In this document: one piece after another, positions 1 through 32,000 of the stretch
Layout: each line of letters begins with the position of its first letter
Numbering within the stretch: position 1 is the stretch's first letter
Assembly: GCA_015232315.1 (NCBI GenBank)
Contig: JADFZZ010000041.1
Span: 1,402 to 33,401, forward strand
Direction of reading: 5' to 3'
Length of the DNA: 32,000 bases
From: SAR324 cluster bacterium
GTDB lineage: Bacteria > SAR324 > NAC60-12
Notes under the pieces: model-generated
What the model was told of the DNA's origin: nothing
What the model saw: the letters and a program-made list of their open reading frames with translations, nothing else
Database searches by the model: none
Made by a program: the position numbers and the translations under genes

Positions 1-245
1 CATTTTTCGGTATTATAATCAGAATGTACTATGATGAACATAGTCCGCCACACCTGCATGCGGAATATCAAGGGAAAAAAGCTGTATTTGATTTTGATGG
101 TAATGTAATCCATGGTAAACTTGGTTCCAGAACAGCCAAAAAATTGATTAGAGAGTGGATTGATCTGCATGAAATTGAACTAAAAGAGGATTGGGAATTA
201 GCTCATGCAGGAGAACAACTTAAAAAAATTCAACCATTAGATTGA
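1..245 (+). CDS. DUF4160-family small protein (5' end cut by window edge)
   Basis: The frame of ORF 24..245 stays open back to nt 3 ([22 protein letters not shown]...). It has the FYGIxIxM / H-PPH-H signature of DUF4160 and is clearly paralogous to the complete copy at 7948..8211. Confidence 0.8.
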
Positions 246-252
246 GGTTTAT

Positions 253-498
253 ATGTGGAATATGAATGAAATCACTCATATTGAATATAAAGACCAGTAT
301 ATCTATCATGTTGCATTCGATGATGGAACAAAGGGGGACATAGATTTTAAGGGCTATCTAAATAGAGGTACTATGTTTAAGCCTTTGAAAAATATTAGTT
401 ATTTTAAACAAGCAACAATTGATGGGGGTACTATAGCCTGGCCGAATGGACTCGATATCGCTCCTGAAACACTTTACGAAAAAATAAAAGCACTTTAA
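253..498 (+). CDS. DUF2442-family small protein
   Basis: 81 aa, starting 7 nt after the DUF4160 ORF. The C-terminal [18 protein letters not shown] motif is typical of DUF2442. Gene order matches 7948..8528. Confidence 0.75.
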
Positions 499-572
499 AT
501 ATTTTGAACAACAAGAGTTTGGCGAATGTTCCTGTGTCATCGTGTGTCCAAATAGGAGAGTAGAGGCTGTGC

Positions 573-2894
573 ATGGTTGATAAAAAAGCGAAAAAAAAAG
601 AGAAACCGGACAAAATCCTGATTGACAAGTTTTTCAGTCAGATTGCTCAATACCATGAAAAAGCGCCCATTGGGGAGGAAGTTCGCCAGGCTGTACTGGA
701 ATTTCCTGAGTCTTATGAGTTGTTGTTGTTGAATGTGATGGTCTGTCTGTTTGAAAATAAAACAGGGATGGCCTTTCTGGCGCTTAAAAAAATAAGACAA
801 ATATACAGACCTCATATCAATGATTATATTATGGAGGCCCTGGCCTATGTTCAAAAAGGCGGACTGGGACAGGCCCGACAGATTCTTGAATCCCAGGAAA
901 TTGATAGTGTTTACCATCTTATACAAAACCTGTATGGAGGCATGAATTTAAGAGAATGGTTGCTCAAACAGTTCAATCCAATTTTTGAGTCAGGGTATTT
1001 GAAAAAATCGCTTCATGGTTCCTCCCGAAAACCAGACGTTACACCCTCCAGTAAGCAACCCTCCCGTCCTGATAAACCTGTGACACCACCGGGTCAGACT
1101 ACTCCATCCCCCCTGGAAACGCTGAAGAAAGAACTTGAAGAAAAGTATGCGCTTCCCCCGGTGTCGGCTAAAGTCCAGACACGCATGAATCTCAATCTGA
1201 ACGCTTTGACCTTGCCTGATCCCGCCCATTCATTTTCCTATGAGGAACAAAGCTGGTTTCAGTTACGCCATGAATTTCTGAAACTGGGATTACTGCGTGG
1301 CTTTGATGAATTGCTGTGCCTCCCTGCCTTACACAATGTGGACACTTACTGGTATCAGGTAGAAACGGTGCGCAAGGTTCTGAAACGTTTTCGCGGAAGA
1401 GTGTTGTTGGCCGATGAAGTGGGATTGGGGAAAACCATTGAAGCCGGAATGATTCTCAAGGAATATGTGTTGCGGGGAATGGCAGACCGTGTGCTGATCC
1501 TGACGCCGGCATCCCTTGTGGGACAATGGCAGGAAGAAATGAGTACCAAGTTCGGACTGGCATTTGAAACCAGTTACAATGCCCTGATGAAAAATTCACC
1601 GGAACAATTCTGGGCCTGTCCCCGGATCATTGCCTCCATCGCCAGCGCACGAAGGGCGGAACATTTTAACATCCTGACCCAAATGGAATTTGATCTGGTG
1701 ATTGTGGATGAGGCGCACCATCTAAAAAACCGCAACACACAGAACTGGAAACTGGTGGATGCGCTTCAGAAACGGTTTTTGTTACTGCTGTCTGCAACTC
1801 CGGTACAAAACAGCCTCGTGGAGTTATACAATTTGTTGACACTGCTGAAACCCGGAATTTTCAAAACCGAGAAAGAATTCAAAAGCAGTTACATGGTGAC
1901 GGGAAAACCCAGAGTTCCCGCCAATCGGGATCAGATGCGGGAGTTGATGCGTGAGGTCATGATTCGCAACACCCGCTCGTTGGTTGATGTCAAACTTCCG
2001 TTGCGTCATGCCATGACGATGATCCTGGAACCTGAAACAGAAGAATTCCAATGCTATCAGGAATTGCATTCCCTGGTTCAGGAATCCTGGCCGAAAATTC
2101 CGGCGTCTCAACGGATGGCTCTGCACATGCTACTGAGTTCCGCTGGCTCTTCTCCGGTGGCGGCCTGCTCAGGTTTAACCCGGTTTATAGAAAAGCATAA
2201 AGGCTCTTCCGCCTGGGAAAAACTGGCTCAACGTTACCAGAAATGCACTTCCGGGATCAAGGACCAGTCACTGATGGAATTGCTGGACAAAAATCCTGCG
2301 GAAAAAAAAATGATCTTTGTGCACCATTTGAGCACCATGGAACATTTATGCGACCAGCTTAAACTGCGCAAGCTTCCATTTTCCGTCTTTCATGGCGGCA
2401 TGAGCGGACCCGAAAAGGATCAGGCTATCGAGGATTTCCGAGAACAGACAACCGTTCTTGTGTGTACGGAATCGGGCGGCGAAGGGCGGAACGTGCAGTT
2501 TTGCAACACGCTGATCAATTATGACATTCCCTGGAATCCGATGCAGATTGAACAGCGCATTGGACGGATTCACCGGATCGGCCAGAAAAAAGAAGTGTTC
2601 ATCTTCAATCTGGCGGTCAAGGGAACCCTGGAAGAGCAGGTGCTTCGCATTCTGGATGAAAAAATCAATATGTTTGAACTGGTGGTGGGTGAAATCGGCG
2701 CCATCCTGGGTGAGTTGGAAGAAGAAACGGATTTTGCTGAAAGAGTGTTTAACGCATGGATTGAAACCACTGATGAACAACGAACTCAACGGTTTGATGA
2801 GTTGGCAGAACAAATTCTGTCCGCGAAAACTCAGTATGAAGATTCCAAATCACTGGATAATGAACTGTTCGGTGAAGATTTTGAAACAGGATGA
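573..2894 (+). CDS. SNF2-family (RapA/HepA-like) ATPase/helicase with ~260-aa unassigned N-terminal extension
   Basis: 773 aa with the full SNF2 motif set: ADEVGLGKTIEAG (Walker A), VIVDEAHHLKN (DEAH), LLLSATPVQNS, CTESGGEGRNVQF, WNPMQIEQRIGRIHRIGQKK. GAGG lies 6 nt upstream of ATG 573. Confidence 0.9.
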   Translation: MVDKKAKKKEKPDKILIDKFFSQIAQYHEKAPIGEEVRQAVLEFPESYELLLLNVMVCLFENKTGMAFLALKKIRQIYRPHINDYIMEALAYVQKGGLGQARQILESQEIDSVYHLIQNLYGGMNLREWLLKQFNPIFESGYLKKSLHGSSRKPDVTPSSKQPSRPDKPVTPPGQTTPSPLETLKKELEEKYALPPVSAKVQTRMNLNLNALTLPDPAHSFSYEEQSWFQLRHEFLKLGLLRGFDELLCLPALHNVDTYWYQVETVRKVLKRFRGRVLLADEVGLGKTIEAGMILKEYVLRGMADRVLILTPASLVGQWQEEMSTKFGLAFETSYNALMKNSPEQFWACPRIIASIASARRAEHFNILTQMEFDLVIVDEAHHLKNRNTQNWKLVDALQKRFLLLLSATPVQNSLVELYNLLTLLKPGIFKTEKEFKSSYMVTGKPRVPANRDQMRELMREVMIRNTRSLVDVKLPLRHAMTMILEPETEEFQCYQELHSLVQESWPKIPASQRMALHMLLSSAGSSPVAACSGLTRFIEKHKGSSAWEKLAQRYQKCTSGIKDQSLMELLDKNPAEKKMIFVHHLSTMEHLCDQLKLRKLPFSVFHGGMSGPEKDQAIEDFREQTTVLVCTESGGEGRNVQFCNTLINYDIPWNPMQIEQRIGRIHRIGQKKEVFIFNLAVKGTLEEQVLRILDEKINMFELVVGEIGAILGELEEETDFAERVFNAWIETTDEQRTQRFDELAEQILSAKTQYEDSKSLDNELFGEDFETG

Positions 2895-4051
2895 TTATGA
2901 GTTCACTGCTGAATTTTTTTGATAACGTCTTTTCCTTGCAAGGGGCCCAAACCGAATTTGTCGAACCGGAGGGACTGGATATTTTGATTCCGGAGGATTT
3001 ACAGACCACCATCAAAATCCCGGAAATGATACGACTCGGGTTTGGCGAAACCATCCCGCCAGGCGCGCAAAAGGTGAGCCTGGAATCAGACTGGTTTGAA
3101 AAAATTGAACAGTTGATGGCAGACAATGGCGGACTAAACCGGAAGATCTGGAACCTGCCGATCCCTTCCATGTCTGATCCTGAGCGAATGCTGGAACATA
3201 CCTTGTCGCTGTCCAATGCCACCTACCGTTATCAAAGCACCAAAGCCACCTGGAGTCGATACTGGTTTCTGAACTTTCACTACACGGCCCGCTCTGATGA
3301 AACCCGTGAAGGGTTATTGGGGCTTGGTTTCAATCTGGGCACAGGGAGTGTGCTGGATCTGGCTCTGGAACCCCTGCTAACGCAAATCAATGAATTACCC
3401 GCGTTAACCTCCGGAATGTCTGTTCCGGAACAGGAACTTCCCCAGCAATGGAGCGTCTCCCATTTGCAAACCATTTTGAAGCGAAGTATTCCGGAGCGGA
3501 TTCAACAGGATCTGGGCAAATTTCTGTCGGTGATCCAGCGTCACATGGACAATGATCTCAACCGGATTACCCAGTACCATCAGGATATGCGTGCGGAATC
3601 CATTGGAAAACTGCTCCAACTGACACAAAAAAAGGAATTGAGCGACAAACAGGAAAAGGAAAAACAGCGTCATGAGTTGAGACTGGAAGCGGTGCTCCGG
3701 GAATATCAGTCCAAGGTGAGTGACCTGTATCAGAAATACGCGCTGGATATTGAATGCACTCCGGTTCAGATCCTGGAAATTTTGATGCCTGTACAACGGT
3801 GTTTTGTCAATATCCTACGGCGCAAAGGACATAGAATGATCGCGCTCGACTGGAATCCGCTGGTAAAAAAACTGGAAGTCCCTCCTTGTGAATACACGTT
3901 CACCCGGGAAAGTTCGCGAATGGCCTGTGATGATCAGCTCCATCTCATCCATCCTGACGCGCACAAGCCTTGCCCCTCCTGTGAGAAGCCCTTCTGTAGA
4001 GCCTGTTTTCCCGTGCAATGTCCCAAATGCCAGAAAAAGTTCTGCCCCTGA
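2891..4051 (+). CDS. hypothetical protein, SNF2-coupled partner with C-terminal Cys-rich (zinc-ribbon-like) cluster
   Basis: ATG 2891 overlaps the SNF2 stop (ATGA at 2891-2894). 386 aa with no family I recognise. It has a charged coiled-coil (KKELSDKQEKEKQRHELRLEAVLREYQSK) and the C-terminal cluster CPSCEKPFCRACFPVQCPKCQKKFC (three CxxC pairs). Alternative start at ATG 2897. Confidence 0.7.
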   Translation: MIMSSLLNFFDNVFSLQGAQTEFVEPEGLDILIPEDLQTTIKIPEMIRLGFGETIPPGAQKVSLESDWFEKIEQLMADNGGLNRKIWNLPIPSMSDPERMLEHTLSLSNATYRYQSTKATWSRYWFLNFHYTARSDETREGLLGLGFNLGTGSVLDLALEPLLTQINELPALTSGMSVPEQELPQQWSVSHLQTILKRSIPERIQQDLGKFLSVIQRHMDNDLNRITQYHQDMRAESIGKLLQLTQKKELSDKQEKEKQRHELRLEAVLREYQSKVSDLYQKYALDIECTPVQILEILMPVQRCFVNILRRKGHRMIALDWNPLVKKLEVPPCEYTFTRESSRMACDDQLHLIHPDAHKPCPSCEKPFCRACFPVQCPKCQKKFCP

Positions 4052-4266
4052 GTGTTCGGCTCTCCTTGCAAGCCGACGGGATGACACAGGCAAACTGTAA
4101 AGTACGTTTGACTGAATTTGAAAGGTGCCGAAAAAACCATAGAGCCTAAAAATTCACGAAATAATACTTCTATCTTGGAACCTCTCCCCTGTCTGTGGTA
4201 AGACACCCGCCACTGTTAAAACTTCCAGACAATTCCTTCTCACCATTATTTCATTCTCAGTTCCGT

Positions 4267-7200
4267 ATGCGTATCAAAAGTTTGCACGTTTCAGGCTTCA
4301 AGTCCTTCTGTCATAAAGTGGAAATAGAGTTTCAACAAAACGGCGTTACTGTCATTGTCGGTCCCAATGGTTGTGGGAAAAGCAATGTGGTGGACGCAAT
4401 CCGCTGGGTGCTGGGAGAACAGCGGGCCAAGCATTTGCGCGGTGGCGCCATGGAAGACGTGATTTTTGCGGGTAGCGCCTTTCAAAAACCTCTGGGAATG
4501 GCTGAAGTGACCCTGACCTTTTCCAATCTGGATGGGGATGTGCTGACTAAATACATGGATTATACTGAAATTGCTGTCACCCGGCGATTGTACCGCTCTG
4601 GCGAAAGTATTTACATGATCAACAAAACTCCGGTCCGGCTCATGGATATCCGGGAATTGTTTATGGATACCGGCGTGGGTGGTGGCGGTTATTCGATCAT
4701 TGAGCAGGGAAAAGTCGGCGAAATCATCAGCGCCAAACCGTCAGAACGGCGGTTGCTCATTGAGGACGCTGCGGGAATTGTCAAATTTCAATCAAAACGC
4801 CAGCAGGCCGAAAAGCGCATGGAAGAAACCCTCCTGAATCTGAGTCGGGTCGATGACATTTTGAGAGAACTCCATCTTCAGGAAGAAACACTGCGGGATC
4901 AGGTGGTCAAGGCTCAGGCCTACATTCAGGTGCGGGATGAACTTCAGAAAACAGACCAGAACCTGTCTACTTTCCGCTGGAACAAGGCCATCCGCAAAGA
5001 ACAGGAATCAGAACAGACGATTTTGAAATACAAGGAACTTCAATTTGCCCTGCAAAATGAAAAAGCCACGTTGGAAACGGATATCGAACGGGTTTCACTT
5101 CAGGAAGCCATGGTGGAGAAGGAACTGGAAATTCTTCGTGAGGAATTGTTTCAACGGGAACGGGAAATTCAGGATCTGGACAACAAACGCGCTTTGGAAA
5201 AACAGAATATCGCCAACTTTCAGAGCTGGATTGACCGGCATGATGAGGAATTGACGGAACTGCGAGAAAAAATTGTGAATCTGCTCCAGCATCGGAGTGA
5301 AACCGATAATCATCTCGAACAACTCAAACAGCAGCACAAGGAGGTTCAAGCCTTTATCCAGAACATTGAACAGGAACGGTCTGAAGAAGAACTCAAACTG
5401 ACTGAGCTGAATACAGAAATGCAGCAGATGCAACGGAAACTCATCACAGTTCATACCGAATTGACCAACAATACCAATCAACGGTCTTTCATGCAGGATC
5501 GTCTGGATAATTTTCTGGACCGTCATTTGAAAATGAACGATCAATTGCGCTCCAGCGATCAGTTGATCCTTCAGTCAGAACGCAAGGTGGAACAGGCTCA
5601 AACCAAAGTGGAACTGGTTCAGAATGAAAAAGAAACGCAGGAAGAACACTTGCTGAAACTTCAGTCGGATTATGATTCTCAGGAAGAAGCGGTCGAGTTG
5701 ACCCAGTCACGTTTGAAAAAAACGCAGTACGATTTTCATGCCGCCAGTTCCCAATTGGAGTCTTTGAAAAACATTCAGACCCGACATGAGGATTTTGGCG
5801 ATAACGTCAAAAAACTGTTTGATCTTCTCGAAAAAAATCCTGACATGCGTCAACGTTTGGGAATCATGGGAATTCTGGCGGATTTCATTCATATTCCCGC
5901 CCAATATGTCGAACTCATTGGTCCTGTGATGGTCGATTATCTGGACTGGGTCATTGTGAAACAGGCAAACGCACTGCCTGACGTTGAGGCTTTTTGTCAG
6001 CAGAAGGGACTCGGGCGTCTGAATTATATTGCCCTCGATAAACTCGACTTTGACGCACAGCCTGCCACTGACGGACAGCCCATGTCCTCATTCATTGAGT
6101 TCAGAGGCGCGGTGGCCCATTGGGGACAGCGCTTTTTCGGCCTGATTCGGGTTCTTGAGGATTCCGGCAAGACAAACCTTGATCATTTGAATCGTTCTGT
6201 GTCAATCCAGAATACAGCAGAATGGTTGACCGTTAATGGAACGTATGTTCTGCGTAACGGCAGTGTGAGGATTGGCAAGACACAATCCACCACCTTTGGT
6301 TTTCTGGAACGACAGAAAAAGATTGATGAACTTCAGGAACAGACTGAAACCCTGGAAGAACAGGTTGAAGAACTGGAAGGGGACTTGCAGGAACTGACAG
6401 AACAGCAGGAACAACTGGAAGAGGCTATTCAGGAAACCCACGCCCGCACCCATGAACTTGAATTGGAATTATTAAGAAACAACAAGGAACTGGAACACGA
6501 TGTGCTGGAATTTAAACGGGCCCGTCAGGCCCATGAACTCCTGCAATCTGATCTGTCCCTGATTGAGAAGGAAAAAGAAAAGGTAACAGCAAGTCTCCAG
6601 AATGTCAGCGAAGCATTGGTCGCGCTTGAAGACAAACGGTCTGAACTGGAGGATCGACTGACGAGACAACAGGAATCGATCCTGATTCAGAAAAGAATGG
6701 TCGATCAGGTTTCTGAAAACCTGCTGGGACAGCGTGTCGCCTTGACTGAAGCTTTTGAACAATTGAAAAATGCCCAGAAAACAGTGGACCGATTGCATCA
6801 GGAGCATCGCGAAGCTGAAGTCCGACTGGTGATGTTGAACAACGCGCATGAGGATTCCAGAAAAAAGGTTGAACACAGCCAAAAAATAGTTTTCGAAATT
6901 GACGCGAAATTTGAAAACCTGCTGAAAGACCGTGAAGCCGCCAAAGCCCAGCAGGAAGAAACCGCTTTGAAACACCAGGATGTCAGTCAGGAACGCACTG
7001 AGAAAAACGCCGCTCTGCACAAGGTCCGGCAGGATCTGGAACTCCTCATGGGACAGATTCATGAAGAGGATCTGAAAACCACAGAATTCCGATTTCAGCG
7101 GGAACAACTCGAACAGCAGTTATTGACCAGTTACAACCTGACACCGGATGAACTTTCACAGAATCTGGATTTATCAGGGCTGAACGAGAACGAACTGGCT

Positions 7201-7851
7201 GGACAACTGAGAAGCCTGAGAGCAAAAATGGGCGCCATGGACCAGGTCAATCTGGCGGCTCCGGATGAATACGCGCTCCTGACAGAACGGATGGGATTTT
7301 TAACCCGGCAGTCGGATGATCTGAAACATGCTGTGGATGATTTGCAAAAAACCATACGTGAAATCAACAATGAATCCAGACGCCGATTCAGGGAAACATT
7401 TGACATGGTCAACATGCATTTCAAGGAAACCTTCACGACCTTGTTTGGTGGTGGTGACGCTAAAATGGTGCTGACCGAAGCTGAAGATATTCTTGAGGCC
7501 GGGATCGAGATTGTGGCTCAACCTCCTGGCAAGCGGCTTCAGAACCTTAATCTGTTTTCCGGTGGAGAAAAGGCTCTGACCGCGATTTCGCTCATCTTCG
7601 GGATTTTTCTGATCAAACCCAGTCCGTTCTGTTTGCTGGATGAGGTGGACGCACCACTGGACGACACCAACGTCGGTCGTTTCAACCACATGATCCGGAA
7701 GCTCACAGACAACTCACAATTTATTGTTATCACCCATAATAAAAAGACCATGGCGATAGGGGAACGGTTGTATGGTGTTACCATGGAAGAACCCGGTGTT
7801 TCAAAAACCGTTTCAGTTCAATTCAATGAAGCCGAATCTCTCACTGCTTAG
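4267..7851 (+). CDS. smc: chromosome condensation/segregation ATPase SMC
   Basis: The N-terminus MRIKSLHVSGFKSF...GPNGCGKSN..AIRWVLGEQ is canonical SMC. It has long coiled-coil arms, a hinge-like segment (GIMGILADFIHIPAQY), the signature LSGGEKALTA and Walker B CLLDEVDAPLDD. I place the start at ATG 4267 rather than the ORF-track start at 4195, because SMC proteins begin at the M-x-(I/L)K-x-L motif. Confidence 0.9.
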   Translation: MRIKSLHVSGFKSFCHKVEIEFQQNGVTVIVGPNGCGKSNVVDAIRWVLGEQRAKHLRGGAMEDVIFAGSAFQKPLGMAEVTLTFSNLDGDVLTKYMDYTEIAVTRRLYRSGESIYMINKTPVRLMDIRELFMDTGVGGGGYSIIEQGKVGEIISAKPSERRLLIEDAAGIVKFQSKRQQAEKRMEETLLNLSRVDDILRELHLQEETLRDQVVKAQAYIQVRDELQKTDQNLSTFRWNKAIRKEQESEQTILKYKELQFALQNEKATLETDIERVSLQEAMVEKELEILREELFQREREIQDLDNKRALEKQNIANFQSWIDRHDEELTELREKIVNLLQHRSETDNHLEQLKQQHKEVQAFIQNIEQERSEEELKLTELNTEMQQMQRKLITVHTELTNNTNQRSFMQDRLDNFLDRHLKMNDQLRSSDQLILQSERKVEQAQTKVELVQNEKETQEEHLLKLQSDYDSQEEAVELTQSRLKKTQYDFHAASSQLESLKNIQTRHEDFGDNVKKLFDLLEKNPDMRQRLGIMGILADFIHIPAQYVELIGPVMVDYLDWVIVKQANALPDVEAFCQQKGLGRLNYIALDKLDFDAQPATDGQPMSSFIEFRGAVAHWGQRFFGLIRVLEDSGKTNLDHLNRSVSIQNTAEWLTVNGTYVLRNGSVRIGKTQSTTFGFLERQKKIDELQEQTETLEEQVEELEGDLQELTEQQEQLEEAIQETHARTHELELELLRNNKELEHDVLEFKRARQAHELLQSDLSLIEKEKEKVTASLQNVSEALVALEDKRSELEDRLTRQQESILIQKRMVDQVSENLLGQRVALTEAFEQLKNAQKTVDRLHQEHREAEVRLVMLNNAHEDSRKKVEHSQKIVFEIDAKFENLLKDREAAKAQQEETALKHQDVSQERTEKNAALHKVRQDLELLMGQIHEEDLKTTEFRFQREQLEQQLLTSYNLTPDELSQNLDLSGLNENELAGQLRSLRAKMGAMDQVNLAAPDEYALLTERMGFLTRQSDDLKHAVDDLQKTIREINNESRRRFRETFDMVNMHFKETFTTLFGGGDAKMVLTEAEDILEAGIEIVAQPPGKRLQNLNLFSGGEKALTAISLIFGIFLIKPSPFCLLDEVDAPLDDTNVGRFNHMIRKLTDNSQFIVITHNKKTMAIGERLYGVTMEEPGVSKTVSVQFNEAESLTA

Positions 7852-7947
7852 ACATACCATTGAAGTTTAATGAAAAGAAAAAATTAGCCACAGTGACGAA
7901 TTGTTACAGAATAAATGTTATACAGTTACCCTATATCTTGAACCATC

Positions 7948-8211
7948 ATGCCAGAGTTAAGCCGGTTTTACGGAATCATCATCTATATGTTTGCTAAGGA
8001 CCATCCCCCACCTCATTGTCATGTAAAATATGGTGAGTACATGGGGTTGATCAATATTAAAACTGGAGAATTGATTGAGGGAAAACTGCCTCTAAGAGCG
8101 TTACGATTAGTGCAGGATTGGATTGACCTTCATCAAGCGGACTTAGAAAAAAACTGGGAAGAAGCACAAACAGATCACCCTGACTTTCAAAAAATCGAAC
8201 CATTGGAATAG
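7948..8211 (+). CDS. DUF4160-family small protein
   Basis: 87 aa. MPELSRFYGIIIYMFAKDHPPPHCHVKY is the DUF4160 N-terminal signature. Paralogue of 1..245. Confidence 0.8.
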   Translation: MPELSRFYGIIIYMFAKDHPPPHCHVKYGEYMGLINIKTGELIEGKLPLRALRLVQDWIDLHQADLEKNWEEAQTDHPDFQKIEPLE

Positions 8212-8213
8212 TT

Positions 8214-8528
8214 ATGCTTCATGTGATTAAAAAAATTAAACAAGTGACACCATTTTCCCTGATTCTACTTTTCAATACGGGCGAAACTGTACACGTTGAT
8301 TTAGGTAATAAATTGAAGGAATGGTCTCAATCGCCAAAAAGCAAATTTAAAGCATTACTGGATCCAGCTTATTTTCAGAGTGTAAAATTGGACAACGATG
8401 CCCAGACCATATGTTGGGATAATGGAATAGACTTATGTCCTGATGTATTATATTCGATGGGAAAAGTTATAACTGTGTCAAATAAAGTATCTCAAAAAAT
8501 TGCGAAAGAAAGTATCGTAATTGGATAA
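8214..8528 (+). CDS. DUF2442-family small protein
   Basis: 104 aa, starting 2 nt after the DUF4160 ORF. The ICWDNGIDLCPDVLY motif is equivalent to [15 protein letters not shown] in 253..498. Confidence 0.7.
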   Translation: MLHVIKKIKQVTPFSLILLFNTGETVHVDLGNKLKEWSQSPKSKFKALLDPAYFQSVKLDNDAQTICWDNGIDLCPDVLYSMGKVITVSNKVSQKIAKESIVIG

Positions 8529-8573
8529 ACCTGTTTTTAAATTTTCTTTGTATATATTTTTCAGGATCATGTC

Positions 8574-10364
8574 ATGCAAGATGCGTCAACAAATGAAACA
8601 GTGCTGGTGATTGATGATGATGAACTTGTTCAGGAAATGCTGTTCGAATTCCTGTCAGACAGTGGCTACAGGGTGCTGGTCGCGGCCAACGGTCAAACAG
8701 CTCTTGAAATTTATGAACGTGAATCGCCCAATGTCATCATCACCGACCTGCGAATGCCGGAAATGGATGGCATCGGTTTTTTGAAAAAACTGCCTCGTAA
8801 AACCGCTATTAGTCCGGCCGTGATCGTCTTGACAGGTTATGACACCATGGATGAACTCGATCTCAGCTATGATCTGGGCGTCTACGCGTTTCTGAGAAAG
8901 CCTGCCAATCTGCATGAAATTTCCGGAATCGTCAGGAATGCGGCCATGCTATGTTCCTATGATGAACAGTTGCGACGGGAAAAAGATTCGTTGAAACAAG
9001 CCTATATCACTATTGAGGAAGAACAGCGAGCTAACCAGAAAATGCATCGTGAACTGGAAGAAAAACATCTTGTGCTGCAAAAAACATTTGAAAGCATGGC
9101 CGAAGGTGTCGCGGTTCTGGACACCCTGTTCCAGATCCATATGATCTCTCACAAGGCTTGCAAGATCCTCGGAGTTGAAGAAACCAGTGTCCTTAATAAA
9201 CCGGCAGCGGCTATTTTAGGAACTGAAATCGCCGGCCCCTCCGGAGAATTGATTAAAAACAGCCCCATTCGGGAACCGCTCTATAATATCTCCACCAATC
9301 TGTTGTCTCCGTCTGGTACGGTTATTCCTGTTCAGTTGTCCATCATTCCACTGGAACCGGAAATTTATCCGGGTTGGATGCTCCTGTTCCGGGATATCCG
9401 GAATGAAGAAAAGCAGACCCGTGAAACCTCGGGGGGCATACGCTTTGGAAAAATGATCAGTTGCGATTCGGTCATGCATGAAATCTTCAGTCTGGTGGAT
9501 AAAGTCGCCTTGAGTAATGCCACTGTTCTCATTGAGGGCGAAAGCGGAACAGGCAAGGATGTCCTTGCGCGTGAAATCCATGCCAGAAGTCACAGGGCAC
9601 AAGGTCCCTTCCACACGGTGAATTGCGCGGCCATTTCCCCCCATCTGCTGGAAAGCGAATTTTTCGGGCATGAGCGGGGAGCCTTCACAGGAGCGTCTTA
9701 TACCAAACAGGGACGTTTTGAACTGGCAAATAACGGAACCCTGTTTCTTGACGAAGTGGGCGAAATTCCGCTGGAACTCCAGGGAAAACTCCTGAGAGTT
9801 CTTCAGGATCGTTCCTTTGAGAGAGTTGGTGGAACAAAAACGATTCAGGTGAATGTTCGCATCATCGCAGCCACCAACCGTGATTTGAAGCAATTGACTG
9901 ACGAAAAATTATTCCGGACTGATCTGTATTTTCGCTTGCATGTTGTTCCCTTCAGACTTCCCGCCTTGAGAGACCGTATTCAGGATCTGCACCTACTCAT
10001 CCAGCAGTTGATTCAGGAGTTCAACAAACGTGAAAACCGTAATGTCAAAGGTGTGGATAAAGAGGTCCTGCAACGGTTTCTGCAGCATTCATGGCCGGGG
10101 AATATCAGGGAATTGTATCATTTACTGGAATACGCGTTTGCGGTCAGTTCTGAAGACACGTTGATGATCCAGCATTTTCCACCTGAATTCATCGCATCAC
10201 TGGTTGATACACAGGAGTTGCCTATTCCAGACAGCGAGCGTGAATTTTTGTTACAGGCTCTGCAACGGGTAAATTTCAGAAAATCCAAAGCCGCCGCCCT
10301 GGTGGGAATGCATCGGTCTACGTTTTACCGTAAAATGAAAAAATACGGACTTCAGGGGAGTTGA
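8574..10364 (+). CDS. sigma54-dependent response regulator (REC-PAS-AAA+-Fis-type HTH), NtrC family
   Basis: REC domain with DDDE acidic pocket and ITDLRMPEMDG. AAA+ core with GESGTGKDVLAREIH, ESEFFGHERGAFTGA (GAFTGA sigma54-contact loop), LFLDEVGE and RIIAATNRDL. C-terminal HTH AAALVGMHRSTFYRKMKKYGL. Confidence 0.9.
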   Translation: MQDASTNETVLVIDDDELVQEMLFEFLSDSGYRVLVAANGQTALEIYERESPNVIITDLRMPEMDGIGFLKKLPRKTAISPAVIVLTGYDTMDELDLSYDLGVYAFLRKPANLHEISGIVRNAAMLCSYDEQLRREKDSLKQAYITIEEEQRANQKMHRELEEKHLVLQKTFESMAEGVAVLDTLFQIHMISHKACKILGVEETSVLNKPAAAILGTEIAGPSGELIKNSPIREPLYNISTNLLSPSGTVIPVQLSIIPLEPEIYPGWMLLFRDIRNEEKQTRETSGGIRFGKMISCDSVMHEIFSLVDKVALSNATVLIEGESGTGKDVLAREIHARSHRAQGPFHTVNCAAISPHLLESEFFGHERGAFTGASYTKQGRFELANNGTLFLDEVGEIPLELQGKLLRVLQDRSFERVGGTKTIQVNVRIIAATNRDLKQLTDEKLFRTDLYFRLHVVPFRLPALRDRIQDLHLLIQQLIQEFNKRENRNVKGVDKEVLQRFLQHSWPGNIRELYHLLEYAFAVSSEDTLMIQHFPPEFIASLVDTQELPIPDSEREFLLQALQRVNFRKSKAAALVGMHRSTFYRKMKKYGLQGS

Positions 10365-10366
10365 TT

Positions 10367-12763
10367 ATGGCCGATGTTACTTTTCTGCTGGGAACAGGCC
10401 TCGGAGTACTGTTTTGCGGACTATGCTGGATTGTTCATTACTGGTTCGTTCTGCGAAAGAAGCAGTCAGGCAATTCCGCAATGAGTCAGAACATTGACGA
10501 AGATGGGCAGACTTCCAATAACATCAGGTTTACAACCACTGAGGTTCAGCAGCGGGCGATTCTGGACGCAATCCATGACGCGATGTTTCGTATCAGGAAA
10601 GATGGCCCCTTCTATGATTTTATTCCGGCTGAAAATTTTAACAAAATCATTTCAGGTTCGTTGTCGAATGAAAACGAACTCACCTCCCTGAACATTGCCC
10701 GAGAATCACTGCATTACCTGAAAGCCATGGAACATATTCAACTGATTCTGGAATCGGAAGGTCCGTTGGTTTATGAATATCATGTGGAACTGGAACATCA
10801 AAAAAAAGATTATGAAGCACGCATGGTTCGCAGTGGTGAGAATGAAGTTCTGATCATCGTCCGGGATGTCACTGAACACAACCGCACAAGAAATACCTTG
10901 ACCCGCTTCCGTTTTTTTATGGATCAGGCCGGTGAAGCCATTTTGCTGGTTGATCCCGAAACTCGAAAAATCATAGATTTCAACAAAACCGCCACCGATT
11001 ATCTTCAATATTCCGCGGCAGAGCTTCATGGTCTCCTGCTTGAAAATATCCGTTCTGATCAGTTCACCCAGACCCCGAGGAAGTGGAAGGAATATCTGGA
11101 AATGCTGCGTAGTATGGACAAACCGCTGGTTACCCAGGGCACCTTTCATCGCAAGGATCGTTCGTGGTTTTATACGGAAACAGTGGCCTCAACCCAGGTG
11201 TTTGAAGACCAGGAATATCTGTTGCTGACGATTAGAGACATCACCGAACGGAAAGAAGCCGGAGAGCAACTCGCACGGCTGGTTACGGCTATTGAACAAA
11301 TGGCGGAATCCATCATCGTCACGGATCCCAACGGGATTATTCTATATGTCAATCCGGCATTCCGAAACACCACCGGCTTTCAAGGATTTGAGGTCATCGG
11401 GCACCGTCCCAGTATTCTGAAAAGCGGACTTCATGATACGGTGTTTTATGAAAACCTGTGGAAAACCATTCAGGAGGGAAATGTGTGGCACGGGCATATT
11501 TTCAACCGTAAAAAATCTGGAGATCTGCTCCAGGTGAACTCCACTATTTCACCTGTTTTGGATGCGGCGGGGCACATCATCAATTTCATTGCGATCCAAC
11601 ATGATGTGACCTATGAAAAACAATTAGAATCCCACATACGGCAGTCGCAGAAAATGGAAGCCATCGGGACGCTTGCCGGAGGAATTGCCCATGATTTTAA
11701 TAACATGCTGTTTGCCATGATGGGGTATACCGAAATGGCGAGTCAAAAGCTGCCACGCAACTCCAGACCCCGACAGCAACTGGAAGAAGTGCTGCAGGTG
11801 GGACAACGGGCAAAAGAGCTGATTCAGCAGATTTTAACCTTCAGTCGCAGAAATGAGCAGGAGTTCCGGACGTTCCAGATTCAACCACTGGTGAAAGAAG
11901 TGATTAAAATGATCAAGGCGACACTTCCCTCAACCATTCAGGTTCATGAAATAGTTCCGGAAGAATTGCCGGTAATCACGGGTGATTCAACCCAGATCCA
12001 TCAGGTGCTGATCAATTTATTCACCAATGCGGCTTATGCCATGAAAGAAAAAGGCGGTTTGCTGGAAATTGAACTCTCCGCAGTCATGCTGGACAAAGAC
12101 CAGTCCCAATGGTTATCACTGACTCCCGGAAATTATATTCTGATCGCGATCAAAGATACAGGTGTTGGTATTCCCCCTGAAATTCTGCATCGGATATTTG
12201 ATCCTTTTTTTACGACAAAACCCGTGGATGAAGGAACAGGCATGGGCTTGGCCGTAGTGCATGGAATCGTGGAAAACCATCATGGAACAATCAGTGTTGA
12301 AAGCACACCGGGCAAAGGAAGTGTTTTCAATGTTTACCTGCCGGCTTCCAGGGGTGAACATCCGGTTGTTGAGAAAAAGATCAAACAGCGCATCAAAGGA
12401 AAAGGCCGAATCATAATGGTGGATGATGAGCCGATTCTGGCGGAAATGGTCAAAGAGATGTTGATGACAGCAGGTTTTTCGGTAGAGGCCTACACAAACA
12501 GTCAAATCACCCTGGACGCCTTTACTAATAATCCGCATAACTATGACATTCTGATCACAGACCAGACCATGCCGGAAATGTCCGGCGTCGCTTTGGCCGA
12601 GGCTGTTGCCGGAATCAGACCTGAATTTCCGGTGATTCTGATCTCCGGCCAAATTGATCGGGCCTTAACCATCAACGCTACCAATATTGTCGCGGTATTG
12701 GGTAAACCTATTTCGTCACAGGAACTTATTAACGAAATCAAGAAAGCTATCAGCGATCATTGA
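10367..12763 (+). CDS. hybrid sensor histidine kinase (TM - multiple PAS - HisKA - HATPase_c - REC)
   Basis: N-terminal TM helix, followed by PAS-like repeats that each end in a motif such as RDITERK or QHDVTYEK. H-box GGIAHDFNNML; ATPase boxes NLFTNAAYAM, DTGVGIPPE and GTGMGLAVVHGIV; C-terminal receiver IIMVDDEP...ITDQTMPEMSG. GGGGAG Shine-Dalgarno 6 nt before ATG 10367; the ORF-track start TTG 10361 is less likely. Confidence 0.9.
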   Translation: MADVTFLLGTGLGVLFCGLCWIVHYWFVLRKKQSGNSAMSQNIDEDGQTSNNIRFTTTEVQQRAILDAIHDAMFRIRKDGPFYDFIPAENFNKIISGSLSNENELTSLNIARESLHYLKAMEHIQLILESEGPLVYEYHVELEHQKKDYEARMVRSGENEVLIIVRDVTEHNRTRNTLTRFRFFMDQAGEAILLVDPETRKIIDFNKTATDYLQYSAAELHGLLLENIRSDQFTQTPRKWKEYLEMLRSMDKPLVTQGTFHRKDRSWFYTETVASTQVFEDQEYLLLTIRDITERKEAGEQLARLVTAIEQMAESIIVTDPNGIILYVNPAFRNTTGFQGFEVIGHRPSILKSGLHDTVFYENLWKTIQEGNVWHGHIFNRKKSGDLLQVNSTISPVLDAAGHIINFIAIQHDVTYEKQLESHIRQSQKMEAIGTLAGGIAHDFNNMLFAMMGYTEMASQKLPRNSRPRQQLEEVLQVGQRAKELIQQILTFSRRNEQEFRTFQIQPLVKEVIKMIKATLPSTIQVHEIVPEELPVITGDSTQIHQVLINLFTNAAYAMKEKGGLLEIELSAVMLDKDQSQWLSLTPGNYILIAIKDTGVGIPPEILHRIFDPFFTTKPVDEGTGMGLAVVHGIVENHHGTISVESTPGKGSVFNVYLPASRGEHPVVEKKIKQRIKGKGRIIMVDDEPILAEMVKEMLMTAGFSVEAYTNSQITLDAFTNNPHNYDILITDQTMPEMSGVALAEAVAGIRPEFPVILISGQIDRALTINATNIVAVLGKPISSQELINEIKKAISDH

Positions 12764-12779
12764 TCCTCTGAGTTCCACA

Positions 12780-12820
12780 GCGTCCGTCAAAGTCGTTTGA
12801 GACGCCCGGATTTGCGTTTC
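12780..12820 (+). terminator. possible rho-independent terminator after the kinase gene
   Basis: Bulged hairpin GCGTC-cg-TCAAA-gtcg-TTTGA-GACGC (12780-12805), followed by a moderately T-rich tail CCGGATTTGCGTTTCTG. The stem is interrupted and the tail is weak. Confidence 0.3.
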
Positions 12821-12831
12821 TGAAAACTTGA

Positions 12832-12862
12832 CTATAAAAATAGTTTCATGAAACTTTTATAG
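12832..12862. promoter_or_regulatory. 31-nt AT-rich near-palindrome upstream of ilvD (candidate operator)
   Basis: CTATAAAA-ata-AGTTTCATGAAACT-TTTATAG. The core AGTTTCATGAAACT (12842-12855) is a perfect 14-nt palindrome and the outer arms CTATAAAA/TTTTATAG are complementary. It overlaps a TTGACT hexamer at 12828-12833. Confidence 0.3.
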
Positions 12863-12924
12863 AAAATGTTCCATTCCATTCCACGGAATGTTCCGCAATG
12901 ATCACCTCTAATCAGAAAAGCGCT

Positions 12925-14778
12925 ATGGGAAAATTCAGGAGTAGCACCAGCACCCAGGGAAGAAATATGGCCGGAGCCCGATCGCTCTGGCGTGCGACCG
13001 GATTCAAAGATGAAGATTTCAACAAGCCGATCATCGCCATCGCCAATTCATTTACCCAGTTTGTGCCAGGACATGTGCATCTGCATGACATCGGTCAACG
13101 GGTCAAAAAAGTGATTGATGCCAATGGTGGCGTCGGGGTGGAATTCAATACCATTGCCATTGATGATGGTATCGCCATGGGCCATGATGGAATGCTGTAT
13201 TCCCTGCCCAGTCGGGATTTGATTGCGGATTCCGTAGAATATATGGTCAACGCGCATTGCGCCGATGCCATGATTTGTATCAGTAACTGTGACAAGATCA
13301 CTCCTGGAATGTTGATGGCGGCCATGCGGTTGAACATTCCTGCCATCTTTGTTTCCGGAGGACCGATGGAAGCCGGCAAGGTGGGTGAAGCGAAATTTGA
13401 TCTCATTGATGTGATGATTGCCGGAGGAAATGATTCTGTGGCTGAGGATGACCTCGGACGTCTGGAACGTTCCGCCTGTCCCACTTGCGGTTCCTGCTCA
13501 GGCATGTTCACCGCCAACAGTATGAATTGTCTGAATGAAGCGCTGGGCTTGGCCTTCCCCGGCAACGGCACCATTGTCGCGACTCATACCAGCCGTTGGA
13601 AATTGTTTGAACAGGCGGGGAAACGCATTGTCGAAATGGCACGCTCCTATTATTTGGAGGATGATGCTTCTGTGTTGCCACGGTCCATCGCGACGCTGGA
13701 TGCCTTTAAAAACGCGATGGCACTGGATATCGCCATGGGCGGTTCCACCAACACCGTATTGCATATTCTGGCCATTGCCCAGGAAGCCGGAGTGGATTAT
13801 ACCATGAAACATATTGATGAGATCTCCCGTCATGTTCCGACCCTGTGTAAGGTCGCGCCTTCCTCCCATTATCATGTGGAAGATGTGCATCGGGCTGGCG
13901 GCATCATGGCCATTTTGGAGGAATTGATTCCTACAGGGTTGATCCAGCAGGCATGTCGGACCATTTCAGGAAAAACCATCGGGGAACAGATTGAGGCTTT
14001 CAGCATTCGTCAATCGCCCAACAGTCAGGCAAAGATGCTCTACAAGGCGGCACCCGGTGGGATTCCGACCCAGATCGCATTTTCACAAAACTCCCAATAC
14101 TCAGTTCTGGATACAGATTCGGTCAAGGGTTGTATCCGTTCAGTGGAACATGCCTACAGTAAGGAAGGGGGCTTGTGTGTGCTGTATGGAAACATTGCGG
14201 AAGATGGCTGTATTGTAAAAACTGCCGGTGTGGATGAAAGCATCTGGAAATTCGAAGGCCCTGCCCGGATTTTTCATTCCCAGGATGCGGCCTGCGATGC
14301 CATTTTAGGCAATCAGATCAAGGAAGGCGATGTCGTAGTGATTCGTTATGAAGGTCCCAAAGGCGGACCTGGCATGCAGGAAATGCTATATCCCACATCC
14401 TTCATCAAATCTAAAAATCTGGGAAAAACCTGTGCCTTGATCACCGATGGACGTTTCAGCGGCGGCACTTCAGGTTTGAGCATTGGTCATGTTTCTCCGG
14501 AAGCGGCAGAAGGGGGAGCGATTGGCCTGGTGGAAGAAGGCGATCTCATTGTGATTGATATTCCCAATCGGCGGCTGGATGTCAAACTTGCTCAGGGAGA
14601 ACTGGAACAACGACGAAGCACTATGGAAGCCAAAGGTCCGGAAGCCTGGACACCAGGACCCAGGCCACGTGTTGTGTCCAAGGCGTTGGAAGCCTATAGC
14701 ATGATGGTTACAAGTGCGGCCAAAGGCGGAGTGCGGGATCTGAGCCAGTTGAAAGCTTCCCGTCCAGCCAAATTCTGA
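12925..14778 (+). CDS. ilvD: dihydroxy-acid dehydratase
   Basis: [26 protein letters not shown]... is collinear with enterobacterial IlvD as I recall it ([26 protein letters not shown]). Also present: [28 protein letters not shown] (Fe-S ligands) and [12 protein letters not shown]. Start set at ATG 12925 by N-terminal homology; the in-frame ATG at 12898 is an alternative. Confidence 0.95.
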
Positions 14779-14940
14779 AGCTGATCCTGAGGAATCACGG
14801 TGGTTGTACTCATGAATCCTTCGTCAAAGTTTGTTTCACATTCCGGGCTATAGTCATCAGTTCGCCAATCAACGGAAAAAACCGTACAAGACCATACCGG
14901 AAATGATAAGTACCTGATCAAAAGTTTTTAACATTAATCT

Positions 14941-15130
14941 GGTTCCCTACCTCTGGTGCAAGGCTGTTAAGTTAAGAAATTACCTGCGAGAAAATCCCCC
15001 TTTTCAAAGGGGGCATGGGGGATTTAAAGCTCAGAATAACATCCCCCTAACCCCCTTAAACCAAGGGGGAATTGGTGCCAGTGACTTCACAGAGCTTAAC
15101 TTAACAGACGTGTACCTCTGGTGGGGAACC
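14941..15130. repeat. 190-bp MITE/REP-like element with 36-nt imperfect terminal inverted repeats and internal C5/G5 hairpins
   Basis: The left arm GGTTCCCTACCTCTGGTGCAAGGCTGTTAAGTTAAG (14941-14976) matches the reverse complement of the right arm (15095-15130) at 29 of 36 positions by my count, including perfect GGTTCCC and CTGTTAAGTTAAG blocks. Internal hairpins are CCCCCTTttcAAGGGGG (14996-15013) and CCCCCTTaaaccAAGGGGG (15051-15069). It lies between the convergent genes ilvD and 15199..15708. Confidence 0.6.
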
Positions 15131-15198
15131 GGAAAAACATGGGATTTCACCAGAATTTGCAAGAAGCATACGCCTAACACGAGTTATTGATTTTCCGG

Positions 15199-15708
15199 TT
15201 AGCCGTTCTCAGGTGAACTTTTTGAAGCTACTGCAAATCTTTTTTCCAGTAGCGGTTTCAATACGGACTTCAATTGAACGGATACCTCTTCAAAACTCAT
15301 CTGATTGATTTCCAGCACTTCATCCTGTAAAAATGAATTTACAATAGCCAGCGTGATGGCTACCCTGTCGATCTCTTCAATAGTCATGTCCTTATTGAAT
15401 GTGAACTTTTCACGAATCAGGTCATACAGTTCAGAACATACAAAATGAATAATGCGTGGTCCTGTGGAATTGCGTACAAACCTGAAGATTTCTTCAAACC
15501 GGAACAGGATCATGAGCAAACTTTCACGTTGAGAAAGAGTGCCTTTGGTAATGATGCCTGCTTGATTCGCATACAAGCTGATCCAGCGTTTTTCAAGGTC
15601 CTTCAGTTGAAAACTGAGTTCTTCCCATAAAAAGCGATCAACAGATGGTGGTTTGTCAAATACATAAGCTTTTTCATATGAAAAAACTTGTTCCAGAAAT
15701 TGGCTCAT
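15199..15708 (-). CDS. hypothetical protein (169 aa, predicted helical, no recognisable domain)
   Basis: Clean 169-aa ORF with GAGGAGGGA directly upstream of its ATG on the minus strand (reverse complement of 15709-15720). No motif I recognise. Confidence 0.6.
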   Translation of the reverse strand: MSQFLEQVFSYEKAYVFDKPPSVDRFLWEELSFQLKDLEKRWISLYANQAGIITKGTLSQRESLLMILFRFEEIFRFVRNSTGPRIIHFVCSELYDLIREKFTFNKDMTIEEIDRVAITLAIVNSFLQDEVLEINQMSFEEVSVQLKSVLKPLLEKRFAVASKSSPENG

Positions 15709-15802
15709 GTCCCTCCTCGGTTAGTAATTATATGATGAATAATGCCTACAATGAATTTGCCTATGAAAAAACTCAAATGGTTTTTCAGGGGATTTTCAAA
15801 AA

Positions 15803-16750
15803 ATGAAACATTTATTTGTGAAATATGACTCGGCCCTGGCTTTCAGAACGCTAGTAACCATCTCCATGCTTTGGACAGTGCCCTTCATCACGGGTTGTAA
15901 TTCACTGTTTTACTTCCCGAGCAGACACATATTTTCAACCCCGGATCAGGTGGGGCTGCTCTATGAACCTGTGACCTTCAGGCATGAAAGCGGCCCCCAA
16001 CTCTCAGGTTGGTTCATTCCAGCGTTTGATACCACAGAACCAGCACAGGGAACGGTGGTTCAAATTCACGGTAACGCTGAAAACATGACCAGCCATTGGT
16101 TCTCGCTGGCATGGATGCCATTTTCCCGGTTCAATCTGTTTACCTTTGACTATCGGGGTTATGGCGGCTCGGAAGGAATACCGGAGATAGAAGGAACCAT
16201 TCAGGATGTCAAATCGGCCATCGCTTATGTGCAGTCCCGCACAGATGTTGACAAAACCCGATTGATTGTGATTGGGCAAAGCCTGGGGGGCGCCTTGAGC
16301 ATTGCGGCACTGGCTCAACCCTCTGAAATCAAGGTGCCCATGCTGATTGTGGAAAATACGTTTTCTTCCTATCAACGCATTGCCCGTGAAAAACTTCAGG
16401 AATCATGGATTTTATGGCATTGGCATTTATGGGCGCCTGATCTTCTGATTGATGACACCTACAGTCCGGAATCATTGATTGCAAAAATCCATGATATTCC
16501 GATACTCTTCATTCATGGAACCAACGACCAGGTGATTTCATACCATCATTCCCTGATCTTGTATGAAAAAGCCAATGTTCCCAAATACCTGTGGATTTTG
16601 CCACAAGGTCAGCATCTCAGCACCTTTCATACGGCAAACAACAGAAAAAACCTGCTGGATTTTATTCAAACCAAACTGCCTCAAACGGACAAACCGAAAT
16701 CATTGCCGCTGGTAACTCATGATTTTGTCTGGGAACCCCAAACCCGGTGA
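15803..16750 (+). CDS. alpha/beta-fold serine hydrolase, probable lipoprotein (BEM46/ABHD13-like)
   Basis: HGNAENM oxyanion-region motif, GQSLGG nucleophile elbow (GxSxG), downstream IHGTNDQV (Asp) and QGQH (His). N-terminal hydrophobic segment ends in the lipobox-like ITGC. Confidence 0.8.
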   Translation: MKHLFVKYDSALAFRTLVTISMLWTVPFITGCNSLFYFPSRHIFSTPDQVGLLYEPVTFRHESGPQLSGWFIPAFDTTEPAQGTVVQIHGNAENMTSHWFSLAWMPFSRFNLFTFDYRGYGGSEGIPEIEGTIQDVKSAIAYVQSRTDVDKTRLIVIGQSLGGALSIAALAQPSEIKVPMLIVENTFSSYQRIAREKLQESWILWHWHLWAPDLLIDDTYSPESLIAKIHDIPILFIHGTNDQVISYHHSLILYEKANVPKYLWILPQGQHLSTFHTANNRKNLLDFIQTKLPQTDKPKSLPLVTHDFVWEPQTR

Positions 16751-18660
16751 TTGTCCCTCCGAATGGTCAAGCGGCGGGTATCAAAATATTCCAGCAATTC
16801 CACAGCATGTTTTCGTCCAATATTCAGAAATTCCTTGAATTCAATCACACTGATGGTTTCATGCGTGGAAAAATAGTGTTCCAGTCTGGCAACAATGGCC
16901 TCCATCTGCCCTGACGTATAAAACAAATCCGGTGACACCCGAACCAGTTGTTTCTGGTGAGTTGCTTTTTTCAAAAAGGCGACGCCCTGTTTTTCAGCCA
17001 TTGCAAGATCCTGTAACAACTGGGTCTGACGCCGGGGTTGAAACTGGTCGGCTTCCAGCAGTGTGGTGCATCGGGCCAGTTGGTCCTCATAATCATCTGA
17101 AATTTGTATGGTATGGTCCGGCAACGCAAAATACTGATCCTGTTGCGCCAGTCGATTCTGCCGTGTCAGATATTTCAAGACCGATTCCACTTCTCTGGTG
17201 TCTTTGAACAGCAGTGAAACCTTACCGCCGATTTCAACTGCGGTCATTCCCGCCAGATCAGGATGTTTCTGATGATGAGCCGCGATCACACGCACCAGAA
17301 ACTCTGCCATTTTATGGAGATGTTCCACATGAATATACCGGGTTGCCTCCGTGGTGATACCAATGATTTTTTGAGAACTTCTTAATTTTTGCAATATGCC
17401 ATCGGCTCGCCGGGAAGAAAGTCCGCTTCTCACCATAAAATCTTTTTCTGTGACACCCTGAATGGATTGCAGATACACCACAGTTTCCCCGATTTCTTCA
17501 TCAGAGCCATGGACCAATAATCGCATTTTATCTGTTTGTGCCTGACGGATCCTTCGGGATTTTCCGGGAAATGGATCAATCACTTTTCCTCCGCCTATGG
17601 TGAATTGCGCATTGAAATTCCGGATGATGAAGCGGTCACCTGTCCGACTGCTCACCTGTTTTTCCAAACGAAGCTGAACGAGGGAACGCTCACCCGGATT
17701 GATCAGATCCCGGTCAAACAGGACCAACTTCCCCATCACTTCAGCGGTTCCCAGATAAACTCTCACCCGTGTATTGTGAGCCACCCCGGCAGGAATATCT
17801 TTCAATATTCTCAATTCGGCATTGAGCATGTAACTGGTCAGCAGTGTGCCTTCAGTCGCCAGTTGGTCCCCCCGTTGAATCTCATCTCTGGATAAATTTG
17901 AAATATTGAGGGCCGCACGTTGACCCGCACGGATTTCATCCTGAGACTGGCCATGAACCTGAAATCCACGGACACGGACTATTTGCCCTGAGGGAAATTG
18001 TGTCAGAGGAACCTCTTTGCGCACTCTTCCTGAAACGACCGTTCCGGTCACCACCGTGCCAAAACCCTTGACAGAAAACGACCGATCCACATTCATTCGG
18101 AAGGGGTGATCGACATGACGGGGGGTGAGTTTTTTATATAATTTTTCCAACTGCGTTTTCAACGCCTCCAGACCTTCGCCGGTTTTGGCGGAAACAGGGA
18201 CCATCGGTGCGGCTTCCAGGAAGGTATCCTTCACCGTTTCCCTGACTTCCTCAGCGCATAAATCGCGCATTTCAGGGTCTGCAAGATCGCTCCGTGTCAG
18301 CACAATCAGCCCCTGCCTGACACCCAGCAAATCACAGATCGCCAGATGCTCACGGGTTTGAGGCATCACCCCTTCATCGCAGGCAACGACCAGTAGTAGG
18401 GCATCAATTCCTGAAACCCCGGCAAGCATGTTGTGAATAAACTTTTCATGCCCCGGCACATCAATGAACGCAAACCGGGTTCCCAACGCATCCTGATAAT
18501 GGGCAAAACCAAGATCAATCGTGATTCCTCGGCGTTTTTCTTCGGCCAGAACATCCGTATCTGTTCCGGTCAGTGCTTTGACCAGTGTGGTTTTCCCATG
18601 ATCAATATGCCCGCCGGTTCCAATCACATAATAACCCGAAATGTCAGTATCAGATGCCAT
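16717..18660 (-). CDS. selB: selenocysteine-specific translation elongation factor SelB
   Basis: N-terminal GTPase [41 protein letters not shown], then DVPGHEKF and TRSD. Its 647-aa length includes the long C-terminal winged-helix extension characteristic of bacterial SelB. Confidence 0.9.
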
Positions 18661-19450
18661 GAGTCACGCCTTGAACAGATTCAATCTGGAAATGAAAGGT
18701 TTGCGGCCTTTTTTTTATTTGTATTGGAGAATGGTTTTTTTCATGAAACGAGACGTTCCCTTCCTGATCCATGAGAATCACTGTGGAGGTACGGGTTCCA
18801 TACAACGGAGTTTTGATGAAAAGGGGAGACAGTAGCCGTTCCATATGGATTCCAATGCCCGTGTCAGGCAGTTGTTCATCAGGAAAACCAGACGGATCTT
18901 CCAGAATCGCAAACAGATCCCGCACCTCAAACCGTTCCTGATGAAGCAGTTGTGACAAACGTTGTTTTCCTGCCAGAACCTTGGGCCAGGGTGAATCAAG
19001 CAGATGGTTGCTGAGTCCATACATTCCCGCAGACAGCGTTGACACCTCAGCAGTTCGGTTGGAGACATACATGATTTCATTTCCGGCAGAACTGATCTGC
19101 CCAATCAACAGATTGAAACCGTCATACTGTTGCCTGTTTCTGTTCACACGATCGACATATTCCGCAACAGAAGCTGACGCCTGAAGAAAATCCCGAACCA
19201 GCAGACCTCGACTGAACAATTTTTTGGAGGGCACTATTTCACGATAGTTGGTAATGATGGCAAATTTTCCCTGCCGGGTCACCCCAAGCCAGGTGCCGCC
19301 TGCTTTTTTATCTTTTCCAGCCAATAGATCGGGAAACTCTTTCCAGTAATGAGCCTTCACCGAAGGCCGATGAAAAAACTCATCCCGATTGGAGAGCAAT
19401 ATGAAGGGAAAGCCGGAATGCTGCTGAGAAACAAGAAACAGAACACACAT
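18650..19450 (-). CDS. NRDE-family protein (DUF833 / TANGO2-like)
   Basis: Starts MCVLF (conserved N-terminal Cys2) and contains the eponymous LLSNRDEF motif and GGTWLGV. Its stop (18650-18652) lies 11 nt inside selB. Confidence 0.8.
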   Translation of the reverse strand: MCVLFLVSQQHSGFPFILLSNRDEFFHRPSVKAHYWKEFPDLLAGKDKKAGGTWLGVTRQGKFAIITNYREIVPSKKLFSRGLLVRDFLQASASVAEYVDRVNRNRQQYDGFNLLIGQISSAGNEIMYVSNRTAEVSTLSAGMYGLSNHLLDSPWPKVLAGKQRLSQLLHQERFEVRDLFAILEDPSGFPDEQLPDTGIGIHMERLLSPLFIKTPLYGTRTSTVILMDQEGNVSFHEKNHSPIQIKKRPQTFHFQIESVQGVTHGI

Positions 19451-19545
19451 TGAAGGTCAAAGGAGGTAAAAGGTTAAAGGGGAAAGGTCAAAGGGTAAAG
19501 GTTGAAGGCGATGAGAATGAGACGGGGGGAAGGGAAAAGGAGGTG
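19451..19545 (-). repeat. degenerate CCTTT-type pyrimidine-rich tract forming the leader of the NRDE-selB operon
   Basis: The plus strand carries ten AAGG cores in 95 nt (tgAAGGtcaAAGGaggtaaAAGGttaAAGGggaAAGGtcaAAGGgtaAAGGttgAAGG...gAAGGgaaAAGGaggtg). On the coding (minus) strand this reads as CCUUU repeats that include CACCUCCUUUU and UACCUCCUUUG. Confidence 0.6.
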
Positions 19546-19574
19546 AAGATTCAAGAGTGTGGTTCTTGAATCTT
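19546..19574 (-). terminator. stem-loop terminator downstream of the OmpA-like gene (possibly bidirectional)
   Basis: Perfect 11-bp stem AAGATTCAAGA / TCTTGAATCTT with a 7-nt loop, starting 37 nt after the stop at 19611. Moderately U-rich sequence follows it on both strands. Confidence 0.45.
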
Positions 19575-19610
19575 GTTTCTTTCCCTTGAGGAGATTCCAT
19601 CAACCGTGGC

Positions 19611-20675
19611 TTATAACGTATAAAGAACAAATTCAATGCGTCGGTTTTTCTTGCGCTGAGTATTGGACTCAGTCGCGGGCCTGTAAGAACTGTAACCTGC
19701 CGCGGAAATTCTGGAAGGGTCCACAAAAGCGCTGTCAATCAGATAGCGCACCACATTGACAGCACGTGACGTTGACAGTTCCCAATTGGTTGGAAATTTT
19801 TCACGGGTATTTTTTCCCACAGGCAAATCATCAGTATGCCCGCTCACCTGAATATAAACCCCCGGTATTTCCTTCAGTCGATGACCAATCTGATTCAAAA
19901 TCCGAAAGCCTTCCGCATTGATAAAAGCTTCTCCTGAATCAAAAATCCGATGTTCTTCCACTCGCAAAATCACACGATTGCCTTCACTGAGAACGGTCAG
20001 TCGTTCCTGTTGGATCTCATTGCCAAACACTTGCTGAAGCTGAGCCTGGAAATCACCCTCCGGTATTGTTGCTGATTTTTCAGGTTTGGCGGGTTTGGGC
20101 TCCCGTGAAAGCGTGTTTTGCAGAGACTGTTTTTCTGTCGCCAGAATTTCGATCTGATTGGTGAGATAATCAATTTCCTGATTCAGTGCCTTGATTTTTT
20201 CTTCCTGGTCTTTGGTGGCTTTTTTCAACTGCATGTTGGCCTGATGCGCGGCATTGATCTGTATTTCCAGATCCTGCTGTCGCTGATGCAAGGCTGTCGC
20301 GGCTTCTTCAACCGCCTGTTTTTTGATCTGAATTTCGGCTTCAGCATCCTGTTGGGTCGCCTGAATAGTGGTCAACTGATCCTGATGCAGTTTCAGTTCC
20401 TGTTCTTTCTGTTCCAGCAATTGTGCTGTTTTCTGCTGTTCAATTTGCAGGGCTTCAATTTTTGTCTGTTGAGCCGCAAGTTGCTGGTCGGATGTCTGTT
20501 TTTCAGTTCGGAGTTGCTTGAGTTCATTCTCTTTGCCGGCAATTGTTTTCTTATAGTTTTCAGCTTCATTCACCTTGGCCGTGTACTCTTCCTGACTGGG
20601 TCCGCAGCCTGCAAGGCTGAGCCATAACGCGATAACCAGCCACACCCCTCTTTTTCCATTCCTCCTCATAATCAC
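19611..20675 (-). CDS. OmpA/MotB-domain lipoprotein with long Q/E-rich coiled-coil
   Basis: Signal peptide with lipobox (LSLAGC). About 170 aa of heptad-like Q/E/K-rich sequence. C-terminal OmpA_C-like domain (VSGHTDDLPVG...NWELSTSRAVNVVRYL...NRRIEFVL). AAAGGAG Shine-Dalgarno upstream. Confidence 0.85.
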   Translation of the reverse strand: MIMRRNGKRGVWLVIALWLSLAGCGPSQEEYTAKVNEAENYKKTIAGKENELKQLRTEKQTSDQQLAAQQTKIEALQIEQQKTAQLLEQKEQELKLHQDQLTTIQATQQDAEAEIQIKKQAVEEAATALHQRQQDLEIQINAAHQANMQLKKATKDQEEKIKALNQEIDYLTNQIEILATEKQSLQNTLSREPKPAKPEKSATIPEGDFQAQLQQVFGNEIQQERLTVLSEGNRVILRVEEHRIFDSGEAFINAEGFRILNQIGHRLKEIPGVYIQVSGHTDDLPVGKNTREKFPTNWELSTSRAVNVVRYLIDSAFVDPSRISAAGYSSYRPATESNTQRKKNRRIEFVLYTL

Positions 20676-20714
20676 TCCTTTTTGTCTTTTTTTGAAATTA
20701 CCTTGTGTGATCCC

Positions 20715-21674
20715 TTATGAAAACTGCTGATCAAACGCATGAATGAAGGCCTTTAACTGTTCGGCTGGTAACTGATTGATGCCCGCGGCTTTGGCCCGTC
20801 CACCACCTGTTGGAAATTGCCGACACAAAAGATCCGCGCCGACGGGTGCTGTCTGTGGAGCACGAACACTCACCATCCATGAACCATCATGATTTTCTAC
20901 AAGCAAGGCTTGAGCCTGTTCAGGATATTTACGGGACATTTCATTGTTATACACACCGGCTATCCGTTTGGCCCAAGCTTCTGAGGGAAAGCAGACAATC
21001 CGTCCTGTTCCCTCATGCGGTAATGCCCCGAACGACAGGGCCAGTTCCCGATCCTGCTTAAAACCTGACCTCAGTCTGGAAATTGTTTCCGAGTTTTCTA
21101 TAAAATCGCCGGGATGTTCATAGGGCACAAGGCTCAGATATAATTGATCCGGAGATAAATGAAGATCTTCCAGGGATTCACCATAACCATTGTAATTGAT
21201 CAACTCACCCAGTTCTCTGAGGCTTGCTGTATGTGACTCCGATAACCCCAGGTCTGTTGCCAGTTTATGAGCAGATTTATGCAGATTATCTCCGAACGCG
21301 GCAACAATAGCCCATTCCCGATAGGTTCCTCCGAGATAACGATCCACCAGCAGACTGGTGCACAAATCAGGGTCCATGTCCAGATGCGTGTTCAAATGAG
21401 CGCTTACAGGAATTTCCCCATGATAATGATGATCAAAATAGAGAATGTTGTTTTCCTGTTTCAGCAAAGCATTCAATGCATCCCGGTTCGCATCCAGTGA
21501 AATATCCAGCACCACAATATCAGCATGTGTGACATGTTTAATTTTTTCCAGCAAACCAATGTCACGTTTGACACCTGTAATCAGCAAACTGGAAGCCGGT
21601 TGCGCCAGACGAAGCTGATGCAGGGCACAAATTCCATCCGCGTCACCATTAAAAACATCAATTTTTTGAATCAT
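20715..21674 (-). CDS. DHH/DHHA1-family phosphoesterase
   Basis: Motifs FNGDADGICA (DxD), ILYFDHHYHG (DHH) and C-terminal FPTGGGRAKAAG (the DHHA1 GGGH-type motif). Confidence 0.7.
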   Translation of the reverse strand: MIQKIDVFNGDADGICALHQLRLAQPASSLLITGVKRDIGLLEKIKHVTHADIVVLDISLDANRDALNALLKQENNILYFDHHYHGEIPVSAHLNTHLDMDPDLCTSLLVDRYLGGTYREWAIVAAFGDNLHKSAHKLATDLGLSESHTASLRELGELINYNGYGESLEDLHLSPDQLYLSLVPYEHPGDFIENSETISRLRSGFKQDRELALSFGALPHEGTGRIVCFPSEAWAKRIAGVYNNEMSRKYPEQAQALLVENHDGSWMVSVRAPQTAPVGADLLCRQFPTGGGRAKAAGINQLPAEQLKAFIHAFDQQFS

Positions 21675-21719
21675 TCTACCACATAGACGATTATTTCAAA
21701 CACAGCCCTCTGTGTCTGA

Positions 21720-21848
21720 CTATCCATTCATTAGCAAAATCTGAATAACAAGAGCAACGATAAAAAGTATAATTCCGGTAAGAACTAAATGCACTGGATG
21801 AATCGATCCATTCTGATGATCCAGAGAATCTGTGTCATAATTTTTCAT
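21720..21848 (-). CDS. candidate 42-aa single-pass membrane peptide (not in ORF track)
   Basis: Hand translation of the minus strand gives MKNYDTDSLDHQNGSIHPVHLVLTGIILFIVALVIQILLMNG*. AGGAG lies 5 nt upstream of the ATG (TCAGGAGTTTTCATG). It has a polar N-terminus and one about 20-residue hydrophobic helix, and sits between aroC and the DHH gene on the same strand. Confidence 0.4.
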   Translation of the reverse strand: MKNYDTDSLDHQNGSIHPVHLVLTGIILFIVALVIQILLMNG

Positions 21849-21978
21849 GAAAACTCCTGAATTTTTAAAATCAATAGACCCCTTCAGGTATGGGATTACT
21901 CCTCCCCTGGCCGCTTATTACACGAAATATGGAATTAAGGCAGTTCGATATTTGCAAGGAAGGAACCAAATCTGGATT

Positions 21979-23073
21979 TCAAATGGAAAGGTTCTGATTT
22001 TTTTTACTGAGGTTTCTTAAAAAATGATCGACCAGCACAAGGTTGATCATGGCTTCCACAATGGGAACAGCGCGGGGAAGGACACAGGGATCATGTCTCC
22101 CCTTGGCCTTGAGTTTGACGGGAATACCCTCTCGGGTGACGGTATCCTGCTCGAAGTTGATGGTTGCGGTGGGTTTGAACGCGACACGCAAATAAATTTC
22201 TTCACCGTTGGAAATGCCACCTTGAATTCCACCGGAATTGTTGGTGCGGGTATGAATCTGACTGTCACGCATGATAAACGCGTCATTGTGTTCTGAGCCC
22301 TTGAGAAAAACTGAATCAAAACCCAAGCCAAACTCAATCCCCCGGGTTGCCGGAATGGACATAATCGCTTTGGCCAGATCGGCAGTCAATTTGTCAAACA
22401 CAGGTTCGCCGAGTCCAGCGGGAACATTGCGCACCACTGCGCCAATGACTCCGCCGACACTGTCACCGGACATCCGCGCATGATCAATGCATTCATACAT
22501 CAACGAAGCGGCTTCCTGATCCGGACAGCGTACCGGATTCCCTTCGATCTGTTCAAACGTAACCCGTGACGGATCAATGTTGGCTTTGATATCAAATATT
22601 TGTTGTACCCAGGCCAACGTTTGCAGACCGCAACACTGGTGAAGAATTTTTTTCGCGATAGCACCGGCCGCCACACGTCCAATGGTTTCACGAGCGCTGG
22701 AACGCCCGCCACCCTGCCAGTTGCGCAAACCATATTTTTGTTCAAAGGTATAATCCGCATGACTGGGACGAAACAGATCTTTCATTTCATCATAGGCACC
22801 GGGGCGGGCGTCTTCGTTCATGACAGCGATTGAAATCGCGGTTCCCAGGGTTTTCCCTTCAAAAACTCCAGATAAAATCGCGGCTTGATCCTGTTCCTTG
22901 CGTTGTGTCGTGATTTTGCTCTGTCCCGGTTTCCTGCGATCCAGGTCATGCTGTATGTCCGCTACTGATAAGTCCAGTCCTGCCGGGCATCCATCAATCA
23001 CTACACCGACACCACCTCCATGGGATTCCCCCCAGGTTGTAATCCGAAATAAATGTCCAAAACTGTCGCCCAT
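21979..23073 (-). CDS. aroC: chorismate synthase
   Basis: [30 protein letters not shown]..., RPSHADYT and [10 protein letters not shown] are hallmark AroC motifs. Start set at ATG 23073 (AGGAAAGAG upstream); the 24-codon upstream extension in the ORF track has no homology-like content. Confidence 0.93.
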
Positions 23074-23259
23074 AATCTCTTTCCTGAGTATTTTAAGTTT
23101 GCTGAAATTTTTAACGGAGTTTATTTTTTCCCGATGAAGACGCAAGCCCTATAGGGATTTTTTTTCGAGAGAAAGTGATAGAATTATTGCTATAGCCTTT
23201 TAGATTTGTTAGTTGGTTTTACAGAAGACGAATAAACAACTTATTTTTAAAAAACGCAC

Positions 23260-26118
23260 ATGGCTTCAGCTCCTCCCAATAATCCATCAGTTCAGAAACC
23301 TGTCAGAAATATGCATCCGATCGGCGTGCATCTGGCTCGGGCCTACAACACCAACGTGAAACTCGGCTTTTTATTGAACAATAAAAAATCCATCATGGGC
23401 AATTCGCAGACAGGTTTTGCCTTGCAGCCATCGGCCATAAAAAGATTGCGAAGTATTTACAAGGAAGATCCCTCCTTAAGTTTTCTTCCTGGAAAAATCA
23501 CTGAGCGTGAAGAAGATGAATCCCTGGCCGCCAAACTTTATTTCATCACGGGACAAAGTGTGCTGGAACACTTCAGTGATACTGTCAGACAATTCATCAA
23601 ACCCTTGATGATGGCCATCTCCCGTGCGAATGATGAGGATGACTCTGACGAAAATAAGGCTAAAATCATTCAGATGTTCAATGAACCCGTGGACACTAAA
23701 AATCCACAGTCGCCCACCCCCTTCAAACTGTTGCGGCAAGTACAGCAGGCACTGATGAACATGCGGCAGCGCATGCAGATGGAAGTTGATGTTTTTGGCA
23801 GAGTCAGAAAAGGATTGATCACTGACGAGGATTGTCAACACGCCCTGACCTCGTCCAATCTGCTTGAAGTCAAGGGGCGCATTGTCGCGGCTGAACCGAT
23901 TTTTCATATCCTGAAAACACTGCGTCAGATCAAGCAATCAGGCTTCCAGGGAGAATTTCACCCTAAAATCACTCTGGAACGGGCCATCACCAATCTTGAG
24001 AACTGGGGTCCGGGTACCCCTCCCCGAAAAATAGAACTCAGAGATCATCCCTCTGGCAACAAAATTCCTGTTCTAAATCAAAAACTGAAGGAACAGCTTC
24101 AGATCTTCGATGAATCCGCCGCAGAAATTCTTCAGCACACAATTGCGCCACAATCCTCTCAGGAAATGCTGGATTATGCGACGCAAATGCTTAAAAAAAG
24201 CTATGACCCTCTACCACAGCCTGAACCATCCGAAGACGAAGAATCGCCAGAACCTGAAACCGCACCCATGCCACGGGCTAACCCGTTGGATGTTGAAGAA
24301 ATCATCCAGTTCTATCAGCACCGTGAACCCGGAAACACAATTTTTCTGGTACAAGCCCTTCATTTTGAAACAGCGGTGCAAACCTATTTGAAAAAGGGAA
24401 TTCTAGGCTTGGAGCAAACCAAGGAATTGCGTGAAATCTTTGTAACCACACTGATTGATCTGACCTGCGCGATTGATCTGTTTCTGTCAGAAGGAGAAAA
24501 AATCTGCGACAGCATTCGGAACTTTACCTCCAAATCCGGAATCAACTCCAACGCTGGCGAGTTGGGGAATGTTGTCAATCCCGGGAAAAACACGCATCAC
24601 CTGCATTTCACTGACGCAATCTATGAATGGACCTGGGGTTATGTCAAAGTATTAAAAAAATATGTCATGCTCAATGAAGCGATTCGTGACAAAATCATCA
24701 CCGAAGCACAAACGATTGAAGACATCGCGTTTCTTGACACCAATGAAGCGATTGACCGCATCACCCAGCTTCAGTCGTTGACGAACGCGTTCATCAAGGG
24801 CTATATCTCTGAAGAACAACAGAAACGCTTTCTGGATTCAGAACAAACATCCACAGAGGAACTACAAAGTGTCGCCTCTTTTTTCACAGCCCTGGGCAAA
24901 TACAACTTTGAAAAACGCTGTATTGATTTCACCAGAGGCATTCTGGAGTTGATCAGCTACTATGAGCCTCTGATTGAAAAAGACCCCACTTTCAAAAAAA
25001 ACTTTTTTCCGGTCTTCAAGGAACTCAAGGAACTGGCGGCTGAATCATCCCATACCCAGATCATTCAGGATATGCTGTCCGGCGAATCCTACAAACGTAC
25101 TCCTGAAAGCATTTCACTGATCGTCCAGCGACTGGGACACGCCCTGGAACTCAAGTTGAAATATGAGGGCTTCGTCAAGGAATATGGTCCGAAAATACAG
25201 GATCTGAACAAGGCCTTGAAAAGTGGCTATGATTTTGATCTGTATAACAAGATTTTTTATGTTTCAGAAGACCCTGAGGCCCCCTCATTGCTGGGAATGC
25301 TGAATCTGGTCAATGGTTCTGAGGAAGCCTGTGATCTGAATATTTTTCATGATAATGACAACATTCTGTTCCGCAAATGCCTCCTCAATTCCTTCAAAAC
25401 CAATATCGTGGACGAAAGCAATGTGACAGATCTGATCGGAATGGATTATTTTGTGAGTATTCTGACACATTTCCAGATTATGTTCTTTCATGCACTGCGA
25501 AAAATATTGATTCTGGATGTGGAAACCCATCGTAATGAGGAAGGTAATAACTCTCTGGGCATCAAGAAAGAGCGCATTGAGGAAATGCGACAGGAATGTG
25601 AAGCAATCCTGACCAAGCAGATGCCTATCAGTTTGGCCCTCAAAAAACTGGAGGGCATCTGGCAATCCCTTGAGAAAAACAAAGTCATTGCCACCAACGC
25701 AAAAAGCATTGCCATGATGCAGCAGAAATGGGAAGGGAGCATCCCCGGCGGATCTTCCCTTCACCAACGCTTGAAAAGCAACCCCAACAACCGGGAAATG
25801 CTGGAGGACTATGCAACAAAAATGCGGGAAGCTATTCAAAAATATCAGAAGGATATGGAACAAATCGCCCAGCGTTTGCGTGACTGGAAAAATAAACAGG
25901 ATGATCTTCCCAGCCACATTCGTGAGTATCAGCGTCAAATTCTGATCATGGAACGTTCCATTGCCCAGACTGTGGAAGAAATCCGCGAACTCAACCCCAA
26001 AAATCGGGATGATCTGCTCCGGCAGGTTCAGGAGAAAAATATCCGTATTGCCAAATATCGGAAAACTTTAGAAAAATTCAAGAAAGACAACCCTCACGTC
26101 AATTTATCCATCCCCTGA
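23260..26118 (+). CDS. large hypothetical protein (952 aa, apparently all-helical, no recognisable domain)
   Basis: Uninterrupted 2.86-kb ORF and first gene of a tightly spaced plus-strand cluster. Acidic and coiled-coil-like segments but no enzymatic motif recognised. The start is uncertain: no Shine-Dalgarno before ATG 23260, 23311 or 23395. Confidence 0.7.
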   Translation: MASAPPNNPSVQKPVRNMHPIGVHLARAYNTNVKLGFLLNNKKSIMGNSQTGFALQPSAIKRLRSIYKEDPSLSFLPGKITEREEDESLAAKLYFITGQSVLEHFSDTVRQFIKPLMMAISRANDEDDSDENKAKIIQMFNEPVDTKNPQSPTPFKLLRQVQQALMNMRQRMQMEVDVFGRVRKGLITDEDCQHALTSSNLLEVKGRIVAAEPIFHILKTLRQIKQSGFQGEFHPKITLERAITNLENWGPGTPPRKIELRDHPSGNKIPVLNQKLKEQLQIFDESAAEILQHTIAPQSSQEMLDYATQMLKKSYDPLPQPEPSEDEESPEPETAPMPRANPLDVEEIIQFYQHREPGNTIFLVQALHFETAVQTYLKKGILGLEQTKELREIFVTTLIDLTCAIDLFLSEGEKICDSIRNFTSKSGINSNAGELGNVVNPGKNTHHLHFTDAIYEWTWGYVKVLKKYVMLNEAIRDKIITEAQTIEDIAFLDTNEAIDRITQLQSLTNAFIKGYISEEQQKRFLDSEQTSTEELQSVASFFTALGKYNFEKRCIDFTRGILELISYYEPLIEKDPTFKKNFFPVFKELKELAAESSHTQIIQDMLSGESYKRTPESISLIVQRLGHALELKLKYEGFVKEYGPKIQDLNKALKSGYDFDLYNKIFYVSEDPEAPSLLGMLNLVNGSEEACDLNIFHDNDNILFRKCLLNSFKTNIVDESNVTDLIGMDYFVSILTHFQIMFFHALRKILILDVETHRNEEGNNSLGIKKERIEEMRQECEAILTKQMPISLALKKLEGIWQSLEKNKVIATNAKSIAMMQQKWEGSIPGGSSLHQRLKSNPNNREMLEDYATKMREAIQKYQKDMEQIAQRLRDWKNKQDDLPSHIREYQRQILIMERSIAQTVEEIRELNPKNRDDLLRQVQEKNIRIAKYRKTLEKFKKDNPHVNLSIP

Positions 26119-26130
26119 AACAAGGACTGT

Positions 26131-26829
26131 ATGCTCTATCGACAATGGATGTTTGCCGGGTATATCGGCATGGGACTGATCTTGATGAGTCTGCTTATCG
26201 CCGCCACTTTTCCCCGGAAAATGAACACCATGCCGGACGGCTTTTTTACGCCCATCATCGCGTTTGAATTCATCGAAACACAGGAAGAAGTGCGGCAGTT
26301 CTTTGGTCCGATGGATTCAGCGGAGACCCTCAAACGAATTGAGGCCATGAACCGTGGAAACCGTTTTGATTATTTTTATATCGTTCTGTATGGCCCCTTC
26401 TTAATCAGTATTCTGCGCACCCTGTCTATTCAGGAAAAAAATCCGGTTTATCTTCAACTGATGATTTTGCCCCTATTGGCAATGACAGGGGACTTTCTGG
26501 AAAACAGGCAATTATTTGCCATCACCTCCGGGTTGGTTGCCCTTGAACCGATTGATCAGCACCTCGCCACCCTTCACTGGACCACCTGGATGAAATGGGG
26601 AAGCCTGACGATCTTTTTCGCCGCGTTGATTCCATATTTCCGGCACCAAAACCGTTTTGGGAAAATTTATGTTTTGCTGGCCTCGTCGGCCCTTGTGCTG
26701 GGCCTTGTGGCACTGATCCAACGCTCGGTAGTCAATGAAATTTTTGCACTGCTTATTATTGGACTGTTTGTTCTGTTACTGATTTATAGCCAGCTCAGAA
26801 TCATACATTATAAACGAATGGGACAATGA
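26131..26829 (+). CDS. polytopic inner-membrane protein of unknown function
   Basis: 232 aa with about 6 hydrophobic helices. AAGGA lies 4 nt upstream of the ATG. Its stop overlaps the next start (ATGA at 26826-26829). Confidence 0.7.
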   Translation: MLYRQWMFAGYIGMGLILMSLLIAATFPRKMNTMPDGFFTPIIAFEFIETQEEVRQFFGPMDSAETLKRIEAMNRGNRFDYFYIVLYGPFLISILRTLSIQEKNPVYLQLMILPLLAMTGDFLENRQLFAITSGLVALEPIDQHLATLHWTTWMKWGSLTIFFAALIPYFRHQNRFGKIYVLLASSALVLGLVALIQRSVVNEIFALLIIGLFVLLLIYSQLRIIHYKRMGQ

Positions 26830-28442
26830 GTTTTGTTGATCCTGAACAGGTGAACGTGACAACTGAACAAACAAGATACATCCTGGCCATTGACCTGGGT
26901 ACCTCCGGCCCCAAAGTCGCGCTGGTCTCCGTTCAAGGACAGGTGCTGGACTGTTTGGTTGAAAAAACGCCGCTGGAACTGTTTCCCGGAGGTGGTGCGG
27001 AACAAGCACCCGAGGACTGGTGGAATGCCATTGCCCGGGGAGTGAAAAAACTTCTCGCTAAAACCCGGATTCCGCCAGAGCAGATCATCGCGGTGAGCAA
27101 CACGACCCAGTGGTCGGGTACTGTCGCGGTGGACCGCCAGGGAAAACCATTGATGAATGCCATCATCTGGATGGATTCCCGTGGTGCCAAATATCTGAAA
27201 AGAATAACCGGTGGCATACTGAACTATGACGGTTATGATCTCAAAAAGCTGTTCAAATGGTTGAGGAAAACCGGCGGGCTCCCTTCACAGTCGGGCAAAG
27301 ACCCCGTTGCGCATATCCTGTTCATCAAGCATGAACTTCCTCAAATTTATCAAAATACCTATAAATTTCTGGAACCCAAAGATTATCTGAATCTGAAATT
27401 CACCGGAAAATTTGCCGCCGGGATGGACTCCATTGTATTGCACTGGCTTACAGACAACCGGGATATTCAGAACCTGCGCTATGATCAGGAACTCATCCGC
27501 ATGTCCACCATTGATCCGGACAAATTGCCTCCCTTGAAAAAAAGCACTGATACGCTGGGCCGGATTCTGCCCGAAATTGCCAGAGAACTGGGTTTGTCTG
27601 AAGACACGGTGGTTGTGATGGGAACGCCGGATATCCAGTCCGCCACGATCGGTTCCGGTGCCGTCAGGGATTATGAAGCGCATCTTTATATTGGAACATC
27701 TTCCTGGTTGACGTGCCATGTTCCCTTTAAAAAAACGGATATTCTCCTCAACATGGCCAGCATTCCCTCGGCGTTGCCCAATAAATATTTTGTGGCCAAC
27801 GAACAGGAATGTGCCGGCGTCTGCCTGACCTATCTCAAGGACAATCTGTTTGCCCGCAAAGATGAACTCAATACCAATCCCAAAACGCGAAATGTGTATG
27901 AAATTTTTAATCAAATGGCAGAAAAAGTTCCTCCCGGCAGCAACAAGGTCATCTTCACCCCCTGGCTTTATGGAGAACGAACCCCGGTGGAAGATCATAC
28001 CATACGTGGCGGATTTCATAACCTTTCCCTCCATACAACCCGGGATCACATGATTCGTGCGGTATTTGAAGGTGTCGCGCTGAACTCACGCTGGCTGTTG
28101 CAATCCGTAGAAAAATTTGTCAAACGGCCCTTTCCCCAAATCACCATGATTGGCGGAGGTGCCATTTCTGATCTGTGGTGCCAGATTCACGCGGATATTC
28201 TGAACCGGCCGATCCGTCAGGTAAAAAATCCGATCGAAACCAATGTCCGGGGTGCGGCCATGCTGGCTTCACTGTCGCTTGGACTGATCACTGTGGACCA
28301 AATCGCCGAACAGGTTCCCATCGCGAATACCTGGAATCCCCGACCGGAACATAGAGCCTTGTATGATGAACTGTTTGAAAGTTTTCTGGAAATCTATCAC
28401 CAGAACCGCCGCATCCATGCCCGGCTGAACCGTCAAAAATAG
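26826..28442 (+). CDS. FGGY-family carbohydrate/polyol kinase (xylulokinase-like)
   Basis: N-terminal [16 protein letters not shown] (the DxGT phosphate-1 motif) and C-terminal [23 protein letters not shown]. The 538-aa length is typical of the FGGY family. Substrate cannot be assigned. Confidence 0.85.
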
Positions 28443-28449
28443 GAATGAC

Positions 28450-30003
28450 ATGAGCCTGCTACAAAATCTGAAAGCCACCATTGCCCAAGCCAATCCCAAA
28501 CCGTTGACTGACCTGCTTCAGCATCTGGACAAACTCCCGTTTTTGCCGGAAATCGAGAAATATCTGAAAAAATTTCCCCTGGTGAATGATTTGCTGGAAA
28601 AACAATACACACAGATTATGAAAGATCTGGAACAGTCCAGCAAACCCTACCGCAACGATTTTGCCACCCACACCTGTATTCCGAAAAAGGGAATCAACCG
28701 GGACGCTGTTTTGCAGGATATGCGAGCCATGCGTGATCTTGAAATTTCGCGCTGGAAAGACGGTTATGTGTCAGGTGCGGTTTATCATGGCGATGAACAG
28801 CACATTGATTTTCTGAATCAGGTGTATGCGCTCCATTCCCAAAGCAATCCGCTTCATTCCGATTTATGGCCCAGCATCACCAAGTTTGAAGCTGAAATTG
28901 TCGCCATGACCGCTCACATGCTGGGATCTTCGCAAAACAGTCCTGCGAAGGATGTTTGTGGAGTAGTGACCTCCGGTGGAACAGAAAGCATCTTGCTGGC
29001 CATGAAAACCTATCGTGATCACGCACGGGAAACACGAGGTATCCTTAAACCTGAAATGGTGGTTCCAGTCACCGTTCATGCGGCCTTCGACAAAGCCTCA
29101 CAGTATTTCAACATCAAGATGGTTCGCGTCCCTGTTGGACGGGATTATCGCACAAATATCCGTGCCGCAAAAAAAGCGGTCAACAGCAACACGATTGTCA
29201 TGGTTGGTTCGTCACCCTCGTTTCCGCATGGAGTGATCGACCCGATTGAAGAACTTTCCACGTTTGCCCTGGAAAAAGGAATTGGATTTCATACAGATGC
29301 CTGTCTGGGAGGATTTCTGCTACCGTGGGCTGAAAAACTGGGTTATGCGGTGCCGCCCTTTGATTTCAGACTTCCCGGTGTGACTTCCATTTCAGCGGAT
29401 ACCCATAAATTTGGTTATGCGGCCAAAGGAACCTCGGTGATTCTTTACCGAACGCCAGAACTCAGACATTATCAATATTACACGGTGGCCGACTGGCCGG
29501 GAGGCATGTATTTTTCCCCCACGTTTGCCGGTAGTCGTCCCGGCGCGCTGATCGCGGCATGTTGGGCCGCAATGGTCTCTATGGGGGAACAGGGCTATAT
29601 GGATGCCGCCGGAAAAATATTAAAAACCGCGGATACCATCAAACGTGAAATTCGAAACATTCCCGAACTGCATCTTTTGGGGGATCCGTTGTGGGTGATT
29701 TCGTTTGCCTCCAAAACCCTGGATATTTACAGAATCATGGATTACATGACCCAGAAACACTGGAACCTGAATGGCTTGCACAAGCCCTCTGCCGTGCATC
29801 TGTGCGTCACGCTCCGACATACCCAGACAGGTGTGGCAGAACGGTTTATCCAGGATCTTAAAGAAGCGGTGGCTTATGTGAGGCTCCAACCCAAAACCCG
29901 TGGCGGCATGGCACCCGTTTATGGACTGGCGGCCACACTTCCTGCCAAGGGCGTGATTGGGGACATGCTCAAACGTTATATGGATGTCTTGTATAAAGCC
30001 TGA
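28450..30003 (+). CDS. PLP-dependent group II decarboxylase-fold enzyme, sphingosine-1-phosphate-lyase-like
   Basis: [10 protein letters not shown]...[22 protein letters not shown] and [20 protein letters not shown] (PLP-lysine in HK) closely parallel the eukaryotic SPL motifs as I recall them (SNPLHPDIFPG..KIEAEIV; SADTHKYGFAPKGSSV). 517 aa, no N-terminal TM helix. Confidence 0.8.
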
Positions 30004-30006
30004 GTT

Positions 30007-30528
30007 ATGTCAAATCTTCGTTATCGCATTTCATCCTTTATCGTCATTTTCTGCATTGTTCTCGCCCAGACAAGCCACGCCTTGCCGCTTAAAACAGAAA
30101 TCCTCAACGACAAGGAACAGCCTGTCGCAAAAGTGCTGGTTTACATTGATTTTGTGGAAATTCTGGATATGTCCGACAACCTTCAGGGCAAAGTTGGCAT
30201 TTTCAACAATCAGGGCAATCTTGAACTGTTCATTGTGAAGGAAGATAACCTGAAATCAGTGGTTGGCAGAGCATTTGATCGGAAACTGTATGATGCCAAT
30301 GATCAACTGGTGGGCTATTATGACTGGAGCACTTTCTGGGTCTATGCCTATTCCCCCACCGGAAAAAAACTGGGACAGGCCAAATGCATTGCGTTTCGTG
30401 GCGTATGCGCGGCAGGAGTTGCCACCTATCTGACTGAATTATTGACAAAACCTCTTGTAACTCCCGGTGGAACTCCTAACATTGCCCAACCTGAAACAAT
30501 TCAGGACGGCGGCGTCACACTGGAATAA
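30007..30528 (+). CDS. small secreted protein of unknown function
   Basis: 173 aa, starting 3 nt after the SPL-like gene. N-terminal signal peptide ISSFIVIFCIVLAQTSHA-LP. No recognisable domain. Confidence 0.65.
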   Translation: MSNLRYRISSFIVIFCIVLAQTSHALPLKTEILNDKEQPVAKVLVYIDFVEILDMSDNLQGKVGIFNNQGNLELFIVKEDNLKSVVGRAFDRKLYDANDQLVGYYDWSTFWVYAYSPTGKKLGQAKCIAFRGVCAAGVATYLTELLTKPLVTPGGTPNIAQPETIQDGGVTLE

Positions 30529-30570
30529 TTGATTGCCGGAATCAATGACACATTACCTTCATGGAACCTC

Positions 30571-31314
30571 ATGGAACGTTTATCTTTAACCCAGGCCTGT
30601 GAAAAAATGGGAATCTCCAGAGTTTCCCTGAATAAACTGATGCGAGAACAGGGAATCAAGACTTCCCGATCCGGAAAAATCCAGACGATTACCATTGACC
30701 AGTATGAAGTCTTGAGATCCGCGCAGAAAAGAACGCTGACCCCTGAACTGTTGCCCACCCCCACGATTCATGAAATTCTCCCGGCCTTGTCAACAACCAT
30801 GGATCCTTCCGTTGAACGACTCGTCCGAACTCTGGAAACACAAATTGAGTTTTTAAAGCATCAATTACGACTTGAGGAAAATTCAACGGCTGATACAGCC
30901 AGTCTGGAAATTGAATTGTTGCACGAACACATCCGGATGCTAAAGACACAACTGGCTGAAATGAGGGACCGTGAACGCATGTTGCTGGAATTGAATCAAA
31001 CCCTCACCGAAAACAACATCAAACTGTCTGAAAGTTACAATCAGATCCATCAACTGCTGGTGAAAACACAGGAAGCAAACGCGGAACTCAGAACAGACAT
31101 TCGCACAATGGAAACTTTGGCCGAAGAAGCATCAGCCAATAATACACCACCCCCACCCATTCCTGTGAATGAGAACAGATCCATGGTTTCGGCGCTTCTC
31201 AAGCGGACGTTGCCCATCCTTGGACGAGGGGCCTCCGTGCCCCCTGCGCCCGCCCGAGACAAACAAAAGAATCCTCCACATAAAAATTTTTCTAAAAACA
31301 AACGTTCTTCGTGA
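30571..31314 (+). CDS. HTH (excisionase/MerR-like) plus coiled-coil protein with basic Pro-rich tail
   Basis: MERLSLTQACEKMGISRVSLNKLMREQGI looks like a helix-turn-helix. It is followed by about 110 aa of coiled-coil and a PPPPIP / KQKNPPHKNFSKNKR tail. ATG 30571 is preferred; TTG 30529, immediately after the upstream stop, is possible. Confidence 0.6.
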   Translation: MERLSLTQACEKMGISRVSLNKLMREQGIKTSRSGKIQTITIDQYEVLRSAQKRTLTPELLPTPTIHEILPALSTTMDPSVERLVRTLETQIEFLKHQLRLEENSTADTASLEIELLHEHIRMLKTQLAEMRDRERMLLELNQTLTENNIKLSESYNQIHQLLVKTQEANAELRTDIRTMETLAEEASANNTPPPPIPVNENRSMVSALLKRTLPILGRGASVPPAPARDKQKNPPHKNFSKNKRSS

Positions 31315-31320
31315 ACGGGT

Positions 31321-31665
31321 TCAGGCAAGAAAACACGATAACTCGACAAATGCCATCAATTCCTCTTCCAGTTCGGAAGAAATCCCTGAATCCGCAGGGA
31401 ACCATGGCATACCTTGATCAAAGACCGTGTGGTGTTCACACTCCAGACACTGGTATTTGGGGGGATGCACTTTGATATAGGTGTTCCCCAGCAAGGGAAA
31501 AGGCCGCATGGTGGTTTCTCCGCGAACGTCCAGGCGATGGTTCGTCATATAGCCACAAACCGGACAGATTCCCCATGTCGAATCAATATCCACACTGATG
31601 ATCATGCTTTTATCAGCCAGTAATTGACAATCTGTAATTTGAATATCATAGGCTTGGTGTTCCAT
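31321..31665 (-). CDS. 114-aa zinc-ribbon protein resembling the N-terminal zf domain of ISL3-family transposases (probable transposase remnant)
   Basis: Strong AAGGAGG lies 5 nt upstream of ATG 31665, which is why I prefer this start to the ORF-track start at 31791. The pattern MIISVDIDSTWGICPVCG...H..R..P..G......PPKYQCLECEH mirrors the ISL3 N-terminus (beta-segment, CxxCG, about 30 aa, (R/K)(Y/W)xCxxC). No DDE catalytic domain follows. Confidence 0.4.
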   Translation of the reverse strand: MEHQAYDIQITDCQLLADKSMIISVDIDSTWGICPVCGYMTNHRLDVRGETTMRPFPLLGNTYIKVHPPKYQCLECEHHTVFDQGMPWFPADSGISSELEEELMAFVELSCFLA

Positions 31666-31735
31666 TGTGTCCTCCTTGTTGAAAAAGACATTTTCCATAT
31701 TCTGAAATTTCTGGCGGTTTTCCCTATGCCCCGGT

Positions 31736-31987
31736 TTACTGACGCGCCACGAATCCATCCGTGTTGCGCGTGCACTGATTCGTTTCAGCAATAACTTTCC
31801 ATTTGTTGCTCATCACCGTCAAATAATCATTATTTTCAGCAAATTGAGCCAGTTCAGCCCCCTGCATTTCAAGCAGTAGATTTTGCCGGGCCAACTGAAT
31901 CGCCTGATTTTGATTCACCTGATAGAGCCACACGGTGATACCTGTCAAAACCAGCAGGACTACAAGCATCAACCGTCGAAGGAGCAC
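31736..31987 (-). CDS. small membrane-anchored hypothetical protein (start uncertain, frame open to window edge)
   Basis: 83 aa from GTG 31987 (an ATG lies 6 codons later). N-terminal hydrophobic anchor LMLVVLLVLTGITVWL, then a polar domain. The reading frame has no stop before nt 32000, so it may extend beyond the window. Confidence 0.4.
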   Translation of the reverse strand: MLLRRLMLVVLLVLTGITVWLYQVNQNQAIQLARQNLLLEMQGAELAQFAENNDYLTVMSNKWKVIAETNQCTRNTDGFVARQ

Positions 31988-32000
31988 ATCGGCTGTCAGA

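What the first reader, a model, noticed from the sequence alone, without database searches (positions are those of the whole stretch)
573..4051. SNF2 ATPase translationally coupled to an uncharacterised Cys-rich partner: candidate two-gene module
Seen: the 773-aa ORF has the complete SNF2 motif set. Its TGA (2892-2894) is nested in the ATG of the next ORF (ATGA), the classic arrangement for translational coupling of stoichiometric partners. The 386-aa partner matches no family I can name. It has a ~200-aa N-terminal globular part, a charged coiled-coil, and the C-terminal cluster CPSC-x5-CRAC-x5-CPKC-x4-C preceded by C..C..H..H, which suggests one or two zinc sites. Established: bacterial SNF2 ATPases are known either as the stand-alone RNAP recycler RapA/HepA or as motor subunits of multi-gene anti-phage systems (DrmD in DISARM, ZorD in Zorya). 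Inference: none of the other DISARM or Zorya genes is present. The pair is therefore either a new accessory arrangement of a RapA-type enzyme or a compact, undescribed SNF2-based nucleic-acid surveillance or remodelling module.
Basis: partly seen in the sequence, partly recalled or inferred. Interest (0 to 1): 0.65.

Follow-up and report, generated by a model that had tools for sequence, protein, structure and literature searches.

The report
Split RapA-like motor with YqhG-type partner
The two overlapping genes are real and together look like the bacterial RNA-polymerase-recycling motor RapA cut into two proteins, a motor and a zinc-binding rear module distantly related to the uncharacterised Bacillus YqhG; this gives the partner a testable role, but it is a variant of a known kind of enzyme, not a new system.

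Summary
A 773-aa SNF2 ATPase gene (573-2894) overlaps a 386-aa partner gene (2891-4051) by ATGA.

The pairing is not chance. In all 74 related loci with enough upstream DNA, an orthologous SNF2 gene sits directly upstream on the same strand, and the two proteins co-diverge (Mantel r 0.84).

The partner does have relatives. It is a distant member of the YqhG family (PF11079; hhalign E 4e-6). The SNF2 protein is 39-41% identical to Bacillales YqhH, the gene that precedes yqhG.

An AlphaFold model of Bacillus YqhG hits only E. coli RapA in the PDB (E 1e-5). The SNF2 family aligns to RapA residues 92-666 and the partner to about 711-961. The pair is therefore a RapA-architecture enzyme split into two chains. 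RapA's Tudor N-domain is replaced by a TPR-like domain, and the partner carries an extra C-terminal zinc cluster.

Distribution is patchy: 3 of 61 relatives and 8 of 81 Pyrinomonadaceae. Versions occur on plasmids. No defence genes and no conserved third gene are linked to it here, and the downstream smc is coincidental.

Function is inferred, not shown: most likely removal of RNA polymerase or another protein from DNA.

This scan has reached the same reading on other genomes.

The parts
573..2894 (+). SNF2-family ATPase gene (773 aa), YqhH-type motor subunit
   Evidence: ORF. Pfam SNF2-rel_dom and Helicase_C. 39-41% identity over about 480-500 aa to Bacillales YqhH, against 195 summed bits to E. 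coli RapA and 100-226 bits to the five other SNF2 paralogues of the same genome.
630..977 (+). N-terminal TPR-like helical domain (about aa 20-135), found only in this clade; it sits where RapA has its Tudor NTD
   Evidence: Conserved in alignment A2 and absent from the 560-585-aa Bacillus, cyanobacterial and haloarchaeal forms. Eight of 10 orthologous N-termini give weak TPR-family hits, all below cut-off. The window protein itself gives none.
1014..1127 (+). Pro/Lys/Thr-rich, poorly conserved linker (about aa 148-185)
   Evidence: Variable in length and sequence in alignment A2.
1137..2864 (+). Swi2/Snf2 ATPase core, aa 189-764, equivalent to RapA residues 92-666
   Evidence: hhalign of the SNF2 alignment A2 against an alignment of 13 RapA proteins: probability 100%, E 1.9e-60, 507 columns.
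2841..2891 (+). Conserved acidic C-terminal tail (LDxxLFGE[ED]FE-type), candidate docking peptide (inference)
   Evidence: L761, D762, F766 and G767 are invariant in all 22 sequences of A2, including the cyanobacterial plasmid form.
2891..2894 (+). ATGA start/stop overlap of the two genes
   Evidence: Read directly.
2891..4051 (+). Partner gene (386 aa), distant YqhG-family protein; equivalent of the C-terminal module of RapA
   Evidence: ORF. Family alignment A1. hhalign against Bacillales YqhG: E 4.1e-6. The YqhG model hits only RapA in the PDB.
2900..3589 (+). Region homologous to YqhG (aa 4-233): N-terminal alpha/beta domain, long beta-hairpin carrying the invariant A-x-S-D-E-K-R-x-G motif, and the first coiled-coil helix
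   Evidence: hhalign A1 against A3, 203 columns, partner 4-233 to YqhG 4-223. Weak colinear PF11079 hits in 11 of 23 family members.
3455..3736 (+). Antiparallel coiled-coil hairpin (aa 189-282) with a variable tip
   Evidence: AlphaFold2 model, helices 189-245 and 252-282, pLDDT 86-97. Indels at the tip in A1.
3746..3856 (+). Long beta-hairpin (aa 286-322) with the conserved RRRKGER and LDWNP motifs
3887..4030 (+). Clade-specific Cys/His cluster (C333, C346, H351, C361, C364, C369, C372, C377, C380), probably two zinc sites
   Evidence: All nine residues are invariant in 23 sequences. The cluster is absent from the cyanobacterial plasmid (346 aa) and Bacillus (264-271 aa) partners, and a simpler CxxC...CxxC replaces it in a haloarchaeal partner. 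Only weak HypA, RING or FYVE-like resemblances were found. Metal binding is inferred.

Best explanation
The two genes encode the two subunits of a RapA-architecture Swi2/Snf2 ATPase of the YqhH/YqhG type.

What is shown: the 773-aa protein is the motor. It holds a TPR-like N-terminal domain, a flexible linker and an ATPase core equivalent to RapA residues 92-666. The 386-aa protein corresponds to the rear part of RapA, about residues 711-961. That is roughly the Spacer and C-terminal domains, including the beta-sheet with two long inserted helices. Here it is made as a separate chain, with a lengthened coiled coil and an added C-terminal Cys/His cluster. The pair is inherited as a unit.

What is inferred: the subunits assemble about 1:1. 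The start/stop overlap would favour this, and the invariant acidic tail of the motor is a candidate docking peptide. The complex would bind double-stranded DNA next to a stalled protein-DNA complex and use ATP-driven translocation or domain closure to pry that protein off. The most likely target is RNA polymerase, as for RapA, whose Spacer domain wedges into the opened polymerase cleft. RapA's Tudor N-domain, which pulls on the beta-prime zinc-binding domain, is missing. Target recognition must therefore work differently, possibly through the TPR-like domain and the partner's zinc cluster.

In this lineage the pair is an accessory, horizontally acquired module, not a core gene pair.
For: Adjacency: an orthologous SNF2 gene (48-66% identity) lies directly upstream and co-oriented in 74 of 74 related loci with enough flank, across at least 8 phyla. 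The same holds for distant plasmid relatives at 22-37% partner identity.

Co-divergence: Mantel r is 0.84 over 21 loci, with 0 of 2000 permutations as high.

Partner is YqhG-like: 11 of 23 family members give colinear weak PF11079 hits. In six-frame whole-genome searches, the only PF11079 match falls inside the partner gene in 2 of 5 genomes. hhalign of A1 against Bacillales YqhG gives probability 86.9%, E 4.1e-6, 203 columns.

Same gene order in Bacillales: the SNF2 gene is followed by a gene annotated 'YqhG family protein' in Brevibacillus, and by a 271-aa ORF that is 99% identical to a PF11079-annotated YqhG in Bacillus. The window SNF2 is 39-41% identical to those YqhH proteins over the whole core.

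YqhG resembles RapA: the top five PDB hits of the YqhG AlphaFold2 model are all E. coli RapA (E 1.2e-5 to 6e-3, probability 0.84-1.00, about 290 columns). These include N-terminally truncated RapA. The next hit has E 0.15.

Tiling of RapA: the SNF2 family aligns to RapA 92-666 (E 1.9e-60). The partner (2-269) aligns to RapA 711-961 and YqhG (1-246) to RapA 710-958, the same register from two independent alignments, though each is weak (E 0.024 and 0.15).

[quoted passage not shown] That is what the partner and YqhG models show. [quoted passage not shown]

No RapA over the NCBIfam cut-off was seen in this genome or in G065, which also carries the pair.
Against: The window partner's own model did not bring up RapA among its 50 best PDB hits; the best hits were driven by the coiled coil, with E at least 0.1. 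The link to RapA is therefore transitive: partner to YqhG to RapA.

Direct sequence-profile matches of the partner to RapA are not significant on their own. PF11079 scores stay below Pfam's cut-off.

The RapA N-domain, which experiments show to be essential for clamp opening, is absent, so a RapA-like mechanism cannot be transferred as it stands.

In B. subtilis the RapA homologue found experimentally with RNAP, in a PcrA-bait pull-down that also enriched RNAP subunits, is YwqA. No pull-down or other direct binding data for YqhH or YqhG was found in the papers read. The only phenotype found is reduced UV survival of a B. thuringiensis yqhH knockout.

The patchy distribution, the plasmid copies beside par/mob/rep genes and the haloarchaeal neighbourhoods with DUF1156 methylase and DUF499 ATPase fit a role in conflicts with mobile DNA at least as well.
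Confidence: 0.55

Rival explanations
1. The pair is a compact module for conflicts with mobile DNA: anti-phage or anti-plasmid defence, or a plasmid-borne counter-defence or maintenance function. A RapA-like split motor would act on foreign DNA or on polymerases bound to it, as the RapA-like BrxHII helicases do in type 3 BREX and BREX-related (BR/MANTIS-type) systems.
For: Distribution is patchy even within families: 214 of about 185,000 species, 3 of 61 relatives, 8 of 81 Pyrinomonadaceae. Copies occur on plasmids. In cyanobacterial MOBP plasmids they lie beside ParA/ParB or MobC/relaxase and are 94-97% identical between genera. A Rhodovastum plasmid carries the pair beside RepB/RepA and IS elements. 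In three haloarchaeal plasmids the pair lies next to a DUF1156 methyltransferase and DUF499/AAA ATPase genes. These are the core genes of the BR systems, whose own helicase has the RapA domain architecture (PMC12839542). Toxin-antitoxin-like genes often lie nearby or between the two genes.
Against: PADLOC gives only generic sub-family SNF2 hits for the motor and nothing credible for the partner. No methylase, nuclease or other defence gene is linked in the window or in the bacterial chromosomal loci, and no third gene is conserved. Neighbours are housekeeping genes such as smc, ilvD, leuCD, asd and ABC transporters. There is no hit in 50,697 phage records. YqhG clusters occur across many Bacillales genera, and in the two loci examined the homologous pair sits beside the gcv operon. 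No nuclease or other effector domain is detectable in either protein.
Confidence: 0.22
2. The pair works with the downstream SMC protein in chromosome organisation, as a three-gene SNF2-partner-smc operon.
For: smc lies on the same strand 216 nt downstream. No terminator-like or promoter-like site was detected in the spacer.
Against: SMC was found next to the pair in 0 of 80 related loci (tblastn; clustering). The smc gene is the ordinary housekeeping one (TIGR02168, 979 bits against a cut-off of 567). Downstream neighbours of the pair vary in family, size and strand.
Confidence: 0.04
3. The pair is a DNA-damage or replication-transcription-conflict factor that acts on DNA structures, for example by fork or R-loop remodelling, and not on RNA polymerase itself.
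For: A B. thuringiensis yqhH knockout survives UV less well, and the purified protein is reported to have ATPase and unwinding activity (PMC10054049). The haloarchaeal pair is followed by PD-(D/E)XK and UvrD-type genes. Zinc modules are common in DNA-damage sensors (general knowledge).
Against: There is only one phenotypic report, on a distant orthologue. No repair genes are linked in the window or in most loci. The structural match is specifically to RapA, whose rear domains contact RNAP.
Confidence: 0.15

Closest known systems
Bacillus yqhH (also called hepA) - yqhG gene pair; YqhG is Pfam PF11079, function unknown
   Same: Same two-gene layout: an SNF2 gene followed by a co-oriented partner gene. 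The motor cores are 39-41% identical. The partner is homologous to YqhG by profile-profile comparison over about 200 residues. Both partners have an N-terminal alpha/beta domain, a long beta-hairpin, a helical hairpin and a closing beta-strand.
   Different: The window motor has an extra 190-aa N-terminus (TPR-like domain plus linker). The window partner is 120 aa longer, with a much longer coiled coil, a second beta-hairpin strand and a 9-ligand Cys/His cluster. PF11079 is not reached at Pfam's threshold. YqhG clusters are found across many Bacillales genera, whereas the window type is patchy and horizontally spread.
E. coli RapA (HepA), the Swi2/Snf2 RNA-polymerase recycling ATPase (PDB 6BOG, 4S20, 7M8E, 8T0L)
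   Same: The ATPase core is homologous (E 1.9e-60, RapA 92-666). The partner family matches the rear of RapA by fold and in register (about 710-960). RapA is also the closest solved structure by sequence for the motor.
   Different: This is two polypeptides and not one. RapA's tandem Tudor N-domain, which binds the beta-prime zinc-binding domain, is absent and replaced by a TPR-like domain. A zinc cluster is added. The NCBIfam RapA score is 243 bits against a cut-off of 576. RNAP binding is untested.
[quoted passage not shown]
   Same: These are RapA-like domain architectures used in anti-phage systems (PMC12839542). Haloarchaeal plasmid versions of the split pair lie beside DUF1156 and DUF499/AAA genes. 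PADLOC BrxHI/HII and DrmD models give generic hits to the motor.
   Different: No methyltransferase, DUF499 ATPase, PglZ or nuclease gene is linked in the window or in the bacterial chromosomal loci. Those helicases are single chains of about 940 aa with a Tudor domain.
DISARM DrmD and Zorya ZorD
   Same: SNF2-family ATPase core.
   Different: Scores are far below the equivalog cut-offs: DrmD 253 against 610 and 245 against 950, ZorD 85 against 1500. None of the other DISARM or Zorya genes is present in the window. A separate DrmD_b-like gene exists elsewhere in the same genome.

Membership tests
YqhH-YqhG two-gene module (PF11079 partner) | Partner matches Pfam PF11079 at or above the gathering score (25 bits) | tested here: not met
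   The window partner has no PF11079 hit. The best hit in a family member is 15.1 bits, E 0.012, and 11 of 23 members hit weakly and colinearly.
YqhH-YqhG two-gene module (PF11079 partner) | Partner is homologous to YqhG by profile-profile comparison | tested here: met
   hhalign A1 against A3: probability 86.9%, E 4.1e-6, 203 columns, partner 4-233 to YqhG 4-223. A whole-genome PF11079 search lands inside the partner gene in 2 of 5 genomes.
YqhH-YqhG two-gene module (PF11079 partner) | Partner gene lies directly next to, and co-oriented with, a YqhH-type SNF2 gene | tested here: met
   True in the window, in 74 of 74 related loci and in Bacillus and Brevibacillus in the same order. Motor identity to YqhH is 39-41%.
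YqhH-YqhG two-gene module (PF11079 partner) | Compact motor of about 560 aa without an N-terminal extension | tested here: not met
   The window motor is 773 aa, with a TPR-like N-domain and a linker.
RapA (NCBIfam NF003426 equivalog) | Score at or above the curated cut-off (576 bits) | tested here: not met
   243.5 bits.
RapA (NCBIfam NF003426 equivalog) | Swi2/Snf2 ATPase core homologous to that of RapA | tested here: met
   hhalign A2 against the RapA alignment: E 1.9e-60, residues 189-764 to RapA 92-666. RapA is the best PDB sequence match.
RapA (NCBIfam NF003426 equivalog) | N-terminal tandem Tudor-like domain that binds the RNAP beta-prime zinc-binding domain | tested here: not met
   The alignment to RapA starts at RapA residue 92. 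The preceding 190 aa are TPR-like plus a linker.
RapA (NCBIfam NF003426 equivalog) | Spacer and C-terminal domains following the core in the same polypeptide | tested here: not met
   The motor ends at the equivalent of RapA 666. The equivalent of RapA about 711-961 is supplied by the separate partner gene.
RapA (NCBIfam NF003426 equivalog) | Binds RNA polymerase and releases it from post-termination complexes | not testable with these tools
   A biochemical property. Described for E. coli RapA in the papers read.
DISARM (DrmD motor) | DrmD equivalog score over the cut-off, with linked drmA, drmB and drmC or methylase genes | tested here: not met
   252.7 against 610 and 245.1 against 950 bits. 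No DrmA/B/C or methylase among the window neighbours scanned or the clustered neighbours of the related loci.
Zorya (ZorD motor) | ZorD equivalog score over the cut-off, with linked zorA, zorB and zorC | tested here: not met
   85 against 1500 bits. No ZorABC in the window.
BREX-related DUF499/DUF1156 systems (BR, MANTIS) | Helicase gene linked to a DUF499 AAA+ ATPase and a DUF1156 N6-methyltransferase | tested here: not met
   Absent from the window and from the bacterial chromosomal loci. Present next to the haloarchaeal plasmid relatives.
SNF2 with a SWIM zinc-finger partner (YwqA-type arrangement, recalled from memory) | Partner carries a SWIM domain (CxCxnCxH, Pfam PF04434) | tested here: not met
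   No SWIM hit for the window partner or 23 relatives, even at E up to 5. The Cys pattern is different.

The most novel reading that the evidence does not exclude
The split RapA-like pair is a self-contained mobile module that plasmids and chromosomal islands exchange because it acts on foreign or competing DNA. For example, it might evict RNA polymerase or replication or partition proteins from invading or rival replicons, with the fast-evolving zinc-bearing partner as the specificity subunit. This would be a defence or plasmid-competition principle based on stripping proteins from DNA and not on cutting it. It would also explain why BREX-related systems recruit the same architecture.
Probability: 0.15. 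Interest if true: 0.75.

Novelty: new variant of a known kind. Interest (0 to 1): 0.45.

Why it matters
YqhG is a 'function unknown' family found across many Bacillales genera, and its SNF2 neighbour YqhH/HepA is barely studied. If YqhG-type proteins are the detached rear module of RapA, the family has a concrete, testable role: a subunit of a two-piece motor that strips proteins from DNA. It also shows that the RapA architecture is modular. N-terminal targeting domains are swapped (Tudor, TPR-like or none), and the rear module takes on zinc clusters of different kinds.

The window-type variant is horizontally mobile, and relatives sit on plasmids and beside BREX-related genes. Working out its target (RNA polymerase or something else) would bear on how bacteria without RapA recycle stalled polymerases. 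It would also show whether RapA-like motors are used in conflicts with mobile DNA.

None of this overturns current knowledge. It extends a known enzyme class.

Tried and rejected
1. Direct family searches of the partner in Pfam, NCBIfam and PADLOC found nothing at threshold. The one PADLOC hit (Cas13c, E 0.003, within the coiled-coil and beta-hairpin region, aa 210-320) was dismissed as a coiled-coil artefact.

2. Foldseek of the partner's own model against the PDB and BFVD found nothing below E 0.04. The best hits were driven by the coiled coil (serine integrase, DksA2, HP0958, Skp, SMC-like). I considered a DksA/Gre-like secondary-channel probe and rejected it, because the coiled-coil tip is the least conserved part of the family.

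3. A PDB sequence-profile search with A1 gave only insignificant RING/FYVE-like matches to the Cys cluster.

4. Looking for a conserved third gene by clustering all ORFs of 80 loci found none. Shared neighbours occur only between closely related genomes. A roughly 200-aa protein with a weak HTH hit is inserted between the two genes in 5 Blastocatellia/Acidobacteriota loci.

5. The SMC link was rejected (0 of 80 loci).

6. A search for genuine YqhG in the phylum of the Heliomicrobium genome found none in 201 genomes. Bacillales sequences had to be reached through mislabelled 'plasmid' records.

7. The maximum-likelihood tree of SNF2 proteins was uninformative about RapA. Its branch was saturated (length 10) and its placement unresolved. 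The tree supports only the clade of window-type plus cyanobacterial plasmid forms (99% SH-aLRT) and the YqhH pair. I relied on pairwise scores and hhalign instead.

8. The own-genome paralogue L097, first suspected to be RapA, is DrmD_b-like.

9. A PD-(D/E)xK reading of the invariant S-D-E-K-R motif was considered. The motif sits in a hairpin turn and no nuclease family matched, so it is left open.

10. The two flanking DUF4160/DUF2442 pairs are not repeats. They are 40% identical at protein level with no DNA similarity, so they do not mark an inserted element.

Full report
**1. Observation**

The window holds a 773-aa ORF at 573-2894 and a 386-aa ORF at 2891-4051, both on the + strand. The junction reads gATGAttATG. 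The partner's ATG (2891-2893) overlaps the motor's TGA (2892-2894), and a second in-frame ATG follows at 2897.

The first protein has SNF2-rel_dom (5.5e-35) and Helicase_C (8e-25). It stays far below every NCBIfam equivalog cut-off: DrmD 253 of 610, DrmD_b 245 of 950, RapA 243 of 576, DpdE 230 of 500, ZorD 85 of 1500.

The second protein has no hit at threshold in Pfam, NCBIfam or PADLOC.

The CxxC pairs are four residues apart. Of the His and Cys residues listed, only C333, C346, H351 and the six Cys of the three CxxC pairs are invariant in the family.

**2. The pair is a conserved unit**

The partner has full-length homologues of 370-395 aa. There are 42 clusters in the word-indexed search and 653 representative clusters in the exhaustive search.

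A scan of one genome per species found relatives in 214 of about 185,000 species. They are spread over Bipolaricaulota, Acidobacteriota, Gamma- and Alphaproteobacteria, Magnetococcales, Clostridia/Heliobacteria, Myxococcota, Armatimonadota, Binatota and others.

In the 80 loci kept, every one of the 74 with enough upstream DNA has an orthologous SNF2 gene (48-66% identity) directly upstream on the same strand. The six without a hit have less than 0.85 kb of upstream sequence.

The 4-nt overlap recurs in about ten loci. Most others have gaps of 1-40 nt. In a set of mainly Acidobacteriota (Blastocatellia/Pyrinomonadaceae) loci, plus one Clostridia locus, one or two small genes are inserted between the pair. 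These include a CcbP-like gene, a roughly 200-aa protein with a weak HTH hit, a PIN gene and a 23S-rRNA-IVP gene.

Pairwise identities of the two proteins are strongly correlated over 21 loci (Mantel r 0.84, 0 of 2000 permutations as high). The partner evolves faster (mean identity 45% against 56%).

No third gene is conserved. Shared neighbours occur only between closely related genomes. The smc gene downstream in the window is the ordinary housekeeping gene (TIGR02168, 979 bits). It accompanies the pair in none of the 80 loci.

**3. Distribution and context**

The pair is accessory. It was found in 3 of 61 relatives of the window's genome, a SAR324-like MAG by the 96%-identical database hit. 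It was found in 8 of 81 sampled Pyrinomonadaceae.

Chromosomal neighbourhoods are housekeeping genes with occasional toxin-antitoxin genes. They are not defence islands. No phage record carries a relative.

Plasmids do carry relatives.
- A Rhodovastum plasmid has the full-type pair beside RepB/RepA and IS elements.
- Mobilizable cyanobacterial plasmids (Nostoc, Calothrix, Oscillatoria) carry a short version: a 569-aa motor and a 346-aa partner that lacks the Cys cluster. It lies beside ParA/ParB or MobC/relaxase. The motors are 94-97% identical between genera.
- Haloarchaeal plasmids carry a 585-aa motor overlapping an approximately 385-397-aa partner that ends in CxxC...CxxC. That pair lies next to DUF1156 methyltransferase and DUF499/AAA ATPase genes.

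**4. What the partner is**

A permissive Pfam scan of the 23 aligned family members showed weak but colinear hits to PF11079 (YqhG) in 11 of them (best E 0.012). It also showed weak hits to the HypA zinc-ribbon region in 14.

In six-frame whole-genome searches with PF11079, the only match fell inside the partner gene in two of five genomes that carry the pair.

Bacillales sequences were reached through two records filed as plasmids.
- In Brevibacillus laterosporus an SNF2-related gene is followed 72 nt later by a gene annotated 'YqhG family protein' (401 aa).
- In Bacillus sp. N5-665 a 560-aa SNF2 ORF is followed by a 271-aa YqhG ORF, downstream of two ORFs whose sizes fit gcvPA and gcvT. This matches the arrangement annotated in Brevibacillus.

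A profile-profile comparison of the partner family with 13 Bacillales YqhG proteins gave probability 86.9%, E 4.1e-6 over 203 columns (partner 4-233 to YqhG 4-223).

The window motor is 39-41% identical to the two YqhH proteins over 480-500 residues (327-345 bits). It gives 195 summed bits against E. coli RapA and 100-226 bits against the five other SNF2 paralogues of its own genome.

The window pair is therefore a divergent form of the yqhH-yqhG module.

**5. What YqhG is**

An AlphaFold2 model of Bacillus YqhG (34-sequence alignment, pLDDT 80.6) was searched against the PDB. Its five best hits were all E. coli RapA: 8T0L 1.2e-5, 6BOG 1.9e-5, 8SPG 1.9e-5, 8SO8 2.0e-5 and 4S20 6e-3. About 290 columns were aligned. 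Two of these entries are N-terminally truncated RapA. The next hit had E 0.15.

The Foldseek output gives no target coordinates, so I located the match by sequence profiles.
- The SNF2 family aligns to RapA 92-666 (probability 100%, E 1.9e-60).
- The partner family (2-269) aligns to RapA 711-961 (E 0.024) and the YqhG family (1-246) to RapA 710-958 (E 0.15). Both are individually weak, but they fall in the same register.

The two proteins thus tile RapA from the end of its N-domain to its C-terminus.

A recent comparative study describes what follows the Snf2 core in RapA and BrxHII. First comes a degenerate restriction-endonuclease-like alpha+beta domain. [quoted passage not shown] This matches the secondary-structure layout of the YqhG and partner models.

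Caveat: the window partner's own model (pLDDT 85.3) did not retrieve RapA among its 50 best hits. Its long coiled coil dominated the search. The RapA link for the window protein therefore runs through YqhG.

**6. What is special about the window-type clade**

- The motor has an extra N-terminus: a helical domain with weak TPR-family hits in 8 of 10 orthologues (none in the window protein itself), followed by a variable Pro/Lys-rich linker. It sits where RapA has its Tudor N-domain. The Bacillus, cyanobacterial and haloarchaeal motors have no such domain.
- The partner has a longer coiled coil, a complete second beta-hairpin and a cluster of eight Cys and one His that are invariant in 23 sequences. 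The cluster resembles interleaved zinc modules only weakly. Zinc binding is inferred.
- All motors, including the plasmid forms, end in a conserved acidic tail containing LD..LFG. I propose it as a docking peptide; this is inference only.

**7. Mechanism**

Shown: homology, architecture, linkage and co-divergence.

Inferred: the two chains assemble into a RapA-like machine. For E. coli RapA, published structures show three contacts. The RecA-like domains hold the beta flap-tip. The N-domain pulls the beta-prime zinc-binding domain to open the clamp. The Spacer domain wedges into the opened cleft (bioRxiv 10.1101/2024.09.28.614012).

By analogy the partner would provide the wedge or contact module and the motor the ATP-driven movement. 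The lever that RapA needs (its N-domain) is missing, however, so the target and the way it is gripped may differ.

Direct evidence for YqhH/YqhG is thin. YqhH is called HepA and grouped with RNAP-interacting translocases in a B. subtilis paper, without direct data (PMC7385302). The RapA homologue actually recovered with RNAP subunits in a B. subtilis PcrA-bait pull-down is YwqA (PMC3797733 and PMC12448304). A B. thuringiensis yqhH knockout is more UV-sensitive (PMC10054049).

I put about 0.85 on the structural statement (a split RapA-type enzyme of the YqhH/YqhG family). I put about 0.4 on RNA polymerase being the target, and 0.55 on the combined statement as worded.

**8. Rivals**

A role in conflicts with mobile DNA is favoured by the patchy distribution, the plasmid copies and the haloarchaeal neighbourhoods. 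It is disfavoured by the lack of any linked defence gene or effector domain in the window and in the bacterial chromosomal loci, and by the YqhG clusters across many Bacillales genera.

A functional link to smc is rejected (0 of 80 loci).

A DNA-repair role rests on one report.

**9. Novelty**

The gene pair exists in annotation (YqhH/HepA, YqhG family) but is uncharacterised. I found no paper that links YqhG to the RapA C-terminal module.

After I had reached this reading, a look-up of this scan's earlier notes showed that follow-up agents had reached the same 'split RapA-like SNF2 plus YqhG-type partner' reading on at least 19 other genomes. One was a pair with an ATGA overlap and an 8-Cys tail. 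Those notes agree with my result but are not independent evidence.

I class the finding as a new variant of a known kind, of moderate interest.

Noticed in passing
window 3-498 and 7948-8528: Two DUF4160 + DUF2442 small-gene pairs (toxin-antitoxin-like; one DUF2442 protein weakly resembles the DhiA antitoxin) bracket the SNF2-partner-smc block. They are only about 40% identical at protein level and share no DNA similarity, so they are not repeats marking an insertion.
   Followed up: partly
window 4195-7851: Housekeeping smc (TIGR02168, 979 bits). The family model aligns from residue 26 of the GTG-started ORF, so the real start is probably the ATG at 4267, 216 nt after the partner gene. No promoter-like or terminator-like site was detected in the spacer. 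No kleisin (scpA/scpB) family hit among the downstream ORFs scanned (7948-14778); the remainder of the window (14779-32000) was not scanned.
   Followed up: partly
G000 contig C6, 86301-89237 (loci L097/L105): The same genome encodes a 979-aa SNF2 protein that scores 709 bits on the DISARM DrmD_b model (cut-off 950), and four further SNF2 paralogues. This may be a DISARM-like system elsewhere in the genome. Its neighbours were not examined.
   Followed up: no
L005:1088-2059, L006:6967-7923, L014:7390-7965, L016:7333-7971, L066:3014-3784; also L013:7572-7943, L036:7553-7972: In a set of mainly Acidobacteriota (Blastocatellia/Pyrinomonadaceae) loci, plus one Clostridia locus, the SNF2 and partner genes are separated by inserted genes. 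A roughly 200-aa protein with a weak HTH_3 hit is conserved in 5 loci, sometimes preceded by a CcbP-like calcium-binding protein. Elsewhere a PIN-domain gene or a 23S-rRNA-IVP four-helix-bundle gene is inserted. The roughly 200-aa protein may be a lineage-specific third subunit.
   Followed up: partly
L089 (Nostoc p057_E), L090 (Oscillatoria pOSC7112.03), hits H7 and H8: The short SNF2 motor is 94-97% identical between plasmids of Nostoc, Calothrix and Oscillatoria, and lies beside ParA/ParB or MobC/relaxase genes. This suggests recent spread of the pair with a mobilizable plasmid backbone.
   Followed up: partly
L093, L102, L103 (haloarchaeal plasmids): A split SNF2 + zinc-ribbon partner pair (8-nt overlap) lies next to DUF1156 methyltransferase and DUF499/AAA ATPase genes. 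These are the core genes of the recently described BREX-related (BR/MANTIS-type) systems, whose usual helicase is a single-chain RapA-like protein. The split pair may replace that helicase there.
   Followed up: partly
L092:5773-6978 (Brevibacillus laterosporus): This YqhG family protein is 401 aa because of a roughly 130-aa low-complexity insertion at the tip of the helical hairpin. That is the same place where the window-type partners have their long coiled coil, so the tip is a hotspot for expansion.
   Followed up: no
window 8574-14778: A sigma-54-dependent response regulator (8574-10364) overlaps a PAS-rich hybrid histidine kinase (10361-12763) and is followed by ilvD (12898-14778). These are ordinary chromosomal genes.
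   Followed up: no

Follow-up and report, generated by a model that had tools for sequence, protein, structure and literature searches.

Several routes of amino-alcohol breakdown combine a kinase with a PLP-dependent phospho-lyase, namely ethanolamine kinase/ethanolamine-phosphate phospho-lyase, 5-hydroxylysine kinase/phospho-lyase and aminopropanol kinase/phospho-lyase; the lyases of these routes have the class-III aminotransferase fold and eliminate phosphate. In the eukaryotic exit pathway of sphingolipids, a kinase (LCB4/LCB5, SphK1/2) phosphorylates the C1 hydroxyl with ATP, and a PLP-dependent lyase (Dpl1p, SGPL1) cleaves the product by a retro-aldol reaction to phosphoethanolamine and a fatty aldehyde. 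In a review of the field, sphingosine kinases are described solely as DAGK-family enzymes (PMC6148460). The bacterial sphingosine-1-phosphate (S1P) lyase of Symbiobacterium (StSPL; 3MAD, 3MAF, 3MAU, 5EUD) cleaves S1P and possesses a long hydrophobic substrate tunnel, and both StSPL and the S1PL of Burkholderia pseudomallei (5K1R) are discussed in that review without any partner kinase (PMC6148460).

The window analyzed here, a stretch of 32,000 nt from the genome of a SAR324 cluster bacterium (contig JADFZZ010000041.1), contains a gene for an FGGY-family kinase followed immediately by a gene for an S1P lyase. No paper describing such a pairing was found in the literature search, in agreement with the preliminary description of this locus, according to which the arrangement matches no described pathway.

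Layout of the six-gene cluster

Six plus-strand ORFs are found at positions 23260–31314 of the window, and their coordinates agree with the tight packing reported previously. The junctions between the six genes measure, in order, 12, −4 (the stop of gene 2 overlaps the start of gene 3 as ATGA), 7, 3 and 42 nt, the last being 0 nt if gene 6 starts at TTG 30529 instead of ATG 30571. Purine-rich, RBS-like tracts precede genes 2–4. Promoter and terminator scans of the region gave no more matches than expected from shuffled sequence; the single terminator-like site on the plus strand is located inside gene 3, and the gaps within the cluster contain none. The same gene order is present in a sister MAG, which, being 97–100% identical, adds no independent weight. 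Close packing is common in this genome, even between unrelated genes: outside the cluster, 4 out of the 9 junctions between same-strand neighbours in the window measure 39 nt or less, and selB and a TANGO2-family gene overlap by 11 nt. Thus, the spacing is not special to the cluster.

Upstream, gene 1 is separated by a divergent intergenic region (23146–23259) from the minus-strand chorismate synthase gene aroC, the identity of which was confirmed by Pfam. A weak sigma-70-like match (9 of 12 positions) is present on the plus strand at 23218–23247, such matches being not above chance in this region. The 364-aa call in the sister MAG suggests that aroC may begin at an internal ATG, in which case the divergent region would start at about 23074. 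Downstream, the cluster faces a convergent 156-aa ORF (31321–31791, minus strand) corresponding to the N-terminal zinc-ribbon part of an ISL3-family transposase. This ORF matches the ISL3 transposase model NF033550 (E-value, 3.5e-7, below cut-off; model positions 2–84 of 370), Zn_ribbon_ISL3 of Pfam (0.014) and a PHROG transposase family (4e-5). The previous designation of this ORF as ISL3-like holds for the match itself, but the ORF is a fragment, since the model is matched over its N-terminal 84 of 370 positions alone. The fragment marks an earlier insertion event at this end of the six genes, and is a sign of rearrangement.

The kinase and the lyase

Gene 4 (28450–30003, plus strand) encodes a 517-aa protein recognized by Pfam as a fold-type-I PLP enzyme. 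It is 61.5% identical to the crystallized StSPL (3MAD; E-value, 2e-198), and is also homologous to human SGPL1 (e-132) and yeast Dpl1p (e-119). All of the 14 published key residues are kept, including Lys320 (equivalent to StSPL K311) and the substrate-phosphate pocket residues Y105, H129, A103, N126 and K317, and the key residues are identical in the eukaryotic enzymes. Judged by its sequence, gene 4 is an S1P lyase, a PLP-dependent retro-aldolase and close orthologue of the crystallized bacterial enzyme; the label "S1P-lyase-like" given earlier named the correct family but understated the relationship. In contrast to the eukaryotic pathway, the lyase is predicted to be soluble, its sequence lacking an N-terminal membrane anchor. 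The pair shares with the amino-alcohol routes the strategy of phosphorylation followed by breakdown by a PLP enzyme, whereas gene 4 belongs to the group-II-decarboxylase-like S1P-lyase family, the members of which cleave a C–C bond, and gene 3 is not of the same family as the kinases of those routes.

Gene 3 (26826–28442, plus strand) encodes a 538-aa protein with full-length FGGY_N (8e-41) and FGGY_C (3e-29) domains of Pfam. As in the FGGY carbohydrate kinases (XylB, GlpK, GntK, LsrK, ribulokinase), the catalytic Asp and the ATP motifs are kept: Asp269, the DxGT motif (D23/G25/T26) and the GGG motif (G443/G444) align with those of E. coli XylB and GlpK. The best NCBIfam matches of gene 3 are xylulokinase and gluconokinase, and its nearest solved structures are those of gluconate kinase and xylulokinase, but its scores reach none of the cut-offs of the named sugar-kinase equivalogs in NCBIfam (for XylB, 268.8 bits versus a cut-off of 380.25). 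It further differs from the carbohydrate kinases in having a "QWSGT" in place of the "NQRET" loop of GlpK, an insertion of ~21 residues that XylB lacks, and, as its genomic partner, an S1P lyase instead of a sugar isomerase or a transporter. Its FGGY (actin-like ATPase) fold is unrelated to the DAGK/NAD-kinase-like fold of the eukaryotic sphingosine kinases. The NCBI annotation of both genes 3 and 4 is generic.

Conservation of the pair and distribution of the orphan genes

The lyase was used to fetch 80 genome loci; 76 of them had enough upstream sequence to test, and in 69 of the 76 an FGGY kinase gene is located directly upstream of the lyase gene on the same strand. These loci span at least eight phyla, with Chloroflexota, Myxococcota, Desulfobacterota, Spirochaetota, Actinomycetota, Bacillota and Bacteroidota among them, and Burkholderiales are also represented. 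Reciprocally, the lyase is present in 62 of the 80 metagenome loci fetched with the kinase (8 of the 18 loci without it end within ~1 kb downstream), and 113 of 143 full-length members of the kinase family are encoded directly 5′ of a lyase gene. The order of kinase and lyase is retained in more than 110 loci, the two genes frequently overlapping or nearly touching, while all other neighbours change. Among 125 compact pairs, no additional gene is shared by more than 8. These adjacency counts bear out the proposal that the two enzymes belong together. A point against the function proposed below is that no sphingolipid-synthesis gene was found near the pair in any locus.

Six loci carry a DAGK_cat + YegS_C lipid kinase (6e-24 and 7e-18) in the position directly 5′ of the lyase, with a stop/start overlap, and the DAGK-linked lyases of these loci group as a single clade within the FGGY-linked ones. 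This is a non-orthologous displacement of the FGGY kinase by a member of the DAGK/YegS-type family, to which the eukaryotic sphingosine kinases belong (PMC6148460).

The remaining four products have no family match, as was noted before: searches of Pfam, NCBIfam, PADLOC and PHROGs gave no significant hit, and none of their genes is present in any of the 160 loci carrying the kinase-lyase pair. Gene 1 (23260–26118, plus strand) encodes a 952-aa protein with no Pfam or PDB match; its homologues, 6 among 5.8 billion proteins, are all from SAR324/TL4-type MAGs, and in four other genomes they are solitary, have varying neighbours, and adjoin neither kinase nor lyase. Gene 2 (26131–26829, plus strand) codes for a 232-aa membrane protein of a small unnamed family, no member of which has a Pfam match. 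Its AF2 model (pLDDT 96) shows six long helices, consistent with the approximately six transmembrane segments suggested at the outset, and has no PDB fold match; D80, D121, E124, N125, K155 and E203 are invariant in the family. Homologues of gene 2 (29 clusters) occur in unrelated contexts, in none of three of which do they adjoin the kinase or the lyase.

Gene 5 (30007–30528, plus strand) encodes a 173-aa putative secreted beta-barrel protein. The AF2 model (pLDDT 87) contains a signal-like N-terminal helix, supporting the signal peptide proposed earlier, and a beta barrel without significant fold match. All of its 25 homologue clusters that carry a source name come from SAR324/TL4-type MAGs, and in three related genomes gene 5 adjoins miaA, behind an OMP-like protein of 333–339 aa, and never the kinase or the lyase. 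Gene 6 (30571–31314, plus strand) encodes a 247-aa protein in which a putative HTH near the N-terminus is combined with a coiled coil and a basic tail, or 261 aa from the alternative TTG start at 30529; the ATG start is likelier because homologues begin at residue 15 and the NCBI call is 247 aa. Among 1.84 billion representatives, gene 6 has four matches, of which two are strong, one of these being the sister-MAG copy, and it has one real homologue (36% identical over the full length). As for the HTH/coiled-coil description, support for the HTH part is weak and comes from a match to HTH_17 (E = 0.022) and from a distantly related protein with multiple HTHs.

Proposed function and alternative readings

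On balance, genes 3 and 4 probably act as a widespread, self-contained module of two consecutive steps: phosphorylation of a 2-amino-1,3-diol (probably a sphingoid base) by the kinase, then cleavage of the phosphorylated product by the lyase. The cluster as a whole would be a lineage-specific juxtaposition of the other four genes with this module. We infer that the kinase feeds the lyase: gene 3 would use ATP on the C1 hydroxyl of the diol, most likely a long-chain base (sphinganine, sphingosine), and gene 4, by homology, would form an external aldimine with the C2 amine of its substrate and break it between C2 and C3 in a retro-aldol cleavage that yields phosphoethanolamine plus an aldehyde. 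In one locus, an aldehyde:ferredoxin oxidoreductase gene is inserted between the kinase and the lyase, which fits the aldehyde product. The reactions would be those of the eukaryotic pathway, but carried here by an operon-like bacterial gene pair with a putative substrate.

The same phosphorylate-then-cleave logic would also apply to a small, water-soluble 2-amino-1,3-diol (an amino-polyol or amino-sugar alcohol), with the FGGY enzyme acting as a conventional small-molecule kinase; this is somewhat unlikely, yet it has arguments of its own. To our knowledge, no FGGY-family kinase has yet been found to act on a lipid, the characterized members all using small sugars or polyols, and the nearest solved structures of gene 3 are in line with this. 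Moreover, kinases 57–59% identical to gene 3 are encoded beside a RuBisCO-like protein, an MFS transporter and a TetR regulator, and differ from the lyase-linked kinases at just one group-specific position, a hint of a small, soluble substrate. However, this link is confined to 2–3 related loci, in one of which the RuBisCO-like gene is on the opposite strand, the lyase closely resembles an S1P-cleaving enzyme with a long hydrophobic tunnel, and a kinase type whose characterized relatives are lipid kinases fills the slot next to orthologous lyases. It is very improbable that the two genes adjoin each other but are metabolically unconnected, gene 3 being an ordinary pentulose or gluconate kinase and the lyase substrate coming from another enzyme. 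The best NCBIfam matches and the generic annotation would suit this, but the adjacency is conserved across phyla, gene 3 scores far below the equivalog cut-offs, and a kinase of unrelated fold replaces it in the same slot.

The preliminary description had read the spacing as evidence for one six-gene unit of shared function, with co-localization of homologues elsewhere as the check. An undescribed system specific to the SAR324-type lineage, with enzymatic, membrane, secreted and DNA-binding parts, would explain the five junctions of ≤42 nt, the RBS-like tracts, the terminator-free gaps and the order kept in the sister MAG. Nevertheless, the six-gene reading is improbable and is contradicted, because the homologues of genes 1, 2 and 5 are not co-localized elsewhere, gene 5 having another conserved context and gene 6 essentially one homologue; the orphans are found in 0 of 160 pair loci, tight packing is common in this genome, the synteny of the near-identical sister MAG adds no independent weight, no defence-system model (PADLOC) matches beyond generic PLP-fold similarity, and the IS fragment that borders gene 6 suggests rearrangement. 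Genes 1, 2, 5 and 6 are not components of a conserved system; they are best seen as young, lineage-restricted genes with separate contexts of their own in related genomes. The present SAR324-type bacterium may transcribe them together with the pair and, given the tight spacing and the order kept in the sister MAG, the four genes could add something lineage-specific.

Together, the kinase and the lyase would serve to degrade or detoxify sphingoid bases and to salvage carbon, nitrogen and ethanolamine phosphate. If this is true, the FGGY enzyme would represent a new type of sphingoid-base kinase.

Layout and spacing of the six-gene cluster

The cluster consists of six plus-strand ORFs (locus tags HQM11_18910 to HQM11_18935 of the uncultured SAR324-cluster MAG), and ORF listing and junction measurement found them arranged with short junctions, just as the preliminary description had claimed. 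Gene 1 (23260–26118, 952 aa), gene 2 (26131–26829, 232 aa), gene 3 (26826–28442, 538 aa), gene 4 (28450–30003, 517 aa), gene 5 (30007–30528, 173 aa) and gene 6 (30529–31314 from a TTG start or 30571–31314 from an ATG start) are joined, in this order, by a 12-nt gap, a 4-nt ATGA overlap, gaps of 7 nt and 3 nt, and a junction of either 0 nt (TTG) or 42 nt (ATG 30571). Both the homologues of gene 6 and the NCBI gene call start at ATG 30571. The initial recognition of gene 3 as an FGGY kinase, of gene 4 as a PLP enzyme (fold type I) and of the divergently transcribed neighbor of gene 1 as chorismate synthase was borne out by both Pfam and NCBIfam; the NCBI names for the products of genes 3 and 4 are "FGGY-family carbohydrate kinase" and "aminotransferase class V-fold PLP-dependent enzyme". 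The four orphan products (genes 1, 2, 5 and 6), for which no family could be named at the outset, have no significant match in Pfam, NCBIfam, PADLOC or PHROGs, and no tRNA genes or Rfam matches were detected in the whole window. The convergent ORF (156 aa) at the 3' end of the cluster does match the ISL3 transposase model, but only at positions 2–84 of 370 (29.6 bits versus a cut-off of 180), so that it is a fragment that lacks the full length and the catalytic domain of a transposase.

The same-strand orientation and the short or overlapping junctions of the six genes are those of an operon, and their co-transcription is plausible. However, spacing is not very informative here: outside the cluster, four out of nine same-strand junctions in the window are likewise ≤39 nt long, and selB and a TANGO2-family gene share 11 nt (16717–19450, minus strand), which shows that overlaps at the junctions of seemingly unrelated genes are nothing unusual in this genome. 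In a compact genome with frequent tight junctions, co-transcription alone would therefore not imply a shared function. Elsewhere in the window (573–7851), an SNF2-family helicase gene (773 aa) overlaps a family-less ORF of 386 aa by 4 nt, and a gene for a full-length SMC protein with a hinge domain comes after these two. Consensus scans yielded 15 promoter-like matches (10.4 ± 3.4 in shuffled sequences) and 17 terminator-like matches (10.9 ± 3.6), with no enrichment in either case. On the plus strand, a single terminator-like site was detected, within gene 3, and none between the six genes. Since the scans are at chance level, the division of the cluster by internal promoters or terminators was rejected.

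The preliminary description had concluded from the spacing that the six genes form one system with a shared function, and had itself named the separate location of homologues in other genomes as evidence to the contrary. Separate location is what was found for genes 1, 2 and 5, whereas genes 3 and 4 do co-localize in divergent genomes and are the only two of the six that do so. The six-gene "system" is thus not a real unit. Outside this genome, the six-gene order is kept only in the sister MAG HQM12, whose synteny has no independent weight because the two sequences are 97–100% identical. In HQM12, the contig JADGBI010000039.1 ends within the kinase gene (L086:13568–15073; 502 out of 538 aa), while the lyase, gene 5 and gene 6 are found on a separate contig of 114 kb, which places an assembly break in the middle of the pair. 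The ISL3 fragment next to gene 6 marks a past insertion, which makes rearrangement a plausible origin of the juxtaposition of the orphans and the pair.

Several other origins and identities were considered and rejected. Recent horizontal acquisition of the pair is not indicated by the GC content, GC3 or codon-usage distance of genes 3 and 4, all of which are unremarkable, and the higher codon-usage distances of the short genes of the cluster are a length effect. Known anti-phage defense was rejected as well, as PADLOC gave nothing specific for any component: gene 4 matched SspA (e-10) and DndA (e-9) through generic PLP-fold similarity, and the match of gene 6 to LmuB (1.4e-3) is at the coiled-coil level. 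A phage or mobile-element origin of the orphans was dismissed, since PHROGs matched the IS fragment only. Scans of sequence should take this as a warning, since the close packing of genes in a compact genome predicted no shared function for four out of the six.

The orphan genes

None of genes 1, 2, 5 and 6 is present in any of the 80 loci retrieved with the lyase or the 80 loci retrieved with the kinase, and the sole tie of the orphans to the pair is their position in this one lineage. Homologues of gene 1 are limited to six among 5.8 billion proteins, all from SAR324/TL4-type MAGs. In four other genomes (36–47% identity), the gene is solitary, with neighbors that differ each time and, in most cases, a convergent gene after it. 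By sequence, neither gene 1 nor gene 6 has a relative in the PDB.

The family of gene 2 is small (29 clusters), and its three retrieved genomic contexts are mutually unrelated and contain neither a kinase nor a lyase. The structural model of gene 2 (pLDDT 96) is composed of six long helices and has no fold match in the PDB. Residues D80, D121, E124, N125, K155 and E203 are invariant within the family, and the motif 'PDGFFTPIIAFEF' is strictly conserved. As some of the invariant charged residues are located inside the predicted long helices, the pattern suggests that the family may represent an undescribed membrane enzyme or transporter. The "DUF4386" label that one homologue carries in UniRef was rejected, because no member of the family convincingly matches any Pfam model.

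Homologues of gene 5 form 25 clusters, and all those with a source name belong to the SAR324/TL4 lineage. In three related genomes (L092:6986–8534, L093:6959–8471 and L094:8001–8450), they are found beside miaA, and in two of the three (L092 and L093) the homologue directly follows a gene for a signal-peptide protein of 333–339 aa, the L092 copy of which has an OMP-like C-terminus ("…VSLQF"). This partner is absent from the window. In the SAR324/TL4 lineage, the gene 5 homologue and the OMP-like protein may make up an envelope module of two genes. The model of gene 5 (pLDDT 87) combines a signal-like helix with a barrel of about 10 strands and, at the C-terminus, a hydrophobic helix. It resembles barrels of the LURP-one/tubby type only weakly, and the similarity is not significant.

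Gene 6 has four matches among 1.84 billion cluster representatives, of which the two strong ones are the copy in the sister MAG and one real homologue. Residues 31–89 (numbered from TTG 30529) match a protein of 793 aa (P0063) in 12 separate stretches, indicating that the N-terminal module of gene 6 occurs elsewhere as a tandem repeat. One weak relative (P0064) is a multi-HTH protein.

The kinase and the lyase as a conserved pair

Many free-living bacteria possess soluble sphingosine-1-phosphate (S1P) lyases, including the one that is used as the structural model of SGPL1, a human drug target. The product of gene 4 is 61.5% identical to the crystallized S1P lyase of Symbiobacterium thermophilum, StSPL (E-value, 2e-198), and also matches human SGPL1 (6e-132), Burkholderia S1PL (5e-124) and yeast Dpl1p (3e-119), whereas the decarboxylases of the same fold, MfnA and GAD, reach only e-27 to e-19. 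The key residues reported for StSPL, namely, K311, G168, T169, H310, S353, C276, H201 and D274, together with Y105, H129, A103, N126, K317 and Y482 (PMC6148460, Table 3), cover the Lys that binds PLP, the cup for the PLP phosphate, the pocket for the phosphate of the substrate and the Tyr at the entry, and alignment mapping revealed that all 14 are identical in gene 4. Full-length similarity to characterized enzymes and the complete set of key residues thus upheld the initial view of an S1P-lyase-like protein and, at the level of sequence, identify gene 4 as an S1P lyase of PLP fold type I, group-II-decarboxylase-like. Based on its identity to StSPL, the enzyme would cleave S1P or sphinganine-1-phosphate to phosphoethanolamine and a fatty aldehyde. 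One review of microbial sphingolipid enzymes (PMC6148460) discusses bacterial S1P lyases without a partner kinase and does not address the source of their phosphorylated substrate.

The product of gene 3 matches FGGY_N over the whole profile (positions 1–245 of 245; 140.6 bits versus a Pfam gathering score of 28.8) and FGGY_C at positions 5–196 of 198 (102.8 bits versus 27). Residue D269 aligns with the catalytic Asp of E. coli XylB ("GGGD") and GlpK ("AG--D"), and the ATP-binding motifs DxGT (D23/G25/T26) and GGG (G443/G444) are kept in invariant alignment columns. A conserved "QWSGT" occupies the position of the GlpK loop "NQRET", and a family-specific insertion of about 21 residues is lacking in XylB. 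Gene 3 scores below every named sugar-kinase equivalog cut-off of NCBIfam, including those for XylB (268.8 versus 380.25 bits), GntK (221.1 versus 648.55), LsrK (151.1 versus 528) and GlpK (128.6 versus 590.35). With intact domains and motifs and no named equivalog, the protein is expected to have catalytic activity and a distinct specificity. It has no DAGK_cat match in Pfam and hence is not a member of the sphingosine/long-chain-base kinase family; what is proposed is a similar role.

Conservation of the pair was examined in both directions. In the forward test, 80 genome loci with close relatives of the lyase (58–73% identity) were searched with all six window proteins. An FGGY kinase is encoded directly upstream and on the same strand in 69 out of the 80, and 68 of these 69 kinases are 49–64% identical to gene 3; as for the rest, four loci are cut off upstream, six have a different kinase, and one has neither. 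The loci come from Chloroflexota, Myxococcota, Desulfobacterota, Spirochaetota, Actinomycetota, Bacillota, Bacteroidota and Burkholderiales. Archangium gephyra, Cystobacter fuscus and Myxococcus (L017, L054 and L039) are among the sources of gene 3 orthologues. At an Anaerolineaceae locus (L065:2142–5087), the FGGY kinase preceding the lyase is only 31% identical to gene 3 and may represent a second, divergent FGGY lineage recruited into the slot upstream of the lyase. The reciprocal test used the kinase to retrieve 80 metagenome loci, 62 of which contain the lyase; among the 18 lyase-less loci, 8 are truncated within ~1 kb downstream. When the full-length kinases were pooled, 113 out of 143 immediately adjoined a lyase, and nine more were 0.45–3 kb away from it, sometimes in reversed order. 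Among 125 compact pairs, eight is the highest number of loci in which any third gene recurs, and aldehyde dehydrogenase, transporter and regulator genes (each in ≤8 loci) were rejected as further members of the module; the conserved unit is thus made up of two genes.

Signaling genes flank the pair in eight metagenome loci (L126, L131, L143, L149, L151, L158, L160 and L161; e.g., L160:4611–11421), where a gene for a PAS-HD_5 (HD-GYP-like) protein overlaps the start of the kinase gene and the lyase gene is followed by one for a TPR-repeat Ser/Thr protein kinase. In Myxococcota loci, the pair is flanked by response regulators and histidine kinases. The substrate or product of the pair could act as a signal in some clades.

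Kinase replacement and the probable substrate

The six loci without an FGGY kinase belong to Neomarinimicrobiota and unclassified MAGs. Here, the lyase gene is immediately preceded by a gene that overlaps its start and codes for a protein of ~310 aa with DAGK_cat (6e-24) and YegS_C (7e-18) domains. The DAGK_cat family includes the eukaryotic sphingosine kinases (PMC6148460). The six DAGK-linked lyases form one clade nested among the FGGY-linked lyases, and the distances between the two groups (0.28–0.35) are within the range observed among the FGGY-linked lyases themselves (mean 0.31). A single nested clade and overlapping distances indicate that the lyase is the same and that its kinase partner was swapped once. 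This swap is the strongest argument for the FGGY enzyme being the supplier of the phosphorylated substrate of the lyase, and it is mainly because the replacement belongs to a lipid-kinase family that a lipid-like substrate is favored.

In the mechanism proposed, gene 3 would phosphorylate the C1 hydroxyl of a 2-amino-1,3-diol. By homology with StSPL, gene 4 would then form an external aldimine through exchange at Lys320, and retro-aldol cleavage of the C2–C3 bond would release phosphoethanolamine and an aldehyde. The logic is that of the kinase-then-lyase exit route of sphingolipid metabolism, although the kinase is non-orthologous here. At one metagenome locus (L157:1914–7063), the genes for the FGGY kinase and the S1P lyase are separated by one for an aldehyde:ferredoxin oxidoreductase (AFOR_N, 2e-58; AFOR_C, 2e-75), a single case that fits an aldehyde product in need of oxidation.

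Among the candidate substrates, a sphingoid long-chain base is the likeliest, and we assign it slightly less than an even chance. It is favored by the identity of the lyase, by the hydrophobic tunnel described for StSPL (PMC6148460) and by the replacement of the FGGY kinase with an enzyme of a lipid-kinase family. A soluble amino-polyol is the main competitor, though an unlikely one, given that FGGY kinases are known for acting on small sugars and polyols and that, in two to three related loci, a kinase 57–59% identical to gene 3 is found beside a RuBisCO-like protein instead of the lyase. These loci (L119:5324–8933, L137:4683–8910 and L146:1232–5699) encode the RuBisCO-like protein (1.5e-42) and an MFS transporter and/or a TetR regulator beside the kinase, and their kinases differ from the lyase-linked ones at only one group-specific position (C297/A). 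However, other members of the same kinase subclade have a lyase within 2–3 kb, and it may just be that the linkage is looser in this subclade, with the lyase encoded elsewhere. Being limited to these few related loci, the RuBisCO-like link was set aside as a pointer to the substrate and is kept as a caveat.

If the substrate is indeed a sphingoid base, it would be, to our knowledge, the first of lipid type for the FGGY family. The broader proposal, somewhat less likely than not, is that the FGGY kinase represents a previously unrecognized class of sphingoid-base kinases and that, together with the soluble S1P lyase, it makes up a widespread bacterial pathway of sphingoid-base degradation in at least eight phyla. 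Those carrying the pair are mostly sediment, soil and anaerobic bacteria. Within the library covered, the literature searches found no paper joining an FGGY kinase or xylulokinase with an S1P lyase and nothing relevant on bacterial sphingoid-base kinases; the sphingosine kinases covered by a review of microbial sphingolipid enzymes are of the DAGK family only (PMC6148460). Thus, of the undescribed arrangement announced in the preliminary description, what stands is the pair, for which neither a literature precedent nor a specific PADLOC match was found, and not the six-gene unit, which is not conserved.

The strict cross-phylum pairing, with a switch in one lineage to a sphingosine-kinase-type enzyme, makes the FGGY-type kinase a concrete candidate for the supplier of the phosphorylated substrate of S1P lyase, and it is testable in culturable myxobacteria. 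A sphingoid-base substrate would extend the FGGY family to lipid-like substrates and would reveal a compact bacterial route of sphingolipid turnover that is hidden by the current generic annotation. Bacteria with no known capacity for making sphingolipids would then commonly meet free sphingoid bases in their environment, as a substrate or as a stressor.

Follow-up and report, generated by a model that had tools for sequence, protein, structure and literature searches.

An FGGY-fold kinase conserved beside bacterial sphingosine-1-phosphate lyases: a candidate route for phosphorylation and cleavage of 2-amino-1,3-diols

Introduction

The breakdown of long-chain bases in eukaryotes proceeds by the action of a kinase (SPHK1/2, or Lcb4/5 in yeast) followed by sphingosine-1-phosphate (S1P) lyase (SPL; SGPL1 or Dpl1). 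Bacterial S1P lyases have served researchers as structural surrogates and have also been investigated as virulence factors. The literature searched leaves unexplained why thousands of environmental bacteria carry an S1P lyase, and where its phosphorylated substrate comes from. This question bears on a locus in the genome of a SAR324 cluster bacterium, within the 32,000-nucleotide stretch of DNA analysed here (the window). The original prediction for this locus proposed that an FGGY kinase phosphorylates a sphingoid base or another amino-polyol, that an SPL-like enzyme then cleaves the product, and that an adjacent membrane protein serves for import or presentation of the lipid. As described below, the kinase and the lyase form a pair that is conserved across bacteria, and the membrane protein lies outside it.

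Layout of the locus

The three genes are listed in Table 1. The stop codon of the membrane ORF overlaps the ATG of the kinase by 4 nt (ATGA), and 7 nt separate the kinase stop from the lyase ATG, exactly the arrangement that had been described. The pair is embedded in a tightly packed group of six genes. Hydrophobic segments number at least four in the 232-aa protein and zero in each of the two enzymes. The kinase carries an N-terminal ATP motif, DLGTSGPK, at residues 23-30, which argues for the long start, or for a GTG shortly after it; a 502-aa database gene call for this kinase would cut off the motif.

Table 1. Positions of the membrane protein, kinase and lyase genes in the window
Feature	Position	Strand	Product
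Membrane ORF	26131-26829	+	232 aa, polytopic
FGGY-fold kinase ORF	26826-28442	+	538 aa
PLP lyase ORF	28450-30003	+	517 aa

The PLP enzyme is of the S1P lyase type

The PLP enzyme matches Pfam PF00282 (9.8e-18), which places it among the fold-type I PLP enzymes of the group II decarboxylase superfamily, and the SPL-type motifs originally quoted from it are present. Its match to the S1P lyase of Symbiobacterium thermophilum (StSPL; Q67PY4; PDB 3MAD, 3MAU) is very strong (2e-198 against 3MAD, with about 67% identity over 458 residues), and the human and yeast enzymes follow (6e-132 for human SPL and 3e-119 for Dpl1). Among decarboxylases the top matches are far weaker, at 4e-27 (MfnA) and 5e-19 (GAD), and the enzyme scores under the NCBIfam cut-offs for both families (215.9 versus 299.4 for MfnA; 113.5 versus 380.4 for GAD). 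The assignment to the SPL type rather than to the amino-acid decarboxylases was therefore well founded.

All 12 of the named PLP- and phosphate-binding residues of StSPL are kept. The Schiff-base lysine and the PLP-binding set are K320, H319, D283, H210, G177, T178 and S362 (StSPL K311, H310, D274, H201, G168, T169 and S353), and the residues that bind the substrate phosphate or phosphoethanolamine are A110, Y112, N133, H136 and K326 (StSPL A103, Y105, N126, H129 and K317). Like StSPL, the enzyme has no transmembrane helix by a hydrophobic-segment check and is predicted to be soluble. Judged by sequence, it is a genuine StSPL-type S1P lyase, and cleavage of S1P in the SAR324 organism would be expected. 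StSPL degrades S1P (PMC3148216), and the SPL active site is reached through a narrow hydrophobic tunnel (PMC10243590). One difference between the two systems is that the window lyase has a partner gene identified by synteny, whereas StSPL was studied as an isolated enzyme only.

The kinase belongs to a distinct FGGY clade

The kinase matches the FGGY_N (8e-41) and FGGY_C (3e-29) domains, and Pfam found only these, with no DAG-kinase catalytic domain (PF00781). A Foldseek search with an AF2 model (pLDDT 88.8) returned gluconate, xylulose and glycerol kinases at TM 0.78-0.82 and 19-26% identity. The closest solved FGGY kinases, E. coli XylB and a Lactobacillus gluconate kinase (PDB 2ITM, 3GBT), share with it the two-domain fold in that TM range, the N-terminal ATP motif and the catalytic Asp. 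It differs from them in overall sequence (24-26% identity) and in its pocket signature; it also carries about 12 extra, subfamily-specific residues around positions 130-150 and lacks sugar-catabolic neighbours.

Most sources name the homologues of this kinase 'xylulokinase', and XylB is its best NCBIfam model, so the gene might be read as an ordinary sugar kinase whose position next to the lyase is functionally meaningless. Several results argue against that reading. The kinase falls below every NCBIfam equivalog cut-off, scoring 268.8 versus 380.25 for XylB (TIGR01312) and 159.5 versus 912 for NF011601. The catalytic Asp, D269 (GlpK D245, XylB D233), is invariant in all 45 clade members, but the surrounding signature is W96-S97-x-D269-W294, versus M-H-F-D-V at the same positions of XylB (GlpK R83, E84, Y135, D245 and F270); the third position was left out of the signature because it is Y in one alignment and S in another. 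Both pocket tryptophans occur in 43 of the 45 members. The SPL-linked kinases form a clade of their own in the family tree (SH-aLRT support 100, stem length 0.81), and the XylB-like paralogues of related genomes group apart from it, with E. coli XylB. Scores, specificity residues and phylogeny thus speak against orthology to xylulokinase or any other characterised sugar kinase, which would have undercut the original prediction. Together with the near-perfect co-occurrence with SPL and the adjacency across phyla described below, the comparative data already contradict an ordinary xylulokinase, which is scarcely credible.

The sister clade of the SPL-linked kinases (46-48% identity) is always found beside a PLP amine enzyme, which fits an amine-bearing substrate. 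Its neighbours include an MFS transporter with Sugar_tr-type matches, a class-III aminotransferase and a class II aldolase. The transporter and the aldolase hint at soluble amino-polyols as substrates in this sister branch, whose members have Gly-Glu at the pocket positions that are Trp in the SPL-linked clade.

The kinase and lyase are linked across bacteria

The linkage was analysed in 80 related SPL loci (Symbiobacterium not included), of which 76 have enough upstream sequence to be informative and four are cut by a contig end. A kinase of the same clade lies immediately upstream of SPL on the same strand in 69 of the 76 informative loci (about 90%), or 69 of all 80. These loci span the Chloroflexota, Myxococcota, Thermodesulfobacteriota, Spirochaetota, Actinomycetota, Bacillota, Bacteroidota and Burkholderiales, and the adjacency is observed in ten or more bacterial phyla. 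The intergenic distance ranges from -4 to 126 nt, with a 4-nt overlap in 8 of 37 pairs. Even where the gene order is swapped, as in genomes G008 and G115, the pair is kept.

Two further results bear on this association. Among 121 Chloroflexota genomes, eight carry both genes, one carries the kinase only, none carries the lyase only and 112 carry neither. In addition, the distances among the kinases correlate with those among the lyases (Mantel r 0.83), a value reached by none of 2000 permutations. The proposed pairing is borne out in that adjacency, co-occurrence and correlated divergence show the kinase to be evolutionarily locked to the lyase, and these comparative data strongly support a functional coupling of the two predicted enzymes.

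About two thirds of the loci are bare kinase-lyase bicistrons. Clustering of 474 flanking ORFs uncovered no third conserved neighbour and no conserved sugar-type transporter beside the pair; the neighbours that recur are local to particular clades (a response regulator, an MMPL protein, a histidine kinase, a cupin and an SDR protein).

The membrane protein is a local neighbour

The membrane ORF overlaps the kinase by 4 nt within six tightly packed genes, as one might expect of a three-part system in which the membrane protein imports or presents a lipid for the kinase and lyase. The wider comparison argues otherwise. A tblastn search with the 232-aa protein gave no match in any of the 80 related loci, and of 47 loci just three carry a polytopic membrane ORF no more than 150 nt from the pair, each unrelated to it in sequence. 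Homologues of the membrane protein (37-47% identity) adjoin unrelated genes; among relatives, the only one is in the sister genome G008, on a contig without SPL. G008 has two SPL copies, both on other contigs. The coupled role originally assigned to the membrane protein is thus not sustained, and a three-part system is quite improbable. By this comparison the protein, which has no Pfam match, is outside the conserved module; it is a local neighbour, probably co-transcribed with the kinase.

The 952-aa, 173-aa and 261-aa proteins of the operon were likewise rejected as parts of the module. They have no Pfam match, and no match to them was found in the 80 loci or in the SPL loci of G008.

A lipid kinase replaces the FGGY kinase in one lineage

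In 6 of the 76 informative loci, from Fidelibacterota and allies, the slot of the FGGY kinase is occupied by a lipid kinase with DAGK_cat and YegS_C domains, the gene for which abuts or overlaps the SPL start. The PDB matches of this lipid kinase include sphingosine kinase 1 and DgkB. The SPLs of these loci group into one clade (support 98) that branches from within the FGGY-kinase-linked SPLs, and the tree thereby identifies the displacement as a single evolutionary event. A lipid kinase in the same slot in one lineage is what would be expected if both kinase types feed the lyase. Although kinases of this YegS/BmrU/DgkB type precede orthologous SPLs, they are not homologous to the window kinase, and the DAGK_cat genes of the SAR324 genome lie elsewhere, none of them beside SPL. 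An EEP gene upstream of one of the six loci was considered as a sphingomyelinase and gave no informative match.

A two-step model and its likely substrate

On balance, it is somewhat probable that the kinase and lyase together form a two-step module, complete in itself, for the catabolism or detoxification of a sphingosine-like 2-amino-1,3-diol. In the first step, the C1 hydroxyl of this diol would receive a phosphate from ATP through the action of the cytosolic FGGY-fold kinase. The most likely substrate is a long-chain sphingoid base (sphingosine, sphinganine or phytosphingosine). In the pocket of the kinase, two tryptophans take the place of the polar residues that bind sugar. In the second step, the soluble PLP lyase would form an external aldimine with the C2 amine and then cleave the C2-C3 bond by a retro-aldol reaction, releasing a fatty aldehyde and phosphoethanolamine. 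This second step is proposed because of the high identity to StSPL, which was shown to catalyze it in vitro. What the analysis observed is the gene order and its conservation, the displacement by a lipid kinase, the retained active site and the identity of the clade; for the SAR324 organism, we infer the substrate and both activities from these comparisons.

This scheme resembles the eukaryotic pathway in its proposed C1 phosphorylation, in the PLP-dependent cleavage that follows and in the homology of the lyase. It differs in that both enzymes are predicted to be soluble and are encoded in one operon, and in that the kinase has an FGGY fold (that of an actin-like ATPase and sugar kinase). The DAG-kinase fold defines all known sphingosine kinases (PMC6148460). 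The window kinase may work like SPHK or Lcb4/5, filling the role of these DAG-kinase-fold enzymes, but it belongs by sequence to another family and would have been recruited from the sugar-kinase superfamily.

In the main alternative, the same kinase-then-lyase logic would apply to a 2-amino-1,3-diol that dissolves in water or otherwise falls outside the sphingolipids, such as a serinol-like compound, a 2-amino-2-deoxy-alditol or an aminopolyol natural product, with phosphoethanolamine and a short aldehyde or aldose as products. We know of no FGGY kinase that acts on a lipid or an amino-alcohol, the characterised members taking small sugars or polyols, and we likewise know of no natural substrate for StSPL or the other bacterial lyases of its type. 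The gene neighbourhood of the sister clade also fits a soluble substrate, as do the weak ceramidase link and the lack of an evident serine palmitoyltransferase (Spt) described below. That all characterised FGGY kinases have small polar substrates is documented (PMC3245297). Nevertheless, a soluble substrate is rather unlikely, given the close identity to an S1P-cleaving enzyme, the narrow hydrophobic tunnel of SPL, the tryptophans at the polar pocket positions of sugar kinases (Gly-Glu in the sister clade) and the lack of a conserved sugar-type transporter next to the pair. In addition, the sole kinase found displacing the FGGY kinase has a lipid-kinase fold.

If the substrate is a sphingoid base, its source could be scavenged or imported sphingolipid, possibly freed by the organism's own ceramidase. 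The SAR324 genome encodes a full-length neutral ceramidase. Among 41 genomes of the window's own family, a ceramidase occurs in two (G000 and G008), the same two that have the pair; the unrelated membrane protein shows this pattern as well, and so it may reflect only the kinship of G000 and G008. Among 101 Myxococcota genomes, 3 of the 10 with SPL have a ceramidase versus about one expected (p=0.06), and no ceramidase with a strong score was found in the SPL-bearing Chloroflexota, Actinomycetota and Fidelibacterota genomes searched. The ceramidase is thus only weakly supported as a pathway partner of the pair. No Spt is evident in the SAR324 genome, so that a sphingoid substrate would have to be exogenous. 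Endogenous synthesis was considered and rejected: the sole alpha-oxoamine synthase candidate is best assigned as BioF and is far under the Spt cut-offs.

Implications

The evidence points to an undescribed route of the "phosphorylate, then split" kind in which the kinase is of a new type; no description of an FGGY-type sphingoid kinase was found in the literature searched. A broader proposal, plausible but more tentative than the two-step module itself, is that the SPL-linked clade represents the first kinase for sphingoid bases (2-amino-1,3-diols) that does not have the DAG-kinase fold, and would be the long-missing partner of SPL that accounts for the retention of an S1P lyase by free-living, non-pathogenic bacteria of at least ten phyla. 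The clade would then sit within a wider FGGY branch of 'amino-diol kinases' that feed PLP-dependent routes, either direct cleavage by SPL or a transamination that leads on to a class II aldolase or RuBisCO-like enzyme.

With a conserved partner kinase, drawn from an unexpected superfamily, the question of why these bacteria carry the lyase and what supplies its substrate can be tested directly by means of two recombinant proteins. If the model is correct, a widespread mis-annotation as 'xylulokinase' would be corrected and a non-homologous, isofunctional sphingosine kinase would be added to those known. The model would also suggest that turnover of sphingolipids or amino-diols is common in marine and soil bacteria, including SAR324, Anaerolineae and myxobacteria, with the SAR324-type genome analysed here as one instance of the kinase-lyase pair.

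The gene string

In the ORF listing of the window, six closely packed genes on one strand occupy positions 23260-31314 (see the table), and the layout and motifs described in the original prediction proved correct throughout: ORFs, junctions and families are as it stated. Read 5' to 3', the first two genes are 12 nt apart, the membrane and kinase genes overlap by 4 nt (ATGA), gaps of 7 nt and then 3 nt follow, and the last two genes abut directly. No terminator-like site was found between the six genes on the plus strand, save one weak match within the kinase gene. A Pfam domain search gave family matches for just two of the six products, the 538-aa kinase and the 517-aa lyase.

The public gene call for the kinase (protein P0125) is 502 aa long and starts 36 codons later (window 26826-26936). 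That start would delete the conserved [11 protein letters not shown]-binding motif, and so it is probably mis-set. Directly after the gene string, a 156-aa ORF on the minus strand (31321-31791) aligns with ISL3-family transposases over their N-terminal 84 positions only (3.5e-07). On this match it is a transposase fragment, which agrees with a mosaic, possibly acquired region.

Coordinates of the genes and loci discussed (window positions unless a genome or locus is named)
Feature	Location	Strand	Remarks
952-aa protein	23260-26118	+	orphan; no family match
Membrane protein, 232 aa	26131-26829	+	at least 4 hydrophobic segments
FGGY-fold kinase, 538 aa	26826-28442	+	FGGY_N/FGGY_C; 0 hydrophobic segments
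PLP lyase, 517 aa	28450-30003	+	Pyridoxal_deC; 0 hydrophobic segments
173-aa orphan protein	30007-30528	+	hydrophobic signal-like segment at N terminus
261-aa orphan protein	30529-31314	+	weak HTH_17 match; coiled-coil-like sequence
Neutral ceramidase (window's own genome, G000)	G000:C6:55987-57462 (-) = L114:9511-11550		full length, stand-alone
DAGK-type loci	L043:1976-6115; L044:9069-13015; L081:2575-5106; L084:5446-9004; also L063, L065
Sister-clade kinase operons	L129:6435-11626 (G202); L130:3190-8155 (G109); L131:2951-7014 (G108)		Chloroflexota

The lyase

Judged by its sequence, the PLP enzyme is a real homologue of sphingosine-1-phosphate (S1P) lyase, as had been proposed, and falls outside the amino-acid decarboxylases. 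In a search of all PDB sequences it matches the crystallised Symbiobacterium thermophilum enzyme (StSPL) at 2e-198, with about 67% identity over residues 59-516, followed by the human (6e-132), Burkholderia (5e-124) and yeast Dpl1 (3e-119) lyases, whereas the best decarboxylase reaches only 4e-27. It also scores under the curated cut-offs of MfnA and GAD. In StSPL, PLP is held by K311, H310, D274, H201, G168, T169 and S353; A103, Y105, N126, H129 and K317 hold the phosphate or phosphoethanolamine of the substrate (PMC10243590). Once a one-residue offset in chain numbering was corrected, all 12 residues, those that bind phosphate included, were found to be identical in the window's lyase (A110, Y112, N133, H136, G177, T178, H210, D283, H319, K320, K326 and S362). 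Like StSPL, the lyase is without a membrane anchor.

Conservation of the kinase-lyase pair

With one genome scanned per species, 294 relatives of the lyase were confirmed. The best 80 of these loci (58-73% identity to the lyase) served for synteny and span Chloroflexota, Myxococcota, Thermodesulfobacteriota, Spirochaetota, Actinomycetota, Bacillota, Bacteroidota, Calditrichota, Fidelibacterota and Burkholderiales. In 69 of the 80, tblastn places the kinase directly upstream and in the same orientation, mostly at 49-64% identity; exceptions among the kinase-bearing loci are one divergent copy (L086, 31%), one 1.2 kb away (L069) and one cut by a contig end (L054). Of the other 11 loci, 4 are cut off upstream. 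The kinase-lyase gap ranges from -4 to 126 nt, with a 4-nt overlap in 8 of 37 pairs, and about two thirds of the loci have no further co-directional ORF within 150 nt, arguing that the pair is a self-contained bicistron.

The two genes also travel together. Of 121 evenly sampled Chloroflexota genomes (kinase orthologue at 53% identity or more, lyase at 61% or more), 8 carry both genes (adjacent in 6), 1 the kinase only, none the lyase only and 112 neither; the p value of 1e-11 is overstated because relatives are not independent. Pairwise divergences of kinase and lyase correlate (Mantel r 0.83, with 0 of 2000 permutations as high). A functional pair of kinase and lyase is well supported by comparative sequence data.

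Within the window's own family the genes occur otherwise only in the sister genome G008 ('Deltaproteobacteria bacterium TL4'), which carries two lyases, at G008:C132 (L011/L014) and G008:C121 (L012). One, with no kinase alongside, is sister to the window lyase (support 87), that is, its orthologue; upstream of it lies a protein of 318 aa that matches no family. The other is divergent and is followed by the kinase, an order swapped relative to the window; a sugar transferase lies upstream of this locus and a Fur-like regulator downstream.

The remaining genes of the string are not part of this conservation. None of the membrane, 952-aa, 173-aa and 261-aa proteins finds a match in the best 80 lyase loci or at the lyase loci of G008. 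The membrane protein had been predicted to be a coupled importer or presenter of the lipid, and this is not supported: its 28 homologues (34-47% identity; one source labels one DUF4386) lie elsewhere, the three contexts compared are unrelated to one another and to sphingolipids, and the protein is excluded from the module. A polytopic ORF stands beside the pair in only 3 of 47 loci, and the one compared is unrelated in sequence to the membrane protein. No third widely conserved gene was found among the flanking ORFs of related loci; an MMPL transporter upstream in Archangium loci is a clade-local neighbour.

The kinase

The kinase is FGGY by fold, yet on sequence criteria it is none of the known sugar kinases, so that the original prediction also stands against orthology to xylulokinase or its like. 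Both the ATP motif at the N terminus and the catalytic Asp are present, the latter as D269, which aligns with XylB D233. A confident AlphaFold model (pLDDT 88.8, pTM 0.89; 34-sequence alignment) gives TM scores of 0.78-0.82 against gluconate, xylulose and glycerol kinases, at an identity of only 19-26%. Every NCBIfam equivalog cut-off is missed (XylB 268.8 vs 380.25; GntK 221 vs 649; GlpK 129 vs 590).

Five pocket positions (GlpK R83, E84, Y135, D245 and F270) classify FGGY specificities (Zhang et al. 2011, PMC3245297). When 45 members of the SPL-linked clade were aligned with seven reference kinases drawn from the annotated E. coli K-12 record, the clade signature was W-S-x-D-W, compared with M-H-F-D-V in XylB and R-E-Y-D-F in GlpK; the third position is disregarded because the alignment is unstable there. 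W96 is conserved in 43/45, S97 in 35/45, D269 in 45/45 and W294 in 43/45. Maximum-likelihood analysis places the SPL-linked kinases together in a single clade (SH-aLRT 100, stem 0.81) that includes none of the seven references and none of the paralogues found in the window's relatives; one such paralogue groups with XylB. The commonest of these paralogues (L017-L021, L024-L026; G001, G011-G013, G017-G020) has the signature C-C-N/D-D-L, which fits none of the seven references, and is loosely grouped with AraB of E. coli.

Compared with XylB, the kinase clade also carries about 12 inserted residues (in the region of kinase residues ~121-160), containing a conserved basic/aromatic helix in which K, L, W145, R, L, T149, G150 and G151 are nearly invariant. 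That it serves a membrane interface is only a guess.

Replacement by a lipid kinase

Six loci from Fidelibacterota and allies (L043, L044, L063, L065, L081, L084) have sufficient upstream sequence and no FGGY gene. Instead, the ORF abutting or overlapping the lyase start encodes a DAGK_cat+YegS_C protein of 310-332 aa (1.6e-21 to 3e-24 in L043 and L081, 2.3e-19 in L084). Among NCBIfam models this protein scores best on the YegS/Rv2252/BmrU lipid-kinase family, and in the PDB it matches, among others, a DAG-kinase-domain protein (4e-13), human sphingosine kinase 1 (5e-07) and DgkB. The lyases of the six loci group in a single clade (support 98) that sits within the FGGY-linked lyases, which argues for a single replacement event. 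Sphingosine kinases are members of the DAG-kinase family (2018 review, PMC6148460). The replacement has the very fold that eukaryotes use to make S1P, and this is the strongest argument we have for a kinase slot that supplies the lyase and for a lipid-like substrate.

Other genes at these loci include a bPH_2 (bacterial PH-domain) protein after the lyase (L043, L044, L065), a sodium/bile-acid-family (SBF) transporter downstream of it (L043, L044, L063, L065) and an endonuclease/exonuclease/phosphatase-family gene just upstream (L084).

The substrate

We lean somewhat towards a long-chain sphingoid base as the substrate, counting in its favor the lyase identity to StSPL, displacement by a lipid kinase, the pair of tryptophans in the pocket, the lack of conserved transporters and the genome's own ceramidase. 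Any such base would be scavenged, since no serine palmitoyltransferase was found in the window's genome, where the sole alpha-oxoamine synthase scores best as BioF.

The ceramidase has N- and C-terminal domains (about 508-512 bits, Pfam) and no evident signal peptide, reaches 402 bits on the NCBI neutral ceramidase model (cut-off 1200), and neighbors a polyphosphate kinase and a DUF4460 protein. The only carriers among 41 related genomes are G000 and G008, and the window's 232-aa membrane protein, which is unrelated, has the same 2/41 distribution. Matches occur in 16 of 50 lyase-bearing genomes (13 strong), with no strong score in Chloroflexota, Actinomycetota or Fidelibacterota, and in 101 Myxococcota genomes lyase and ceramidase occur in 10 each and overlap in 3 (p=0.058). 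For these reasons the ceramidase argument for a sphingoid base weakens.

Another 2-amino-1,3-diol is the less likely alternative. The sister clade of the kinase (46-48% identity, signature G-E-x-D-W) occurs in Chloroflexota operons ordered class II aldolase, class-III aminotransferase, MFS transporter and FGGY kinase (L129, L130), or with the kinase flanked by aldolase and aminotransferase (L131). The neighboring transporter and aldolase suggest soluble substrates in that branch. C1-phosphorylation of a C2-amine compound, followed by PLP chemistry, would fit both kinase clades; in an alternative route, the sister operons may transaminate the phosphorylated amine to a ketose-1-phosphate-like compound that is then cleaved.

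Relation to known pathways

Full-text searches found no paper linking an FGGY kinase to S1P lyase. With a sphingoid base as the favored substrate, the type of pathway, a long-chain-base (LCB) kinase followed by S1P lyase, would be a known one. In known pathways of this type the kinase is of the DAG-kinase family (PMC6148460), whereas that of the window has the FGGY fold; what differs would be a kinase recruited from another superfamily.
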